The notes beneath the pieces were generated by a model, which did no database searches, was not told the origin of the DNA, and saw nothing but the letters and a program-made list of their open reading frames with translations. 64,000 nucleotides of DNA from Endomicrobiia bacterium (GTDB lineage Bacteria; Elusimicrobiota; Endomicrobiia; DTEH01), in the NCBI GenBank assembly GCA_039630545.1, contig JBCNUU010000002.1, forward strand, positions 127,994 to 191,993, written 5' to 3'. The position numbers were made by a program, and so were the translations under genes. Below, piece after piece: positions 1 through 64,000 of the stretch (position 1 is its first letter; every line of letters starts with the position of its first letter).

Positions 1-1016
1 TGAAAAATTTGTATTTTTACATAAAAAGTAAAAGTAATTTAGTTGCTCTTTCCTTTATTAATTTTATTTTGCTTTTGTTAGTAAGTATTTTTGTGTTGAG
101 AATCAATTCTTATTATGAAAAATTTATTTTGGAAATAAATAAACTGGAAGAATTAAAAAAAGAATTAATGGAATATATAAAAACTTATAATCTTTCTGAT
201 AACCAAAAAATTTCGTTATATATAAAAGATCTATCCACAGATTATACTATAAGAATTAATTCTGAAGAACTAATTCCGTCTGCTAGCTTAGTGAAAATTC
301 CTATAATGGCTGCAGTTTATTATCTTACTGAAAAGGGGAAAATTTTTTTAGATAATGAATTAATTTATCAAAGAAAACACCTTTGCGGAGGCTCTGGAAT
401 TATTAAGAATTATAAATTTGGTAAGAAATTTAAAATTAGAGAGTTGGTAGAACTTATGATTACTATTTCAGACAATATTGCTACACATATGTTGATTGAG
501 TATATCGGGATAAAAAATCTTAATGAAATTTTTAAAGAGTTGGGTTTAAAAAATACCAATATCAGTAGATATGTAATGGATTTACGAGCTAGAGATAAAG
601 GTATAGAAAATTATACTACTGCAGAAGATATTGGATTGTTGTTAGAAAAAATATACAAGAAAGAACTTGTTTCCAAAAATTCTTCAAATGAGATGTTATT
701 GTTTTTAATGAAACAAAAGATATCTGACAGAATTCCTAAAAAACTTCCCCGTGAAGTTGCTGTAGCCCACAAGACAGGTCTTATGCGAAATGTATGTCAT
801 GATGCAGGAATTGTCTACACAAGAAATGGTGATTTTATAATTTGTATTTTGACAAAAAATTTAGATTCAAATTTAGCCAAGGAAATTATAGCAGAAGTTG
901 CTTATAAAACATACTCTCTTTACGATAATATGTTTGATAAATTTAAATCTTCAACATCTAACGACTATGCCACATCTACAAATAATGATTTTGGGGATGA
1001 TACAGGGGATAACTGA
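1..1016 (+). CDS. Membrane-anchored serine hydrolase of the class A beta-lactamase/PBP fold; 5' end probably 1 nt before the window
   Basis: Motifs SASLVK (SxxK), SDN and HKTG, plus an N-terminal hydrophobic helix. The window opens with 'tg aaa aat ttg' in frame, suggesting an ATG clipped by one base. Confidence 0.85.
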   Translation, partial: KNLYFYIKSKSNLVALSFINFILLLLVSIFVLRINSYYEKFILEINKLEELKKELMEYIKTYNLSDNQKISLYIKDLSTDYTIRINSEELIPSASLVKIPIMAAVYYLTEKGKIFLDNELIYQRKHLCGGSGIIKNYKFGKKFKIRELVELMITISDNIATHMLIEYIGIKNLNEIFKELGLKNTNISRYVMDLRARDKGIENYTTAEDIGLLLEKIYKKELVSKNSSNEMLLFLMKQKISDRIPKKLPREVAVAHKTGLMRNVCHDAGIVYTRNGDFIICILTKNLDSNLAKEIIAEVAYKTYSLYDNMFDKFKSSTSNDYATSTNNDFGDDTGDN

Positions 1017-1740
1017 GTTTTTACCTGTATCGAGTTCCGGTCATTTGGTACTTCTTCAAACAATTTTTGGTTTTAAAAATATGTTATTTTATGATGTGAT
1101 TTTACACTTTGCAACTATTTTGGCTGTTTTTGTTTTGTTTTTCAAAGAGATTCTTGAATATGTTAAAGATCTCAAGATATTTACAAAAATAATAATTTTG
1201 ACAATTCCTACGGGAATAATAGGTTTGTTTATAAAAAGATATTTTTACTTTGTATATGATAATGTTTTATTTACTGGTGTGTTTTTATTTGTTACAGGGA
1301 TATGGTTATTGATAGCAGAAAAAGTTTATTTAAGAAACATTCATAAAAAACTAAATATTAATCAGATGAGTTTTACTAAATCTATAATTATAGGAATTTT
1401 GCAAGGGGTGGCAGTTTTACCAGGAATATCTCGTTCAGCGGCTACTTTGGGAGGGATGTTGGTTTTTAATTTTTTAAAAGAACAATCTGTTAAGTTTATC
1501 TTTGTTGCTTCAATTCCTGCTGTAATAGGAGCTACTTTAATAGAGTTTATGGATTTAACTAAAGAAGAAATTATGCTTTTTAGACCAGTCTATATAATGG
1601 GAGCTTTTATAGCATTTGTTTTTGGATTGTTATCTTTAAAACTTCTGATTAAAGTTGTAAAAAAACAAAAATTAATGTACTTTAGCATCTATTGTTTTAT
1701 TATAAGTGTTATCTGTATATCCATTTATTTTTTAACATAG
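967..1740 (+). CDS. uppP: Undecaprenyl-diphosphate phosphatase
   Basis: Motifs QGITEFLPVSSSGHL and AVLPGISRS; polytopic membrane protein. ATG at 967 fits the family N-terminus better than the track start at 898. Confidence 0.93.
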   Translation: MPHLQIMILGMIQGITEFLPVSSSGHLVLLQTIFGFKNMLFYDVILHFATILAVFVLFFKEILEYVKDLKIFTKIIILTIPTGIIGLFIKRYFYFVYDNVLFTGVFLFVTGIWLLIAEKVYLRNIHKKLNINQMSFTKSIIIGILQGVAVLPGISRSAATLGGMLVFNFLKEQSVKFIFVASIPAVIGATLIEFMDLTKEEIMLFRPVYIMGAFIAFVFGLLSLKLLIKVVKKQKLMYFSIYCFIISVICISIYFLT

Positions 1741-1762
1741 AAAGAAGGGGATTAAGTAGAAA

Positions 1763-2398
1763 TTGAACTTATTAACAAAGATATTTATTCAGTATCCAAT
1801 ATTACTTTTTGCAATCACTCTACACGAGTATGCACATGGAAAAATAGCAGAGTATTTTGGTGATGATACTGCAAGGATTATGGGAAGATTAAGTCTAAAC
1901 CCTCTAGTTCATGTAGACTTAATAGGAACAGTGTTGTTACCTTTTTTAGCGATGCTTACTGGTATACCTTTTTTTGGTTGGGCAAAACCTGTACCTGTAA
2001 ATATGTTTATAATGAAAAGATTTCAAGTGATGTTGATAGGTCTGGCTGGTCCTTTATCTAATTTTTTATGTGCTGGAATTTTTAGTTTAATCTATCATCT
2101 TTTAAATATAGCAAATATACAGACATATCAAGGAAGTCTAATTTTTTTATACGCAGTAGCAATTAACATAACATTGGCAGTATTTAATTTGGTCCCTGTG
2201 CCTCCATTAGATGGAAGCAAAGTTTTAGTAAGTTTACTTCCTTATGAGTTGGCTAATTACTATGAAAATTTTTTAGGTAGGTATGGATTTTTTATAATAA
2301 TATTTCTTTTATATTCTGGTGGATTATGGTTTATTATTTCTCCAGTTGTAAATTTTCTAATTCAATTGTTTTTACCTAACTATTATATGGGATTATAA
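1763..2398 (+). CDS. Site-2 protease family (M50) membrane metalloprotease
   Basis: Motifs HEYAH, LAGPLSN and FNLVPVPPLDG. Confidence 0.92.
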   Translation: MNLLTKIFIQYPILLFAITLHEYAHGKIAEYFGDDTARIMGRLSLNPLVHVDLIGTVLLPFLAMLTGIPFFGWAKPVPVNMFIMKRFQVMLIGLAGPLSNFLCAGIFSLIYHLLNIANIQTYQGSLIFLYAVAINITLAVFNLVPVPPLDGSKVLVSLLPYELANYYENFLGRYGFFIIIFLLYSGGLWFIISPVVNFLIQLFLPNYYMGL

Positions 2399-2405
2399 AT
2401 AAATT

Positions 2406-3380
2406 ATGAAAAAAACAATTTTATCAGGTATGAGACCTACAGGAAAGCTTCACATAGGGCATTATGCTGGTGTGTTGGCTAATTGGATAAAGCTACAGCA
2501 AGAATATGAATGTTTTTTTATGATAGCAGATCTTCACGCTTTAACTACTGAATATGAAAATACAAAAGAAATAAAACAAAACACATACGAGATAATTAAA
2601 GATTGGCTTTCCTGTGGGGTTGATCCTGAAAAATCAGTAATTTTTTGTCAATCAGATGTTCCTGAACATTCTGAACTACATTTAATTTTTTCGATGCTTA
2701 CACCGCTTGGGTGGCTTTATAGCTGTCCTACATATAAAGAACAATTAAAAGAACAATCTACTAAAGAATTAAAAACTTATGGATTTTTAGGTTATCCTGT
2801 GTTGCAAGCAGCAGATATTTTGTTATATAAAGCAAACTATGTTCCAGTTGGTAAAGATCAGATTCCCCATATAGAACTTACTCGTCAAATAGCAAGGAGA
2901 TTCAATAATTTTTATGGAGATTTTTTCCCTGAACCCCAAGAATTATTAACTGAGATACCCTATATCCCAGGTATAGATGGTAGAAAAATGTCAAAATCGT
3001 ATAATAACTGCATATATTTAACAGATGAAGACAAGCAGATAGAACAAAAAGTTTTGAAAATGTTTACAGATCCAAATAAAATAAGAAAAAATGATCCAGG
3101 TAATCCTCAAAATTGTGTTGTTTTAGCATTTCATAAAGTTTTTAATTCACAAAACGCTTCTCAAATAGAAAATTTATGCAAAGAAGGTAAAATTGGATGT
3201 GTTGAAGATAAAAAAAATTTAGCTAAAATTTTAAATGAAGTCCTACTACCTATAAGAGAAAAAAGAAAAAATTATTCACAAAAGAAAATAGAAGAAATAC
3301 TTTTAGAAGGTAAACAAAAAGCTCAAAAAGTTGCAAGTCAAACTATAAATGAAGTCAAAAAATTGATAGGATTAATATAA
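2406..3380 (+). CDS. trpS: Tryptophan--tRNA ligase
   Basis: Motifs SGMRPTGKLHIGH, YPVLQAADIL, VPVGKDQ and KMSKS. Confidence 0.98.
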   Translation: MKKTILSGMRPTGKLHIGHYAGVLANWIKLQQEYECFFMIADLHALTTEYENTKEIKQNTYEIIKDWLSCGVDPEKSVIFCQSDVPEHSELHLIFSMLTPLGWLYSCPTYKEQLKEQSTKELKTYGFLGYPVLQAADILLYKANYVPVGKDQIPHIELTRQIARRFNNFYGDFFPEPQELLTEIPYIPGIDGRKMSKSYNNCIYLTDEDKQIEQKVLKMFTDPNKIRKNDPGNPQNCVVLAFHKVFNSQNASQIENLCKEGKIGCVEDKKNLAKILNEVLLPIREKRKNYSQKKIEEILLEGKQKAQKVASQTINEVKKLIGLI

Positions 3381-3415
3381 GTTAAATTCTTTTTTAAACA
3401 AGGAATAAAATAATA

Positions 3416-4132
3416 ATGGAAAGTAGTTATGAGGTAAAGTTGGATATTTTTGAAGGCCCTTTAGATTTGCTTCTTTATCTTGTAAAAAAGAATAACTTTG
3501 ATATTTATAATATTCCAATTTCAGAGATAACTCACCAGTATTTAGAATATTTAGACTTAATGAAGGAGTTAAATTTAGAAATAGCAGGTGAATTTTTGGT
3601 GATGGCTGCTACTTTGATGGAAATAAAATCAAAGAGTTTGCTTCCAAAATCACAAGAAGAATTAGAAGACGAAATAGAAGAAATAAGAAAACAGTTAGTC
3701 GATAGACTTTTAGAATACCAAAAATACAAAAATGTAGCATTGAATTTTTTCCGGCCAAGAGAAGCGGTTGAGCGAAATGTGTTTTACAGAAAACTTCCTA
3801 TATTTACAGAAGATGACTATTATATTGAAGCTACAATTTTTGACTTACTTACAGCGTTAAATGAGGTTTTAAAACGTGTACCGAAAGAATATAAAGAGAT
3901 AGTTGTTGATGAAATTCGTGTAGAGGAGAAAATGCATCAGATATTAGAATATTTGAAAAATAAAAAATACGCACTTTTTGATGAACTAATGCAACTTGAA
4001 AAGACACGAAAAGGAATAATTGTTTTGTTTTTGGCTCTTTTAGAACTTATCCGTTTAAGACAGGTTTTTGCACGTCAGAAAGAATTTTTTGGAGAAATAA
4101 GAATATATCCATTAAATATAGATAACACATGA
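3416..4132 (+). CDS. scpA: Segregation and condensation protein A (kleisin)
   Basis: Motifs FEGPLDLLLYL, EFLVMAATLMEIKSKSLLP and FLALLEL. Confidence 0.95.
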   Translation: MESSYEVKLDIFEGPLDLLLYLVKKNNFDIYNIPISEITHQYLEYLDLMKELNLEIAGEFLVMAATLMEIKSKSLLPKSQEELEDEIEEIRKQLVDRLLEYQKYKNVALNFFRPREAVERNVFYRKLPIFTEDDYYIEATIFDLLTALNEVLKRVPKEYKEIVVDEIRVEEKMHQILEYLKNKKYALFDELMQLEKTRKGIIVLFLALLELIRLRQVFARQKEFFGEIRIYPLNIDNT

Positions 4133-5265
4133 ATTATTGGTTCTATCATTATCTGGATAGATATTTAGGAATACCTTTGATTTTTTCCCTTCTACTTGTC
4201 AATAAAATTAAAAAACTTTTCATTGAACAAAATGTTCAAATAAAAAAAATTTTAGCTATAAAACTTACAATGATGGGTGACACAATACTTTTGTATCCTG
4301 CAATAAAAGCCTTAAAAGAAAAATTTTCTTACTCAGAACTTACAGTTTTATGTTCAAAAGTAAACCTTGAGATTGTAAAGATGTGGGATTTTGTTGACGA
4401 AATAATAGTATTTGAATTTGATAAATTTTACAAAAAACCATGGAGCTTGTTGTTACAGATTTTTAAGCTTTATAGAAAAAATTTTGATTTAGCAATAGAT
4501 TTTGAGCAATGGTTTAGAATAACTTCTATTATAGCTTTCATTTCTTCAAAATATAAAATAGGTTTTAAAACGCCAAAACAATATAGACACTATTTATTTG
4601 ACATAAAAGTGTCGCATATTAAAAACAAACACGAAGTAGAAAGTTTTTGTGATGTTGTTAAAACTCTGGGTGTAGATGTAGAGGACAAAAGATTATTTTT
4701 AAAAATAAATGAGAATATAAGAGAAAAAATAAAAAATTTACTTAAAAATTATGATATAGAAGAAAAAAAGTTTGTTATTATACATCCAGGTTGTGGAATA
4801 CATGGTTTTTATCGGCAGTGGGATATAGATAGATATGCAAAGATAGCAGAATATATTGCTACTAAATATGGTTGTAAAATTGTGATTACTGGTAATAAAG
4901 ATGACATAGTTCAATCTGTATTATTTAAAAAATTCTATAAATTAAATAATTACTTAGATATGATAGGAAAAACTAATTTAGAAGAACTTATAGCTTTGGT
5001 TTCAATGGCTAAATTTTTAATCTGTGGTAATACCGGTGTTCTTCATATAGCAGCAGCACTAAACACTCCAACTATTGCTATTCATGGACCCACAGATCCA
5101 GACAAATGGGGACCATGGGGTGAGGGACACGTAGTTGTAAAAAGTGATTTAGACTGTGTACCTTGCTCATACCTGGGATTTGAGTATAAGTGTAAGGATA
5201 GAAAATGTTTAAAAGCTATTCAACATGAAGAAATAAAATTATTTGTGGATGAATTTTTTAAATAA
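4129..5265 (+). CDS. Glycosyltransferase family 9 (heptosyltransferase-like)
   Basis: Motifs MGDTILLYP and GNTGVLHIAAALNTPTIAIHGPT, plus a C-terminal CxPC...C motif. Confidence 0.9.
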   Translation: MNYWFYHYLDRYLGIPLIFSLLLVNKIKKLFIEQNVQIKKILAIKLTMMGDTILLYPAIKALKEKFSYSELTVLCSKVNLEIVKMWDFVDEIIVFEFDKFYKKPWSLLLQIFKLYRKNFDLAIDFEQWFRITSIIAFISSKYKIGFKTPKQYRHYLFDIKVSHIKNKHEVESFCDVVKTLGVDVEDKRLFLKINENIREKIKNLLKNYDIEEKKFVIIHPGCGIHGFYRQWDIDRYAKIAEYIATKYGCKIVITGNKDDIVQSVLFKKFYKLNNYLDMIGKTNLEELIALVSMAKFLICGNTGVLHIAAALNTPTIAIHGPTDPDKWGPWGEGHVVVKSDLDCVPCSYLGFEYKCKDRKCLKAIQHEEIKLFVDEFFK

Positions 5266-5288
5266 GTTTTTATTTATTTTTGAATTTT

Positions 5289-6701
5289 ATGAAAATTTTA
5301 TTTATTTTCCCACCGAAAAAAAATTGGGCTTTAAGAGAAATAAAATTACACAAAAAAATAGATGAAGAAGCAGGTTTTTATCCGCCGTTAGGTATCCTGT
5401 ATGTGGCAAGTTATTTACAGAAATTTAATCTATCCTATGAAATTAAGATAATAGATGCTCCTTTAGAAAAATTTGATTTTAAAGAAATAAAAAGTTTTAT
5501 AGAAAAATTTCAACCGGATGTTGTTGGAATATATTTCTGTACAGAATACCTTTTGGATTCATTACAAACAGCAAAAATAGTCAAAGAAGTAAACAAAAAT
5601 ATAATAACTGTAGCAGGAGGACCTCATCTTCATATTTATCCTTTTCAGACAATAAATAACCCATATATAGATTTTGGAATTTATGGAGAAGGTGAGATAT
5701 GCTTTAGTGTATTAATAGACAGTTTATTTCACAATAAGGATCCGCATAAGATAGATGGGGTGATTTCTAAAAAAAACATTAATAAAGAACACAAATTACA
5801 ATTTATTGGACACCTTGATGAACTTGCAATACCTAACAGGAGACTTTTAGATTATAAAAAGTATAGAAGTTTTATAACTTATAAAAATCCTATCACTACA
5901 ATGATAACATCTCGAGGTTGTGCTTATAACTGCTATTATTGCAATAGTATAGAAAGAGCTAAAAAGGTTAGATTTCACTCTCCAGAATATGTGGTAAAAG
6001 AAATAGAAGATATTGTTAGTTTAGGGATAAGAGATATTATATTTTTTGATGAAAATTTTACTTTTAATATAGAAAGAGTTGAAGCTATATGTGATTTATT
6101 AATTCAAAAGAAAATAAAAGTAAGATGGCATTGTAGAAGTCGAGCTGATATGAAGTTAGATAAAAGAATTCTTAAAAAAATGAAAGACGCAGGCTGTAGA
6201 TTAATACAGTTTGGTATAGAAACAGCAACCCCAAGATTACAAAAAATTATAAATAAACATCTTGATTTAGAAAAAGTTAAGCGAATAATTAAGCTATGTA
6301 AAGATGTTGGAATTTTAACCTATGGTAATTTTATGTTAGGTTTACCTACTCAAACTGAGCAAGAAATGTTACAGACAATAAAGTTTGCTATAGAGTTAGA
6401 TTTAGACTATGCTCCTTTTGGAGTTTTTAATCCTTTACCTCAAAGTGTTTTTTATGAACAAGCTCTTAAGGAAGGAATAATAATAAAAGATTATTGGTAT
6501 GATTATGTTATTCATCCTGAAAAGCCAGTTGCGGACTACTGGTGGCCACTGCACGATAAAAAGATGTTGGCTAAATTGAATCTTTTATCTTTTAGAAAAT
6601 TTTATTTTAGACCTCTTTATATCTTGAAAGCAATTTTTAGAAAACAATCATTTCAACAAAAATTATGGCAAATTAAATCAGCAATAAAATTATTTATTTA
6701 A
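5289..6701 (+). CDS. Cobalamin-binding radical SAM protein (class B methyltransferase-like)
   Basis: N-terminal B12 domain (YPPLGILYVASYL, AGGPH, GEGE), SRGCAYNCYYC (CxxxCxxC) and FGIET. ATG at 5289 is preferred over TTG at 5280. Confidence 0.92.
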   Translation: MKILFIFPPKKNWALREIKLHKKIDEEAGFYPPLGILYVASYLQKFNLSYEIKIIDAPLEKFDFKEIKSFIEKFQPDVVGIYFCTEYLLDSLQTAKIVKEVNKNIITVAGGPHLHIYPFQTINNPYIDFGIYGEGEICFSVLIDSLFHNKDPHKIDGVISKKNINKEHKLQFIGHLDELAIPNRRLLDYKKYRSFITYKNPITTMITSRGCAYNCYYCNSIERAKKVRFHSPEYVVKEIEDIVSLGIRDIIFFDENFTFNIERVEAICDLLIQKKIKVRWHCRSRADMKLDKRILKKMKDAGCRLIQFGIETATPRLQKIINKHLDLEKVKRIIKLCKDVGILTYGNFMLGLPTQTEQEMLQTIKFAIELDLDYAPFGVFNPLPQSVFYEQALKEGIIIKDYWYDYVIHPEKPVADYWWPLHDKKMLAKLNLLSFRKFYFRPLYILKAIFRKQSFQQKLWQIKSAIKLFI

Positions 6702-6703
6702 CA

Positions 6704-7813
6704 ATGAACATATTTATAGATGTTAGACTTTGTTCTTATAATTATCAAGGTGTAAAAACTTATATAGAAGGTATTCTTCCGTATTTGCTTAAAACAGATC
6801 ATATTTTTTATCTTGCCGGATTTAGAGATTTTTTAGAAAAGTATAAAGGTTATAAAAATATAAAAACAATTTTCTTTGAAGCTCCTATTAATTCAATAAA
6901 AGAGCATATCTTAGCGTTAAATATAATAAGGAAAATAAATAATATAGTGGATGTTTGTTTTTTCCCTTATCCTTCAGTTCCTTTACCGTTTATTTTCAAA
7001 AAATTTGTAGTAAAGTTTCATGATATAAATCCTTACAGGTTTTGGTATTTTTTTAATCCTTATATGGTGATTGCAGGGTATTTATTTACAAATTTAATTT
7101 CTTTGTTTTCAAAAAAAATAGTGGTTGTTTCTTTTAGCAGTAAAAATGACTTTCAAAGATATTTCTTAATAAATGATAAAAAACTAAAAGTTATTTATGA
7201 TGGTATTTCAGAAAGTTATAAAGTCTTAGATTTAGAAGAAATTGAGAAGTTTAAAAAAGAAAAGAAATTAGGTGATTATGTTCTTTTTGTAGGCAATCGT
7301 GAATGGACCAAAAATCTATTTAGGCTATTAGAAGCCATAAAGATTCTAAAAAGAGATGGGATAAATTTAGATGTTGTAATAATAGGAAGAAAGTTTGAAA
7401 AATATAAAAAAATAGATCAAGAAATTTTATTAAAATATAAAGATTTTGTTAGATTGTTGTATGATATTCCAGAGGAGGAAAAGATAAAATACTACAACGC
7501 ATGCAAATTTTATATCCAACCATCTTTAAATGAAGGTTTTGGATTAACAGTTTTAGAAGCGATGAGATGTGGGTGTGTGTGTATAGTTTCAAACATAAAA
7601 GTATTTAAAGAAATATTTAAAGATGCATGCTTTTATTTTGATCCTTATTCAGTAAAAGACATTGCTTGTAGTATAAAAACGGTTTTTAAAAATCGTACAT
7701 TGCAGGAAGAATTTAGAAAAAAAAGTTTGGAGATCTCAAAAAAATATGCATGGAGTATAACAGCCACACAGCTGCTAAGAACTTTAGAAAAAGTAGGATC
7801 TACCGGAGGATAA
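6704..7813 (+). CDS. Glycosyltransferase family 4
   Basis: PSLNEGFGLTVLEAMRCG (EX7E) motif and FHD; GT-B layout. Confidence 0.9.
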   Translation: MNIFIDVRLCSYNYQGVKTYIEGILPYLLKTDHIFYLAGFRDFLEKYKGYKNIKTIFFEAPINSIKEHILALNIIRKINNIVDVCFFPYPSVPLPFIFKKFVVKFHDINPYRFWYFFNPYMVIAGYLFTNLISLFSKKIVVVSFSSKNDFQRYFLINDKKLKVIYDGISESYKVLDLEEIEKFKKEKKLGDYVLFVGNREWTKNLFRLLEAIKILKRDGINLDVVIIGRKFEKYKKIDQEILLKYKDFVRLLYDIPEEEKIKYYNACKFYIQPSLNEGFGLTVLEAMRCGCVCIVSNIKVFKEIFKDACFYFDPYSVKDIACSIKTVFKNRTLQEEFRKKSLEISKKYAWSITATQLLRTLEKVGSTGG

Positions 7814-7816
7814 AAA

Positions 7817-8401
7817 ATGAATGAAAATTTTAAAATTTTGGATATAGGAGCTGGACCATTTAAATATCCTGGTGCGATTAGTATAGATTTTAATCCTGAA
7901 TCTAATCCTGACATATTATGGGATCTCAATAATTATCCATGGCCATTTAATGATAATGAATTTGACATGGTTTACTCTTCACACTGTTTAGAACATTTAA
8001 ACAATACAAAAAAAGCATTAGAAGAAATATGGCGAATATCTAAACCAAATGCTCTTGTAATAGTGAAACTTCCTCATTTTAGTAGTCGTCTTGCCTGGTG
8101 GGATTGTGAACATACGAGGGCTTTTTCTTCAGGTTTGTTTCATAGTTTTAGTGATGAATATAAAAAACTTTTTAAAACACCTGCTAAGTTTGAAGTGAAA
8201 AAAATAAGGTTTTGTTGGTCTCCACCTATAAGGAATGGTTTAGCAACTAAAACTACCAAAAAGTTGAATTTAATTATTCGTTTTTTAGATAGTGTGATTT
8301 CAGGTCTTGCAAACTTAAATATAGACATATGTGAAAGATTTTGGTGCTATTGGGTGGGAGGAATTGGTGAGATACAATTTTATGTGAGAGTTATAAAATG
8401 A
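7817..8401 (+). CDS. Class I SAM-dependent methyltransferase
   Basis: Motifs ILDIGAG, YSSHCLEHL and EIWRISKPNA. Confidence 0.88.
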   Translation: MNENFKILDIGAGPFKYPGAISIDFNPESNPDILWDLNNYPWPFNDNEFDMVYSSHCLEHLNNTKKALEEIWRISKPNALVIVKLPHFSSRLAWWDCEHTRAFSSGLFHSFSDEYKKLFKTPAKFEVKKIRFCWSPPIRNGLATKTTKKLNLIIRFLDSVISGLANLNIDICERFWCYWVGGIGEIQFYVRVIK

Positions 8402-8600
8402 AGAAAGTAATGTTGATATCACCACAATATAACTACCTTTAATATGAAAAAATGTATTCTTTGGGTAGCTTATTGCTTTTAGGAACATTATTACTTAATA
8501 AAAGTTATGATGTAAAATGTATGCTATAATATATGGGAGCTGATATAATTAAATAAAAAAATCAAAGCATTTCATGTCTGTTAGTGCTGGCATTGTAGTA
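8398..8600 (+). pseudogene. Decayed N-terminal fragment of a second B12-binding radical SAM gene
   Basis: ATGA overlap with the upstream stop. Translates as MKKVMLISPQYNYL*YEKMYSLGSLLLLGTLLLNKSYDVKCML*YMGADIIK*, resembling the KILFIFPP...YPPLGILYVASYL...YEIKII start of 5289..6701. Confidence 0.55.
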
Positions 8601-8633
8601 AATTCTTTTTAAATAAATATATCAAGGGTTTAA

Positions 8634-10883
8634 ATGAAAGCCAAACAGAAAAATAATAATTTGAAAAGCAGGGTTAGTTTTTGGGTAATATTTTTAGGAT
8701 TTATGATATGGGTGTATTTAATATTTATAAAAAGCAGATATTTTAATTATATGCCTTTACCTTTTACTACAACTGGATTATTAAAAAATTTTATTTTTTT
8801 ATTTGATTTTAATAAATTCAAATTATTATTTGGAAGCTTATTGGTGGCATTTTTAATAATTTTGTCCTGTCTTGGTTATGGTATTTTTGTTTGTAAATTG
8901 TTTAGGTTGTTGAATAAAAAATTAATTTTAAATTTAATTTTAGGTTGTGGTGTTTTTGCACTAATTATATTTATGTGTGGTTTAGTTGGGTTAATATATA
9001 AATTTACATTTTTGTTGCTGGTAATTATAGGTCTTATTATAGCAATTATCCATACACATAAAATTTTTATTAAAGAGAAAATTTTTTTTCCTAAATTTAA
9101 TTTTTTTGAAATAATTTTGTTTTTTATTTTTTTATGCGCAGTATTTATAAATCTTCTTGGTGCTTTGACTCCAGAAACATTTTTTGATTCACAATTTTAT
9201 CTTTTAGGTTTACTTAATCAATGGAAGTTACAACATAAAATAACGTTTAATCCTTATATTTTCTCATCACTTTATCCTTTTAATATAAATATGCTTTATT
9301 TAGTTGGTTTAGAATTAAATAATGATATAACTGCAAAACTTATGCATTGGAGTTTTGGTATCATTAGTTGTTTACTTCTTTATGCCTTTTTAAAACAATA
9401 TTTTTCAAATACAACAGTACTATTATCAATCATAATTTTTTATACAGTTCCAACAGTAATGGCTGTTTCCTGGAAAACAGCTATTGAACTTGGTATTACA
9501 ATGTTTGATACAGCAATGGTTTTATGTATGCTTGAGTATTTTATAAAGAAAGAAAAATTCTGGTTAGTACTTTCCGGGGTGTTTGGAGGATTTGCTTTAG
9601 GAAGTAAATATTTATCTTTATTAGAGTGTTTTTCTATATGTATAGTTTTTTTTATATTTAAGCTAATATTAGAGAAAGACAGGTTTTTTATTACATTAAA
9701 AACTTTTCTTTATTTTCTGTTTCCTTTAGTATTAATTGCTTCTCCATGGTATCTAAGAAATTTGATTTTGACAGGAAATCCGATATTTCCTTTTTTTGCG
9801 CATAAAATTGGATTAATTAAACCTAGAATTATAGGTAATATATTTGCAGATCCTCCTCATCCTGAGTTTTCTTTTAAAAATTACTTTCTATTCTTATGGC
9901 CGTTAACTTTAGGTCAACTTCAACAAGAAAGTTATCCAGGAGGAGTATTTTTGACTTTTTTTCCACTGCTTTTTATATTTAAAAATATTGATAAGAAAAT
10001 AAAATTTTTAAGCATGTATGTGCTGATGTGTCTTTTATTGTGGATCCCTTTAGGTAGATTTTATTTGCGATATTTTATACCTGTTTTGCCAGTAGTTGGT
10101 ATTTTATATGGATATTTTATTTCAGAAAATAATTTTCCCAAAATGCTAAAAAATATTATTTATTTATCTTTATTATTTATCGTTATATCAAACATGAATT
10201 TCGCAATGCGTATTTTACATGTGACACAAACACCTTCACAATTTGTTTTTACTGATATGAGCATTAAAGAATATTTGTCTACACAACGACCATCATATCC
10301 ATGTCCTTATTATCAAGTTGCCGATTGGATTAACAAAAATCTTTCAAAAGATTCTACTATTTTACTTTTAGGTGAAACAAGAGGATTATTTTTTAAAAGA
10401 AAATTTTTTACCCATGGTGTTTTGGAATATTCTCCATTGTTAGAAATGTTAAAAAAAATAAAAACTCCAGAGGAGTTATATGAGGAATTTAAAAAGAAAA
10501 ATATTACTCATATCTTACTTAATGTACCAGAAGCAAAACGATTAGCTGGTTATGATAATTTTTATTTTGAACAAGAAGAATTCAAAATATGGTGTAAGTT
10601 TTGGAATAAGTATATAAAAGAAATCTATCGTGATATCGCAGACATTGCGTTGCCAGAGCGAGGGATTTATTCTATGAAAAAACAGCTTCCTCAGTGGTGG
10701 CAACAATACTCTTCAGATCCAGCAAACTATGTTTATTTGTATGAGATAATTCCAAAGGATCAAGCCGAGAACAAAAAACACAAACCACCTTACAATTTTT
10801 TCTTACATAAAGAGTTATATTCCCAGGAAAGATGGGAAAAAATTAAAAATGTAGTTGAAGAAATTATAAAAGATAATAATTAA
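8634..10883 (+). CDS. Polytopic GT-C fold glycosyltransferase (ArnT/PMT-like)
   Basis: Many TM helices, acidic loop PETFFDSQFY, motifs ALGSKY, PWYLRNLILTGNPIFP and RYFIP, and a soluble C-terminal domain. Confidence 0.75.
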   Translation: MKAKQKNNNLKSRVSFWVIFLGFMIWVYLIFIKSRYFNYMPLPFTTTGLLKNFIFLFDFNKFKLLFGSLLVAFLIILSCLGYGIFVCKLFRLLNKKLILNLILGCGVFALIIFMCGLVGLIYKFTFLLLVIIGLIIAIIHTHKIFIKEKIFFPKFNFFEIILFFIFLCAVFINLLGALTPETFFDSQFYLLGLLNQWKLQHKITFNPYIFSSLYPFNINMLYLVGLELNNDITAKLMHWSFGIISCLLLYAFLKQYFSNTTVLLSIIIFYTVPTVMAVSWKTAIELGITMFDTAMVLCMLEYFIKKEKFWLVLSGVFGGFALGSKYLSLLECFSICIVFFIFKLILEKDRFFITLKTFLYFLFPLVLIASPWYLRNLILTGNPIFPFFAHKIGLIKPRIIGNIFADPPHPEFSFKNYFLFLWPLTLGQLQQESYPGGVFLTFFPLLFIFKNIDKKIKFLSMYVLMCLLLWIPLGRFYLRYFIPVLPVVGILYGYFISENNFPKMLKNIIYLSLLFIVISNMNFAMRILHVTQTPSQFVFTDMSIKEYLSTQRPSYPCPYYQVADWINKNLSKDSTILLLGETRGLFFKRKFFTHGVLEYSPLLEMLKKIKTPEELYEEFKKKNITHILLNVPEAKRLAGYDNFYFEQEEFKIWCKFWNKYIKEIYRDIADIALPERGIYSMKKQLPQWWQQYSSDPANYVYLYEIIPKDQAENKKHKPPYNFFLHKELYSQERWEKIKNVVEEIIKDNN

Positions 10884-10900
10884 GCAATTCTGAAATTGTG

Positions 10901-11605
10901 TTAAATAATTAAAAGTTCATTCTGTTTTAAAAGTTTCCAGTGTAAATTAACATCAATAATTTCTGAGCAAATTATCGTTGAATTACCAAATTTTGCTGTA
11001 TATAGAGTATAATATCTTGGTTCTTTTGTATAATCTCTATAAATAAATACTCTTTTTCCATCAGCGATCACACAGTTTAAAGAAGAGTAGTTACAGTGTT
11101 GTTTTATAGTATTGACTGCTTTTAGAATTGAAGTTTCTAACTTTTTTGTTTCTATGAAGTAGCTTATTATAAGATAAAAAAAAATTTCTGAATCTAACTT
11201 CTTTCTAAGAGAGGTTTTGTTTATATTTATATAATGCGTAAGATCTCTATAGTTAAAAATTGTACCATTGTGGGCAAAAATTAAATTTTTATATAGAAAT
11301 GGGTGAGAGTTATCAATATAGTTAGTATTTTCCCAGGCAGATTTTCTTAAATGAATTAATAGAATTTTAGTAATGTTTATTTTATCAATTATTTTGTTAA
11401 ATATATCTAACTCATCTAATATAGAGTTTGCACTCTTATAAAGTTCTGGATGAGTATTTTTATAATAACCTACCCCCCAGCCGTCTAAATGACCAGGTGG
11501 ATTGTTTTTAGGAACTTTTCCTGTTAAAGCGAGCTTGATAAAATTATTTACGATATTATTATGTTTTTTTTTAGAAAAATTTTTTATTGCTAATATTCTA
11601 CACAT
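10901..11605 (-). CDS. Class II glutamine amidotransferase / Ntn hydrolase (YafJ/EgtC-like)
   Basis: N-terminal MCR nucleophile; motifs HLDGWGVGYY, HLRK, NSHPF, FAHNGTI and DSE. Confidence 0.88.
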   Translation of the reverse strand: MCRILAIKNFSKKKHNNIVNNFIKLALTGKVPKNNPPGHLDGWGVGYYKNTHPELYKSANSILDELDIFNKIIDKINITKILLIHLRKSAWENTNYIDNSHPFLYKNLIFAHNGTIFNYRDLTHYININKTSLRKKLDSEIFFYLIISYFIETKKLETSILKAVNTIKQHCNYSSLNCVIADGKRVFIYRDYTKEPRYYTLYTAKFGNSTIICSEIIDVNLHWKLLKQNELLII

Positions 11606-11606
11606 T

Positions 11607-12137
11607 TTAAAACATAAATAGTCTTACAATAATAATTGCTATAATTATTCCTACAAAGTCAGCTAAAAGACATACAGGTATTAGGTATTTAGTCTTTTTT
11701 ATACCTGCAGCGCCTAAATATACTGCTAATACATAAAAAGTTGTTTCTGCAGAACCCATAATTACAGCGGAAATTTTTGACGCTAATGAATCAGGTCCTG
11801 TTGTTTTTACAATGTCAGTAAATACAGTTAAAGAAGCACTTCCTGAGAGAGGTTTTATTACAGCCATAGCAAACACTTCTGCAGGTATACCTAAAAAATT
11901 AAATACAGGACTAAAAATCATTTTTATATAATCAAACAGTCCTGATGCCTGGAAGATTTTTATTGCAGTAAATATGGTTAATATATAAGGAAAAATTCTA
12001 AATATCACTTCAAAACTTTGTTTAGCTCCAAGAACAAAAGACTCGTATACTTTAACTTTTTTTATGTAGCCATAAACTATAGCAAAAATTAAAAATACAG
12101 GTATAATAAGCTGCGATACCAAATGGATAACTTTCAT
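11607..12137 (-). CDS. spmB: SpmB-family Gate-domain membrane protein
   Basis: Motifs KVKVYESFVLGAK, IKPLSGSAS, GPDS and IMGSAETTFYVLAVYLG. Confidence 0.88.
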   Translation of the reverse strand: MKVIHLVSQLIIPVFLIFAIVYGYIKKVKVYESFVLGAKQSFEVIFRIFPYILTIFTAIKIFQASGLFDYIKMIFSPVFNFLGIPAEVFAMAVIKPLSGSASLTVFTDIVKTTGPDSLASKISAVIMGSAETTFYVLAVYLGAAGIKKTKYLIPVCLLADFVGIIIAIIIVRLFMF

Positions 12138-12142
12138 ATGAA

Positions 12143-12730
12143 TTAATTTCTTTTATTTTCGTAGAATTTTTTAAATATAAATAAAATCAACACAGCAAAA
12201 ATTGCTGAAATAAATGTTGAAAGAATTGTAGGTAATACAACAGCTGTAGGAGAATTTGAACCATATTCTGATAAAATTCCAACTACGCTAAAGGGTATTA
12301 ATTGGATACTAGCAGTATTTATTACTATAAACAACATCATTTCGAAAGTAATTGTGTCCTTTTCTTCATTAAGAGTTTGTAGATCATTCATAGCTTTTAT
12401 TCCCAAAGGAGTTGCAGCGTTACCTAAACCAAAAAAATTTGCTAAAAGATTTAAAGTAATTGAAGTAATAGATGGATGTTCTTTTGGTATTTTTTTGAAA
12501 AGTTTAGATATAAAAGGAGTAAAAAATTTTGATATGTGTTTTATTAAGCCAGAATCTTCCAAAATTTTTGTTATTCCTAACCATACTGCAACTATACCTA
12601 AAAGGTAAAGTGATACTTCCGTTGCAAGTTTTGCTGCCTCAAAGATAGCTTTTGTAGTCATTTCTGCTTTGTTTGTAAGAATTGCAAAAATTAGACTAAG
12701 GGTTGTTATTATAAACCATATTGTATTCAT
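12143..12730 (-). CDS. spmA: SpmA-family Gate-domain membrane protein
   Basis: Motifs MNTIW, WLGITKI, ANFFGLGNAATPLGIKAM and INTASIQLIP. Confidence 0.88.
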   Translation of the reverse strand: MNTIWFIITTLSLIFAILTNKAEMTTKAIFEAAKLATEVSLYLLGIVAVWLGITKILEDSGLIKHISKFFTPFISKLFKKIPKEHPSITSITLNLLANFFGLGNAATPLGIKAMNDLQTLNEEKDTITFEMMLFIVINTASIQLIPFSVVGILSEYGSNSPTAVVLPTILSTFISAIFAVLILFIFKKFYENKRN

Positions 12731-13584
12731 GTTTGTGGGAGATTTAATTCTTTTATAACTAAAGATTTTTTATAAGTATTGAGTTCAACTTTTGCTCCTA
12801 TAGGCAAAGTTAATTTATCATCTGTATGCCCAATGTTATTACAAAATACAACTGGATATTTTGGTTTTATTTGAGTTGTAATTATTTTATATACATCCTC
12901 TACATTTAATCCTCTAAAATTACCTAAAATTAGTCCTTTAATATCATTCAATTTTCTGGTTAAAATTAATTGAGTAATGGCTCTGTCTACTTTATAGAGA
13001 GGTTCATCCACTTCTTCTAAAAATAAAATACTATTTTTAAATGTAATCTCCCATGGTGTGCCAATTAGAGAGACAACTGTAATAAGGTTTCCGCCTTTTA
13101 AAAATCCTTCTGTTATGCCGTGATTGTATACTTTAATTCTTGTTGAGGAGAATAGGTTTTTGTTGGGAAAGTGATTTATAGCATTTATAAAAGAATTCTT
13201 TGTGAATTCTGTAAGGTTGGAAAAATTGATAACCATAGGGGAATGTAGAGTTGTAATTTTTGTTTTTTCATAAATTACATTCAAAAGCACAGATAAATCA
13301 CTAAAACCAGCAAAAATTTTAGGGTTCTTTTTTATTATATTAAAATCTATATGAGGCAGCAACTTTAAACAACCATATCCACCTCTTTGTGCAAGAATTA
13401 TATTTGCCTTTTTATTTAAAAAAGCCTGATGTAGCTGATTTACTTTTTGTTTGAGTGTAAGTGGACTGAAAAAAGAGTTTTCATTTATTATTTCAAATCC
13501 CAGTTTTTTTAATGTATTTATACCTTTATATAGAAGTTTTTTTTTCTCTGTTCTCCAGGCCGGTGTTATTACAAAAATTTTCAT
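12727..13584 (-). CDS. ldcA: LD-carboxypeptidase (peptidase S66)
   Basis: Motifs RGGYG, GFSD (Ser nucleophile), GGNL, LFLEEV and IGH, completing the Ser-Glu-His triad. Confidence 0.9.
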   Translation of the reverse strand: MKIFVITPAWRTEKKKLLYKGINTLKKLGFEIINENSFFSPLTLKQKVNQLHQAFLNKKANIILAQRGGYGCLKLLPHIDFNIIKKNPKIFAGFSDLSVLLNVIYEKTKITTLHSPMVINFSNLTEFTKNSFINAINHFPNKNLFSSTRIKVYNHGITEGFLKGGNLITVVSLIGTPWEITFKNSILFLEEVDEPLYKVDRAITQLILTRKLNDIKGLILGNFRGLNVEDVYKIITTQIKPKYPVVFCNNIGHTDDKLTLPIGAKVELNTYKKSLVIKELNLPQT

Positions 13585-13607
13585 TCCAGGCGATTTTTAT
13601 TTATAGA

Positions 13608-14747
13608 TTACTTATATTTTATTTGTACAATGCTTGATAAAAAAGCGCCAAAAATAGTTTGAATTCCCATTGCAGAAATCATTAAAGAAAAAATACCTAA
13701 TCTTAACTCTTCTAAAGGACCAAAGTTTGTTTTGGCCCAGATATATACTATGTATCCCAATCCAGAAATACCAAATAAAAACAAGATTATTCCAAAAGTT
13801 AATGCTTTTTCAAGGGTTAAAAATTCTAAAAGTTTTTTTATGATTTTATTTTCTTCAAGACCGATACTGTGAGTAAATGCTTTTGCAGAAAACCAGATAT
13901 TGAAAATTTGCCATCCTATAAGAGCAACAGTGGATGAAAAGAATAATACATGTACACCCCATGTTCTTCCTAATAATGAGAGATAACCTTTTAATAAGAT
14001 TGAAATAGAAACAAAAAGTCCACTTATTAACAATATACTCGCGGGAAGCAAAAATAAATAATCAGGACTATAAAGAAGCATGAATCTTATGTGTCTCCAT
14101 GCATCTCGAAAAGATGAAAGTTTTGATTTACCTAATCTTGGATAGTAAGTTATAGGGATTTCTGTGATTTTTAATTTCTTTTTTAATGCATGTATTACCA
14201 TTTCGGAGGCAAACTCCATTCCAGTAGTTTTTAAATTCATTTTTATATAAGCTTCTTTTTTAAAAGCTCTTAAACCGCAATGAGCATCTGAAATGTTGCC
14301 ACCAAATAATATCCTTAACATACCAGAAAGAACAGGATTGCCTATATACTTATGCGACCAACTCATTGCCCCTTTAAGTATTTTTCCTTTAAATCTTGAA
14401 CCTATTACTAAATCATAAGTTTCTTTGAGTTTTTCTAAAAATTTAGGAATTTCGTAAAAATCATAAGTGTTGTCGGCGTCACCCATGACGATATACTCAC
14501 CTTCTGCGTTTTCTATGCCTTTTCTTAAAGCTGCACCATAACCTTTTTGTGATTCGAATAACAGTTTCACATCTTTATGTTTTTTTACAATTTCTATGCT
14601 TTTATCTGTTGAACCGTTGTCTACTACAATGATTTCGCCCTGTATATTTTCTTTTTCAAAAACATCTTTTATTTTTTTAATGCATGTTTCTATAGATTCT
14701 TCTTCATTTAAACATGGTAATACTACAGAAACTTCTATTTTTTTCAT
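13608..14747 (-). CDS. GT2 polyprenyl-phosphate glycosyltransferase with C-terminal membrane domain
   Basis: Motifs VVLPCLNEE, VDNGSTD, MGDADNTYD, DAHCGLRAF and GMEFASEM; about four C-terminal TM helices. Confidence 0.88.
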   Translation of the reverse strand: MKKIEVSVVLPCLNEEESIETCIKKIKDVFEKENIQGEIIVVDNGSTDKSIEIVKKHKDVKLLFESQKGYGAALRKGIENAEGEYIVMGDADNTYDFYEIPKFLEKLKETYDLVIGSRFKGKILKGAMSWSHKYIGNPVLSGMLRILFGGNISDAHCGLRAFKKEAYIKMNLKTTGMEFASEMVIHALKKKLKITEIPITYYPRLGKSKLSSFRDAWRHIRFMLLYSPDYLFLLPASILLISGLFVSISILLKGYLSLLGRTWGVHVLFFSSTVALIGWQIFNIWFSAKAFTHSIGLEENKIIKKLLEFLTLEKALTFGIILFLFGISGLGYIVYIWAKTNFGPLEELRLGIFSLMISAMGIQTIFGAFLSSIVQIKYK

Positions 14748-14837
14748 TTCTTTTCAGGTTTTGTAAAAAATATGTTAAAAATAATTATAAAATAACTTGA
14801 AATAAATTCAATGGTTAAAAGCATTTTTTCTAAAATA

Positions 14838-14866
14838 TTGATTTTACAATACTAATTAGTTATTTT
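14838..14866 (+). promoter_or_regulatory. Candidate sigma70 promoter for rplU-rpsA
   Basis: TTGATT-N17-TATTTT in the divergent intergenic region; AGGAGG SD just upstream of ATG 14901. Confidence 0.4.
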
Positions 14867-14900
14867 TATTAAGAATTATTTTTAAAAAGGAGGAAAAATC

Positions 14901-15218
14901 ATGTACGGCGTAGTAGAAGTTGGAGGAAAACAATATATAGTAGGTGTTGGTGATACTATAATCATTGAAAAAATAAATGCAGATAAAAATACTGAATACG
15001 TTATTGATAAAGTATTACTTGTAAAAACAGATGATGGAGAAATAAAATTGGGCACCCCTTATTTAGAAAATGCAAAAGTTGTTACAGAAGTTATAGATCA
15101 AGTTAAAAGCAAAAAAATAATTGTATTGCGTAAGGGTAATCCTAAAAAAAATTGGAAAAGAAAGTATGGACACAGACAACAGCTTACTTTACTTAAAATA
15201 AAACAGATAATTTGTTGA
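14901..15218 (+). CDS. rplU: 50S ribosomal protein L21
   Basis: Motifs MYGVVEVGGKQY, LGTPYL and GHRQQLT. Confidence 0.96.
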   Translation: MYGVVEVGGKQYIVGVGDTIIIEKINADKNTEYVIDKVLLVKTDDGEIKLGTPYLENAKVVTEVIDQVKSKKIIVLRKGNPKKNWKRKYGHRQQLTLLKIKQIIC

Positions 15219-15238
15219 ATAAAAGGTTTAATACTTAT

Positions 15239-16921
15239 ATGAAAGATGATATAAAAGAAGAATATACAGAATCTCTTGTTTCTGACAAAGTTTATGAATT
15301 TGCAAAAAATATAAAGGCAGGAGACATAGTTGAAGGTAAGATTATTGATATCGCTTCTAATGGGGTATATGTAGATATTGGTACAAAAACAGATGGGTTA
15401 ATACCAATAAATGAATTTGAAGGAGCAAAAGAAGTATATAGACAATTAAGACCTCACCAGACAATAAAAGTATTAATAGTCAAATTAGATTATAATAATC
15501 TTCATATCTTATCTTATAAAAAAGCAAAAGAAGTAGATATGTTTGAATATTTACAGAAGCAATATAAAGAAAAACTGCCGATAGATAGTCAGATATTATC
15601 AAAGGTCAAAAATGGATACTTGGTAGATATAGGAGGAATAGAAGCTTTATTACCTTATAAAGAAATTGGTGAGAATTTAAAAGAAAAAGTATCTTTAGAA
15701 AAATTTAAAGATTCAAGTTTTAAAGTTATTATAAAAGAAATTACAGGAGAACCTGGTAAAAATTTAAAAGTTGTAGTGTCAAATAAAATTTATGAAGAAA
15801 TTTTAAAAGAAGAAAAAAGACAGAAAATGTTGTCTACTCTAAAAGAAGGTGATGAAGTGATAGCAGAAGTAAAATCTTTAACTTCTTTTGGAGCATTTGT
15901 TGATATAGATGGTTTGGAAGCATTATTGCATATAAGTAATATAGCCTGGTATAAATTAAAACATCCTCAAGAAATTTTAAGATGTGGTGATAAAATAAAG
16001 GTAAAAGTTTTAAAGATAGAAAAAGAAACAGGAAAGGTATCTGTTGGATTAAAACAACTTTTTCCTTATCCATGGGATGAAGTAGATAGTAAATATTTTG
16101 TAGGAAAAATAGTTAAATGTAAGGTTACAAATATTACAGATTTTGGCCTATTTGTGGAAGTTGAACCTGGTATAGAGGGATTAATTCATATTTCAGAGGT
16201 TAGCTGGACACAAAAAAATCCAGATCTTAAAAAGATGTTTAAGATAGATCAACAACTTCAAGCAAAAATTTTAGAAATAAATAAAGAAAAAGAAAGGATG
16301 TCTCTTTCATTAAAAAAAGTATCCTATAATCCATGGGAAGAAATAAAAAATCAGTATCCAGCCGGTAGTATTCACAAGGGAAAGATTGTAAAAATTACAC
16401 CTAATGGAATTTTTGTTACTATAAAAGATGAATTTTGTGGTTTTGTACACATTTCAGATATTTCATGGACATCTAGAATTACAGACTTACATCGGCTTTA
16501 TAAAGTTGGTCAGAATATAGAATATAAAGTTTTAGATATTATACCGGAACAAGAAAAAGCAATGTTATCTATTAAACATCTAAAAGAAAATCCTTATGAA
16601 AAATACATTGTAGATAATATAGTGAGATGTAAAGTCAAAAAAGTGTTAAGTAGTGCGTTAATAGTGGAATTAGAAAAAGAAATTGAAGGTATAATTTCAA
16701 AAAAAGAAGCCTTACCTAATGAAAAAGACCTTTCTAAAGATTTAAAGCTATTCTATAAACCAGGTCAGGAGATTGAAGCTGTGGTTATACTTTCTGATGA
16801 AAAAAAGCGTAGAATAGAATTGTCAGTAAAAAAATTAGAAAAAATTATTCAAAAACAACTTATTAAAAAATATTCCCAGGTTCAACTTCCTACATTAAAA
16901 GATATACTCGCTGAAGAATAG
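15239..16921 (+). CDS. rpsA: 30S ribosomal protein S1 (about six S1 repeats)
   Basis: Repeated S1 motifs (FGAFVDIDGLEALLHIS, FGLFVEVEPGIEGLIHISEVSW, GFVHISDISW). ATG at 15239 is preferred. Confidence 0.9.
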   Translation: MKDDIKEEYTESLVSDKVYEFAKNIKAGDIVEGKIIDIASNGVYVDIGTKTDGLIPINEFEGAKEVYRQLRPHQTIKVLIVKLDYNNLHILSYKKAKEVDMFEYLQKQYKEKLPIDSQILSKVKNGYLVDIGGIEALLPYKEIGENLKEKVSLEKFKDSSFKVIIKEITGEPGKNLKVVVSNKIYEEILKEEKRQKMLSTLKEGDEVIAEVKSLTSFGAFVDIDGLEALLHISNIAWYKLKHPQEILRCGDKIKVKVLKIEKETGKVSVGLKQLFPYPWDEVDSKYFVGKIVKCKVTNITDFGLFVEVEPGIEGLIHISEVSWTQKNPDLKKMFKIDQQLQAKILEINKEKERMSLSLKKVSYNPWEEIKNQYPAGSIHKGKIVKITPNGIFVTIKDEFCGFVHISDISWTSRITDLHRLYKVGQNIEYKVLDIIPEQEKAMLSIKHLKENPYEKYIVDNIVRCKVKKVLSSALIVELEKEIEGIISKKEALPNEKDLSKDLKLFYKPGQEIEAVVILSDEKKRRIELSVKKLEKIIQKQLIKKYSQVQLPTLKDILAEE

Positions 16922-16945
16922 TTTTATGTGTTATATGAATAGTAT

Positions 16946-17809
16946 ATGAAGAGATTTTTTTTATTTTGTTCTTTTTTTATATTGTTTATAGGAGCTATAT
17001 TGTTAATTATCTTTAATAACAAGTCAAAAAAAGTTTTTTTTCCAAGAGAAAATGAAATTAAAATGTTAAGTGAAACTAAAATTGAACAGGAGATTGAAAG
17101 ATTATCTCAGCAGCTAAAAAAAAATAATAATATCCAAGATATGGTGGAATTAGGAATATATTATTTTATTAAAGGGCCTCAGTATTATGATAAGTCAATA
17201 AATCTTCTTCATGATGCTTGGAAGTTAGGATCCACTGATACTAGAATTTTTTATTATCTTGGATGTATGTATGAATTTCTTAAACTCTATGAATTAGCTG
17301 CTATAGAATATATTAGATTTTTAAATAATTATCCAGAAGACATAGAAGTTCTTTTAAGATTGGCTAATGTTTATTATAAAAACGACAAAATAGAAGAAGC
17401 AAAAAATATTTATGCCAAAGTTATACAGATAGATAAAGAAAATATTGTGGCACTTGCTAATTTAGGATACATCTTTTTTAATCAGAGTGAGTACTTATTG
17501 TCACAGAATTATTTCGATAAAGTACTTAAAATAGTTAAGAAAAAAAATTTAGAAGTTCCAAGAAATATAAATTTTTATTTAGGTAAAATATTTTACTTTA
17601 ACAAAAATTTTGAAACAGCTAAAATTTATTTTGAACAAGAAAAAGAAAAATATCCTGATAATGTTGAGAATTCTATATACTTAGCTAAAACATATTATGA
17701 ATTAAAGGATTTCAAAGAATCTTATTTGTTATTAAAAGAATTAATAGAAATTTATCCTAATGATAAAGATATAAAACGACTGAAATACAAATTAGAAAAA
17801 ATGTTGTAG
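16946..17809 (+). CDS. Membrane-anchored TPR protein
   Basis: N-terminal hydrophobic segment and tandem TPR-like helices (YYLGCMYE, RLANVYY, NLGYIFF). Confidence 0.8.
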   Translation: MKRFFLFCSFFILFIGAILLIIFNNKSKKVFFPRENEIKMLSETKIEQEIERLSQQLKKNNNIQDMVELGIYYFIKGPQYYDKSINLLHDAWKLGSTDTRIFYYLGCMYEFLKLYELAAIEYIRFLNNYPEDIEVLLRLANVYYKNDKIEEAKNIYAKVIQIDKENIVALANLGYIFFNQSEYLLSQNYFDKVLKIVKKKNLEVPRNINFYLGKIFYFNKNFETAKIYFEQEKEKYPDNVENSIYLAKTYYELKDFKESYLLLKELIEIYPNDKDIKRLKYKLEKML

Positions 17810-17811
17810 TT

Positions 17812-19341
17812 ATGTTCTCAAAAGTTTATTCAGGCACAGTATACGGGATAGATGGATTTATTGTAGAAGTAGAGATAGATATTTCAAGTGGATTACCTTC
17901 TTTTAACATAGTAGGACTACCTGATGCAGCAGTAAAAGAATCTAAAGAAAGAGTAGTATCTGCTATAAGAAATTCAGGTTTTGATTTACCTTCTAAAAAG
18001 ATTACAGTAAATCTTGCACCAGCGGACTTGAAAAAAGAAGGAGCTGGTTTTGATCTTCCTATAGCCTTAGGGATATTAGCTGCTGTAGGTAAAGTGAATT
18101 CTGCAGAATTAGAAAACTACTATATAGTAGGAGAATTATCCTTAGATGGCAATGTTCGTTCTGTGAAAGGGGTATTACCTTTGGCTATTGAATTTTCAAA
18201 AAATAGTAAAAGAAGATTAATCATTCCATATTTTAATGCAAAAGAAACAGTTCTTACAGATATTGAAGTATATCCAGTTAAAACCTTAAATGAGGCAGTT
18301 TCTTTTATAAACAAGGAGTTAGAAATATTGCCTTATAAAGAAGACCTGGATAAAATATACAAAGAAAATTATATATATGAGGTAGACTTTTCCGAAGTAA
18401 AAGGGCAACAATATGCAAAACGAGCCATAGAGGTAGCTGCAAGTGGTGGTCATAATATTATTATGATAGGTCCACCGGGAGCTGGCAAAACAATGTTAGC
18501 TTCAAGAATTCCCACGATTTTGCCTGAACTCACACTAGAAGAAGCTATAGAAACAACACGAATTTATTCTGTAGCAGGTATGCTGGATGGGAAGTTTATT
18601 TCTACAAGACCTTTTCGTGCACCACATCATACTATATCTGATATAGCACTAGTTGGAGGAGGACAGATACCTAAACCAGGTGAAGTTTCTTTAGCTCATA
18701 ATGGAGTGTTATTTTTAGATGAGTTGCCTGAATTTAGTAGAAATGTTTTAGAGGTTTTAAGACAACCATTAGAAAAAGGATACATCACTGTGTCAAGAGC
18801 TGCTTTTAAGTGTAACTTCCCTGCTAATGTAATGTTTGTTGCTGCTTGTAATCCATGTCCCTGTGGTTATTTTGGACACCCTAAAAAAGAATGTAAATGT
18901 TCTCCTTATCAAATTCATAAATATCTTTCAAAAATATCCGGTCCGCTTCTTGATAGGATTGACATACAGATAGAAGTTCCTCCTGTGGAAATAGAAGAGG
19001 TAGTTTCTGATGTTTCAGAGGAGACTTCTGAGAAAATCAGAGAAAGAGTAAAGAAGACAAGACAGTTGCAATATGAAAGATATAAAAAATATAAAAATAA
19101 AAAAATATATACTAACTCTCAACTAACAAGTAAGTTAATAAAAGAATTTTGTCCTATGACTGATGAAGCAAAAAGAATTTTAAAAATTAGTATAGAAAAA
19201 TTTAACTTTTCAGCACGAGCTTATGATAGGATTATAAAAGTTGCTCGTACTATTGCAGATATGGATAACAAAGAGGTTATTGATTCCGTACATATTTCAG
19301 AAGCTATTCATTACCGCAGTATTGATAGATTTATTATATGA
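17812..19341 (+). CDS. comM: YifB/ComM family AAA+ ATPase (Mg-chelatase related)
   Basis: Motifs IVGLPDAAVKESKERV, GPPGAGKT, RPFRAPHHT, AHNGVLFLDE and CNPCPCGY. Confidence 0.93.
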   Translation: MFSKVYSGTVYGIDGFIVEVEIDISSGLPSFNIVGLPDAAVKESKERVVSAIRNSGFDLPSKKITVNLAPADLKKEGAGFDLPIALGILAAVGKVNSAELENYYIVGELSLDGNVRSVKGVLPLAIEFSKNSKRRLIIPYFNAKETVLTDIEVYPVKTLNEAVSFINKELEILPYKEDLDKIYKENYIYEVDFSEVKGQQYAKRAIEVAASGGHNIIMIGPPGAGKTMLASRIPTILPELTLEEAIETTRIYSVAGMLDGKFISTRPFRAPHHTISDIALVGGGQIPKPGEVSLAHNGVLFLDELPEFSRNVLEVLRQPLEKGYITVSRAAFKCNFPANVMFVAACNPCPCGYFGHPKKECKCSPYQIHKYLSKISGPLLDRIDIQIEVPPVEIEEVVSDVSEETSEKIRERVKKTRQLQYERYKKYKNKKIYTNSQLTSKLIKEFCPMTDEAKRILKISIEKFNFSARAYDRIIKVARTIADMDNKEVIDSVHISEAIHYRSIDRFII

Positions 19342-22097
19342 AAAATATAGTTGTTTTCACCCCTACCTATAATGAATTAGAAAACATAGAAATTTTTATA
19401 ACACAAGTTTTTGAAGTCTTGCCTGATTGTAAGTTAATAGTAATTGATGATGACTCTCCAGATGGAACTTCTCAAAAAGTTAAAATGTTACAAAAGATTT
19501 ATAAGAATCTTTATCTAATTGTAAGAAAAGAAAAAAAGGGTAGAGGTTATGCAGGTATAGAAGGTTTTAAAAAATCATTGGAACTTGATGCTGATATAAT
19601 AGTTGAAATGGATGCTGATTTGTCTCATTCGCCTTATGATATACCAAAGTTAATTAAAATTTTTGAAATGATTCCAGAAGTAGATATAGTGGTAGGTTCA
19701 AGATATATTTTAGGAGGAGAAGATAAAGAAAGAAATTTTTTAAGAAAATTAATAAGTTTATTTGCCAGGTTTTATATAAAATTTTTCTTAGGAATTCCTA
19801 TTAGAGATGCTACTTCTGGTTTTAAAGCTTACAGAAGAAAAGTTATAGAGAAAATTCTACCATATCTTACTGCTTCAGATCCTTTTATTGTTAGTGAAGT
19901 TAATTATATTGCAAAAATGTTAGGATTTAAATTTTATGAGGTTCCTATAGAGTTTTACAAGCGACTTTATGGCGAAAGTAAACTTACTTTAGGAAAACTT
20001 TTTAAGTATTTACTTAGAGTATTAATTTTACCAATTAAGTTTTTTTTAAAGGATAAATATAACATATTATTTATAAAATTTTTACTTTTAAGCACAATTT
20101 TTAGAATATTTATTTCAGGTTTATTTGGACTTACGGATGATGAATCACACTACTGGCAGTATTCTCAATATTTAGATTTTTCTTATTATGATCATCCACC
20201 CTTAGTGGGTTATTTAATATATCTATCTACAAAAATTTTGGGAAATAATCTATACGCTGTAAGAATACCAGCAATTTTATGTTTTTTTGTTTCTTTGATT
20301 TATTTTTATAAGTTAATCAAAGAAATATGGAATGAGAAAACAGCATTTTATTCAAGCTTGTTACTTAGTTTTGTACCTGTAGTTTTTGTGGGTTCAATTA
20401 TAACATTACCTGATGCTCCTTTAGGAATGTTTTGGATGAGTTATATGTTTTATTTTTATAAATTTATTTCTACCTATAATACTTGGTTTTTATATATATG
20501 TGGAGTTATTTTTGGTTTTGCGTTACTTTCCAAGTATAATGCTATATTTTTATTTATTAGCAGTATGATTATATTCTTATCCAAAAAAGAATTGAGAAGA
20601 TATTTTTTAAAAAAGGATTTCTATTATTCTTATTTATTATCTGTTGTAATTTTTTCTCCTGTTATTTTATGGAATATCACCCATAAATTTGCCTCTTTTA
20701 ATTATCAACTATCCAGAAGTAGTGGTGTTTCAAAATTTTTTAATTTTTTAATTTTTTTAGAAAACTTAGCTACACAAAGCAGCTATCTTTCTCCAGTGGT
20801 TTTTTTGTTAATTGTATATGTTAATGTTTTATTTTTATTAAAAAAAGATTTTAAATATAAGTTTTTTACATATTTTTCCTTACCAGGCATATTATTTTTT
20901 AATTTTATAGGATTAAAAACAAGAATTCTTCCTCACTGGCCGACTATTTCATATATTAGTGCTTTACCTTTAATTTTTTTTATAGATAAGAAAAAAATTA
21001 TGTATTTTGTTTCTTTAATTTCTTCTTTTGGGATTTGTTTGTTTGTCCTATTAGTTGGATTATTTGGTATCATAAAATTACCAGAAAACTTAGCTGACAA
21101 AGATACGCCAGACAAGTTATATGGATGGGATTTAGCAGCTAAAGAATTACATAATTTAATTGAGAAATATGATTCAGGTTTTATATTAACTCATAAATAC
21201 TTCACTGCAGGACAGATAAGGTTTGCTCTCAGTAGGTACTATAAACAAATACCTGAAGTTTTTTGTTTGGATGATTATTTAAACCAGTATGATTTTTGGA
21301 GTAAAAATTTGGTAAAATATAATGGACAAAATGCCATTTTTATAACAGAAGGAAGATTTAAAGAAGATAATTTTTTAAAAGAAGCACCATTTAGCAAAGT
21401 TAAATTTATTATGAGTGTTTCCTTTAGAAAAAACAAATTCTGGCCACCGCGAATCTTTAAATTCTATTTTTGTGAAAATTTTGAGTATAATAAAATCTCT
21501 TCTAAGTTTTTGCAAGAAAAATATAATAATCATTTAAGAGTTACAGAATATCTAAGAGATTATGATAAGAAAATATTCCTTAAAATAAACAATATGCCTG
21601 TGTATAAAAATAAAATTTTTACTACTTTAAGCTATGCAATTACTTCTTTAGGAAACGGATTAGTATTAATTCCAATGGTTATTATTCTTTTATATTTTAT
21701 TGATAAAAAATCTTTTGTAAGAAATTCGGTTGTTTTTCTTTTAATAGTTTCATTTGGTGGTTTAATGATTCAGATTTTGAAAAATTTGTTTGACAAACCA
21801 AGGCCCCTTAAACTTTTTTTTGATATTTTAAACCAACCTATAAATGTAATAGGGGAACGTCTCTATGAATATGGGTTTCCTTCTGGACATACTTTTTTAG
21901 CTTTTAGTTCCTACGTTTTTATTTCAGATAGGATTAAAAAAAAGTTAGTCAGATTAATTTTATTTTTTTTAGCCTTTCTTATAGGTATAAGTAGAGTTTT
22001 AGTAGGAGCTCATTTCTTAAGTGATGTTATAGCTGGAATGATTATAGGGATAGTTTTTACTAATTTATGTATTAGATTAGAAAAGGAACTACAATGA
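19338..22097 (+). CDS. Three-domain fusion: GT2 polyprenol-phosphate glycosyl synthase + RgtA/ArnT-like GT-C transferase + PAP2 phosphatase
   Basis: GT2 motifs PTYNE, DDDSPDGT, MDADLSH; GT-C motifs DDESHYW...YYDHPP, PDAPL, SKY; PAP2 motifs KNLFDKPRP, PSGH, SRVLVGAHFLSD. One uninterrupted 919-aa frame. Confidence 0.88.
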   Translation: MKNIVVFTPTYNELENIEIFITQVFEVLPDCKLIVIDDDSPDGTSQKVKMLQKIYKNLYLIVRKEKKGRGYAGIEGFKKSLELDADIIVEMDADLSHSPYDIPKLIKIFEMIPEVDIVVGSRYILGGEDKERNFLRKLISLFARFYIKFFLGIPIRDATSGFKAYRRKVIEKILPYLTASDPFIVSEVNYIAKMLGFKFYEVPIEFYKRLYGESKLTLGKLFKYLLRVLILPIKFFLKDKYNILFIKFLLLSTIFRIFISGLFGLTDDESHYWQYSQYLDFSYYDHPPLVGYLIYLSTKILGNNLYAVRIPAILCFFVSLIYFYKLIKEIWNEKTAFYSSLLLSFVPVVFVGSIITLPDAPLGMFWMSYMFYFYKFISTYNTWFLYICGVIFGFALLSKYNAIFLFISSMIIFLSKKELRRYFLKKDFYYSYLLSVVIFSPVILWNITHKFASFNYQLSRSSGVSKFFNFLIFLENLATQSSYLSPVVFLLIVYVNVLFLLKKDFKYKFFTYFSLPGILFFNFIGLKTRILPHWPTISYISALPLIFFIDKKKIMYFVSLISSFGICLFVLLVGLFGIIKLPENLADKDTPDKLYGWDLAAKELHNLIEKYDSGFILTHKYFTAGQIRFALSRYYKQIPEVFCLDDYLNQYDFWSKNLVKYNGQNAIFITEGRFKEDNFLKEAPFSKVKFIMSVSFRKNKFWPPRIFKFYFCENFEYNKISSKFLQEKYNNHLRVTEYLRDYDKKIFLKINNMPVYKNKIFTTLSYAITSLGNGLVLIPMVIILLYFIDKKSFVRNSVVFLLIVSFGGLMIQILKNLFDKPRPLKLFFDILNQPINVIGERLYEYGFPSGHTFLAFSSYVFISDRIKKKLVRLILFFLAFLIGISRVLVGAHFLSDVIAGMIIGIVFTNLCIRLEKELQ

Positions 22098-22126
22098 ATA
22101 ATTTAGTTTTCAGGAGGAAAAATATC

Positions 22127-22879
22127 ATGAAAAAGGTTATAGTATTATTGTTTATTTTTTCATTTTATTGTTTTGGGAGTATAGAGTATGTTGTTGTTAA
22201 AGGAGATTGTTTATGGAATATAGCAAAAAGATTCTATCAAAATCCATTTTTATGGCCTAATATATATGAAGCTAATAAACACCAAATAAGAAATCCTGAT
22301 CTTATTTACCCAGGTCAAGTATTTATTTTACCTGATATAGAAGTTTCTGAAGAAACTGATGAAAAGAAAGCACAATTTTTATCCGAGCAGGAGATTGAAG
22401 AAGGGCAAGTTAAAGAAGTTCAACATGACTCCGAAGAGTTTCTAGAAAAAGATGTAAAAGAAGAAATGTTTGAGGAAGAGAAGATATTCCATGAAATATC
22501 TGAAAAATCCGAGGAAGAGAAAAAATATAAAGAGAAAAATCATCAAGAAATTTCTGAATTTCCACAAAAAATAAAGTTAGAAGAGTTTGAATTTCAAGGA
22601 AAAATAGTAGCAGCAAAAGAAGAAAAATTTGTATATATAGATTTTGATAAGATATATTGTGAACTAAAAGACATGACTGGTATTTATGAAGGCAAAATTT
22701 TGGGAATATATCATTTAGGTCCTTCTAAGTATGATATTAACTTGATGAAGATTCCTAAAAATCAGCTTATTCTTGTTGGTAAAGCTAAGGTATTAGAAAT
22801 ACTTGATGATAATAAAGTCTTATGTGAAATTTTAAGAGTTTACTCTCCTGTAGCAATAGGAGATTTTATTAAAAAATAA
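22127..22879 (+). CDS. Secreted LysM protein, TsaP-like
   Basis: AGGAGG SD before ATG 22127, signal peptide, LysM (YVVVKGDCLWNIA...NPDLIYPGQ), acidic linker, and a C-terminal beta domain ending VAIGDFI. Confidence 0.8.
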   Translation: MKKVIVLLFIFSFYCFGSIEYVVVKGDCLWNIAKRFYQNPFLWPNIYEANKHQIRNPDLIYPGQVFILPDIEVSEETDEKKAQFLSEQEIEEGQVKEVQHDSEEFLEKDVKEEMFEEEKIFHEISEKSEEEKKYKEKNHQEISEFPQKIKLEEFEFQGKIVAAKEEKFVYIDFDKIYCELKDMTGIYEGKILGIYHLGPSKYDINLMKIPKNQLILVGKAKVLEILDDNKVLCEILRVYSPVAIGDFIKK

Positions 22880-22894
22880 TTTACACAAACAAAT

Positions 22895-23296
22895 ATGAAA
22901 AAGTTTCTTATATTTGGTATAATAATTATTGGATGTATAAACTTTATTTATTACAAATATTACAAAACAGGTAAATTTAACTTACTTTTAGAAAGATATC
23001 CAAATTCAAAATTTACTCAAACGATAGAAATTGTCTTAGGTGTTGTATGTGATATGTTGGGCAAAAGCGATTCTGCTATATTTAGGTTTAACAGAGCAAT
23101 AAACATTTATACTTTAGAAGAATCTAAACCTTTTAGTTATTATAACATAGCAAAAATTTATGAAGAAAAAAAAGAAATTAAATTAGCATTGAAATATTAC
23201 AGATTGACTTTTGAGAAATATCCTAAATCTTATTATGGAGATCTGAGTAGAAAACGGTATGATTATTTGTTGTTATTAGGTTATAAAGAAAAATGA
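22895..23296 (+). CDS. Small membrane-anchored TPR protein
   Basis: N-terminal TM and TPR-like YYNIAKIYE...ALKYYRLTFEKYPKS. Confidence 0.7.
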   Translation: MKKFLIFGIIIIGCINFIYYKYYKTGKFNLLLERYPNSKFTQTIEIVLGVVCDMLGKSDSAIFRFNRAINIYTLEESKPFSYYNIAKIYEEKKEIKLALKYYRLTFEKYPKSYYGDLSRKRYDYLLLLGYKEK

Positions 23297-24081
23297 AAAA
23301 ATATATATTGCTCTTGTTATGTTTTAATGTAATAATTTTTGGATTGTGTTATGAAGAAAATTACTATTTGAAAATAGATTGCAATAGTCAAAATGAGATT
23401 AAACAATTAATTGAGATATTAAAAGATCATAGTTGGTTTAAAAAAGAAAAGTTAAAAACTCATAACACTACTATTCAGTTGGGTCCCTATAATCTTCAAG
23501 AAGCCAAAGACATACAAAGTATTTTATGTGTTGAATTGGATATTCCTGCTTATATAGAAAGTAAGGAAAACGAAATAACAGAAGAATTTCAACAACAGGA
23601 AGAATTTTGTATAGTAGAGACAAGTTATACAAAATACGTATCTGAAGATTTATTGAATTATTATCAGGATGAGAATGTAAGAAAAATAATTAGCTATGCT
23701 TTAGAACTTTACACATCGCCTTATAAATGGGGAGGTACAGATATACAGAAAGGTATAGATTGCTCATATTTTGTTAAGTATATTTTTTCTAGGATAGGAA
23801 TAAATCTACCAAGGACTTCAAAAGAACAGTTTAAAATAGGTAAAGAAGTTTCAAAAGAAGAGATTAAATGTGGAGATCTTGTGTTTTTTAAAAAGGTCAG
23901 ATACGCAAAGGTTAAAGGTAAGATCAAAAAATATGAATATATAAATCATGTGGGTATATATTTAAAAGATGGTGAATTTATTCATGCAGCTCGTGGATGT
24001 AAGAGAGTAACAATATCTTCATTGTCAGAACCTTATTATAAAAAACACTTTGCAGGAGCCAGAAGAATAGTGGTTGAATAA
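23293..24081 (+). CDS. NlpC/P60 (C40) peptidoglycan endopeptidase
   Basis: Motifs PYKWGG, GIDCSYF, LPRTSKEQ, GDLVFF, HVGIY and FIHA; signal peptide. Confidence 0.92.
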   Translation: MKKYILLLLCFNVIIFGLCYEENYYLKIDCNSQNEIKQLIEILKDHSWFKKEKLKTHNTTIQLGPYNLQEAKDIQSILCVELDIPAYIESKENEITEEFQQQEEFCIVETSYTKYVSEDLLNYYQDENVRKIISYALELYTSPYKWGGTDIQKGIDCSYFVKYIFSRIGINLPRTSKEQFKIGKEVSKEEIKCGDLVFFKKVRYAKVKGKIKKYEYINHVGIYLKDGEFIHAARGCKRVTISSLSEPYYKKHFAGARRIVVE

Positions 24082-24084
24082 ATT

Positions 24085-25212
24085 ATGAAAATAAATGATG
24101 AAATTAAGAGTTTAATAATATTAAATAGTATACCATTTTTAACACCAAGAAAAATTAAAAATTTAATAGATAAATTTGGCACTGCGAGTAATATTCTAAA
24201 TGCTTCAATAGAAGAACTAACAAGTGTTGAAAACATTACTGAAATCGTTGCTAATAGAATATTAAACTGGAAGTCCAAAGTTAATCCTGACAAAGAAATA
24301 GAACAGATATTAAAAAATGATATAAAAATTATATCTTATTTTGACGAAAACTATCCTTCTTTATTAAAAAACCTTGAAGATCCTCCAATGTTACTATATG
24401 TTAAAGGAAATCTAGAAAGTATATATGAGTTTTCTTTATCTGTAGTTGGCACTAGAAAACCTACTTCTTATGGAAAAATTGTCACAGAACATTTAATAAA
24501 AGAATTATCAAAATATAGGTTTACAATTATTAGTGGTTTAGCATATGGAATAGATAAAATAGCTCATGAATGTGCAATAAAAAATGGTTTAAAAACTATT
24601 GCAGTATTAGGAAACGGTTTGGGTATTTATTATCCATTGTCAAATAAAAAATTACAAAACGATATTCCTTTAAAGGGTGGTTGTTTAATATCTGAGTTTT
24701 CATATTTTAGGCGACCTGATAAGTTAACCTTTCCGCAAAGAAACAGAATAATAGCTGCTTTATCTTTAGCAACAATAGTAATAGAAGCTGATATTAAAAG
24801 TGGAGCGTTAATTACAGCAAAATTTGCAGCTGATATGGGTAAGGAAGTTTTTGCTGTACCTGGAAGTATATTTTCAAATCAAAGTAGAGGGACAAACTTT
24901 CTTATTAAAACAGGAGCAAAAATGGTTACTTGTGTTGAAGATATAATTGAGGAAATAAAAGAAATTTGTTATTCTTTAAAAAAAGATTTTTCTGAATATA
25001 ATAAAGGCAATACTTTAACTGATGAATCAATGATTTCAGAAGATGAAAGGAAAGTTTTAGATATCATTTCCTCTGAGCCAAATGGACTACATATAGATAA
25101 AATTCAGTATATTTCAAACATAGAAATAAATAAACTTTTAAATATACTTTTAAGACTTCAAATTTTAGGTAAAATTAAAGAAATTCATAACAAAACTTTT
25201 ATAGTTATTTAG
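24085..25212 (+). CDS. dprA: DNA-processing protein DprA
   Basis: Motifs VVGTRKPTSYG, ISGLAYGID, FPQRNRIIAALS and SGALITA. Confidence 0.96.
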   Translation: MKINDEIKSLIILNSIPFLTPRKIKNLIDKFGTASNILNASIEELTSVENITEIVANRILNWKSKVNPDKEIEQILKNDIKIISYFDENYPSLLKNLEDPPMLLYVKGNLESIYEFSLSVVGTRKPTSYGKIVTEHLIKELSKYRFTIISGLAYGIDKIAHECAIKNGLKTIAVLGNGLGIYYPLSNKKLQNDIPLKGGCLISEFSYFRRPDKLTFPQRNRIIAALSLATIVIEADIKSGALITAKFAADMGKEVFAVPGSIFSNQSRGTNFLIKTGAKMVTCVEDIIEEIKEICYSLKKDFSEYNKGNTLTDESMISEDERKVLDIISSEPNGLHIDKIQYISNIEINKLLNILLRLQILGKIKEIHNKTFIVI

Positions 25213-25220
25213 ATAATTAT

Positions 25221-27077
25221 ATGAAGTTGATAATTGTTGAATCGCCAACGAAAGAAAAGACCATATCAAAATTTCTAAATAACTCAAAAGAATATGTAGT
25301 TAAAAGTTCATATGGACATATAAGAGACTTACCTAAAAATAGTTTAGGGGTTGATGAGAAAAATAATTTTAAGCCTTATTATGTAATTCTTCCTAAAGCT
25401 AAAAAAATTATCAAAGAACTTAAAAATCTTTCTAACCAGGCAGAAGATATATATTTAGCCACAGATTACGACCGTGAGGGAGAGTCTATAGCTTGGCATT
25501 TAGTAAAAGTTTTAGGCTTAGATGAAAATGAAGTTAAAAGAATAACTTTTCATGAAATCACTCCTAAAGCAATATTTGAAGCTTTAAAAAATCCTAAAAA
25601 AATAGATAAAAACTTAGTAAATGCCCAACAGGCAAGACGAATCATAGATAGGTTGATTGGTTATAAACTATCACCGCTTTTATGGGATAAAATAGCAAAT
25701 AAACTTTCGGCAGGGAGAGTTCAGTCTGCAGCATTAAAGTTCATATATGATAGAGAAAAAGAAATAGAAAATTTTAAACCACAGGAATATTGGACTGTAG
25801 AATGTGAATTTTATAAGGTAAAAGAGGAAAACTTTTTTAAAGCTAACCTTTCTTATATCGGCGACAAAAAATTAGATAAACTAGATATAAAAACTCAACA
25901 AGAAGCTGAGGAAATAACAAAAGAGATAAGAAATATTGGCACTGGAGAAATAATAGACATAAAAATAGAAGAAAAATTAAAATCACCGCCTGCTCCTTTT
26001 ATCACTTCTACCTTGCAACAAGAGGCTTCGTGGAAGTTGAAATTTTCTCCCTCCAAGACTATGGCTATAGCTCAAAGTCTATATGAAGGAGTAGATTTAG
26101 GAAAAACAGAACGCATAGGACTTATTACATATATGAGGACAGATTCTACTTATGTATCAGATTATGCTATAGATGAGCTGAGAAAATTCATAAAAGAAAA
26201 ATTTACAGAGAAATATCTAAACGATATACCAAGAAAATATAAAACAAAAGTGAAAAATGCCCAGGAAGCACACGAAGCTATAAGACCTACTAATGTTTAT
26301 TATACTCCGGAAGAAATAAAAAAATATCTTACAAATGATCAATATAAACTATATGACCTTATTTGGAAAAGATTTGTAGCATCTCAGATGAAAGACATGA
26401 AATATCAAATTACAACTCTGAAAATAAAAGTTTCAGAAAAATATATTTTTGAGGCGGAGATAAAAAAGATACTATTTGAAGGATATTATATTATATTACC
26501 CGAAGAACAACAAAAAAAGGAAAAGGAAGAAATTATTTTAGAAAAATTTAATTTAAATGATGAATTAAAAATTAAAGATTGTATTTCAAAACAACATTTT
26601 ACAGAACCTCCTTCTCGTTATACAGAGGCTTCATTGATTAAAGAGCTTGAAAAAAATGGTATAGGAAGACCTTCCACTTATGCTAGCATAGTTGATACAC
26701 TTAAAATAAGAGGTTATGTTAAACTTAAAGAAAGAAAATTTTATATAACAGATTTAGGTAAAAGAGTTACTGAGTTATTATCAACTTTTTTCCCTGAAGT
26801 TGTAGATAAGTTTTATACTGCAAAAATAGAAAATATGTTAGATAAAATTTCTCGTGGTAAAGAGAAGTGGCCAAATGTTGTTGCTCTATATAATGAACAA
26901 TTAATGAAAAATTTGCAAAGAGCAACAAAAGAAATTGAATCTAAAAATGATGTTTTATCAGATAAAAAATGTAAATTATGCGGAAGCAATATGATAATCA
27001 GAGAAAGTAAATATGGTAAATTTCTGTCTTGCAGTAATTTTCCAAAATGTAAATATAAGTTAAATTATGAAAATTAA
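25221..27077 (+). CDS. topA: Type I DNA topoisomerase
   Basis: Motifs IVESPTK, ATDYDREGE, SAGRVQS, ITYMRTDS and GIGRPSTYA; one C-terminal Zn ribbon. Confidence 0.97.
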   Translation: MKLIIVESPTKEKTISKFLNNSKEYVVKSSYGHIRDLPKNSLGVDEKNNFKPYYVILPKAKKIIKELKNLSNQAEDIYLATDYDREGESIAWHLVKVLGLDENEVKRITFHEITPKAIFEALKNPKKIDKNLVNAQQARRIIDRLIGYKLSPLLWDKIANKLSAGRVQSAALKFIYDREKEIENFKPQEYWTVECEFYKVKEENFFKANLSYIGDKKLDKLDIKTQQEAEEITKEIRNIGTGEIIDIKIEEKLKSPPAPFITSTLQQEASWKLKFSPSKTMAIAQSLYEGVDLGKTERIGLITYMRTDSTYVSDYAIDELRKFIKEKFTEKYLNDIPRKYKTKVKNAQEAHEAIRPTNVYYTPEEIKKYLTNDQYKLYDLIWKRFVASQMKDMKYQITTLKIKVSEKYIFEAEIKKILFEGYYIILPEEQQKKEKEEIILEKFNLNDELKIKDCISKQHFTEPPSRYTEASLIKELEKNGIGRPSTYASIVDTLKIRGYVKLKERKFYITDLGKRVTELLSTFFPEVVDKFYTAKIENMLDKISRGKEKWPNVVALYNEQLMKNLQRATKEIESKNDVLSDKKCKLCGSNMIIRESKYGKFLSCSNFPKCKYKLNYEN

Positions 27078-27996
27078 AAATTTAAAAATAAACAGAGACA
27101 AAATTCCTGAATATTATAAGAATTTCATTACGAAATTTAAAATTTATTTAATGGCAGAGAAAAGTGTATCTAAAAATACAATTATAGCTTACATTACTGA
27201 TATAGAGGAGTTTTTCGAATATTTATATAGTGAGTTAAAAATTAAAAACATTAAAGATATCACCAGAACTGTAATAAGGAGTTTTATTTCACATCTACAG
27301 CAGTTGGAATATAAAAGATCATCTATTATAAGAAAAATAAACGCAATACGGACCTTTTTTAAATTTTTAATTCAAAAAAAATATATTATTTTTAATCCTA
27401 CGCTATATTTAAGTAGTATAAAAAAAGAAAAAAATCTTCCAACTTTTTTAACGAAGCAAGAAATAGAAAAATTGCTTAATTTAGTAGTTCCTAAAGATTT
27501 TTTCACAGCAAGAGATAGAGCACTACTTGAGTTGTTGTATTCTTCAGGTCTTAGAATTTCAGAAGTATATCAGATTGATGAAGATGATATAGATATTTAC
27601 GAAGGTATAGTGACGGTTAAAGGAAAGGGCAATAAAGAAAGGATAGTTCCTGTAGGAGATGTTGCTTTAAATTATTTGAGAGAATATCTAAAATATAAAT
27701 ATAAAGAAGGATTCAGAAGTAAAGAATTATTTGTCAACAAATTTGGTAAAAGACTTAGTGTTAGAGGGATAAGAAAAATTATTGCAAGATGGATTAAAAA
27801 AGCTTCAATTCATAAAAAAATTTCTCCACATACTTTTAGACATACTTTTGCTACACATCTTTTAGATGCAGGTTGTGATTTAAGAAGTATTCAGGAAATG
27901 TTAGGACATAAAAGTTTATCCACTACTAACATATATACTCATATAACATTGCAACGTCTTAAAAAAATATATGAAAGAATCCATCCAAGAAGATGA
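27067..27996 (+). CDS. xerC: Tyrosine recombinase XerC
   Basis: Motifs LYSSGLRISE, GKGNKER, HTFRHTFATHLL, LGH and TNIYTH; dprA-topA-xerC context. Confidence 0.85.
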   Translation: MKIKNLKINRDKIPEYYKNFITKFKIYLMAEKSVSKNTIIAYITDIEEFFEYLYSELKIKNIKDITRTVIRSFISHLQQLEYKRSSIIRKINAIRTFFKFLIQKKYIIFNPTLYLSSIKKEKNLPTFLTKQEIEKLLNLVVPKDFFTARDRALLELLYSSGLRISEVYQIDEDDIDIYEGIVTVKGKGNKERIVPVGDVALNYLREYLKYKYKEGFRSKELFVNKFGKRLSVRGIRKIIARWIKKASIHKKISPHTFRHTFATHLLDAGCDLRSIQEMLGHKSLSTTNIYTHITLQRLKKIYERIHPRR

Positions 27997-27997
27997 A

Positions 27998-28732
27998 ATG
28001 ATTAAGGTTTTAAAATATAAATTTGCATCAAAGAAGCAGCATATATACATATCCTGTGTTATATTTGCTAATATGAAAACGGAGACAATATTAAAGATTT
28101 CCTGTATAGCATCTTTTGATCCACTTATATATGAAATGGATCTTTCAGAAGAATATAAAAAAATAGAAAATATGATTAATAAATATAAATTGGAATCAAA
28201 AAGTTGTTTTGATATTACAAAAAAAGTTTATGTTCAATTATATAAAAACGAAGAAGAAGTTATAAGAAGTATATGTAAGGAAAAAATAAATGTTATTGAT
28301 GATATTCTTATTAATATATTAGACATTAAAGAAAAAGAGAATGTAAAGTCTTCTTTTAAAATAGAAAAATTAAAATTTGAAAAAAATTTTAAAAATAACA
28401 TCTCAAGTAATTCAAAATTTGAAGAGATCATAGACGGAGGAATTGATAAATTTTTTATTAAAACTAAACCTGTGATAGAGGAAAAAAAGGGTATAAGTGT
28501 AGAAAAAATTAAACCTAAAAATGAGATATTATGTGAAGTTGTTGATAAAAGGGAGATAGTAAAATATATAATGCAGACATTGTTTTCAAAAGAATTAAGG
28601 TTTTTATATAGCAAAGTCACTGAAGTTAATTTTAAAAACAAAAATTGTTGTGAAATTATATGTAATATCACTCCGGTGATATTTACGAAATTTATTGTTG
28701 ATAAAAAACAAAAATTAATTGTAAAAAAATAA
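27998..28732 (+). CDS. Hypothetical protein; C-terminus reminiscent of DUF4899-like proteins
   Basis: Long ORF packed between xerC and the next gene. The resemblance of KPVIEEKKGISVEKIKPKNEILCEVVDKREI is from memory only. Confidence 0.6.
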   Translation: MIKVLKYKFASKKQHIYISCVIFANMKTETILKISCIASFDPLIYEMDLSEEYKKIENMINKYKLESKSCFDITKKVYVQLYKNEEEVIRSICKEKINVIDDILINILDIKEKENVKSSFKIEKLKFEKNFKNNISSNSKFEEIIDGGIDKFFIKTKPVIEEKKGISVEKIKPKNEILCEVVDKREIVKYIMQTLFSKELRFLYSKVTEVNFKNKNCCEIICNITPVIFTKFIVDKKQKLIVKK

Positions 28733-28733
28733 A

Positions 28734-31184
28734 ATGGAAAACGAAGATCTAAAATTAGAATTTACAGATGATTTAGAGAAAGAGATATCTGCTGTAGATA
28801 GGGAGTTATACAGCAAAACAATATCTTTGTTAAGACAAAAGATATCCCAGCAAAAAGAACAACTTTTGAAACTTCATGAGGTGAAAGAAAAAGAAATCCA
28901 AGAGTTGAAAAATAAATTAAAAGCTACAGAGGAAACCCTAAGAAATACTCAGGCGGTTTTAGAAACTCTTCAACAAAATGAAATAGATAGGATAAAAAAA
29001 ACAGCAGAGGAACTAAAAAGACAAAAAGAAAAAGAAATTGAAAGATGGAAAAACATAGAAGAGGAGATTAAAAAATTTAAAGAAATATCTTATTCCTCTG
29101 AATTAAAATTAAAAGAAGAACTTAGAAGGTACGAAGAATTAAAACATCTTCATGAAATGCAGGTTAAAGAATGGGAAATGAGGCTTAAAGAAAAAGAGTT
29201 AGAGATAGAAAAATATAAAGAAGAAATAAGCAAGAAAGATGAGGAGATAGTAAAAATTAATTCAGAATATAAGGAAAAACTAAGAAATTTGGAATCAGAG
29301 TTAGAAAAATCTCAACAAAAAGTTGATATCATAAGAAAAGAGTATGAAGATAAAATTAAAGAACTGCAAGATTTTATATTTAATCTTCAAGAAACTTTAA
29401 ATAAAACATCCTTAGAAGTAGAAAGATATAAAATTGAGACAGAAAAATTAAAAGAAGATTTACAGCAAAAAAATATACAAAATGAACGTCTTGAAATTTC
29501 TTTAAAACATAAAGAAGAAGAGTTAGAAGAAAAAATTAAACAATATGAAGAGAAGATAAAACTATTACAGAAAGATATAGATGCCAAAAATGCTAATTTT
29601 GAAAATGAAAAAAGAATATTACAGCAAAATTATGAAACTGAAATTGAAAAACTAAGAAGTATTATTGATGAAACTAATAAAAGATATACCAATTTGTTAG
29701 ATACTTATAATTCTTTAGAAAAAAAATATCTTGAAAAAGAACAAAGTATTCAAGTATTGGAAAATAAACTTAATAGTTTTGAAACTTTAAAATCTCAAGA
29801 ATTTAAACAGTTAAATGATGAAATTACTTTACTTAACCAGAAAAACGAAAAGTTAATTCTTGAGATTAATCAAAAAATTCATCAATATGAAGAAGAGCAT
29901 AAATTAAGGACATTATTGGAACAAAGACTAGAACAGATCCAGAAAGAAAAAAATAACGAAGTTGAAAAATTAACAAACGAGGTTTTAAGTTGGAGAAATG
30001 CGTTTGAGGAAGAACAAAAGCGAAATGAGCAAAGACTTAAAAGCTTATTAGAAAGGTATGAAAATATAATTCTTTCAAGAAATCAAGAAATAGAGAAACT
30101 CCAAAAAGAATTAAATGATATAGAAAATGAATACAACGAATTAAGAAAAATTTATCAAGAAACAAAAATAGAAAATCAACATCTAAATTCTACAGTTAAT
30201 TTTTTAGAAAAAAAAATTGAAGAATTGACTCAACAACTTCAAACGCAGCATGAGAAATTTGCAGAAATTCTTACCTCTGAAAGAATAAATTGGGAAGAGA
30301 GAGTTAAAAAATATACTGAAGAAATTGAAAATGTTAAAAAAGAATATGAAGAAAAATTAAAAAATATGAAATCAACAGAAAATGAATTAATTGACAAATT
30401 ACAGCAGTTTGAATCAGAATATAAAAAAATAAAATTATCTAATGAGGATCTAATAAAAAAGATAGAAGAACTTTCGTCTGACAATTATAGATTACAAAAT
30501 GCATTACAGGATAAAGAAAATGAATTTGTAAAAAAAATAAATGAGCAGAGAGAACATTATGAAAATTTAATACTGCAAATAAAAGAGGAATTAGAAAAAA
30601 CAAGGAAAGACTACTCTGATTTACAATTTAGAAAAAGTGAAGAAATAGCTTCCTTAGTAAACGAATATAATTACAAGATAAAACAGATAGAAGAAAATTT
30701 CAAAAATCAATTAGAAAGTTTTAATAAAGAAAAAGTTGAATTAATTGAAAAAACAAAGTTATTATCTGAAGAAATTGATAAATTAAAAAGTGAAAAAAAT
30801 GTTTTAGAGATGTTAAATGAAGAATATAAAAATAAAATAGAAAGTCAAAAAAAGAAATATGAAGATGAAATAGAAAAACTTAACATTTTAATAGATGAGG
30901 AGCGCAAAAAGAAGTTAATAGAAATTGCACAGATCACCTCAAGAAATGAGCAGCAGTTAAATGAATTAAGAAAACTTCTTTTAGTAGAACGGAATAACTA
31001 TGAAGCCAGAATTAAAGAATTATTTAATCATGAAAAAGAATTAAGAGAAAAATATGAAGAAGAAATTAAAAATTTATATCGTGAAATTAACCTTTTAAAA
31101 AATACAATCACAAAACTGGAACAAATTAAAGATAACCTACAACAGAAGCTAAATAACTTACAGAAGGGAACTGACTCACATTAA
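28734..31184 (+). CDS. Long coiled-coil protein with no globular head
   Basis: 816 aa dominated by E/K/Q/L heptads; Pro/Gly almost absent; no Walker A or TM segment. Confidence 0.85.
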   Translation: MENEDLKLEFTDDLEKEISAVDRELYSKTISLLRQKISQQKEQLLKLHEVKEKEIQELKNKLKATEETLRNTQAVLETLQQNEIDRIKKTAEELKRQKEKEIERWKNIEEEIKKFKEISYSSELKLKEELRRYEELKHLHEMQVKEWEMRLKEKELEIEKYKEEISKKDEEIVKINSEYKEKLRNLESELEKSQQKVDIIRKEYEDKIKELQDFIFNLQETLNKTSLEVERYKIETEKLKEDLQQKNIQNERLEISLKHKEEELEEKIKQYEEKIKLLQKDIDAKNANFENEKRILQQNYETEIEKLRSIIDETNKRYTNLLDTYNSLEKKYLEKEQSIQVLENKLNSFETLKSQEFKQLNDEITLLNQKNEKLILEINQKIHQYEEEHKLRTLLEQRLEQIQKEKNNEVEKLTNEVLSWRNAFEEEQKRNEQRLKSLLERYENIILSRNQEIEKLQKELNDIENEYNELRKIYQETKIENQHLNSTVNFLEKKIEELTQQLQTQHEKFAEILTSERINWEERVKKYTEEIENVKKEYEEKLKNMKSTENELIDKLQQFESEYKKIKLSNEDLIKKIEELSSDNYRLQNALQDKENEFVKKINEQREHYENLILQIKEELEKTRKDYSDLQFRKSEEIASLVNEYNYKIKQIEENFKNQLESFNKEKVELIEKTKLLSEEIDKLKSEKNVLEMLNEEYKNKIESQKKKYEDEIEKLNILIDEERKKKLIEIAQITSRNEQQLNELRKLLLVERNNYEARIKELFNHEKELREKYEEEIKNLYREINLLKNTITKLEQIKDNLQQKLNNLQKGTDSH

Positions 31185-33908
31185 ATGAATAAATCTTCTG
31201 GCAAAATTTATATAATAGACGGGAATGCATATATTCATAGAGCCTATCATGCTTTACCTAAAAATTTAACCACAACTTCTGGCTTACCTGTTAATGCTGT
31301 ATTTGGATTTATTAGAATGATTTTTAAAATTTTGAAGACATATAAACCTGAATATCTATGTATATGTCTGGACTCTGATAAACCTACATTCAGACATAAA
31401 ATCTTTAAAGAATATAAAGCTACTAGAAAAGAGTTAGAAGAAGACATAAAAGTCCAATTTCCTTTAGTGTATGAATTTGTAAAAAATAGCGGATTTCCAT
31501 ATATTGTAATAGATGGCTATGAAGCCGATGATTTGATAAGCTTTATTGTAAGAAAATTTAAAAAAGATTATGATATAGTAATTATAAGCGGAGATAAAGA
31601 CATTCTTCAGCTTGTGGATGGGAAAAATGTAGTAGTATATAACGAACACAAGAATATATTTTATGATGAAAATGAAGTTATAAAAAAATATCAAGTACCT
31701 CCAGAGTTGTTGGTTGATTATTTTTCTTTGATTGGTGATAAAACTGATAATATTGTGGGAGTAGATGGTATAGGACCTAAAACTGCTTCTTTGTTGATAA
31801 ATAAATACGGAGATCTTGAAAAAATATTTATTAATATTGACAAATTAGAACCAAAATTAAAACAAAAACTTACAGAAAAAAGAGAGCAACTTTACAGAAA
31901 TAAGGAACTATTGAAATTAACATCAAGTATAGAAGAATTAGAAAATATTCAGGTTGAAAATTTCAAAATTTCCAATATTAAAATAGATAGAATAAAGGAA
32001 TTTATTTTAAAATACGAAATGCGTTCCCTTTTAGAAGAATTGAAAAAAATAAAACTTTTTATAGAAAATAGCAATTATTCTTTGTTTCAGTTTTCAAAAC
32101 AAAATGAAAGTAGTTTAAAAGAAAAAAAAGCGATATGTGTGAATGACGAAAAAAAATTTACAGGATTAATAAAAGACATTGAAAATTCAAAAATTATAAA
32201 TTTTAGTTTTATTTATACTAAAAAAAATATTATTGGGTTAATTTTAAAAGTTGACTTGTTTTACTACTACATTCCTTTTATAAAACAAAAAAACCTTAAA
32301 GGAGAAACAATAGATCCCTTGTCTGAAAAATGTTTTTTTCAAATTGTAGATTTTTTATTTTTTGAAACAAATAAACTTAAAATTTCTTTTAATATAAAAG
32401 CGCAACTCAAACTATTAAATGTTTCGTTAAAAAAATTAGATAATAATATTTTTGATATTTTGTTGTTGTCTTATTTGTTGAATCCTGATAGAAAATACAA
32501 AACTTTACAGGAAATAGTAGATTATTTTTTAACATCAAAACCTGTTGCAGAGTTTATGTTGCCTGATAATATTGATGTATTTTCTTTTCCTCAGGACACT
32601 TTTGCTGATAGATTTATAGATTCTCTGGATGTGTTAAATTTGTTATTTGAAAGATTAAAAGAAAAATTAACTGAATATGATTTATATAAAGTATATGAAA
32701 ATATAGATTTACCATTAAATATTCCCTTAATAAAAATGGAAAAAAATGGAATATTGTTAGATAAAGTGTACACCGAAAAATTTAAATCAGAAATAGAAGA
32801 AAAAATAAAAGAAACAAAAAGTAGAATTTATGAATTAGCTGGATTAGAATTTAACATAAACTCTCCAAAGCAACTGGCCTTTGTGTTATTTGAAAAATTG
32901 AGGTTACCTCCGATTAAAAGAAAAAAAACAGGATATTCTACCGATGAAGAGGTATTACGAAAATTATCTAATGTTCATCCTATAATTTCTTCTATTTTAC
33001 AATACAGAGAACTAGAAAAACTAAAAAACACCTATATTAATCCATTTATACAACATATTAATCCTTCTACACAACGGATCCATACAGTTTTTAATATTAC
33101 AGGGACTGCTACAGGGAGATTGTCCTCAGAAGAGCCTAATATGCAGAATCTGCCTATAAAAACAGAGTTAGGAAGAAAAATAAGACAGATGTTTGTAGCT
33201 CAAGAAAATTTCATGTTTGTTTCATTAGACTATTCTCAAATAGAGCTTAGAATTCTGGCACATTTTTCTAAAGATAAAAATTTAATAACAGCGTTCTTTG
33301 AAAATAAAGACATTCATAAATCTACTGCCTGTGAAATTTTTGGATTTGAAGAAAAAAATATAGATGAGAATCTACGCAGGATTGCAAAAGTTATAAATTT
33401 TGGAATAATATATGGGATTACTCCACAGGGATTGGGGAATGAATTGAACATTCCATCACAGATAGCAGAAGATTATATAAAAAAGTATTTTGAAAAATAT
33501 GTCCAGGTAAAACAATGGATAACAGATACAATAAATTCAGTTAAACATTACGGATATGTTAAAACTTTATTTGGCAGAATACGATTTATACCTGAGATAA
33601 ACTCTCCCAACAGACAACTTGCAGCATTTGGAGAACGTCTTGCTATTAATACTCCGATCCAGGGTACAGCAGCAGATATAATAAAATTGGCAATGATAAA
33701 AATTGATGATGTGATACAGGAAAGAAAATTAGAAGATAAAGTAAAGATGTTACTTCAAATTCATGATGAACTTCTATTTGAGATTCATGAGAGATATCTT
33801 GATGAAGTGGTACCAATCATTAAAAATATTATGGAAAACATAGTAAAGCTTGAAGTACCGTTAGTAGTGGATGTTACTATTTCCAAAAGATGGGGACAAG
33901 ACAATTAA
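31185..33908 (+). CDS. polA: DNA polymerase I
   Basis: 5'-nuclease motifs IDGNAYIHRAYHA and YEADD; polymerase motifs DYSQIELRILAH, AKVINFGIIYG and QIHDELLFE. Confidence 0.98.
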   Translation: MNKSSGKIYIIDGNAYIHRAYHALPKNLTTTSGLPVNAVFGFIRMIFKILKTYKPEYLCICLDSDKPTFRHKIFKEYKATRKELEEDIKVQFPLVYEFVKNSGFPYIVIDGYEADDLISFIVRKFKKDYDIVIISGDKDILQLVDGKNVVVYNEHKNIFYDENEVIKKYQVPPELLVDYFSLIGDKTDNIVGVDGIGPKTASLLINKYGDLEKIFINIDKLEPKLKQKLTEKREQLYRNKELLKLTSSIEELENIQVENFKISNIKIDRIKEFILKYEMRSLLEELKKIKLFIENSNYSLFQFSKQNESSLKEKKAICVNDEKKFTGLIKDIENSKIINFSFIYTKKNIIGLILKVDLFYYYIPFIKQKNLKGETIDPLSEKCFFQIVDFLFFETNKLKISFNIKAQLKLLNVSLKKLDNNIFDILLLSYLLNPDRKYKTLQEIVDYFLTSKPVAEFMLPDNIDVFSFPQDTFADRFIDSLDVLNLLFERLKEKLTEYDLYKVYENIDLPLNIPLIKMEKNGILLDKVYTEKFKSEIEEKIKETKSRIYELAGLEFNINSPKQLAFVLFEKLRLPPIKRKKTGYSTDEEVLRKLSNVHPIISSILQYRELEKLKNTYINPFIQHINPSTQRIHTVFNITGTATGRLSSEEPNMQNLPIKTELGRKIRQMFVAQENFMFVSLDYSQIELRILAHFSKDKNLITAFFENKDIHKSTACEIFGFEEKNIDENLRRIAKVINFGIIYGITPQGLGNELNIPSQIAEDYIKKYFEKYVQVKQWITDTINSVKHYGYVKTLFGRIRFIPEINSPNRQLAAFGERLAINTPIQGTAADIIKLAMIKIDDVIQERKLEDKVKMLLQIHDELLFEIHERYLDEVVPIIKNIMENIVKLEVPLVVDVTISKRWGQDN

Positions 33909-33910
33909 AT

Positions 33911-34495
33911 ATGAAGCTTATAGGAGTAACCGGTTCTATAGCCTCTGGTAAAACAACAGTATCAAAAATTTTTTCAAAGATGGGGTTTCCAGTTATAAAC
34001 TGTGATGAAGTATATAGTTGTCTATTAAAGGAAAATAAAAATTTGAAGTTAAAGTTAATTAAAAAGTTTAGTAAATTTTTTAAGAATAAAAAAATTTCAA
34101 AACATAATCTATATGAACTTCTACTTTATTCTGACAGAAATTTAGCTTTAATAGAAAAAATTACGCATCCATTTATCTTAAAAGAAGTTTTTAAAAGAAT
34201 AAAAAAAATAAAAAGAAGAAAATATAAATTTTGTGTAGTTGATATTCCTTTGTTATTTGAAAAAAAATTGCAAAAAAAATTTGATTATACGCTTGTAGTC
34301 TATTGTTCTAAAAAAACACAATTAGAAAGATTAAAAAGACGAAAAGTTTCTAAAAAATTGTTAAATTTATTGATTGCTAGACAGTTAGATATTAAAGATA
34401 AAGTTTGTCTTGCAAATTTTGTAATTTACAACGACAATGTTTCTAAAATAGAACTTCAAAACCAACTATTTAGGCTAAAAAAATTCTTAACATAA
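33911..34495 (+). CDS. coaE: Dephospho-CoA kinase
   Basis: Motifs IGVTGSIASGKTTVS, ITHP and VDIPLLFE; polA-coaE synteny. Confidence 0.92.
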   Translation: MKLIGVTGSIASGKTTVSKIFSKMGFPVINCDEVYSCLLKENKNLKLKLIKKFSKFFKNKKISKHNLYELLLYSDRNLALIEKITHPFILKEVFKRIKKIKRRKYKFCVVDIPLLFEKKLQKKFDYTLVVYCSKKTQLERLKRRKVSKKLLNLLIARQLDIKDKVCLANFVIYNDNVSKIELQNQLFRLKKFLT

Positions 34496-34497
34496 TA

Positions 34498-34526
34498 TTG
34501 ACAGGAATTTTTTAGTTTTATATTTT
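34498..34526 (+). promoter_or_regulatory. Candidate sigma70 promoter of the B12 operon
   Basis: Perfect TTGACA, 17-nt spacer, then TATTTT, about 11 nt before the riboswitch P1 stem. Confidence 0.6.
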
Positions 34527-34537
34527 TTACTTGACCA

Positions 34538-34661
34538 CACTAGTGGGGGAAATGCCAGTGAGATTCTGGCTGCTGCCCACGCAACGGTAATCTCTATTCT
34601 TTTTATAGAATAGAGGAGCCCGGTCTATCACTAGTGAAAGGTAAGTACCTACGGGGGTAGG
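34538..34661 (+). ncRNA. Cobalamin riboswitch, compact (class II-like)
   Basis: Closing stem CACTAGTG/CACTAGTG, GGGAA, P4 GCCAG-TGAGATT-CTGGC, P5 TGC-CCAC-GCA, ACGGTAA, short P6 hairpin, GAGCCCGG, and P13 CCTAC-GGGG-GTAGG. Lies upstream of B12 genes. Confidence 0.9.
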
Positions 34662-34726
34662 GAAAAAAGTAAAAAGTTACTTTTTTTCTTACCTTCCTAA
34701 AGTACTTGCCTTTCTAAAAAATATTA

Positions 34727-35524
34727 ATGAAAAATTTATATTTACTTGTATTCACATATTCGCTTTTGCTTTCTTCTACAAATTATAAAATTATATCTCT
34801 TACTCCATCTATTACAGAAACTTTATATCTGTTAGGAGAAACTAAAAATGTAGTTGGTATCACATCTTTCTGCAAGCGAATCTCAAAGGAGCAAAGAATA
34901 GTAGGTACATATATTGAACCTAATATAGAAGAAATTATTAAAATTAACCCCGATATAGTGTTTATTTCAAAAGAAGGAACTAAAAAGGAAACAGTAGAAA
35001 AATTAAAAAAGTTTAATATCAATGTAGTTATATTTGAGCCAGTAAATAATTACAAAGAAATAAAATATCAGTTTCTGTATATTTCTAAGATTTTAAAAAA
35101 AGAAAAAACTGCCAAGGATATTTTAAGAAAATACGAAGCAAGTTTTAGACAAAAAACAAAAAAATATACTGGAAAGAAAATTTTGTGTATATTAAGTTTA
35201 AATCCTTTAATTGTAGCTTCTGATAAGAGCTATATAGGAGATATAATAAAAAATAGCGGAGGAATAAATCCTGTAATTTCTCAAATAAAATATCCTTCTA
35301 TTAGTTTAGAAGAACTATTAAAAATAAATCCTGAGATAATTATCATACCAGAGATGGGAATTAATAAGAAAGAAATCGAAAGATTTTTTATTAGATTTAA
35401 AAATTTAAACGCAGCAAAAAATAATAGAATTTATGTTTTACCTTCAGATGTTTTGTGTCAGCCAAATGTTAAAAATTATTTTCTTTCTGTACAAAAAATT
35501 TCAAAGATTCTTGAAGAAAAATGA
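34727..35524 (+). CDS. btuF: Cobalamin ABC transporter substrate-binding protein
   Basis: Motifs IISLTPSITETLYLLG, PNIEEII and AAKNNRIY; helical-backbone fold; riboswitch context. Confidence 0.85.
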   Translation: MKNLYLLVFTYSLLLSSTNYKIISLTPSITETLYLLGETKNVVGITSFCKRISKEQRIVGTYIEPNIEEIIKINPDIVFISKEGTKKETVEKLKKFNINVVIFEPVNNYKEIKYQFLYISKILKKEKTAKDILRKYEASFRQKTKKYTGKKILCILSLNPLIVASDKSYIGDIIKNSGGINPVISQIKYPSISLEELLKINPEIIIIPEMGINKKEIERFFIRFKNLNAAKNNRIYVLPSDVLCQPNVKNYFLSVQKISKILEEK

Positions 35525-36504
35525 AGAAATTTTTGTGGATCTATGTGATTTGCTTACTTTTTATTTTAAATATAGCCTTTTCATTGTTCTATAACTTAGA
35601 TCTTAATCTTTTGATAACTAATATTATCAATAAAAATTTTACTACGACTGAGTTTAAAATATTGACTCAAATAAGAATCCCCAGAGTTTTTGCTTCGTTT
35701 TTTGTAGGAGCAGCTTTAGCCATTACAGGATGTGTGCTTCAAAGTGTATTTTTAAATCCTTTATGCGAAGGATATACTTTAGGAATAGCTTCTTGCGCTG
35801 GGTTAGGTGTGATTGTTGGTAATATTTTAAATTTGCCTTTAAATAAATTTTTTAATTCTTTATTAGGAGTAATTTTTTCTTTAGGTGTTGTGTTTTTACT
35901 TGTTTTACTTTTTAAAAAGACAGTGGATATAAGTTTTATCCTTGCAGGAATTGTATTAAATTTTTTCTTTTCAGGAGTTATTATTCTTTTGACATTATTT
36001 TTTGATCCTTATGAAATTCATTATGTGCTTTTATGGTTATTAGGTGGTTTTTCTTCTGTGGATGCACATTATGTTTATATTTCATGTATTGTGATTGTGA
36101 TATGTATTGTAATCTTGATAAACATGGGTGATAAGTTTGATGTAATGATATTAGGAAAAGAAAAAGCAATTTCGTTAGGGATAAAGGAGCGAATAATTAA
36201 AAATATATCTATTCTTATTTGTGTAATAATTTTGTCTTTGTGTGTGTCATTATCAGGAATAATTTCGTTTGTTGGGGTTATTGTTCCTAATGTAGTTAAA
36301 ATGTTTACAGGTTTAAAACATAAAAATTGGTTTTTTATGTCATTAATTTTTGGGGGCTTTTTTGTCTCTCTTTGTGACAATTTAGCCAAAAATCTGCTTT
36401 ATCCTTTAGAGATACCTATAAGCGTGTTTACAGGAATAATAGGTAGTATTTTCTTTTTAGTTTTTATACTAAAAGGTAACCTGTATGGTAATATTAAAAG
36501 TTGA
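35521..36504 (+). CDS. btuC: Cobalamin ABC transporter permease (FecCD/BtuC)
   Basis: Motifs IRIPRV, LQSVFLNPL, WLLGG, AISLG and GIISFVGVIVP. Confidence 0.85.
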   Translation: MKKFLWIYVICLLFILNIAFSLFYNLDLNLLITNIINKNFTTTEFKILTQIRIPRVFASFFVGAALAITGCVLQSVFLNPLCEGYTLGIASCAGLGVIVGNILNLPLNKFFNSLLGVIFSLGVVFLLVLLFKKTVDISFILAGIVLNFFFSGVIILLTLFFDPYEIHYVLLWLLGGFSSVDAHYVYISCIVIVICIVILINMGDKFDVMILGKEKAISLGIKERIIKNISILICVIILSLCVSLSGIISFVGVIVPNVVKMFTGLKHKNWFFMSLIFGGFFVSLCDNLAKNLLYPLEIPISVFTGIIGSIFFLVFILKGNLYGNIKS

Positions 36505-37255
36505 GGAATTAGTTAGTGGTTATCAGGATATAGATGTAATAAAAAAAATCTCTTTTTCAATTTCTACTGGAGAATTTGTAGGAATAATAGGTCCTAATGC
36601 ATCAGGAAAGTCTACTTTGCTTAAGACAATTGCAGGAGTGGTAAAAATAAAAAGTGGTAGGGTCTTAATTAATGATAAAGATATAATGGATTATCACCAT
36701 AAAGAGTTAGCAAAGACAGTTGGATTAAGTACCAATATTACAGATTACTCTTTAAATTTTAAAGTAAGAGATTTTATACTTCTAGCCAGATATCCATGGA
36801 ATTTTTCAGAGATTAACTATGAAGAGCTCTATGAAGAGTTTGAATTAAAATCAATTTTAAAAAAAACTTTAAAAGAACTTTCTTCAGGAGAACTTCAAAG
36901 GGTGTTAATTGCTCAACTTGTAGCTCAAACACCTCAGATATTCCTTTTAGACGAGCCGGTTTCACATTTAGATGTAGGTCATCAGATAGGTATCTTGGAT
37001 AAATTAAAAAGAATAAATTTAGAAAAAAAAATTACGATTTTGGCTTCTTTCCATGAGTTAAACCTTGCTGTGGAATACTGCGATAGGTTGATATTGCTAT
37101 TTAATGGAGAAATTAGAAAAATAGGAACACCTAAAGAAGTAATGGATTACAGAATATTAGAAGAGGTGTATAATACAAAATTGATAGTAAAAACAAACCC
37201 AATTTCTGAAAAACCATATGTAATTCCTGTACCGATGATGTGGAATAACTTTTAA
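36485..37255 (+). CDS. btuD: Cobalamin ABC transporter ATPase
   Basis: Motifs GPNASGKSTLL, LSSGELQRV and LLDEP. Confidence 0.85.
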   Translation: MVILKVEELVSGYQDIDVIKKISFSISTGEFVGIIGPNASGKSTLLKTIAGVVKIKSGRVLINDKDIMDYHHKELAKTVGLSTNITDYSLNFKVRDFILLARYPWNFSEINYEELYEEFELKSILKKTLKELSSGELQRVLIAQLVAQTPQIFLLDEPVSHLDVGHQIGILDKLKRINLEKKITILASFHELNLAVEYCDRLILLFNGEIRKIGTPKEVMDYRILEEVYNTKLIVKTNPISEKPYVIPVPMMWNNF

Positions 37256-37272
37256 TTTTAAGGAATTAGTTT

Positions 37273-37812
37273 ATGGAAAAAAAATTAACACACCTTTATA
37301 CAGGTGATGGAAAAGGTAAAACCACTGCTTCTTTAGGATTGCTTTTGCGTGCCTTAGGTCATGGATGGAAAGTTTGTTTTGTAACTTTTCAAAAAGATCC
37401 TCAAAAATATGGCTATGGAGAATTCAAAGTTTTAAAAAAATTAAAAAATGTTAAAATATACAATTTTGCAAAAGTATGTCCTTATTTCACTAAAAAATAT
37501 GATATTGAAAAACTAAAACTGGAGATATCTAACTCTGTTAAGTTTATTAAGACTGATATTTTTAGAAAAAATTATGATTTAGTGATAATAGATGAAATTC
37601 TTGTTTGTGTAAGAGAAAAACTGTTAGATCTTAATGATATTAAGGACTTAATTAAAAATAAACCATTATCTACAGAACTCGTATTAACTGGCCAAGCTAA
37701 TAAAACGATTATAGACAAACTTAGAGATTGTGTAGATTATATTTCTTATGTAAAAAAACTGAAACATCCATATGATAAAGGAATTAAAAGAAGAAAAGGT
37801 ATAGAGTACTAA
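37273..37812 (+). CDS. cobO: Cob(I)alamin adenosyltransferase (CobO/BtuR)
   Basis: Motifs YTGDGKGKTTA, IIDEI, ELVLTG and KHPYDKG...GIEY. Confidence 0.93.
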   Translation: MEKKLTHLYTGDGKGKTTASLGLLLRALGHGWKVCFVTFQKDPQKYGYGEFKVLKKLKNVKIYNFAKVCPYFTKKYDIEKLKLEISNSVKFIKTDIFRKNYDLVIIDEILVCVREKLLDLNDIKDLIKNKPLSTELVLTGQANKTIIDKLRDCVDYISYVKKLKHPYDKGIKRRKGIEY

Positions 37813-37814
37813 CT

Positions 37815-38318
37815 ATGAAAAAAAGAATTTTAATTGTTGGTGGAATAAAAAGTGGAAAATCTGAATTTGCTTTGTCTTTTTTTAAGAATAAAAAAGCATA
37901 TTTTATCGCTACTGCACAACCTAAAGATTCTGAAATGAAAAAAAAGATTAATTTTCATAGAAAAAGAAGACCTAAAAACTTTCTAACTATAGAAGAACCT
38001 ATTAAGATAGTAAACAAAATAAAAAATTTTAAGAAAAACTCTGCAATACTTATTGACTGTGTTAATATTTGGATAGCTAATATGTTAAATAAGTATAGTG
38101 AAAATGAGATTTTAACTGAAGTAAAAAGCTTATGTGAGTGCTTAAAAAAATTTAAGTTAACTGTGTTAGTATCCAATGAAGTAGGAATGAGTTTAGTCGC
38201 TGTAAATAGATTGGGAAGAAAATTTCAAGAGTTATTAGGAAAAGTTAATCAGATTTTGTCTGATTGGGCAACTGATGTATATTTTTTAATAACAGGCATT
38301 CCTGTTAAAATAAAATGA
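37815..38318 (+). CDS. cobU: Adenosylcobinamide kinase / cobinamide-phosphate guanylyltransferase
   Basis: Motifs GGIKSGKSEFA, FIATA...D.EM...I..H...RP, LIDC and VSNEVG. Confidence 0.93.
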   Translation: MKKRILIVGGIKSGKSEFALSFFKNKKAYFIATAQPKDSEMKKKINFHRKRRPKNFLTIEEPIKIVNKIKNFKKNSAILIDCVNIWIANMLNKYSENEILTEVKSLCECLKKFKLTVLVSNEVGMSLVAVNRLGRKFQELLGKVNQILSDWATDVYFLITGIPVKIK

Positions 38319-39040
38319 GAAAAAATAAAAAATACGCTGCTTGTTGTTTTAGCGGAGGAAAAGATTCTACTTTAGCTTTATGGTATGCAATTAAATCATG
38401 TTATGATGTTAGATATCTTATAAATTTTGCATCCCTTAAATTTCGAAGAAGTTCATTTCATGGAGTACCCTGTGAACTTATAAATTTACAGGCTAAGCTC
38501 ATTGGTATTCCTCTGCTTCAGTATTTTGTCGAATCTGACAATGATTCCTATGAGAAAACATTTAACGAGATGCTTAAGAAATTAAAATCTTTGAAAATAA
38601 AGTATTTTATATGTGGTGATATATATTTAGAAGAACATCCTAACTGGATAAAAAAACAATGTAAAAAGTACAATTTAAAGTTAGTTGAACCTCTATGGAA
38701 AAAAAAACCAGAAGACATTTTAGAAGAATTTATTGAGAGTGGTTTTAAAGCTAAAGTTGTAAGTGTGAATGCTAAAGTTTTACCTAAAAATTTTGTAGGC
38801 GAAGATTTGAATTATGAATTTATTAAAAAACTTCAAAAATACAGAGTTTGTTTATGTGGAGAAAATGGCGAATATCATACTTTTGTGTATGATGGTCCCA
38901 TTTTTACTCATAAAATAGAAATTTTAGAGACAGAAATTGTGTACAAAAAAACTTTTTGGTCTGCCTGGTTTTTAAACATTAAAAAATATGCTTTAAAAAG
39001 TAAAAATTATGACGAAAGAAAAAATATCATACATAATTAA
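38315..39040 (+). CDS. Dph6/DUF71-family PP-loop ATP-dependent amide ligase
   Basis: Motifs FSGGKDS, GDIYLEEH, EPLW and CGENGEYHTFVYDGPIF. Confidence 0.9.
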   Translation: MRKNKKYAACCFSGGKDSTLALWYAIKSCYDVRYLINFASLKFRRSSFHGVPCELINLQAKLIGIPLLQYFVESDNDSYEKTFNEMLKKLKSLKIKYFICGDIYLEEHPNWIKKQCKKYNLKLVEPLWKKKPEDILEEFIESGFKAKVVSVNAKVLPKNFVGEDLNYEFIKKLQKYRVCLCGENGEYHTFVYDGPIFTHKIEILETEIVYKKTFWSAWFLNIKKYALKSKNYDERKNIIHN

Positions 39041-40097
39041 TTCTATATCTTTACCGGATTACTCTTTAATAAACAAAACCCAAAAATTACTGGATAATCT
39101 AACTAAACCTAAAAATTCTTTAGGTGATCTGGAAGAAATGGCAAAAAAAATAGCAGCAATTACAAATAATGTGGCACCGAAAATCAAAAAAAAGTATTTA
39201 TTTGTGTTAGCTGCTGACCACGGAGTAGCAGAAGAAAATGTTTCTGCATATCCGCAAGAGGTTACTTTTCAAATGGTTTTAAATTTTATTAAAAAAGGCG
39301 CAGCTATTAATGTTTTTACTGAACATACTGATACAAATATTTTTATAGTAGATATGGGTGTAAAAGGTGATTTTTCTTACTTAGAAAAAGAAGAAATTTT
39401 TGTTGATAAAAAAATAAATCCTGGAACAAAAAATTTCTTAAAAGAACCAGCTATGAGTAAAGATGAAGCAGAAAATGCCATATTATGTGGGATAGAGTTA
39501 GTTGAAAAAGTTTTAGATTTACATGATCCTGAAAATGGTGAAATTTTGTTGGTTGGAATTGGTGATATGGGTATAGGAAATACTACAACAGCTTCAGCTA
39601 TTACTGCTTTAATAACTAAAACAGAGGTTGAAAAAATAGTAGGTAGAGGAACTGGTGTGGATGATTTTAGATATAAAAACAAAATTGAAGTAATTAAAAA
39701 AGTCTTAAATAGATATGAATTTAACTTAAATGATGCGGTAGATATTCTTTCAAAAATAGGAGGATATGAAATTGCAGGAATGGTTGGTATAATTCTTGCT
39801 TGTGCCAGATATAAAATTCCTCTGGTTTTGGATGGATTTATTACAACTTCCGCAGCATTAGTTGCTTTATGTATGAGTGAGAAAATAAAAGAATATTTAT
39901 TCGCAGGACATCTTTCCAGAGAACCTGGTCATAGAATACAACTAGAATTTTTAGGTTTGAAACCTATTTTGAATCTTAATATGGCTTTAGGAGAAGGCAC
40001 GGGTGCTTGTTTAGCTATGGATATTTTAGAGCTTAGTTGTAAAATTTTACATGAAATGTCAACATTTGATGAAGCCAGAGTTTCAAGACAATTATGA
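39009..40097 (+). CDS. cobT: Nicotinate-nucleotide--dimethylbenzimidazole phosphoribosyltransferase
   Basis: Motifs LTKPKNSLGDLE, AADHGV, VSAYPQEVT, MGIGNTT and LGEGTGA. Confidence 0.96.
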   Translation: MTKEKISYIINSISLPDYSLINKTQKLLDNLTKPKNSLGDLEEMAKKIAAITNNVAPKIKKKYLFVLAADHGVAEENVSAYPQEVTFQMVLNFIKKGAAINVFTEHTDTNIFIVDMGVKGDFSYLEKEEIFVDKKINPGTKNFLKEPAMSKDEAENAILCGIELVEKVLDLHDPENGEILLVGIGDMGIGNTTTASAITALITKTEVEKIVGRGTGVDDFRYKNKIEVIKKVLNRYEFNLNDAVDILSKIGGYEIAGMVGIILACARYKIPLVLDGFITTSAALVALCMSEKIKEYLFAGHLSREPGHRIQLEFLGLKPILNLNMALGEGTGACLAMDILELSCKILHEMSTFDEARVSRQL

Positions 40098-40834
40098 AAA
40101 AAGTTTTGGATTTGTTTTTAAATACAATAAGTTTTTTGACTATAATTCCTATAAAAAGCAAAAAATTAGAGCATTATGGTTATTTGCTTTATATATTTTT
40201 CCCAGCAGTTGGATTAATCATAGGACTTCTATGTATAGGAATTTTAAAATTACTTGAAGAGTTTCTAAATTCAAAAGAGCTAGTAGTATTTTTTTTATTA
40301 TTTTTTTATATTGTCTTAGCAGATTTTTTTCATCTGGATGGATTTGCAGATACAATCGATGCTCTTTATGGATTTATCTTAAACAAGGAACCAAAAAAAA
40401 TCTTAAAAGATCCTCACATAGGTGCAATGGCTGTAGTTTATTTAGTGATGATTTTGTTGTATAAATTTTTTATTCTAAAACACATTAAAAATTTAGAGAC
40501 GGCAATATTGATTTCTTCTGTTATTAGTAGATGGAGTATGAGTGTAGCGGGTTTTTATGGAGTAGCAATGGAAGATTCTTTTGTTGGGAAAAGTTTTATA
40601 TATAGAGACTTAAAAGTACTCATCTTTAGTTTAGTTTCTGCATTTTTTTTATGTTTTATTTTTTTTGCTAATTCCATCTTTTTGTTGTTTATGTTTTTTT
40701 GTTCTTATTTGATAACATTCCTTGTTGTAAAATTCTTTAACCATAAATTCAGTGGTATTAATGGGGATATAATAGGATTTTGTAGTGAAGTGGTAGAGAT
40801 TTTAATTTTGTTGATGTTTTTTATAGGAGATTAA
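40094..40834 (+). CDS. cobS: Cobalamin synthase
   Basis: Motifs FLTIIP, FFPAVG, HLDGFADTID, KDPHIGA, SRW and GINGDIIG. Confidence 0.93.
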   Translation: MKKVLDLFLNTISFLTIIPIKSKKLEHYGYLLYIFFPAVGLIIGLLCIGILKLLEEFLNSKELVVFFLLFFYIVLADFFHLDGFADTIDALYGFILNKEPKKILKDPHIGAMAVVYLVMILLYKFFILKHIKNLETAILISSVISRWSMSVAGFYGVAMEDSFVGKSFIYRDLKVLIFSLVSAFFLCFIFFANSIFLLFMFFCSYLITFLVVKFFNHKFSGINGDIIGFCSEVVEILILLMFFIGD

Positions 40835-40850
40835 AGTTATGAAAATAGAG

Positions 40851-40964
40851 TTGAAATTATAAAAAAGACCGGTAGAAGAAAGTGGAGGCAAGTAGCTGGT
40901 AGTAAAAAATTATAAAAAATCCACTTTATCTACCGGTCTACTGTTTTTATATTATTAATTTCAA
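40851..40964. repeat. Long imperfect inverted repeat between cobS and btuB
   Basis: AGACCGGTAGAAGAAAGTGGA (40866-40886) pairs with TCCACTTTATCTACCGGTCT (40920-40939); outer arms TTGAAATTA/TAATTTCAA. Confidence 0.8.
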
Positions 40965-41014
40965 AATTTCAATTTTTAAAAAGATAATATAATTAGCGCG
41001 GGAGGGAACTTATT

Positions 41015-42898
41015 ATGAAAAAAATTTTGAAGTATCAAAATGTGTTAATGTATTATATTAACATACTTTTATTTTCATCTCTAACTTTCTGTAAAGAGGA
41101 AATTTTTATATCTGTTATAAAAGAAGGTATAAAAGAACAATTTATACCTTCTAATGCAATAATCATTACACAGAAAGATATTGAAAAAACATCTGCAAAA
41201 AATCTTGGAGAATTGTTAGATATGTTGACTGTATATGATTTATCTCACTATAGTGGTTTAGGAAGCGAGAAATCTTTGAGATTAAGAAATTCTACATCAA
41301 ACCAAGTTTTAGTTTTAATAAATGGTATACCAATAAGTGGACCAGCAAAAGGAAGTTTCAATTTGTCTCTTATTCCTGTGGAAGTTATAGAAAAAATTGA
41401 AATTTTAAGCGGAAGCTCATCTGGCCTATATGGAGCTAATGCTGTTGCTGGAGTTATAAATATAATTACTAAAACTTCATCTAAGATACATCCTGAGGTT
41501 TATTCTTGTTTTTCGTATGGAAGTTTTAATACTTATGGTACAACAGCTGAGTTTGATTATGTTAAAGATGCATATGGTATAAAGATTCTAGCTTCAGGCA
41601 TTCATTCAGATGGTTGGAGAGAAAACTCAAAATATGATAGTATTTCTGGGTATGGAAAGTTTTCAAAACAGACTCTTTATGGTAAAGTTGATTTTGAAAT
41701 TTTAACAAAAGATTCAAAGTCAGGAATTCCTGGGATAAGTCCTTTACCTATGGAACAATGGGACGGAGAAAAAGAAAAGCAGGCTTCAACTCCTTATGCT
41801 TTAGAATATGATAATTTTAGTTTGTTTTCTTTGAACTTTAATAATAAACTTATAACTTCAAAGTTAAGTTATGACATTCGAAAGTTAATATATGACAACT
41901 CAAAGGATCCTTTATGGCCTGAGAAAACTGATTCTAACTTAAATACTATAAATTTCTTAAATGAAATTGCTTTGCCATATAAAATTTATGTTTCTTTAAA
42001 CTACACTTATACTTTATTAAATCAGCAGTATCCATTAAATTCAAATCATAATTTTAAAAAAGATGTTTCAAATTTAAGTTTAGGATTAAAGAAAGAATTA
42101 AATTTTGAAAGTTTTAACTTTATACCGATATTTAGGTGGGACTCTAATTCTATATTTGGTAACAAAGTTTCACCACAACTTATATTTGTGTATGGACTTA
42201 AAAATTTAAAGTTTACCTTAACAGCAGGAACTTCCTGGCGTGCTCCTACTTTTCTGGATTTATATTGGCCGGACCAAATCTGGGCTAAAGGAAATCCTGA
42301 TTTAAAACCAGAAGATTCTTATTCTTTAGATTTTGCTTTTGAATTCAAACCTGAGAAGTTCAGAGTATCTATCAATCCATTCTATAGATATATAAGAAAT
42401 CAGATAAGGTGGTATCCAGAGAATCCTCAAGATATGTTTTCTGCCTGGATACCTTCTAATGTGGACGAAACAGTAGCTCAAGGAGTGGAAATAAACTCAG
42501 AATTTTCGGTAAGGAATATTTTTATAAATAAAGTTTCGGTTTTGTTGTGTGACAATAGAATAAAGAAAAAAGGAGAAGAAGATAAAGGTTGGCAAAAGCA
42601 GGCATATTCTCCTTTAGTCTCTGCGGTTTATAATTTTGAAGTTTTACTTCCTTATAGCTTTAAACTCGCAAATGTTATAAAGTATGTAGATTCTCAATAT
42701 TCAAGAGATTCAGAGTCAGGTACCAAACTTAAAAGCTTTATTTTATGGGACATAAAATTTTCAAAAAATATTTTTAATTTTTTAGATTTATACTTACAAG
42801 CTAAAGATGTTTTAGACCAGAAAGGAGTAAACAGAGAAGCTTATCCTCAACCTGGAAGAAGTTATGAGTGTGGATTTTGTTTAAATGTTAAATTTTGA
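41015..42898 (+). CDS. btuB: TonB-dependent receptor, probably the B12 transporter
   Basis: Plug motifs VLVLINGIP and IEKIEILSG...LYGANAVAGVINIIT; barrel motifs RAPTFLDLY and GNPDLKPE; terminal Phe; GGAGG SD; B12 operon context. Confidence 0.85.
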   Translation: MKKILKYQNVLMYYINILLFSSLTFCKEEIFISVIKEGIKEQFIPSNAIIITQKDIEKTSAKNLGELLDMLTVYDLSHYSGLGSEKSLRLRNSTSNQVLVLINGIPISGPAKGSFNLSLIPVEVIEKIEILSGSSSGLYGANAVAGVINIITKTSSKIHPEVYSCFSYGSFNTYGTTAEFDYVKDAYGIKILASGIHSDGWRENSKYDSISGYGKFSKQTLYGKVDFEILTKDSKSGIPGISPLPMEQWDGEKEKQASTPYALEYDNFSLFSLNFNNKLITSKLSYDIRKLIYDNSKDPLWPEKTDSNLNTINFLNEIALPYKIYVSLNYTYTLLNQQYPLNSNHNFKKDVSNLSLGLKKELNFESFNFIPIFRWDSNSIFGNKVSPQLIFVYGLKNLKFTLTAGTSWRAPTFLDLYWPDQIWAKGNPDLKPEDSYSLDFAFEFKPEKFRVSINPFYRYIRNQIRWYPENPQDMFSAWIPSNVDETVAQGVEINSEFSVRNIFINKVSVLLCDNRIKKKGEEDKGWQKQAYSPLVSAVYNFEVLLPYSFKLANVIKYVDSQYSRDSESGTKLKSFILWDIKFSKNIFNFLDLYLQAKDVLDQKGVNREAYPQPGRSYECGFCLNVKF

Positions 42899-42973
42899 TT
42901 TTTAGCATTTATATATTTTATAAGTTTTAAAGTGAGGTTGACTTATATGTAGAAATTATATATATACTTAATA

Positions 42974-45900
42974 ATGGGAAAATTTTTTAAAAAAAAACCT
43001 GTATTGGTATATTTAGTTTGTGTTTTTATTAAAACGTATGGGTTTAGTTTAAACTGGACAGAGAATACAAAGCAGCATTTTGAAGATGGTTTTTTTTATA
43101 GATCTACTGTTACTGCAGATGGAAAACTAAAAGTAAAACAATGGGATGATTGGTGGAACACTGCCTGGCCCCAAAGGATTCCGATAGAAATAAATAATTT
43201 AAATAATCCAGAAGAACTATTGGATTATCAGATATGGTTTATTTTTAACTCATCTGCTTTAGTAAGTGCAGGTAAATTAGACTCTACTGGTTCTTCTATT
43301 CGTATAACAGCCTCAGATGGAAAAACACTTCTTCCTTTCTGGGTTGAAAGTTGGAACATTGTGTCCTCTACCGGGTCAAAAATATGGGTAAGGGTTCCTA
43401 GAATTCCTGCAGACTCTAAAACCTATATTTATATGTATATTAGAAATACTTCTACTAATTCTGTGTCTAATAGAGATGCTGTTTTTGACCTATATGAGGA
43501 TTGGGAATCAGGCAGAATAAGATCTCGGACTTTCTGGTCTGAAACTGGTTGGATTTTGGGCGGAAATGCTAATTTTGAAATTCATACATCAACAGATTTG
43601 ATATACAACTTTAAAACTCAATCAAATGAGAACTTCAATGTATTTGAAGGACACTATGCTGTGCGTTCAGGACTGATTACGCATTCTCAAAATTTATTTC
43701 TTCAAACAATTTTAGATTTAAATTATCCAGCTAGAATTGAATTTTACTGGGCTTGTTTTTCTGAAGGCAGCAATTATGACTATTTAAGTTTTTATATTGG
43801 TGCAGTAGAGCAGGGAAGAATTCAAGGTGAGGCAGGATGGACTTTTGCTGCATTTTATCTTCCATCAGGAATAAATAATCTAAGGTGGGAATACAAAAAA
43901 GATCCTTCAGGAACGACACACTATGATAGAGGATTTTTAGATAAAATCGTTGTAAGAAAATATAACTCTTTATTTGACTCACAAATTCAGCAAAGAGTAA
44001 CACTGCAATCCATAGAAGAGTATTCTCCTTATTATAGATATGCTGAATATTACTCTGAAGTTTTTGACACAAAAGGAGAAAATACATTGGTAGTTTTTGC
44101 TTCCTGGACAGAAGTTTTAAATGGGCAGACTGTTAAAATTTATGCAAGAAGTAGCGATGAGTATTTTACAATTTTAAGCACATATCCTCGATTTACAGTT
44201 ACTGAACGGACTAATATTTTTAATCCTGCAGGGATACTCCCAGCTGGGAGATATTTACAGTATAAAGTAGAATTTTATACAAATGGTACAACCACATCTG
44301 AGGTGTCAGACATAAATTTCACATATCTACCTTTACCTTTAAGAGCTTATGAGTTTAACGGAGTAGCTTTGTCTTCAACTTCAATAAAGTGGAGCTGGGT
44401 AAATAGAGCCACTTATTACATAGATGGTTATATTATCTATTCTTCAACACGACAATATAATAAGGACGGAAGATATCTTGTAGTAACTTCTACTTCTGAA
44501 GGAATTTTGGCTCGTCTGCCTTCTTCTGCTACTTACTGGATAGAGGAAAATCTACAACCTAACACACAATATGGAAGGTATGTGGTAGCCTACACTACCA
44601 CAATTGTGGCTTTTGGAGGTAATGCTTCAAGAAGTATTACTGGTAGAGATGAACCAAGATATGTTTACACCTTAGCATTGTCTCCGAGTTGTAAACCAGA
44701 AAGATATGAAATGACAACCATACCTCCTTATTACAGATTTGTTGAAATTTCGACTGGTGTATGGTATAACACAAAAGAATTTTCGTTTACTTCTGCTTTT
44801 TCTACAGGTCCAGGTAGGGTAGCGTACTACCGGTATGTGTTTACAACAACTTCTACCTGGAATGATTCTGAAGCCTATGTATGGTATCCAAATTCTTCTA
44901 CATATATTACAGGCGGTGGAGAACAGATCTTAGAACGCCCAATTTTGGAACTCTTTGCTACAAAAAATTCAGATAATTGGTATTTTCAGGTAAAAAGCTA
45001 CAATGGTGACAATTTAGAATCAGGTTATCAAATTTTTGGTCCTTTTTGGTTCAATGGATGTCCTGCACAGATTACAGATCTTGTAGCAGTTAGAGGTAAA
45101 TTTGAAGAGGGTAAAATAGTTTTAAACTGGACAGCACCTACAGATGATGCAGAGGTAGGCAATTTAATAGGTGCAAAATATATTATCAAATATCGTATAG
45201 CAGGAATAATAGATACGGATGAGAAATTTGATTCTATTGTGCCAGTAGTTACTTCCACTGGAATGGTTCAGGGAATAATAGAAATATCTACTACTACACA
45301 AGCAGGTAATAAAGAAACCTTTGTAGTAAGCGGACTTGTACCGGGTTTGACTTATTGGTTTGCTATCCGTGTAGTAGATAATAATAACAATAAATCATTA
45401 GTATCTACAAATATTAGTAGTATTTATTATTTAAGAGCAAGAAGTTCAAAAGTTTCTAAAATAGAGTTTGTAACACCTTCATACACATTTTATGCAGGTG
45501 ACGTTTCTGCAAAAATAGAAGTAAGACTTTTAGATGAAGATGGTGATGAGATTAAAACAAAATTTGGTGGAGAATGTGATTTGTTAACAACTTCTTCTAA
45601 AGGTAGGTTTTCTTTAGATGGGGTTAACTTTGGAATAAGTAAACTTAATATTTTACCAAATACTTCTCGCGGTGTATTTTATTATATGGATGAACAATCC
45701 GGCAATCCAGAGATTACAGTGGATGAAGTAGCTGCTATTTATTACTGGAATGGTTCCCAGGGGTGGATGAGTTCATCTCAAATTCATGAAATTCTTCCTG
45801 GTAAAGCGGTAACATTTAGAGTTATTCCTCAGGATGGGAATTATAACTGTCAAATAGTAGTGGACAAACCAGTTTATATTGAAGCTGTAGATAAATTAGG

Positions 45901-48145
45901 CAATCGTGCTGTAGATTTTGAGGGAGTAGTGGTTGTCACAACTTCTTTTAATGGGTTGTTTATTTTTCCTTACAGTGTAACATTCACATTAGCAGACCAA
46001 GGACGAGTAAATGCTGTTTTAAGAAACTACTACTATGCAGGTGCAAGCAGTATAACTGTTTTTGAAGTGGTAAATCAAGACTACAAAAAAATTATTTTTA
46101 GTGATTTTTATAACGGATATCTAATAGGCTCTAAAGGTATTTTAAAAGCAACCTCTGAAGGAGGTATAAGATGGTTTACTAAAATTTACAGAGATGAAAC
46201 AGCAAAAGCTCTAAATGGTATAGCTGTACATGAAAATCTTGGAGTTTTATGTGGGAAAAACGGACTTGTGATTATTTCTACGAACTCTTTTTTAACCTAT
46301 GATGAAAAAAATGTTTCCTCTGTAGATTTAAATGATGTAGTTTTTGTTGACAGTACAACCTTGGTGGTATGTGGATCAGGAGGTGCAATTTTAAAATCAA
46401 CAGATTGTGGTAAAAGCTTTCATACTATTTCTTCACCGATAAATGTTTCTTTAAATTCTATAGTTTTTGTTTCAAGTACAACAGGTTTTATTTGTGGTGA
46501 CAATGGTAAACTAATTAAAACTACAAATAAAGCAATAAGTTTTGAAGAAATTTCTACGCCGGTTTCTAATAATCTTTACGGAATGAAATTTTTAGATGAA
46601 CAGACAGGTTTTATATGTGGTAGTAGTTCAATTTTACTTAAAACTGAAGATGGTGCTAGAAGTTTTATCAGTGTAACTGTTTCTACAGAGAATATTAGTT
46701 TATATGGTGTAGATTTTCTTACTTCTCAAATTGGTGTGGTATGTGGTTCATCTGGTAAAGTGTTTATTACCACCAACTCAGCAACGAGTTTCTATGACAT
46801 TTCTCCTAAGGAAGCACAAAATGAAATTTTTTATTCTATTAAAATGCTAGACTTAAATAAAATAATAGTTGTGGGAAGCAATGGAAGTGTTTACTTTACA
46901 GCTGACAGAGGTATAAATTGGAGAAAAATTGTAATGCATGGATTTTCTCCTCAAGAGTATTTGTGGAATGCTACTGTTATTTCGTCCATTCAACCACGTG
47001 CTTCAAAGGTGATTCAAGGAAGAGCAAATCAAACAATAGCTACTTTAGGTATTAGATACGCTTATCCATCAGCAGTTACTACGAAAATTAATAAGTTAAC
47101 AGTAAGGAAATTGGGTACTCTTCCTGATGAATATATTACTTCTATAAAATTAGGTGAACTTGGAACAGCAAGTTTTATAAACGGAGTTGCTGAGATATTG
47201 CTTCCATCTCAGCCTATAATAAGATATACTACATCCTATTTTGATGTTCAAATAGACCTTTCACCAGAGGCTCCGTTAGACACGACTTTTGCTTTAATGT
47301 TTGATTTTGGATGTATAAATGTTGCTCAAGGAATACAGTTTGGTAGAAATAATCTGCCGTATATAACCTATAAGGATACCTCTACACTGGAGTATTTAGT
47401 AGTAGTTCCTCCGGTAGTAAACGTCTACATAATAGACATAGATACTTCTACATATCTAAGAACATATACTGGTTTTCAAAAAACAAAAATACTGGAACAA
47501 GGAGACAGCGGGGTAATAATAAAAATCGGTTTAACAACTGACAGGTCTATTTCTCCATTTAGAAAACTTCGTGTAAATCTTTCAGGTGATAATTTAAGAG
47601 ATGAGGATATAAAAGTAGTAAAACTTTATGTGGATTATCCTTTTATTGAAGAAAATATGGTTTCTTCTTCAACATTTAAAGGAGGCATAGCTTTTCTTGA
47701 TTTTAAGAAAGAGCAAATTATTTCTGATAAAGCTACTAGTTATTTCTATATTACAGCAGAAATTTCTCCTGACGCTTCTTATTCCAGAGATCTTACAGAA
47801 GTAAACTTTTTATTTAAAATAGATATATCAACTTCTTATTTCTTGTTAGATCATGAAGGAGTCAATACGATCTCTTCTAGATTAACTTATTTACAAAAAG
47901 AGATAACCTCAACAAAAACCCGTATAGAAATTTCAAAAGATATTGTTTATGTAAGAATATTACCAGAAATAGCGGCAAGAATTCCTGAAAAAGTTTATCA
48001 ATCTGAAAGAGTGATTTTTTTACCTTTAGGAATTTCTGTGGGCAAACGTGGTTTAGGAGTTGCTTCTGCTGATTGGTCAAGGTTAAGAATAGATAAATCC
48101 ACACAAGCATCAGATAGTTATACTCGTTTTGATAGAAGTTCCTAG
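42974..48145 (+). CDS. Giant secreted protein, N-terminal part (DUF2341-like, FN3-like, BNR/YCF48-type propeller and Ig-like repeats); ends at an in-frame TAG
   Basis: Signal peptide; WWNTAW..RIPI...LPFWVESW...IWVRVP; LNWTAP...GLVPGLTYWFAIR; several L..V.F....G..CG..G....T repeats. Confidence 0.85.
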   Translation: MGKFFKKKPVLVYLVCVFIKTYGFSLNWTENTKQHFEDGFFYRSTVTADGKLKVKQWDDWWNTAWPQRIPIEINNLNNPEELLDYQIWFIFNSSALVSAGKLDSTGSSIRITASDGKTLLPFWVESWNIVSSTGSKIWVRVPRIPADSKTYIYMYIRNTSTNSVSNRDAVFDLYEDWESGRIRSRTFWSETGWILGGNANFEIHTSTDLIYNFKTQSNENFNVFEGHYAVRSGLITHSQNLFLQTILDLNYPARIEFYWACFSEGSNYDYLSFYIGAVEQGRIQGEAGWTFAAFYLPSGINNLRWEYKKDPSGTTHYDRGFLDKIVVRKYNSLFDSQIQQRVTLQSIEEYSPYYRYAEYYSEVFDTKGENTLVVFASWTEVLNGQTVKIYARSSDEYFTILSTYPRFTVTERTNIFNPAGILPAGRYLQYKVEFYTNGTTTSEVSDINFTYLPLPLRAYEFNGVALSSTSIKWSWVNRATYYIDGYIIYSSTRQYNKDGRYLVVTSTSEGILARLPSSATYWIEENLQPNTQYGRYVVAYTTTIVAFGGNASRSITGRDEPRYVYTLALSPSCKPERYEMTTIPPYYRFVEISTGVWYNTKEFSFTSAFSTGPGRVAYYRYVFTTTSTWNDSEAYVWYPNSSTYITGGGEQILERPILELFATKNSDNWYFQVKSYNGDNLESGYQIFGPFWFNGCPAQITDLVAVRGKFEEGKIVLNWTAPTDDAEVGNLIGAKYIIKYRIAGIIDTDEKFDSIVPVVTSTGMVQGIIEISTTTQAGNKETFVVSGLVPGLTYWFAIRVVDNNNNKSLVSTNISSIYYLRARSSKVSKIEFVTPSYTFYAGDVSAKIEVRLLDEDGDEIKTKFGGECDLLTTSSKGRFSLDGVNFGISKLNILPNTSRGVFYYMDEQSGNPEITVDEVAAIYYWNGSQGWMSSSQIHEILPGKAVTFRVIPQDGNYNCQIVVDKPVYIEAVDKLGNRAVDFEGVVVVTTSFNGLFIFPYSVTFTLADQGRVNAVLRNYYYAGASSITVFEVVNQDYKKIIFSDFYNGYLIGSKGILKATSEGGIRWFTKIYRDETAKALNGIAVHENLGVLCGKNGLVIISTNSFLTYDEKNVSSVDLNDVVFVDSTTLVVCGSGGAILKSTDCGKSFHTISSPINVSLNSIVFVSSTTGFICGDNGKLIKTTNKAISFEEISTPVSNNLYGMKFLDEQTGFICGSSSILLKTEDGARSFISVTVSTENISLYGVDFLTSQIGVVCGSSGKVFITTNSATSFYDISPKEAQNEIFYSIKMLDLNKIIVVGSNGSVYFTADRGINWRKIVMHGFSPQEYLWNATVISSIQPRASKVIQGRANQTIATLGIRYAYPSAVTTKINKLTVRKLGTLPDEYITSIKLGELGTASFINGVAEILLPSQPIIRYTTSYFDVQIDLSPEAPLDTTFALMFDFGCINVAQGIQFGRNNLPYITYKDTSTLEYLVVVPPVVNVYIIDIDTSTYLRTYTGFQKTKILEQGDSGVIIKIGLTTDRSISPFRKLRVNLSGDNLRDEDIKVVKLYVDYPFIEENMVSSSTFKGGIAFLDFKKEQIISDKATSYFYITAEISPDASYSRDLTEVNFLFKIDISTSYFLLDHEGVNTISSRLTYLQKEITSTKTRIEISKDIVYVRILPEIAARIPEKVYQSERVIFLPLGISVGKRGLGVASADWSRLRIDKSTQASDSYTRFDRSS

Positions 48146-48148
48146 ACT

Positions 48149-50128
48149 TTGGTTGAAGTCTGGAGGGATGTGAATGGAGACGGGTTATTAAACTTACAGG
48201 ATGTGAAATTAGGTGAAAGTAGGTTTGAAAATAACATAGCTTTAGTGATTTTTGATCAACCAGAGAAAATAGATAAACAAGAATATCTATCTCAATATGC
48301 CACATACTTTATTTGCTGTTATATACCTAAAAATGCCCAACCAGATGAAAAACTCAGGTTGTATATTTCTACCGGCACATACTTTACATTAGGTGGTGTA
48401 GATGTTGTAGAAAGCGGAAATTTTCCTTTAGTTTCTCCTCAGCTTACAATAGCTGACTGGCCAGATGAAGTTTCTTTTGAAGCGGTTTCTTTAGCACCAG
48501 CTGAAGCTGCACTGTATGAAACAGATGTAGCTTTGGCAAAGTTTGATCTTTTAGCATTTTGTGATGCAACTTTAGAAGAACTAAATATTACTCATGAAGG
48601 AACTTCAGAGCCTGGTAATACTGTAAAATTGGTTAAAGTATATTTAGATGATGGTGACTTAAGGTTTGATAAAGATAAAGATATAATAGTTTCAACAGGT
48701 GTATTTGATTCTTCCGGAAAATGTAAATTAAAATTTTTTAATCCTCAAAATAGACTTAAATATCCTCCAGTTCTTATTCTAGACGAAAATGTAAGAATAT
48801 TTGTGACTTTTGATTTTAGTGAAGATGCGATTCCAGATAAAACGATAGGTTTCGGAATAGATCCTACCGGTTTAAGCTATAATTTACCTAATAGACAAAA
48901 ACCATTTGGATATTTTTCTACTTCAAAAATAACGCTTCTGGATAAAAGAACACCAACAAAACCTAAAATATTTCCTTATGTCCCACTTAATAGAGGTATA
49001 GATACAGGTAGAGAAATAGAAAATCTTGTTTATTACACTCCTTACAATAACGAGATAAAGTTTAACTGGTATTCAGAAGCTCCTTTTGGTGGTGGGATAA
49101 AATCTGGTTATGCGGGGATTGCTTTAAGAAAACCTAAACATCTCAGTGACATTCCTGATCTGGTAAATTTTATTCCTATAGGAGATGTTGGTGATTTTAC
49201 TCTCTCTGGATTAAATCTTGAACATAACAAAGTTTATTACTTATGGATAAAGGCAGAAAGTAATGCTGGATTTACGAGGTTAAATTATGTGACCCTTTTT
49301 ATAGACAATACTCCTGCTTCTGAACCTCAACCTCCTTTTTCCACTTTACCTTCAAATAATATTTTTTGGGTTAATACCAATTTAAAAGAAGATGATGAAA
49401 GCTTTCTAGAAAGTGTTGAAATAGAAGAAAGAGTTCATCAGGAGTATATTTGGAATAATGTAAAATCGGTAAAGCTCCCTGTGGAGGAGATAATTAAAAG
49501 TATATATATGAAAACAATACCTGTAAGAATAGAAAACGATAAAATCATTTTTTCTTCAAGAAGTATATTATCGGATGATGTGATAGTGGAGTATAATTTT
49601 GTTGTTACAGTTTCTACGCCTCAAAATTTTGAAGTAATAAACTTTAAAACATTATTTTCATTTTTGGGTTATAAACTTGAAAGTTATTCTATAAAACTTG
49701 AGAACCGTTTTTCTAATAAAGAAATTAATAAAGTATATTATTATCGTGCAAGAAGTAGAAATGTTGTAGGACTCTATTCTGACTTTTCAGAAGTTTCTAA
49801 AGCTATTTATCTTGGACTTCCTGACACTACGATTCTGGAACTTACAACTTTTCCAAATCCATGCGATGTAAGAAAAGATGTTTTAAAGATAAGTTATATT
49901 TTAACAGAAGATGCTGAAGTTAATATAAAAATTTTTGATATTTTAGGAGGGTTGGTTTATCAAAAGAGTTATCCTTTAGGTTCTTCATATACATCACGAG
50001 GAACACATTTTATTGAGATTCCGGAAAGCAAAAATTTTGCTGCAGGAATGTATATAATGTATTTACAAACAAAAGATAAAAATGGTAACATTTCAAATAA
50101 AAAGTGGAAAATAGGAATAATTAGATGA
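48149..50128 (+). CDS. C-terminal part of the same protein, ending in a T9SS type A-like sorting domain
   Basis: Same frame as 42974 and one codon after the TAG; no signal peptide; ends FPNP...ISYIL...VNIKIFDILGGLV...GMYIMYL...KKWKIGIIR. Confidence 0.8.
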   Translation: MVEVWRDVNGDGLLNLQDVKLGESRFENNIALVIFDQPEKIDKQEYLSQYATYFICCYIPKNAQPDEKLRLYISTGTYFTLGGVDVVESGNFPLVSPQLTIADWPDEVSFEAVSLAPAEAALYETDVALAKFDLLAFCDATLEELNITHEGTSEPGNTVKLVKVYLDDGDLRFDKDKDIIVSTGVFDSSGKCKLKFFNPQNRLKYPPVLILDENVRIFVTFDFSEDAIPDKTIGFGIDPTGLSYNLPNRQKPFGYFSTSKITLLDKRTPTKPKIFPYVPLNRGIDTGREIENLVYYTPYNNEIKFNWYSEAPFGGGIKSGYAGIALRKPKHLSDIPDLVNFIPIGDVGDFTLSGLNLEHNKVYYLWIKAESNAGFTRLNYVTLFIDNTPASEPQPPFSTLPSNNIFWVNTNLKEDDESFLESVEIEERVHQEYIWNNVKSVKLPVEEIIKSIYMKTIPVRIENDKIIFSSRSILSDDVIVEYNFVVTVSTPQNFEVINFKTLFSFLGYKLESYSIKLENRFSNKEINKVYYYRARSRNVVGLYSDFSEVSKAIYLGLPDTTILELTTFPNPCDVRKDVLKISYILTEDAEVNIKIFDILGGLVYQKSYPLGSSYTSRGTHFIEIPESKNFAAGMYIMYLQTKDKNGNISNKKWKIGIIR

Positions 50129-51237
50129 AAAAATACATTTTTAGTTTTTTATTTTTAATAGTTTCAGTGAAATTTTTAAATTCTACATCTAGTCAATCTA
50201 TGCCTGTTTTGTCTTATCCTATAGGTGCAAAGATAAATGCTATGGGAAACACTTATAATTCATTGGGTTTTGATGTATTTAGTTCTTTGTTAAATCCGGC
50301 TGTAGTTGGAGTACTTGATAAGAAAAATATCGGGTTGACTACTGCTTTACTTTATGAGTCTACTATACTTAGTTTTTTTGGGTATGTTTTACCTACTTTA
50401 GATTTTGGTAATTTTTCTTTTAATACTGTTTATCTTAATAGTTTCGCTGCTAAACAAACAGATGAATTTAATAGATTTACTGGGAAGGAGTTTTCTTATA
50501 GTAACTTAATTACAAGTATTGGTTGGGGTAAAGAATTTGTAATCAGGAAAGTTTATATTGGAGGCAATATAAAATTTTTATTAGAAACGATTGACGGTTA
50601 TAGCCGTAGTTTCTTGACTTCCGGTTTAGGAGCAATATATAGATTTTCTTCAGCTGTAGACTTGGCTGGAAATATAAACAATGTTTTAAATTTAAAACTA
50701 ACCTCTACGGAAGATGATTTGCCATTGGGAATAAATTTAGGAATTGGTATAAAACCGTTTGAAAAATTAAATTTAGGATTTGATTTTGGTAAGAATATAT
50801 TCAAGGGTAAATTTTCAGATAGATACTCATTTGGTATAAATTGGTCTCCTTTAAAGACATTTTCTATTCGTGCAGGAAAAAACGAGCTTGAAAGTTCCTT
50901 TGGCTTTGGTGTAAATTTTAAAAACATGAGTGTTGATTATGCGCTGGTTTTACAAGAATATCTGGGGTTTTCTCACAGAGTTTCTTTAGATTTTAAATTT
51001 GGGAAAACATTGGATGAAATATGGGCAGAAAGGATGAAGACACTTCCTGCGACAGAAGAGTTAGAAATTATAGAAGCAAAACTTCAAACTGAAGAAGAAA
51101 AAAGAAGATACTTTCAGAGTTTATTTAATGAAGCTGTTAAAAATTATACAACTGGCAATTACAAACAAGCCCTGAATAATTTTAATAAAGCAAAAGAAAT
51201 ACAACCAGAAGCTACTGATATAGATATATATAGATAG
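50125..51237 (+). CDS. PorV/PorQ-like outer-membrane beta-barrel fused to TPRs, N-terminal part (frameshifted)
   Basis: Signal peptide, IGAKINAMG...NPA, alternating beta strands, DYAL...LGFSHRVSLDFKFG, then the first TPR; ATGA overlap with the upstream gene. Confidence 0.78.
   Translation: MKKYIFSFLFLIVSVKFLNSTSSQSMPVLSYPIGAKINAMGNTYNSLGFDVFSSLLNPAVVGVLDKKNIGLTTALLYESTILSFFGYVLPTLDFGNFSFNTVYLNSFAAKQTDEFNRFTGKEFSYSNLITSIGWGKEFVIRKVYIGGNIKFLLETIDGYSRSFLTSGLGAIYRFSSAVDLAGNINNVLNLKLTSTEDDLPLGINLGIGIKPFEKLNLGFDFGKNIFKGKFSDRYSFGINWSPLKTFSIRAGKNELESSFGFGVNFKNMSVDYALVLQEYLGFSHRVSLDFKFGKTLDEIWAERMKTLPATEELEIIEAKLQTEEEKRRYFQSLFNEAVKNYTTGNYKQALNNFNKAKEIQPEATDIDIYR
51224..51232 (+). repeat. (AT)4A microsatellite at the frameshift site
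   Basis: gATATATATAg; adding one AT unit joins the two frames. Confidence 0.7.
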
Positions 51238-51718
51238 AATAAATCTTGTTACCTCCTTATATTCTTCAATTACACCAACAGATAAAGTATCTAGTCTTTT
51301 AGTAAGGGGCATAAGCTATTACATAAACGGGGATAATGTTTCAGCAGTAAAAGTAATAAATTATGCTTTAAGTTTATCTCCTGATGATATTCAAATTTCA
51401 AGGTTGTTAACAAAGATAGAAGAAAAAACAGGTGTTAGAGCAGAAAAAATAGAAAACTTAGCAGGTACTACTATAGTAGACAAATTACATAGTGAATCAT
51501 TAATTGCGTTTAGAAAACGGGATTATGCCACAGCCATAAAACTCTGTGAAGAGATTTTATTGTTAGAACCCGAAGATGTCTTAGCTTACAAGAGATTAGG
51601 TTCTGCATTTTATGCTCTTGGTCAAAAAGATAAAGCTTTACAGATGTGGCAACAAGCTCTTCAGTTAGATCCTAAAGATGAGAAATTAAAAAATATGATA
51701 GAAAATATTAAAAAATAA
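51233..51718 (+). CDS. C-terminal TPR part of the PorV-like gene (frame open from 51224)
   Basis: DRINLVTSLY...LLVRGISYYING...ALSLSPDD runs without a stop into the 51404 ORF (AYKRLGSAFYALG...ALQLDP). Confidence 0.78.
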   Translation, partial: DRINLVTSLYSSITPTDKVSSLLVRGISYYINGDNVSAVKVINYALSLSPDDIQISRLLTKIEEKTGVRAEKIENLAGTTIVDKLHSESLIAFRKRDYATAIKLCEEILLLEPEDVLAYKRLGSAFYALGQKDKALQMWQQALQLDPKDEKLKNMIENIKK

Positions 51719-51805
51719 AAACTTTTTATTTTCCTTTTTTATTTTTCTCTTCTTTAATTTTCCTCTAATCTTGAAATGATTTTAATGATTTTGTAAAAAA
51801 TTTTT

Positions 51806-52852
51806 ATGAATTTTAAACTTAAAGAAATAGCTAAAATTGTAGAAGGTGAGTTATATGGAGATGAAAATATAATAATAAAAGGGATAAATGAAATAGAAAA
51901 AGCAGAAAACAACGAAATCTGTGTATTAAGAAATATAAAAAATAAAAGTTCTTTGAAAACCACAAAAGCCACAGCAGTAATTGTTCCATATAAAATAGAT
52001 GATATTGCAATAGCTCAAATAGTAGTCAAAAATGTAGATTTAGCTTTTATTAAATTATTAGAAATTATCTTTCAAGAAAAACAAAAACCTTATAAAGGGA
52101 TTCACACTACAGCTATAATAGACAAAAATGTAAAAATTCATGATAGTGTATATGTAGGCCCTTACTGTGTGATTGAAGAAGGTGTTGAGATATTAGAAAA
52201 CACAAAGATTATGTGTTTTGTATATATAGGTAGAAATGTAAAAATAGGAAAAAATGTGATTGTATATCCACATGTAACAATTAGAGAAGACACTGTGATA
52301 GGTAACAATGTTGTAATTCATAGTGGTACTGTAATAGGAAGTGACGGGTTTGGGTATACTAAAATTGAAGAAAAATATGTAAAAATTCCTCAGATAGGGA
52401 AAGTAGTAATAGAAGATGATGTAGAAATAGGAGCAAATGTTACAATAGACAGAGCCACTATTTCAGAAACTTATATTGGAAAGGGAACTAAAATTGATAA
52501 CCTTGTTCATATAGCACATAATGTTAAAATAGCAGAGAATGTTTTAATATTAGCACAGGTTGGTATTGCAGGGAGTAGTCAGATTGGTAAAAACACAATA
52601 CTTGCTGGACAAACAGGTGTTACAGATCATATAAAAGTAGGAGAAAATGTAATTGCAGGTCCACGAACAGGGATAGTGCAGAATATAGAGGACAATCAGA
52701 TTGTTTGGGGTACACCTCCTATACCTTTTGATGAGCAAAAAAAAATATCAATTGCTTCAAAGCGATTACCAAAATTGTTAAAAGAATTTTCTGAACTGAA
52801 AAATAAATTTCATCAATTACAAGAACTTTTTTTTTCTAAAGAAAAAAAATAG
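51806..52852 (+). CDS. lpxD: UDP-3-O-acylglucosamine N-acyltransferase
   Basis: Hexapeptide repeats; motifs IGSDGFGY, IPQIGKV, EIGANVTIDRA and KIDNLVHIAHNV. Confidence 0.96.
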   Translation: MNFKLKEIAKIVEGELYGDENIIIKGINEIEKAENNEICVLRNIKNKSSLKTTKATAVIVPYKIDDIAIAQIVVKNVDLAFIKLLEIIFQEKQKPYKGIHTTAIIDKNVKIHDSVYVGPYCVIEEGVEILENTKIMCFVYIGRNVKIGKNVIVYPHVTIREDTVIGNNVVIHSGTVIGSDGFGYTKIEEKYVKIPQIGKVVIEDDVEIGANVTIDRATISETYIGKGTKIDNLVHIAHNVKIAENVLILAQVGIAGSSQIGKNTILAGQTGVTDHIKVGENVIAGPRTGIVQNIEDNQIVWGTPPIPFDEQKKISIASKRLPKLLKEFSELKNKFHQLQELFFSKEKK

Positions 52853-52862
52853 ATTTAATTTT

Positions 52863-52936
52863 GGGCGTGTAGTTCAGATGGCCAGAACGCACGGTTCACA
52901 TCCGTGAGGTCAGAGGTTCAACTCCTCTCACGCCCA
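52863..52936 (+). tRNA. tRNA-Val (anticodon CAC); CCA not encoded
   Basis: Acceptor stem GGGCGTG/CACGCCC with discriminator A; anticodon arm CACGG-TTCACAT-CCGTG; T arm AGAGG-TTCAACT-CCTCT. Confidence 0.95.
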
Positions 52937-52962
52937 TTTTTATTTATGGAGGTAAAAATAAC

Positions 52963-53229
52963 ATGGTTTTGACAAAAGAAAAAATAAAAGAGATAATAAA
53001 AAAATATGGTAAAAATGAAAAAGATTCAGGTTCAGCTGAAGTTCAAATAGTTTTACTCACAGAAAGAATTAACAATCTTTTAAGACATTTTTCAGTTCAT
53101 AAAAAAGATTTTTTGACAAAAAGAAGTTTTTTAAAACTTATAGGTAAAAGAAGAAGATTGTTGAAGTACCTAAAACGTACAAATCCTCAAAAGTACGATC
53201 AAATAGTAAAAGAAATAGGATTAGAATAA
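52963..53229 (+). CDS. rpsO: 30S ribosomal protein S15
   Basis: Motifs DSGSAEVQIVLLTERI, HKKD and KRRRLLKYL; GGAGG SD. Confidence 0.97.
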   Translation: MVLTKEKIKEIIKKYGKNEKDSGSAEVQIVLLTERINNLLRHFSVHKKDFLTKRSFLKLIGKRRRLLKYLKRTNPQKYDQIVKEIGLE

Positions 53230-53253
53230 TTTTAATAAATTTTAAAGTAATCA

Positions 53254-55398
53254 ATGAAGGAAATCTTTGAATTTACTACTAAAATACTTAAAAAAGACAA
53301 AGACACTTCAGCCGTATCCTTTATAGATACAGTAAAAAAAATAGAATTCGAATTCGGTGAGCTTGCTAAACAAGCAAATTTTTCCGTAAAGGTAACTTGT
53401 GGTGGAACAAGTGTTTTATGTTGTGTGGTTGTATCTAAGTATGAGAACAAGGAAATACCTTCGGAACCATTGGTCCCTTTAATTGTAGATTATAGAGAAA
53501 GAACATATGCTGCTGGTAAAATACCGGGTGGTTTTTTTAAACGAGAAGGTAAGCCCAGAGAACACGAAATTCATGTTTCTCGTCTAATTGATAGAACCTT
53601 AAGACCTTTATTTCCTAAAGATTTAAATAGAGATGTTCATATAAGTGTGTTAGTGCTTTCCTTTGATCCTGAAAATGATCCAACATCTTTAGCAGTTTTA
53701 GGTTCTTCTTTAGCAGTATCCTTATCTGATATTCCTTTTGAAGGTGGATGTAGCTGTTTTAGATTAGGTAAAATAAATGATCAATACATAGTTAATCCTT
53801 CTTTTTATGAATTAGAAGTAAGTAAACTGGATATAATAGCTGGTTTTTACAAAGATCAAATTTTGATGATAGAAACAGAAGCAGATAATATAGAAGAAGA
53901 AGAGATAATTGAAGCACTAAATTTTTTGATACCATATGCAAGATCATATTATGAATTTCAAAAGATGATAATTGAAAAATATGGTAAACAAAAATTTTCT
54001 ATTATAAAGAAATATGATTCAGAAAATCTTGTAAAATTAAATAAGGATAATTTTGTAAGTGAAGTTGAGAAAGTATTAGAAATTAAAAATAAAGAAGAAA
54101 GGGAATATGCATACATAGAATTAGCAAAAAAGATAGAAATATCTAAAGAATTTTGTGACGAAAGTATTTTAAAAAACGAGGAATTGTTAGATAGTTTAAA
54201 ACAGAGAATTTTTTTTACTATATTACGAGAAGTTGTCAGAAATAAAATTTTACACTCTAAAGTAAGAATAGACAGTAGAAGCTACGATGACATAAGAGAA
54301 ATAAAATGTCAAGTTGGAGTTTTGCCCAGAACTCATGGATCTTCAATTTTTCAAAGAGGACAAACACAAGCATTAGTAACTGTGACTTTAGGCACTTTTT
54401 CTGATGTTCAAATAATGGATGAATTGGTAGGAGAATACAAAGAAAGGTTTATTTTTCATTATAACTTTCCAGGATTTGCTACTGGAGAAGTAAAGCCTGA
54501 AAGAGGAGTTTCAAGACGAGAATTAGGTCATGGTTTTTTGGCTAAAAAATCTTTAGAGGCTGTTATTCCTTCTCAAGAAGAATTTCCTTATACAATAAGA
54601 ATTGTTTCTGACATTTTAGAGTCTAATGGTTCTTCATCTATGGCTTCGGTTTGTGGAGCCACTTTAGCACTTCTTGATGCAGGAGTAAAAATAAAAGATC
54701 TGGTTGCTGGAGTAGCTGTTGGTTTAATTAAAGAAGGTGATGATTATGCTATTTTAATTGATATTGCTGGAATTGAAGATCATTGTGGAGATATGGATTT
54801 CAAGATAGCAGGGACAGAAAGTGGTATAACAGCGATACAGTTAGATCTGAAAATTTTAGGAATTCCTGTATCATTAGTAAAAGAGATTTTATCTAAAGCA
54901 AAGCAAGCGAGAGTTAAAATTTTAAATATTATGAGAAGTGTAATAGATAAGCCTCGGGAAACAATTTCTATTTATGCTCCAAGAATTAAAGTAATGCAGA
55001 TACCCGTGGATAAAATTGGAGATTTAATTGGACCTAAAGGTAAAAATATAAAGCAAATTATAGAAGAGACCCAATCAAAAATTGAAATAGAAGAAAACGG
55101 AAAAATATTTATTTCAGCTGAAAGTGATGAATTTTTAGATAAAGCAATAAATAAAATAGAGTTGTTAACAAAGGAGTTAGAAATAGGAAAAGTTTATTTA
55201 GGTAAAGTAAAAAAGGTTGTAAACTATGGAGTTTTTGTAGAACTGTTACCTAATAAAGTTGGTTTGTTGCATATTTCTCAGCTTAAACAAAAAGTTAAAG
55301 ATATCCAAGAAGTGTTTTCTGAAGGTGATGAAATTTTTGTAAAAGTTATAAATATAGATGAAGAAGGAAGACCGGTTTTATCACAAAGAGGTATTTAA
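53254..55398 (+). CDS. pnp: Polyribonucleotide nucleotidyltransferase
   Basis: Motifs YAAGKIPGGFFKREG, RRELGHG, ESNGSSSMAS and GDMDFK; KH and S1 domains. Confidence 0.98.
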   Translation: MKEIFEFTTKILKKDKDTSAVSFIDTVKKIEFEFGELAKQANFSVKVTCGGTSVLCCVVVSKYENKEIPSEPLVPLIVDYRERTYAAGKIPGGFFKREGKPREHEIHVSRLIDRTLRPLFPKDLNRDVHISVLVLSFDPENDPTSLAVLGSSLAVSLSDIPFEGGCSCFRLGKINDQYIVNPSFYELEVSKLDIIAGFYKDQILMIETEADNIEEEEIIEALNFLIPYARSYYEFQKMIIEKYGKQKFSIIKKYDSENLVKLNKDNFVSEVEKVLEIKNKEEREYAYIELAKKIEISKEFCDESILKNEELLDSLKQRIFFTILREVVRNKILHSKVRIDSRSYDDIREIKCQVGVLPRTHGSSIFQRGQTQALVTVTLGTFSDVQIMDELVGEYKERFIFHYNFPGFATGEVKPERGVSRRELGHGFLAKKSLEAVIPSQEEFPYTIRIVSDILESNGSSSMASVCGATLALLDAGVKIKDLVAGVAVGLIKEGDDYAILIDIAGIEDHCGDMDFKIAGTESGITAIQLDLKILGIPVSLVKEILSKAKQARVKILNIMRSVIDKPRETISIYAPRIKVMQIPVDKIGDLIGPKGKNIKQIIEETQSKIEIEENGKIFISAESDEFLDKAINKIELLTKELEIGKVYLGKVKKVVNYGVFVELLPNKVGLLHISQLKQKVKDIQEVFSEGDEIFVKVINIDEEGRPVLSQRGI

Positions 55399-55401
55399 GA
55401 T

Positions 55402-55875
55402 ATGAAAAAAGAAACTGATAAACTAATTGATGATCGTATTATAAATAAGTTAAAAGAAGTTTATTCTTTAATGTATGAAGCCGATGTTAAAGAAATAGAT
55501 ATAAAACTCGAAGAACACACTTTGAAAATTAAAAGGTTTTCTAATGTAGAATCTGATAACAAATATTTTGAAAAAAGCCAGGTTATAAAAGAAGAACAAC
55601 CTAAAGAAACCAAGAAAGATGAAGAACTTATAAAGGGTGAAGAAATTTTGTCTCCGTTAAATGGGATATTTTATAGATCACCTTCTCCAGGTGCACCACC
55701 ATTCGTAAAAGAAGGAGATATTGTAGCTGCAGGAAGTATTTTATGTATCATTGAAGCTATGAAAGTTATGAACGAAATTAAAGCAGATAAAAACTGTAGA
55801 ATTTTAAAAGTTTTATGTGAAAATGGTGCACCGGTTTCGGCCGGGACTAAATTATTTATTGTAGAAAAAGTATAG
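55402..55875 (+). CDS. accB: Acetyl-CoA carboxylase biotin carboxyl carrier protein
   Basis: Motifs SPLNGIFYRSPSP and IIEAMKVMNEI. Confidence 0.93.
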   Translation: MKKETDKLIDDRIINKLKEVYSLMYEADVKEIDIKLEEHTLKIKRFSNVESDNKYFEKSQVIKEEQPKETKKDEELIKGEEILSPLNGIFYRSPSPGAPPFVKEGDIVAAGSILCIIEAMKVMNEIKADKNCRILKVLCENGAPVSAGTKLFIVEKV

Positions 55876-55889
55876 AGAAAAAATATGTT

Positions 55890-56099
55890 ATGAATTATAA
55901 ACCGCAGGAAATAGGACTTACAGCTGGTAGAATATGGAATTATTTGAATAATAAAAATGATTTTGTTGAAGTTTTAGAATTAAAGTTTGAATTAAAACTT
56001 AATAATACTGATTTATATCTTGCATTAGGGTGGTTAGCTAGAGAAGATAAAATTGAGTTTCTTGTTGAAGACAATTCTCTGAAAGTGAAATTAAAATGA
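55890..56099 (+). CDS. Small winged-helix protein (DUF2582-like)
   Basis: IGLTAGRIWNYL...LYLALGWLAREDKI. Confidence 0.8.
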   Translation: MNYKPQEIGLTAGRIWNYLNNKNDFVEVLELKFELKLNNTDLYLALGWLAREDKIEFLVEDNSLKVKLK

Positions 56100-58360
56100 C
56101 CTCCAGCTTAAAATATAAAAATTTTTATATAAAAGCTAAACCTGCAAGTAAAAAACAAATATGGATTATTTTATTGATTGTATTATTTAGTATGTTTCTT
56201 ATGTACTGTTTTGTTTTTCCTAAAAATGCAGGTATTTTGGGAATACAGATCAATAAGTTTTTTACTAATGTATTTGGAATAAGTAAATTTTTGCTGCCAT
56301 TAATTTTTTTATATTGGATATGGTATATTTTAAAATCAAAGAAAAAAAATTTTAAGTATGATATTTTTTTGACAGTTTTACTTATAATTTTACTAACTGG
56401 AATAATTAAAATATTTTTACTTTTGTTAAAAATTAAAGAAACAAATACATTAGCTGGGCAATTAGGCAATGTAGTTTTTGATATATCAGAAAGAATATTT
56501 GGAGAAATCTTTGGAAGTATAGTTTTAATTGTTTTATTTTTATATGGAATAACTTCTTTGTTTGAAATTTCTTTATATGATCTTCTTAACAGTGTATATA
56601 ATAGTATTGTAGTAGATATTCAAAATTGGAAAAAAGAGATTAAAAGTAAAAATATAACTGAAAGAGATTCTTCTTTATCTAGGTATGTTCAGCAAAGAGA
56701 AACAGTTGTAGCCCAACCGATAAACAAAACTTTAGACCAATCACTTTCTTCTTTTCAAGAGGTTGTTTCTTCTTTATCTATTAAACAACACAAACAGATT
56801 CCTAAATCCAAAATAAACACTATAAAAGAAGAAATATCTGATGAAGAAAAAAAAGTATCTCTAAAAGATAAAGAAATAAAACAAACTAAAAAAGAATACA
56901 TTCTTCCTGATATAGATCTTTTGACAATATATAAAAAGGAAATTTCACTTGATAAAAATAATTTATCTAAAGAAGCAGAAACTTTAGAAAAAGTACTTAA
57001 GGAATTTAATGTTAATGCTAAGGTTGTGGATGTTTCATGTGGACCGGTTGTGACAATGTATGAACTTCAACTTGAGCCTGGTATAAAGGTTCAATCTGTA
57101 AGTGCTTTAAGAGACAACATAGCCCTTGCTATGAAAGCTTCCAGTATAAGGGTGATAGCACCTTTACCTGGTAAAGGCACAATAGGCATAGAAATACCTA
57201 ACAAAAAACCAGAAATAGTTTCAATAAGAGAGGTGTTAGAAAGTAAAGAATACCAGACAAGTATGAAAGAAATGAAACTACCTATTGCTTTAGGTAAAAC
57301 TACAGATGGGAAAGTATATGTAGATGATATTGTGCCGATGCCACATATTCTTATTGCAGGTTCTACAGGTTCTGGTAAAAGTGTTTGCATTCATGCAATG
57401 ATAATTTCGTTGTTATATTCCTGTAAACCTGATTATTTAAAATTAGTTTTAATAGATCCTAAGCGTTTAGAACTAATGCATTATAATGGAATTCCACATT
57501 TATACAATCCAAATTGTTCTGCTGATGAAGTAAAAGTAATCACTTCTTCAAAAGAAGCTTCAAAAGTATTAAGTTCTCTTGTAAAAATTATGGATTTCAG
57601 GTATGAAAAATTTGCTTCTTATAATGTAAGAAATATAGATGGCTACAATGAACTAATGCTTAATCAACGAAAACCCATAGAACCTTATATAGTAGTAATA
57701 ATAGATGAATTTGCAGATCTTATGCTTACTTCTGCTAAAGAAGTCGAAGATTCAATTCAAAGATTAGCTCAAATGGCAAGAGCGGTGGGAATTCATCTTG
57801 TATTAGCTACTCAAAGACCTTCTGTAGATGTAATAACAGGAGTTATTAAAGCAAATTTTTCTTGCAGAATAGCTTTTCAGGTATTATCAAAAACAGATTC
57901 AAGAGTAATTCTTGATTCCGCTGGTGCAGAAGAACTTTTAGGAAGAGGAGATATGTTATACTTACCGACAGGCGCACCTAAACCTATAAGACTACAGGGA
58001 GCATATGTTTCTGAAAAAGACATTGAAAATGTAGTTAACTTTATTACTTCACAGGGAATTAAACCAGAGTATGAAGCAATTGTTAAACCTCATTCTCCGG
58101 CTAAAATTCTTAAAGAAAGAGAAACACAACAAATAGAAGATCTGTATGCTGCTTTAATTTTAATAAGAGATAGAAAACGAGTTTCTCAAGATTTGTTGAA
58201 AGCATATTTCAGATCTTCTGCAAAAGCAACCGACATATTAAGTTTATTAGAAGTAAAAGGTTTTATTTATAAGCCAGAAGGTACAAACAGGTGGAACATA
58301 AATTTTGATAGAGTTGAAGAGGCTATCAACGAGTATGAAAAAAATAAAAACATTTCTTAA
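56096..58360 (+). CDS. ftsK: DNA translocase FtsK
   Basis: N-terminal TMs; motifs MPHILIAGSTGSGKSV, LIDPK, IIDEFADLM, LATQRPSVDVITG and GAEELLGRGDML. Confidence 0.96.
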   Translation: MTSSLKYKNFYIKAKPASKKQIWIILLIVLFSMFLMYCFVFPKNAGILGIQINKFFTNVFGISKFLLPLIFLYWIWYILKSKKKNFKYDIFLTVLLIILLTGIIKIFLLLLKIKETNTLAGQLGNVVFDISERIFGEIFGSIVLIVLFLYGITSLFEISLYDLLNSVYNSIVVDIQNWKKEIKSKNITERDSSLSRYVQQRETVVAQPINKTLDQSLSSFQEVVSSLSIKQHKQIPKSKINTIKEEISDEEKKVSLKDKEIKQTKKEYILPDIDLLTIYKKEISLDKNNLSKEAETLEKVLKEFNVNAKVVDVSCGPVVTMYELQLEPGIKVQSVSALRDNIALAMKASSIRVIAPLPGKGTIGIEIPNKKPEIVSIREVLESKEYQTSMKEMKLPIALGKTTDGKVYVDDIVPMPHILIAGSTGSGKSVCIHAMIISLLYSCKPDYLKLVLIDPKRLELMHYNGIPHLYNPNCSADEVKVITSSKEASKVLSSLVKIMDFRYEKFASYNVRNIDGYNELMLNQRKPIEPYIVVIIDEFADLMLTSAKEVEDSIQRLAQMARAVGIHLVLATQRPSVDVITGVIKANFSCRIAFQVLSKTDSRVILDSAGAEELLGRGDMLYLPTGAPKPIRLQGAYVSEKDIENVVNFITSQGIKPEYEAIVKPHSPAKILKERETQQIEDLYAALILIRDRKRVSQDLLKAYFRSSAKATDILSLLEVKGFIYKPEGTNRWNINFDRVEEAINEYEKNKNIS

Positions 58361-59006
58361 ATTTTCAGTTATATTTTTAGGAAATTTTTTATTTTCAATT
58401 GAATTTAAACAGTTGATAGAAAAAATTAAACAAAAAGAAAATCAAATAGAAACTATTAAAATGCACTACACACAAGTTATAAATTTTGTTGATCTTAAAG
58501 AAACCTATGAGATAAAAGCAAAATTTTTATATGCTCGTCCAGATAAAATAAAAATAGAAATTTCTGCTCCAATAAAACAGATTGTTGTGGCTGATTCAGA
58601 TATGATATATGTAAAAGATTTAACTAATGATATTATTTATCAATTTAATTCTAAAAAATACTTTGAGAAAGAACACAATTATTTACCACTAATTTTTTCG
58701 AAAAAAAATATGAGATATGAAGTAACAGAATTTTTAAAGAAAATGGGGGTTAAATTAATTAAAGAAGAGAATAAATATTATGTACTATCAACAAAATTTG
58801 AGAAAAAAAATGATAATGTTACCAAACAAACAAGATTTGTAATTTGGATTAATAAAGAAACACTTTTTCCAGAAAAAATATATATGACCTCGCCTAAATA
58901 CATAATTGAAACAGAATTTTCAAGTTATGAAGTTAATTTTGAATATTCTTTGGAAGATTTTGAGATAGAAAAAACCACAAACACTAAAATTGTAGAGATT
59001 AGATAA
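58335..59006 (+). CDS. LolA-family outer-membrane lipoprotein carrier
   Basis: Signal peptide, FLYARPDKIKIE...QIVVAD, and ftsK-lolA synteny. ATG at 58335. Confidence 0.75.
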   Translation: MKKIKTFLKFSVIFLGNFLFSIEFKQLIEKIKQKENQIETIKMHYTQVINFVDLKETYEIKAKFLYARPDKIKIEISAPIKQIVVADSDMIYVKDLTNDIIYQFNSKKYFEKEHNYLPLIFSKKNMRYEVTEFLKKMGVKLIKEENKYYVLSTKFEKKNDNVTKQTRFVIWINKETLFPEKIYMTSPKYIIETEFSSYEVNFEYSLEDFEIEKTTNTKIVEIR

Positions 59007-59015
59007 ATTTTAAAT

Positions 59016-59588
59016 ATGAATATAGCTACGAAAATTACTTTATTTAGAATTCTATTAGTTCCATTATTTTTAATTTTCATTTTAATAGATACAATTTTCA
59101 CACGTATTTTAGCACTTTTAGTATTTATTTTTGGTGGTATAACAGACACAATTGATGGAATGATTGCAAGAAAAAAAAACATGATTACTAAAATTGGTAG
59201 TAGTCTGGATCCTCTGGCAGATAAATTGCTAATAACCACAGCTCTTATTAGTTTTTTGAGTTTTAAAGAATTAGAAATTCCATCATGGACAGTAATAGTG
59301 ATAGTAGTGAGAGACTATATAATTACCTGGGTAAGAAGTATAGAGTTAAAAACATCAATGCCAGCTGATAAAATGGCTAAATTTAAGACCTTTTTACAGA
59401 ATATAGCTGTGATATCTATTCTTTTAATTCTTATCTTTAAAGACTATATGTTATATTTTAATAGTTATGTGCTAAGAATATATCCCAAGATTATTATGAT
59501 TTTAGTATCTTTTTTTACTTTAGTTTCAGGGTTAATTTATTTGATAAAATATAAAAAAATAATAGAGGAACATTTTAATAAAAGTTGA
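59016..59588 (+). CDS. pgsA: CDP-diacylglycerol--glycerol-3-phosphate 3-phosphatidyltransferase
   Basis: Motifs ITLFRI and TDTIDGMIARK...G..LDPLADKLL. Confidence 0.93.
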   Translation: MNIATKITLFRILLVPLFLIFILIDTIFTRILALLVFIFGGITDTIDGMIARKKNMITKIGSSLDPLADKLLITTALISFLSFKELEIPSWTVIVIVVRDYIITWVRSIELKTSMPADKMAKFKTFLQNIAVISILLILIFKDYMLYFNSYVLRIYPKIIMILVSFFTLVSGLIYLIKYKKIIEEHFNKS

Positions 59589-60031
59589 AAAACTTGTTTA
59601 TAGAAATTTTATCCAGTTTTTTTTATATAGGATACTTACCTGCATCCGGGACTTTTGCTACGGTAGCTAGTTTTTTTTTAGTAGTATTACTTTATCAATT
59701 AAATATTTTTTTTAGAATATTTATAATTTTATTCTTTATAATTTCAGGAATATACTTTAGTGGTTCGGCTGAAAGTATTTTTAAAAATAAAGATGACAAA
59801 AGAATAGTAATAGATGAAATTGTTGGATTTTTAATTGCAATGTTAGGTTTTTATCCTACCTTTTTAAATTTAATTTTATGTTTTTTACTTTTTAGATTTT
59901 TTGATATTTCAAAATTTTTTGTTTTAAATAAATTGCAAAAGCTTCCATATGGTGTAGGAATTATGTTTGATGATATATTAGCTGGTTTTTTTGCAAATGT
60001 TATTTTAAAATTTATCCTCTTCTTTTTTTAA
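59585..60031 (+). CDS. pgpA: Phosphatidylglycerophosphatase A
   Basis: Motifs ASGTFAT, IVIDEIVG, LFRFFDI and GIMFDDILAG; TTG start overlapping the pgsA stop. Confidence 0.93.
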   Translation: MKNLFIEILSSFFYIGYLPASGTFATVASFFLVVLLYQLNIFFRIFIILFFIISGIYFSGSAESIFKNKDDKRIVIDEIVGFLIAMLGFYPTFLNLILCFLLFRFFDISKFFVLNKLQKLPYGVGIMFDDILAGFFANVILKFILFFF

Positions 60032-60040
60032 ATTCTTTTT

Positions 60041-61276
60041 ATGAACATTTCTTTAGCAATATATAACTTTATATTATTTTTTGCAATAGTAATTTTTTAT
60101 CCAGTTTTGTCTTTTTATTTAAAAACAAATATTTCAAAAAAATATCCGATATGGGTACACTGTGCTTCACTCGGTGAGGTAAAGATAGCACTAAGATTAG
60201 TAAACGCTTTGATGAATAAATTAAATCTAAAAAATTCTGATATTTTAATTACAACTACAACCATCTCGGCTAAAAATTTTGCTATTAATTTTCACAAAGA
60301 AGTTGCAATATTACCTTTGGACTTTTATTTTTTTGTAAAGAAAATTACCACTAAAGTCCAACCAAGAGTTTTTATACTTATAGAAACAGAAATCTGGCCT
60401 AATTATATCAATGTAATAAAAAAATTTGGAAGCAAAATATTTATTTTAAATGGAAGAGTTTCTAAAAAAACTTTTATTTTTTTGAAAATGTTTAACTTTA
60501 TGTTTAAAAACTTACTAAACAAAGTTGATCTTATTCTGGTTAGAGAGAAAATTGATTATATAAGATTTAAAAATATAGGAATAGCCGAAGAAAAAATTAA
60601 GATTACAGGTAACATGAAATACGATGATTTGGATTCTTTTGAAATAAATGTCAAAAAAGAAGATTTTTCTTTTAATAGTGAAGATTTTGTTATTACATTT
60701 GGCAGTATAAGGGAAGGGGAGGAAAAAGAGATTATAAAGTTTATAAAAAAATTTAAAGAAGAAAATAATTTAAAATTCATATTAGCTCCGCGACATTTAA
60801 ATTTAGTAAAAAAAATATGTAAAATTTTAAATAAACAAAAAATTTCATACAAGCTAAGAACAAACTCTGATAGACTCAATTTCAAGTGTTTAGTAGTAAA
60901 TACCCATGGAGAGTTAAAAAAATTCTACAAAATTTCAGATCTGGTATTTGTATGTGGTAGTATTCTGCCTTATGGCGGACAGAATTTCTTAGAAGCAGCT
61001 TCTTTAGGAAAAACAGTTGTGTTAGGACCGTATGTTTTTAATTTTTTAGAACCTGCAAAATTATTTTTATCAAATCAAGCTGTGATTCAAGTAAGTAATC
61101 TGGTTGAGTTTTATTCTGTAGTAAAGGATGCCTTAAACTTTCCTCAAAAATATCTGAAAATTGGTCTGAGGGCAAAAGAACTTATTCAAAAATTAAAAGG
61201 AGTTACAGAAAAAAACATACAACTAATTGAGCCTTATTTAATTTCATCTCTTTATGAAAAAAATTTTAATAATTAA
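60041..61276 (+). CDS. waaA: Kdo transferase
   Basis: Motifs IWVHCASLGE, LPLD, ETEIWPN, TGNMKYD, LAPRH and GGQNFLEAA. Confidence 0.94.
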   Translation: MNISLAIYNFILFFAIVIFYPVLSFYLKTNISKKYPIWVHCASLGEVKIALRLVNALMNKLNLKNSDILITTTTISAKNFAINFHKEVAILPLDFYFFVKKITTKVQPRVFILIETEIWPNYINVIKKFGSKIFILNGRVSKKTFIFLKMFNFMFKNLLNKVDLILVREKIDYIRFKNIGIAEEKIKITGNMKYDDLDSFEINVKKEDFSFNSEDFVITFGSIREGEEKEIIKFIKKFKEENNLKFILAPRHLNLVKKICKILNKQKISYKLRTNSDRLNFKCLVVNTHGELKKFYKISDLVFVCGSILPYGGQNFLEAASLGKTVVLGPYVFNFLEPAKLFLSNQAVIQVSNLVEFYSVVKDALNFPQKYLKIGLRAKELIQKLKGVTEKNIQLIEPYLISSLYEKNFNN

Positions 61277-62282
61277 ACCATCAGGTATAGGTGATATAGT
61301 CCATTCTTTACCTGTAGCTATTGGTATTAAATATCTTTATCCGGAATGCAAAATTCATTGGGTAGTGTTTGACAAATTTGAAGAAATTTTGTATGGGTTT
61401 CCTTTTGTTGATAAAGTTATTAGTTGGCGATACAGTGGAGGTATAAAAGAATATTTAAGTTTAATTTCAAAACTAAAAAATGAAAACTATGATTTAATAA
61501 TAGATCTTCAAGTTCTTTTAAGAACCGCATTACTTGGATTTTTAATAAAATATAAGAAAGTAATTTCAACAAGTTTCGTAAGAGAACTTACTTACCCATT
61601 TGTAAAACCTGTTGCCAAATTTAATAAGGAACTCCATGCTGTAGAAAGAAATTATCAAGTTGTAGAGTTTTTAGCAAAAAAAGAAAAAAAGAATGTACCT
61701 TTTCCTTTGGAGTTACTGCCATGGATAAAAGTCAGTTTATCTTTACAAGAAAAAGCTAAAAAATTTCTGGATTTTGAAGATAAAAAAAAATATGTTTTAG
61801 TTTCAATTGGTAGTAGAGGACTTCATAAAATCTGGCCAGTTAGAAACTTTTTGAAGTTGATAAATATTTTATTTCAATATTTAAATAATATAACTTTTGT
61901 TTTTGCTGGTTCAGCAAATGAAAACGTACTTTTTGAATTGATAAAAAATGAATTGAAAGCTGAATATAAAAACTTAATAGGTAAAATTGGATTAAAAGAT
62001 TTACCTGCACTGGTTAGTTTATGTGATTTTACAATTAGTAACGACAATGGTATAGCACATATTTCTGCTGCTTTAGATAAACCTACACTAGTATTATTTG
62101 GTCCATCTAATCCTAAATGGTTTTATCCATATAACAAAAAATCTGGATATATATATAAATCTTTAAAATGTTCTCCATGTGGAATAAAAACATTTTGTGA
62201 AGACAACAAGTGTATGAAAGAAATTTCTGTAGAAGAGGTTTTTGATTTTATAATTAAAAATTTTTCAAAATACCTCATATGA
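61254..62282 (+). CDS. GT9 heptosyltransferase (WaaC-like)
   Basis: Motifs IIKPSGIGDIVH, IDLQ, HAVER and SNDNGIAHISAA...LFGPS. Confidence 0.88.
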   Translation: MKKILIIKPSGIGDIVHSLPVAIGIKYLYPECKIHWVVFDKFEEILYGFPFVDKVISWRYSGGIKEYLSLISKLKNENYDLIIDLQVLLRTALLGFLIKYKKVISTSFVRELTYPFVKPVAKFNKELHAVERNYQVVEFLAKKEKKNVPFPLELLPWIKVSLSLQEKAKKFLDFEDKKKYVLVSIGSRGLHKIWPVRNFLKLINILFQYLNNITFVFAGSANENVLFELIKNELKAEYKNLIGKIGLKDLPALVSLCDFTISNDNGIAHISAALDKPTLVLFGPSNPKWFYPYNKKSGYIYKSLKCSPCGIKTFCEDNKCMKEISVEEVFDFIIKNFSKYLI

Positions 62283-63307
62283 AAATTGTATGTTTTTTAC
62301 CCAACTATATTGGTGATGTTTTAATGACTACCCCGGCAATAAGAGTATTAAAAAACAAATTAAGAAATTTTGAATTTTATGTAGCGATAAAAAAAGAACT
62401 TTTTGAATTAGTAGATGGCAACCCTAATGTAGATAAGATAATTTTTAAAGATAGCAGAGTTAACTTAATAAAAAATGTTGCGAAAACGAAGCCTTATTGT
62501 ATAGTTCTTTTTAGAACAACATTTTTTAATTCTTTAATAAGTTTTTTATTAAAACCAAAATTTTCTGTTGGAACGAATGAAGAGTTTAGTAAGTTATTTT
62601 TGAAAAAGACAATAAATAAAAATTTGGATATTTCATATAGAGAGTTAGTTATGAAAATAGCTGAAAAAGTTTTAGATTATTTTAGCTTAAACAAAAATGA
62701 TATATTTTTAGAGATAAAAAAACTGGATTTTTGTGGATATGAAACTGAGGATGTTAAAAAAAATGTTATAAATAAATTAAAAGAAAGAGGACTTGTCAAC
62801 TCTAAGTTAATAGTTTTATCTCCATGCGCTACTAGGAAAACAAAAATGCTTACTGAAAACCAATATGTAGAGTTGATAAATGGTATACTAAAGAATCTGC
62901 CAGAGGGATATGTTATTGTTTTAACAGGTTCTCAGAAAGATGAATTTTTTATTGGTAAAATAGCAATAAAAATAAACGATAAAAGATTAAGAAATTTTTG
63001 TGGAATTTTTAACTTGAAAGAGTTAGCATATTTTTTCAAAATTTCTAGTTTAGTAATTTCTCCAGATAGTGGACCTGCGTATATTTCCGAGGCAGTTGGT
63101 ACAAAGACGATCATATTTTTTACATCCACCTCTCCTTATAAATATGGTCCTTATCCAGATAATGTTGAGGTTTTATACAATTCGATTAATTGTAGTCCAT
63201 GTTATAAAGAAACTTGTAGTAATTTTTTGTGTATTAAAGAATTTGATATAGAAAAATTGGTAGAAAAGATTTTTTTTATTTTAAAAAATGAAAAAAATTC
63301 TGATTAG
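62279..63307 (+). CDS. GT9 heptosyltransferase (WaaF-like)
   Basis: Motifs PNYIGDVLMTTPA, DSGPAY and CSPC...C. Confidence 0.86.
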   Translation: MKIVCFLPNYIGDVLMTTPAIRVLKNKLRNFEFYVAIKKELFELVDGNPNVDKIIFKDSRVNLIKNVAKTKPYCIVLFRTTFFNSLISFLLKPKFSVGTNEEFSKLFLKKTINKNLDISYRELVMKIAEKVLDYFSLNKNDIFLEIKKLDFCGYETEDVKKNVINKLKERGLVNSKLIVLSPCATRKTKMLTENQYVELINGILKNLPEGYVIVLTGSQKDEFFIGKIAIKINDKRLRNFCGIFNLKELAYFFKISSLVISPDSGPAYISEAVGTKTIIFFTSTSPYKYGPYPDNVEVLYNSINCSPCYKETCSNFLCIKEFDIEKLVEKIFFILKNEKNSD

Positions 63308-64000
63308 AGGTCCAGATACAATTGGAAGTTTTATTCTGGCAACACCTTTTTATAGAGAGCTAAGAAATAATCTACCTAATGACTATATTGCTTTATGTGT
63401 TAAACCATTAGTTTATGACTTAGCTAAAAACTGTCCATATGTGGATAAGGTGATACTTTATGAAAAAAATATACTTAGAAATTTAAACAACATTAAAAAT
63501 GAAAAATTTGATGAAGCTTATCTTTTATCAGGTAGTTTTGAATCAGCTTTAGTAAGTTTTTTAGCAGGAATAAAAGAAAGGATAGGATATCCTCATGATC
63601 ATAGAGGAATATTTTTGACAAAAAAGATTGTTGATTTAAACACTCAACACTATATAGACTATACTCTTCATATTTTAGAATCTGTTGGGTTTTTGATCAA
63701 GAACAAAGAACCCGAAATATACATTAAAGATTACAATTCTGGTATATTCGCTAAATACAAAAATTTTTTTGAAAGCAATTCTAAAGTAGTAGGAATTACT
63801 TATACTTCTATTGCTAATGATGCAAGAAAATGGCCTGTAGAATATGTAATAGATTTGTCATATAAACTTATAGAAAAAGGTTACAAAGTGATTCTGCTTG
63901 GGAAAAACCAATCCCATTTAGGACTCAAGATTGAGAATGAGAATTTTTTGGATTTAATAAACAAAACTACAATTTTTGATTTTATTTATCTTCTTAGAAA
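63288..64000 (+). CDS. GT9 family protein, cut by the window end (absent from the ORF track)
   Basis: ATG at 63288 gives MKKILIRGPDTIGSFILATPFYRELRNNLP...CPYVDKVILYE..., later ERIGY and RKWP. Confidence 0.85.
   Translation, partial: MKKILIRGPDTIGSFILATPFYRELRNNLPNDYIALCVKPLVYDLAKNCPYVDKVILYEKNILRNLNNIKNEKFDEAYLLSGSFESALVSFLAGIKERIGYPHDHRGIFLTKKIVDLNTQHYIDYTLHILESVGFLIKNKEPEIYIKDYNSGIFAKYKNFFESNSKVVGITYTSIANDARKWPVEYVIDLSYKLIEKGYKVILLGKNQSHLGLKIENENFLDLINKTTIFDFIYLLR

Follow-up and report, generated by a model that had tools for sequence, protein, structure and literature searches.

A TPR-tailed PorV-family barrel and its CTD cargo in Elusimicrobiota are linked to flagellar-type motor genes

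In Flavobacterium johnsoniae, the type B cargo SprB has a dedicated carrier, the PorP/SprF-type protein SprF (PMC12618676, PMC12635249; accessible portions of both). SprF anchors SprB, and its periplasmic C-terminal tail ties it to a moving track, according to the accessible portion of PMC12635249. T9SS genes were stated to be absent outside the FCB group in the available part of a 2024 paper (PMC11285876). In the phylum Elusimicrobiota, the presence of orphan motAB and fliG has been called enigmatic (10.1101/2022.07.08.499144, available part). The FadL-like/UPF0164 proteins TP0548, TP0859 and TP0865 of Treponema pallidum were proposed as nutrient channels or export proteins in the parts available of PMC8407342 and PMC13749626.

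We analysed a window of 64,000 nucleotides from a hot-spring bacterium of the Elusimicrobiota (Endomicrobia). As in SprB-SprF, a gene for a large multidomain cargo is followed by the gene for its own outer-membrane carrier, the carrier bears a C-terminal tail that is probably periplasmic, and cleavage of the cargo's C-terminal domain (CTD) would not be needed. Unlike in SprB-SprF, the CTD is type A-like, the carrier belongs to the PorV family rather than to PorP, and its tail is a 235-aa TPR array instead of a short twin-cysteine tail. FliF-FliG and MotAB are linked to the pair, whereas the GldJKN track and the GldLM motor were not found.

Major differences from the type IX core can also be observed. 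While an SprA homologue, a PorV-fold barrel and a type A CTD are shared with it (PDB 6h3i, 8gl6; PMC10994853, accessible portion), the host lies outside the FCB group, the SprA-like protein has 1,733 aa rather than 2,403, and 17 PorV-like ORFs stand in place of one general shuttle that lacks a periplasmic domain. Searches of the host genome also gave no GldKLMN and no PorU. From the flagellar motor core (FliF MS-ring, FliG and MotA5B2 stator) the module shares linked FliF-FliG, MotA and MotB genes. Its FliF, however, has only ~130 periplasmic residues and is fused to FliG, FlhA is without a match in the host genome, and the load is likely an outer-membrane carrier rather than a rod and filament. 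The T. pallidum proteins have the same 14-stranded barrel, hatch and presumed periplasmic helical TPR extension, but a CTD cargo, SprA or a motor partner is not mentioned in the available parts of those papers (PMC8407342, PMC13749626). A TPR tail on a barrel of the PorV/FadL fold is thus not confined to this protein (PMC8407342, available part); the first-pass annotation had noted only that PorV of Bacteroidota lacks one.

Our results make it somewhat probable that the pair is a surface adhesin with its dedicated carrier, the outer half of a rotary machine that is flagellum-free by the FlhA search. In the copy studied here, neither of the two genes is intact.

The cargo and its barrel

The host had been suggested to belong to Elusimicrobiota and not to Bacteroidota, and this is borne out. 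Among the 7 orthologous barrels that match best or over their full length (range L035–L041; L041 is titled Ignavibacteria), 5 come from records whose titles name Endomicrobia or Elusimicrobi(ot)a, and the pnp gene of the window is 65–79% identical to pnp in three records with such titles. The host genome (G000) is 95.5% complete. For comparison we used 251 genomes of the phylum, whose relatives are not independent samples, with g1 denoting the host's genus and f20 and f4 two families. Contigs from three public runs, which derive from 2 samples of 1 study, were also compared.

All features of the pair are on the + strand. The cargo gene (42974–50128) is a single frame of 2,384 codons with one internal TAG, and intact orthologues have 2,219–2,397 aa. 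We predict a non-catalytic surface protein consisting of a signal peptide, beta-sandwich head, beta-propeller, repeat stalk and CTD. A probable Sec signal peptide, recognized by eye in the sequence (residues 1–25, 42974–43048), precedes a DUF2341 domain (residues 106–188, 43289–43537; Pfam E 6.2e-20) and a predicted chain of FN3/Ig-like beta-sandwiches (~residues 201–1030, 43574–46063; fn3 E 3.1e-6). The AF2 model of residues 26–1030 is almost entirely beta (mean pLDDT 66.9), and a Foldseek search with the N-terminal 1,005 residues returned generic FN3/Ig chains only (TMq ≤0.14). Minority alleles in the head do not indicate positive selection: in the rows listed, 15 codons are non-synonymous and 6 synonymous, which is near the neutral ratio. 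The YCF48/BNR-type propeller (~residues 1035–1321, 46076–46936; PSII_BNR E 5.8e-25 in 3 stretches) has a start set by judgement from the sequence. It is followed by four related repeats of ~150–170 aa each (residues 1333–1990, 46970–48943). In unit-versus-unit profile searches each repeat recovers the other three (E 0.0095 to 6e-10), and the region probably forms an Ig-like stalk.

The C-terminal part of the protein is a type A CTD-like export tag (49850–50128; alignment A3), as had been read from the sequence at first. TIGR04183 scores 24.6 bits against a cut-off of 23 (E 1.9e-5, window 49850–50080). The match to CHU_C, at 20.6 bits, is under its cut-off of 27, and TIGR04131 is not among the listed matches. 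Against the PDB, the CTD profile gives weak matches to FlgD (best, E 0.002) and to the PorU CTD.

The proposed translational coupling was confirmed: the cargo TGA overlaps the barrel ATG in ATGA at 50125–50128. The barrel gene (50125–51718) encodes 531 aa if intact and is frameshifted in the window. Its product matches the PorV_fam profile NF033709 (E 1e-15; 58 bits, under the cut-off of 90) as well as PorQ, with TPRs behind these matches, in agreement with its initial description as a PorV-like barrel with a TPR extension. The AF2 model of an orthologue from record L022 (mean pLDDT 79.4) contains an N-terminal hatch and 14 long strands, and the barrel domain is assigned on this basis to 50194–51000. 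PorV is the top Foldseek and VIA fold match of the model (6h3i_F, Z 28.4, rmsd 4.5, 272 aligned). The remaining ~235 aa (51001–51715) form a helical TPR tail according to TPR matches and AF2. The tail would be periplasmic, as the number of strands is even and standard barrel topology applies. No Cys-X-Cys, the twin-cysteine motif of SprF, is present in the tail alignment A1.

It is very unlikely that the barrel is instead a TPR-tailed uptake channel of the FadL/TodX type, in which case the FlgD-like end of the cargo would be no export tag and the pair in g1 would perhaps capture cobalamin together with BtuB. By fold, FadL/TodX-type channels are nearly equal to PorV (Z 27.7 vs 28.4), FlgD is the best PDB match of the CTD profile, and uptake is a role proposed for the T. 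pallidum proteins. The pair also lies behind btuB in G000, G002, G003 and G006, with cobalamin salvage genes directly upstream in the window. However, the barrel profile matches PorV 6h3i_F in the PDB (E 4.7e-10) and no FadL at E ≤ 0.001, the genome encodes an SprA homologue, and CTD-barrel pairing is found genome-wide. Among the loci read, btuB adjoins the pair in g1 genomes only, and an Rfam scan of the window detected tRNA only, with no cobalamin riboswitch. Promoter and terminator scans at both ends of the pair stayed at chance level.

Type IX components in the genome and the phylum

While the pair had been viewed as a possible minimal CTD/PorV system, the genome contains an SprA homologue, 17 PorV-like ORFs and 31 CTD ORFs and is not minimal in this respect. 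The SprA homologue (G000:C12:74846-80047) shows similarity to TIGR04189 over three collinear stretches (best E 1e-12, under cut-off). A profile of its family matched SprA alone in the PDB (E 1e-24), a relationship that only the profile brought out, since single-sequence phmmer with the SprA-like protein gave no PDB match. In Atlas clusters of the family, SprA_N is annotated in 20–75% of the members. SprA homologues are present in 226 of the 251 genomes of the phylum.

PorV_fam has 15 matches in 14 genes of the host genome, 3 of them above cut-off, and TIGR04183 has 27 matches, 22 above cut-off, the studied cargo included. Eleven of the 17 PorV-like ORFs lie directly behind a CTD-ending ORF (binomial P ~3e-15, given CTD ends on 31 of 1,528 ORFs, with both profiles built from the genome's own matches), which supports the idea of dedicated cargo-barrel pairs. 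In many of these paired ORFs the tail is absent or of another kind.

GldL/GldM (PorL/PorM) were without a match in the host genome, in a search with no family-positive control genome, and GldM was found in 0 of 121 genomes of the phylum, also with no positive control. GldK/GldN (PorK/PorN) likewise had no match in the host, with no positive control above cut-off. For PorU, Peptidase_C25 had no match in the host (no positive control), and all 19 of the 19 NF033707 matches fall at model positions 876–1094, the C-terminal Ig/CTD end. CTD cleavage is unlikely, judging from the sequence, as a catalytic PorU match was not found. The PorP/SprF-family profile TIGR03519 matches only another gene of the host (C12:27420).

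Linkage to motor genes and joint decay

Orthologues of the barrel (E ≤ 6e-128; next match 2e-72) and of the cargo (E ≤ 3e-236; next 2e-58) are found in the same 17 of the 251 genomes. Sixteen of these also contain a cassette-type FliF-FliG, 15 at E ≤ 6e-99 and one as a split gene (G211). The exception, G002, is 88% complete and has no SprA match either. The cargo is immediately 5' of the barrel in 14 genomes, with a small intervening ORF in G014; in the remaining three, contigs end in two and the cargo is elsewhere in G031. FliF-FliG is directly 3' of the barrel in 11 of the 11 genomes outside g1, with a small intervening ORF in G009. MotA and two MotB genes adjoin FliF-FliG in 8 of these 11, and the rotor gene is without an adjoining MotA in G151 and G211. 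In the g1 genomes with both halves (n=5), the pair and the motor locus are unlinked; in the host, the FliF-FliG/MotAB cassette lies at G000:C2:16520-20230 and has two frameshifts.

Across the phylum, a FliF-FliG match lies ≤4 kb downstream of 74 of the 119 barrels listed with a frame of at least 480 aa, and of 0 of the 14 shorter ones; the other 45 long barrels listed have no listed FliF-FliG adjoining. The linked genes match YscJ_FliF_C (weakly), FliG_M, FliG_C, MotA_ExbB and OmpA-type MotB, and a histidine kinase accompanies the module. At the position of the usual plug Asp, Asn is found in the second MotB of 8 of 12 cassettes. FlhA (PF00771) was not detected in the host genome, while 4 control genomes scored above cut-off. 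No bushing through the peptidoglycan was identified. Distances of barrel and FliF-FliG, compared in a partial Mantel test on 10 genomes, reveal nothing beyond shared ancestry (r 0.03, p 0.46). Complex prediction of the TPR tail (A6 279–523) with the periplasmic portion of FliF in three copies (A4 21–152), run without controls, scored 0.25 and 0.17 against a mark of 0.32 and speaks neither for nor against binding.

Both genes of the pair are interrupted in the window assembly, a feature missed initially, and intact copies exist in relatives. In the cargo, an in-frame TAG at codon 1724 (48143–48145) splits the product into 1,723 and 659 aa. All three public-run contigs have TGG (Trp) at 48144, and the two closest orthologues also have Trp. 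Read-through or recoding of TAG was ruled out because it is an ordinary stop here, terminating 127 of 1,036 long frames of the genome, and because of the Trp in public runs and closest orthologues. The three runs carry a TA duplication at 43110–43112, where the window is in frame; the additional TA at 43110 shortens their cargo to 52 aa. In the barrel gene, an (AT)n run (51223–51232) is 2 bases shorter in the window than in the public runs. The resulting frameshift at ~51223 gives a 370-aa product that has lost most of the TPR tail, and the TPR part continues in another frame to 51718. The public runs keep the 2 bases and encode the 531-aa barrel-TPR protein; an intact 531-aa protein, P0002, is identical to the two window pieces at 365/366 and 163/164 residues.

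Lesions in the host genome affect cargo, barrel, FliF-FliG and MotB1, compared with no more than 7 of 169 other orthologues (post hoc Poisson test, P 0.0002–0.0015). In G006, cargo (two lesions), barrel and FliF-FliG are broken, as opposed to 0 of 20 neighbours. The orthologues of all three are missing from G004 and G008. One more CTD gene of the host is also broken, and the lesions may therefore reflect no more than a higher rate of breakage in surface genes. Repeated inactivation in g1 would fit a surface structure that is costly or exposed to phage.

The first-pass annotation stands as regards host, CTD, barrel-TPR architecture and pairing. It does not as regards a minimal system, and it had seen neither the breaks in both genes nor the motor-gene module.

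Its view of the pair as a static surface display appears quite improbable in the light of these data. The TPR tail would then bind peptidoglycan, a chaperone or SprA, and the motor genes would be co-regulated neighbours or belong to a surface sensor together with the adjacent kinase and regulator. The histidine kinase, the unlinked loci in g1, the lack of a co-evolution signal past ancestry and the 11 of 17 PorV-like ORFs behind a CTD ORF, of which many are tailless or bear a different tail, are all compatible with this. It leaves unexplained, however, the co-occurrence in 16 of 17 genomes, the adjacency of 74/119 vs 0/14, and the fact that both of two unlinked loci are damaged in G000 and again in G006.

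A putative rotary surface machine

We consider the pair to be likely the outer half of a motor because most relatives keep the barrel beside rotor and stator genes. In the proposed scheme, Sec would export cargo and barrel, as their N-termini suggest. The cargo would then cross the SprA-type translocon, for which the homologue is a candidate, and the CTD would bind loops of its own barrel, by analogy with Bacteroidota structures and in line with the gene pairing. Since no sortase was found, the CTD is envisaged to stay on the barrel, which would anchor the cargo as SprF does SprB. The periplasmic TPR tail would make a putative contact with the FliF-FliG ring, directly or via an adaptor. Ion flow through MotA/MotB would turn the ring and thereby rotate or pull the adhesin, possibly for movement on surfaces or their handling. 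In g1, the operon would have been divided into two loci. Speaking against the scheme are the lack of a barrel-rotor signal past ancestry, the unlinked halves in g1, the 45 long barrels with no listed FliF-FliG adjoining, the missing MotA neighbour in G151 and G211, the near tie of PorV with FadL/TodX folds, the Asn in the second MotB, the tail without a twin-cysteine motif and the failure to identify a bushing.

It is also possible, though unlikely, that the motor serves export only: FliF-FliG/MotAB would pull the loaded carrier from SprA in place of GldLM-GldKN, and the cargo would be displayed statically afterwards. In type IX transport, the step that needs energy is the one in which the carrier-substrate complex is set free (PMC10994853, accessible portion). 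Searches of the host gave no match to GldK, GldL, GldM or GldN, GldM was found in none of the 121 genomes, and all the linkage data are equally compatible with such a role. Against it, 77 of 79 f20 genomes and 48 of 70 f4 genomes have SprA, with FliF-FliG matched in only one genome of each family, which indicates that export in the phylum generally runs without the rotor. The short barrels (0 of 14 beside rotor genes) argue in the same direction.

Returning to the rotary machine, we found no description of this module, or of a coupling between a carrier and FliF-FliG/MotAB, in the literature searched. Physical coupling of the long-tailed carrier to the flagellum-free FliF-FliG/MotAB core is putative. 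Tentatively, Elusimicrobiota may have rebuilt the gliding principle of Bacteroidota, with SprA/PorV/CTD export without GldKLMN, an adhesin held on a barrel, and a TPR arm driven by rod-less FliF-FliG and MotAB.

SprA, PorV-like carriers and CTD cargo are nearly phylum-wide in Elusimicrobiota, apparently without the GldLM/GldKN energy chain, and one may ask what supplies the energy for carrier release in this phylum. Long-tailed carriers are tied to the FliF-FliG/MotAB core by gene order, presence and joint decay. The module bears on the reuse of flagellar motor parts and offers a testable reason for the retention of motAB and fliG in Elusimicrobiota that lack a flagellum. If the proposal is true, it would account for these orphan genes and constitute a new type of ion-driven surface motor, combining flagellar and type IX parts.

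Cargo and barrel genes in the window

The cargo frame (42974-50128, forward strand) spans 2,384 codons and comprises DUF2341, FN3/Ig-like sandwiches, a YCF48-type propeller, four related repeats and a type A C-terminal domain (CTD) that scores above the TIGR04183 cut-off. Because no catalytic family exceeds the cut-off in Pfam and NCBIfam, where the matches are to the propeller and DUF2341, the likeliest role suggested by the sequence is that of an adhesin. The cargo stop overlaps the start of the barrel gene (50125-51718, forward strand), which is PorV/PorQ-like by profile. In the AF2 model of an intact orthologue (pLDDT 79.4), 14 long strands form the barrel, with a hatch and, as a tail, a helical stretch of ~235 residues. 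Its top fold match is PorV, with a Z-score tied with the FadL/TodX channels, while the sequence profile matches PorV and TPR proteins, with no FadL among its matches. That the barrel is an uptake channel appears very improbable, as this is at odds with its pairing to a CTD protein. The TPR tail is presumably periplasmic. The same combination of barrel and TPR has a precedent in Treponema (PMC8407342 and PMC13749626). Related barrel-TPR clusters are most frequent in Elusimicrobiota, and some occur in Zixiibacteriota and Eiseniibacteriota.

The first-pass annotation described a CTD-ending cargo translationally coupled to a PorV-like barrel with TPRs. This arrangement holds, but both genes are interrupted. 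The cargo contains an internal TAG (48143-48145) at codon 1724, normally a sense codon in orthologues, and a frame shift inside an (AT)n run near 51223 leaves most of the TPRs in another frame. Both lesions are absent from the contigs of three hot-spring runs, which represent two samples of one study. A TA duplication at 43110, present in all three runs, shortens the cargo to 52 aa; judged by the orthologues, the window keeps the correct frame at this position. Two populations of the host species would thus have lost the cargo by different routes, unless the window lesions are assembly errors. In the public runs X3 and X1, the cargo head (43498-43558 and 44073-44233) shows dense minority alleles; the rows listed give 27 such bases, spread over 21 codons.

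Directly upstream of the cargo lies a cobalamin uptake and salvage run (34727-42898; btuF/C/D-like genes, cobA, cobU, a Dph6-like ATPase, cobT, cobS and a btuB-like receptor), with no riboswitch match in Rfam. Before polA, the gene at 28734-31184 encodes an 816-aa coiled-coil protein with weak SMC-like matches; the 253-aa gene upstream of it has no family match. Rfam places a tRNA gene (52863-52936) between lpxD and rpsO.

Host and type IX background

The barrel-alignment scan of species genomes gave 10 loci. Of these, the six best that match over all or nearly all of their length (L035-L040) bear the names Endomicrobia, Endomicrobiia or Elusimicrobi(ot)a, and L041 and L044 bear the name Ignavibacteria. 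The window pnp is 65-79% identical to those of L035-L037, and the named protein matches are to Endomicrobia bacterium. These sequence comparisons place the host in Elusimicrobiota, probably in class Endomicrobiia, and bear out the earlier suggestion of a host outside Bacteroidota.

The genome containing the window (G000, 95.5% complete) encodes a SprA homologue of 1,733 aa; across the phylum, 226 of 251 genomes have a match to it. It also contains 31 CTD-ending ORFs and 17 PorV-like ORFs (including two contig-end fragments), 11 of which directly follow a CTD ORF. GldK, GldL, GldM, GldN and the catalytic part of PorU were not found in G000, nor GldM in 121 phylum genomes, in searches without a positive control. 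In their available sections, PMC11285876 describes T9SS genes as absent outside FCB, PMC12204202, PMC7031533 and PMC8542988 make no link between Elusimicrobiota and type IX secretion, and 10.1101/2023.11.21.568195 and PMC12505986 have no bearing on the question. A literature search of main texts, mostly from open-access journals, found no description of type IX secretion in the phylum, or of a barrel coupled to a FliF-FliG rotor; genome papers on the phylum may list these genes in tables.

At G000:C6:13119-26101, CTD cargoes and PorV-like barrels cluster with the gene of a large TPR protein and with three genes that by eye look like one ExbB and two ExbD. This cluster is a candidate for powering export where GldLM would otherwise do so. 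The genes downstream of the SprA-like gene (G000:C12:82233-87149) encode a 942-aa TPR protein, a 485-aa protein, whose scanned part matches no Pfam family, and an ExbB-like protein; these are possible SprE-like or energising partners. A PorV-like barrel behind a 237-aa CTD protein (G000:C1:34405-36435) has a 378-aa tail ending OmpA-like, and is possibly a peptidoglycan-anchored carrier. A CTD-ending reading frame (G000:C34:121050-141206) runs off its contig and encodes at least 6,718 aa.

Conserved association with motor genes

The pair in the window makes up one half, cargo and carrier, of a conserved module that is linked to motor genes; in this copy the pair is inactive. Barrel orthologues occur in 17 of 251 genomes, cargo orthologues in the same 17 and a matching FliF-FliG fusion in 16 of them. 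The genes are mostly arranged as kinase, regulator, cargo, barrel-TPR, FliF-FliG, MotA, MotB, MotB. Outside the window's genus, FliF-FliG follows the barrel in 11/11 genomes, with MotA and two MotB adjoining in eight. Among the matches listed (133 barrel genes and 149 FliF-FliG rows, with 4 further matches outside), FliF-FliG lies downstream of 74 of 119 long barrels (480 aa or more) and 0 of 14 short ones. The second MotB has Asn in 8 of 12 cassettes (G000:C2:16520-17236; L038, L039, L041, L084, L114, L115, L117) and Asp in four, at the position normally occupied by the plug Asp; it would be unusual for one B chain of a stator to lack this residue. FlhA has no match in the 95.5% complete G000. 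Most free-living Elusimicrobiota carry motAB and fliG without flagella, in a role called enigmatic (10.1101/2022.07.08.499144).

A second operon (G000:C12:54296-65569) encodes two long proteins together with a CTD mini-protein, PorV-TPR and FliF-FliG-TPR. The barrel-rotor pair of this operon is found again in most free-living families. A separate MotA/MotB pair (G000:C34:12028-13542) is located near a 2,500-aa CTD protein. The distant version L088 (G082:C42:9000-28000) contains a cargo of >3,200 aa, a CTD mini-protein, barrel-TPR, a longer FliF-FliG, MotA and MotB.

Within the window's genus, the motor cassette (G000:C2:16520-20230) is unlinked from the cargo-barrel pair. In G000, lesions affect four of the seven module genes, compared with no more than 7 of 169 other orthologues; three of the latter cases are alignment-end artefacts. 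Cargo, barrel and rotor are also broken in G006, where 0 of 20 neighbours are affected, and in G211; the background rate refers to G000 and G006. In G005 (L031:347-2746), the barrel-TPR frame continues into the next, transketolase-like gene (799 aa), through either a lost stop or an assembly error. The module appears intact in the parts read of G003 and G001. Flavobacterium psychrophilum resists phages by reversible loss of gliding genes (PMC9804748), and we can only guess that similar pressure drives module loss here.

Possible coupling of the carrier to the motor

The first-pass reading of a displayed cargo with its dedicated partner stands as regards the Elusimicrobiota host, the CTD, the PorV-like barrel with its TPR tail, and the pairing. 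Static display, however, leaves the barrel-rotor linkage and joint decay unexplained, and we regard it as quite unlikely. In Bacteroidota, type B cargo remains on a dedicated carrier encoded beside it (PMC12618676), the periplasmic tail of SprF links to a moving track (PMC12635249), and freeing the loaded carrier from SprA costs energy (PMC10994853). A motor serving export only is an unlikely explanation, weakened because the families f20 and f4 mostly have SprA and almost never the rotor.

By analogy, we lean slightly towards motor coupling: the barrel would carry and anchor the cargo, while its TPR tail would couple it to a FliF-FliG ring turned by MotAB. Against this count the lack of a barrel-rotor co-evolution signal beyond ancestry, the lack of a known bushing and the split operon in the window's genus. 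A hot-spring member of the Elusimicrobia, not tied to the window genome, is reported to be enriched about 500-fold on cellulose particles (PMC7031533), as would be expected if members of the group adhere to surfaces.
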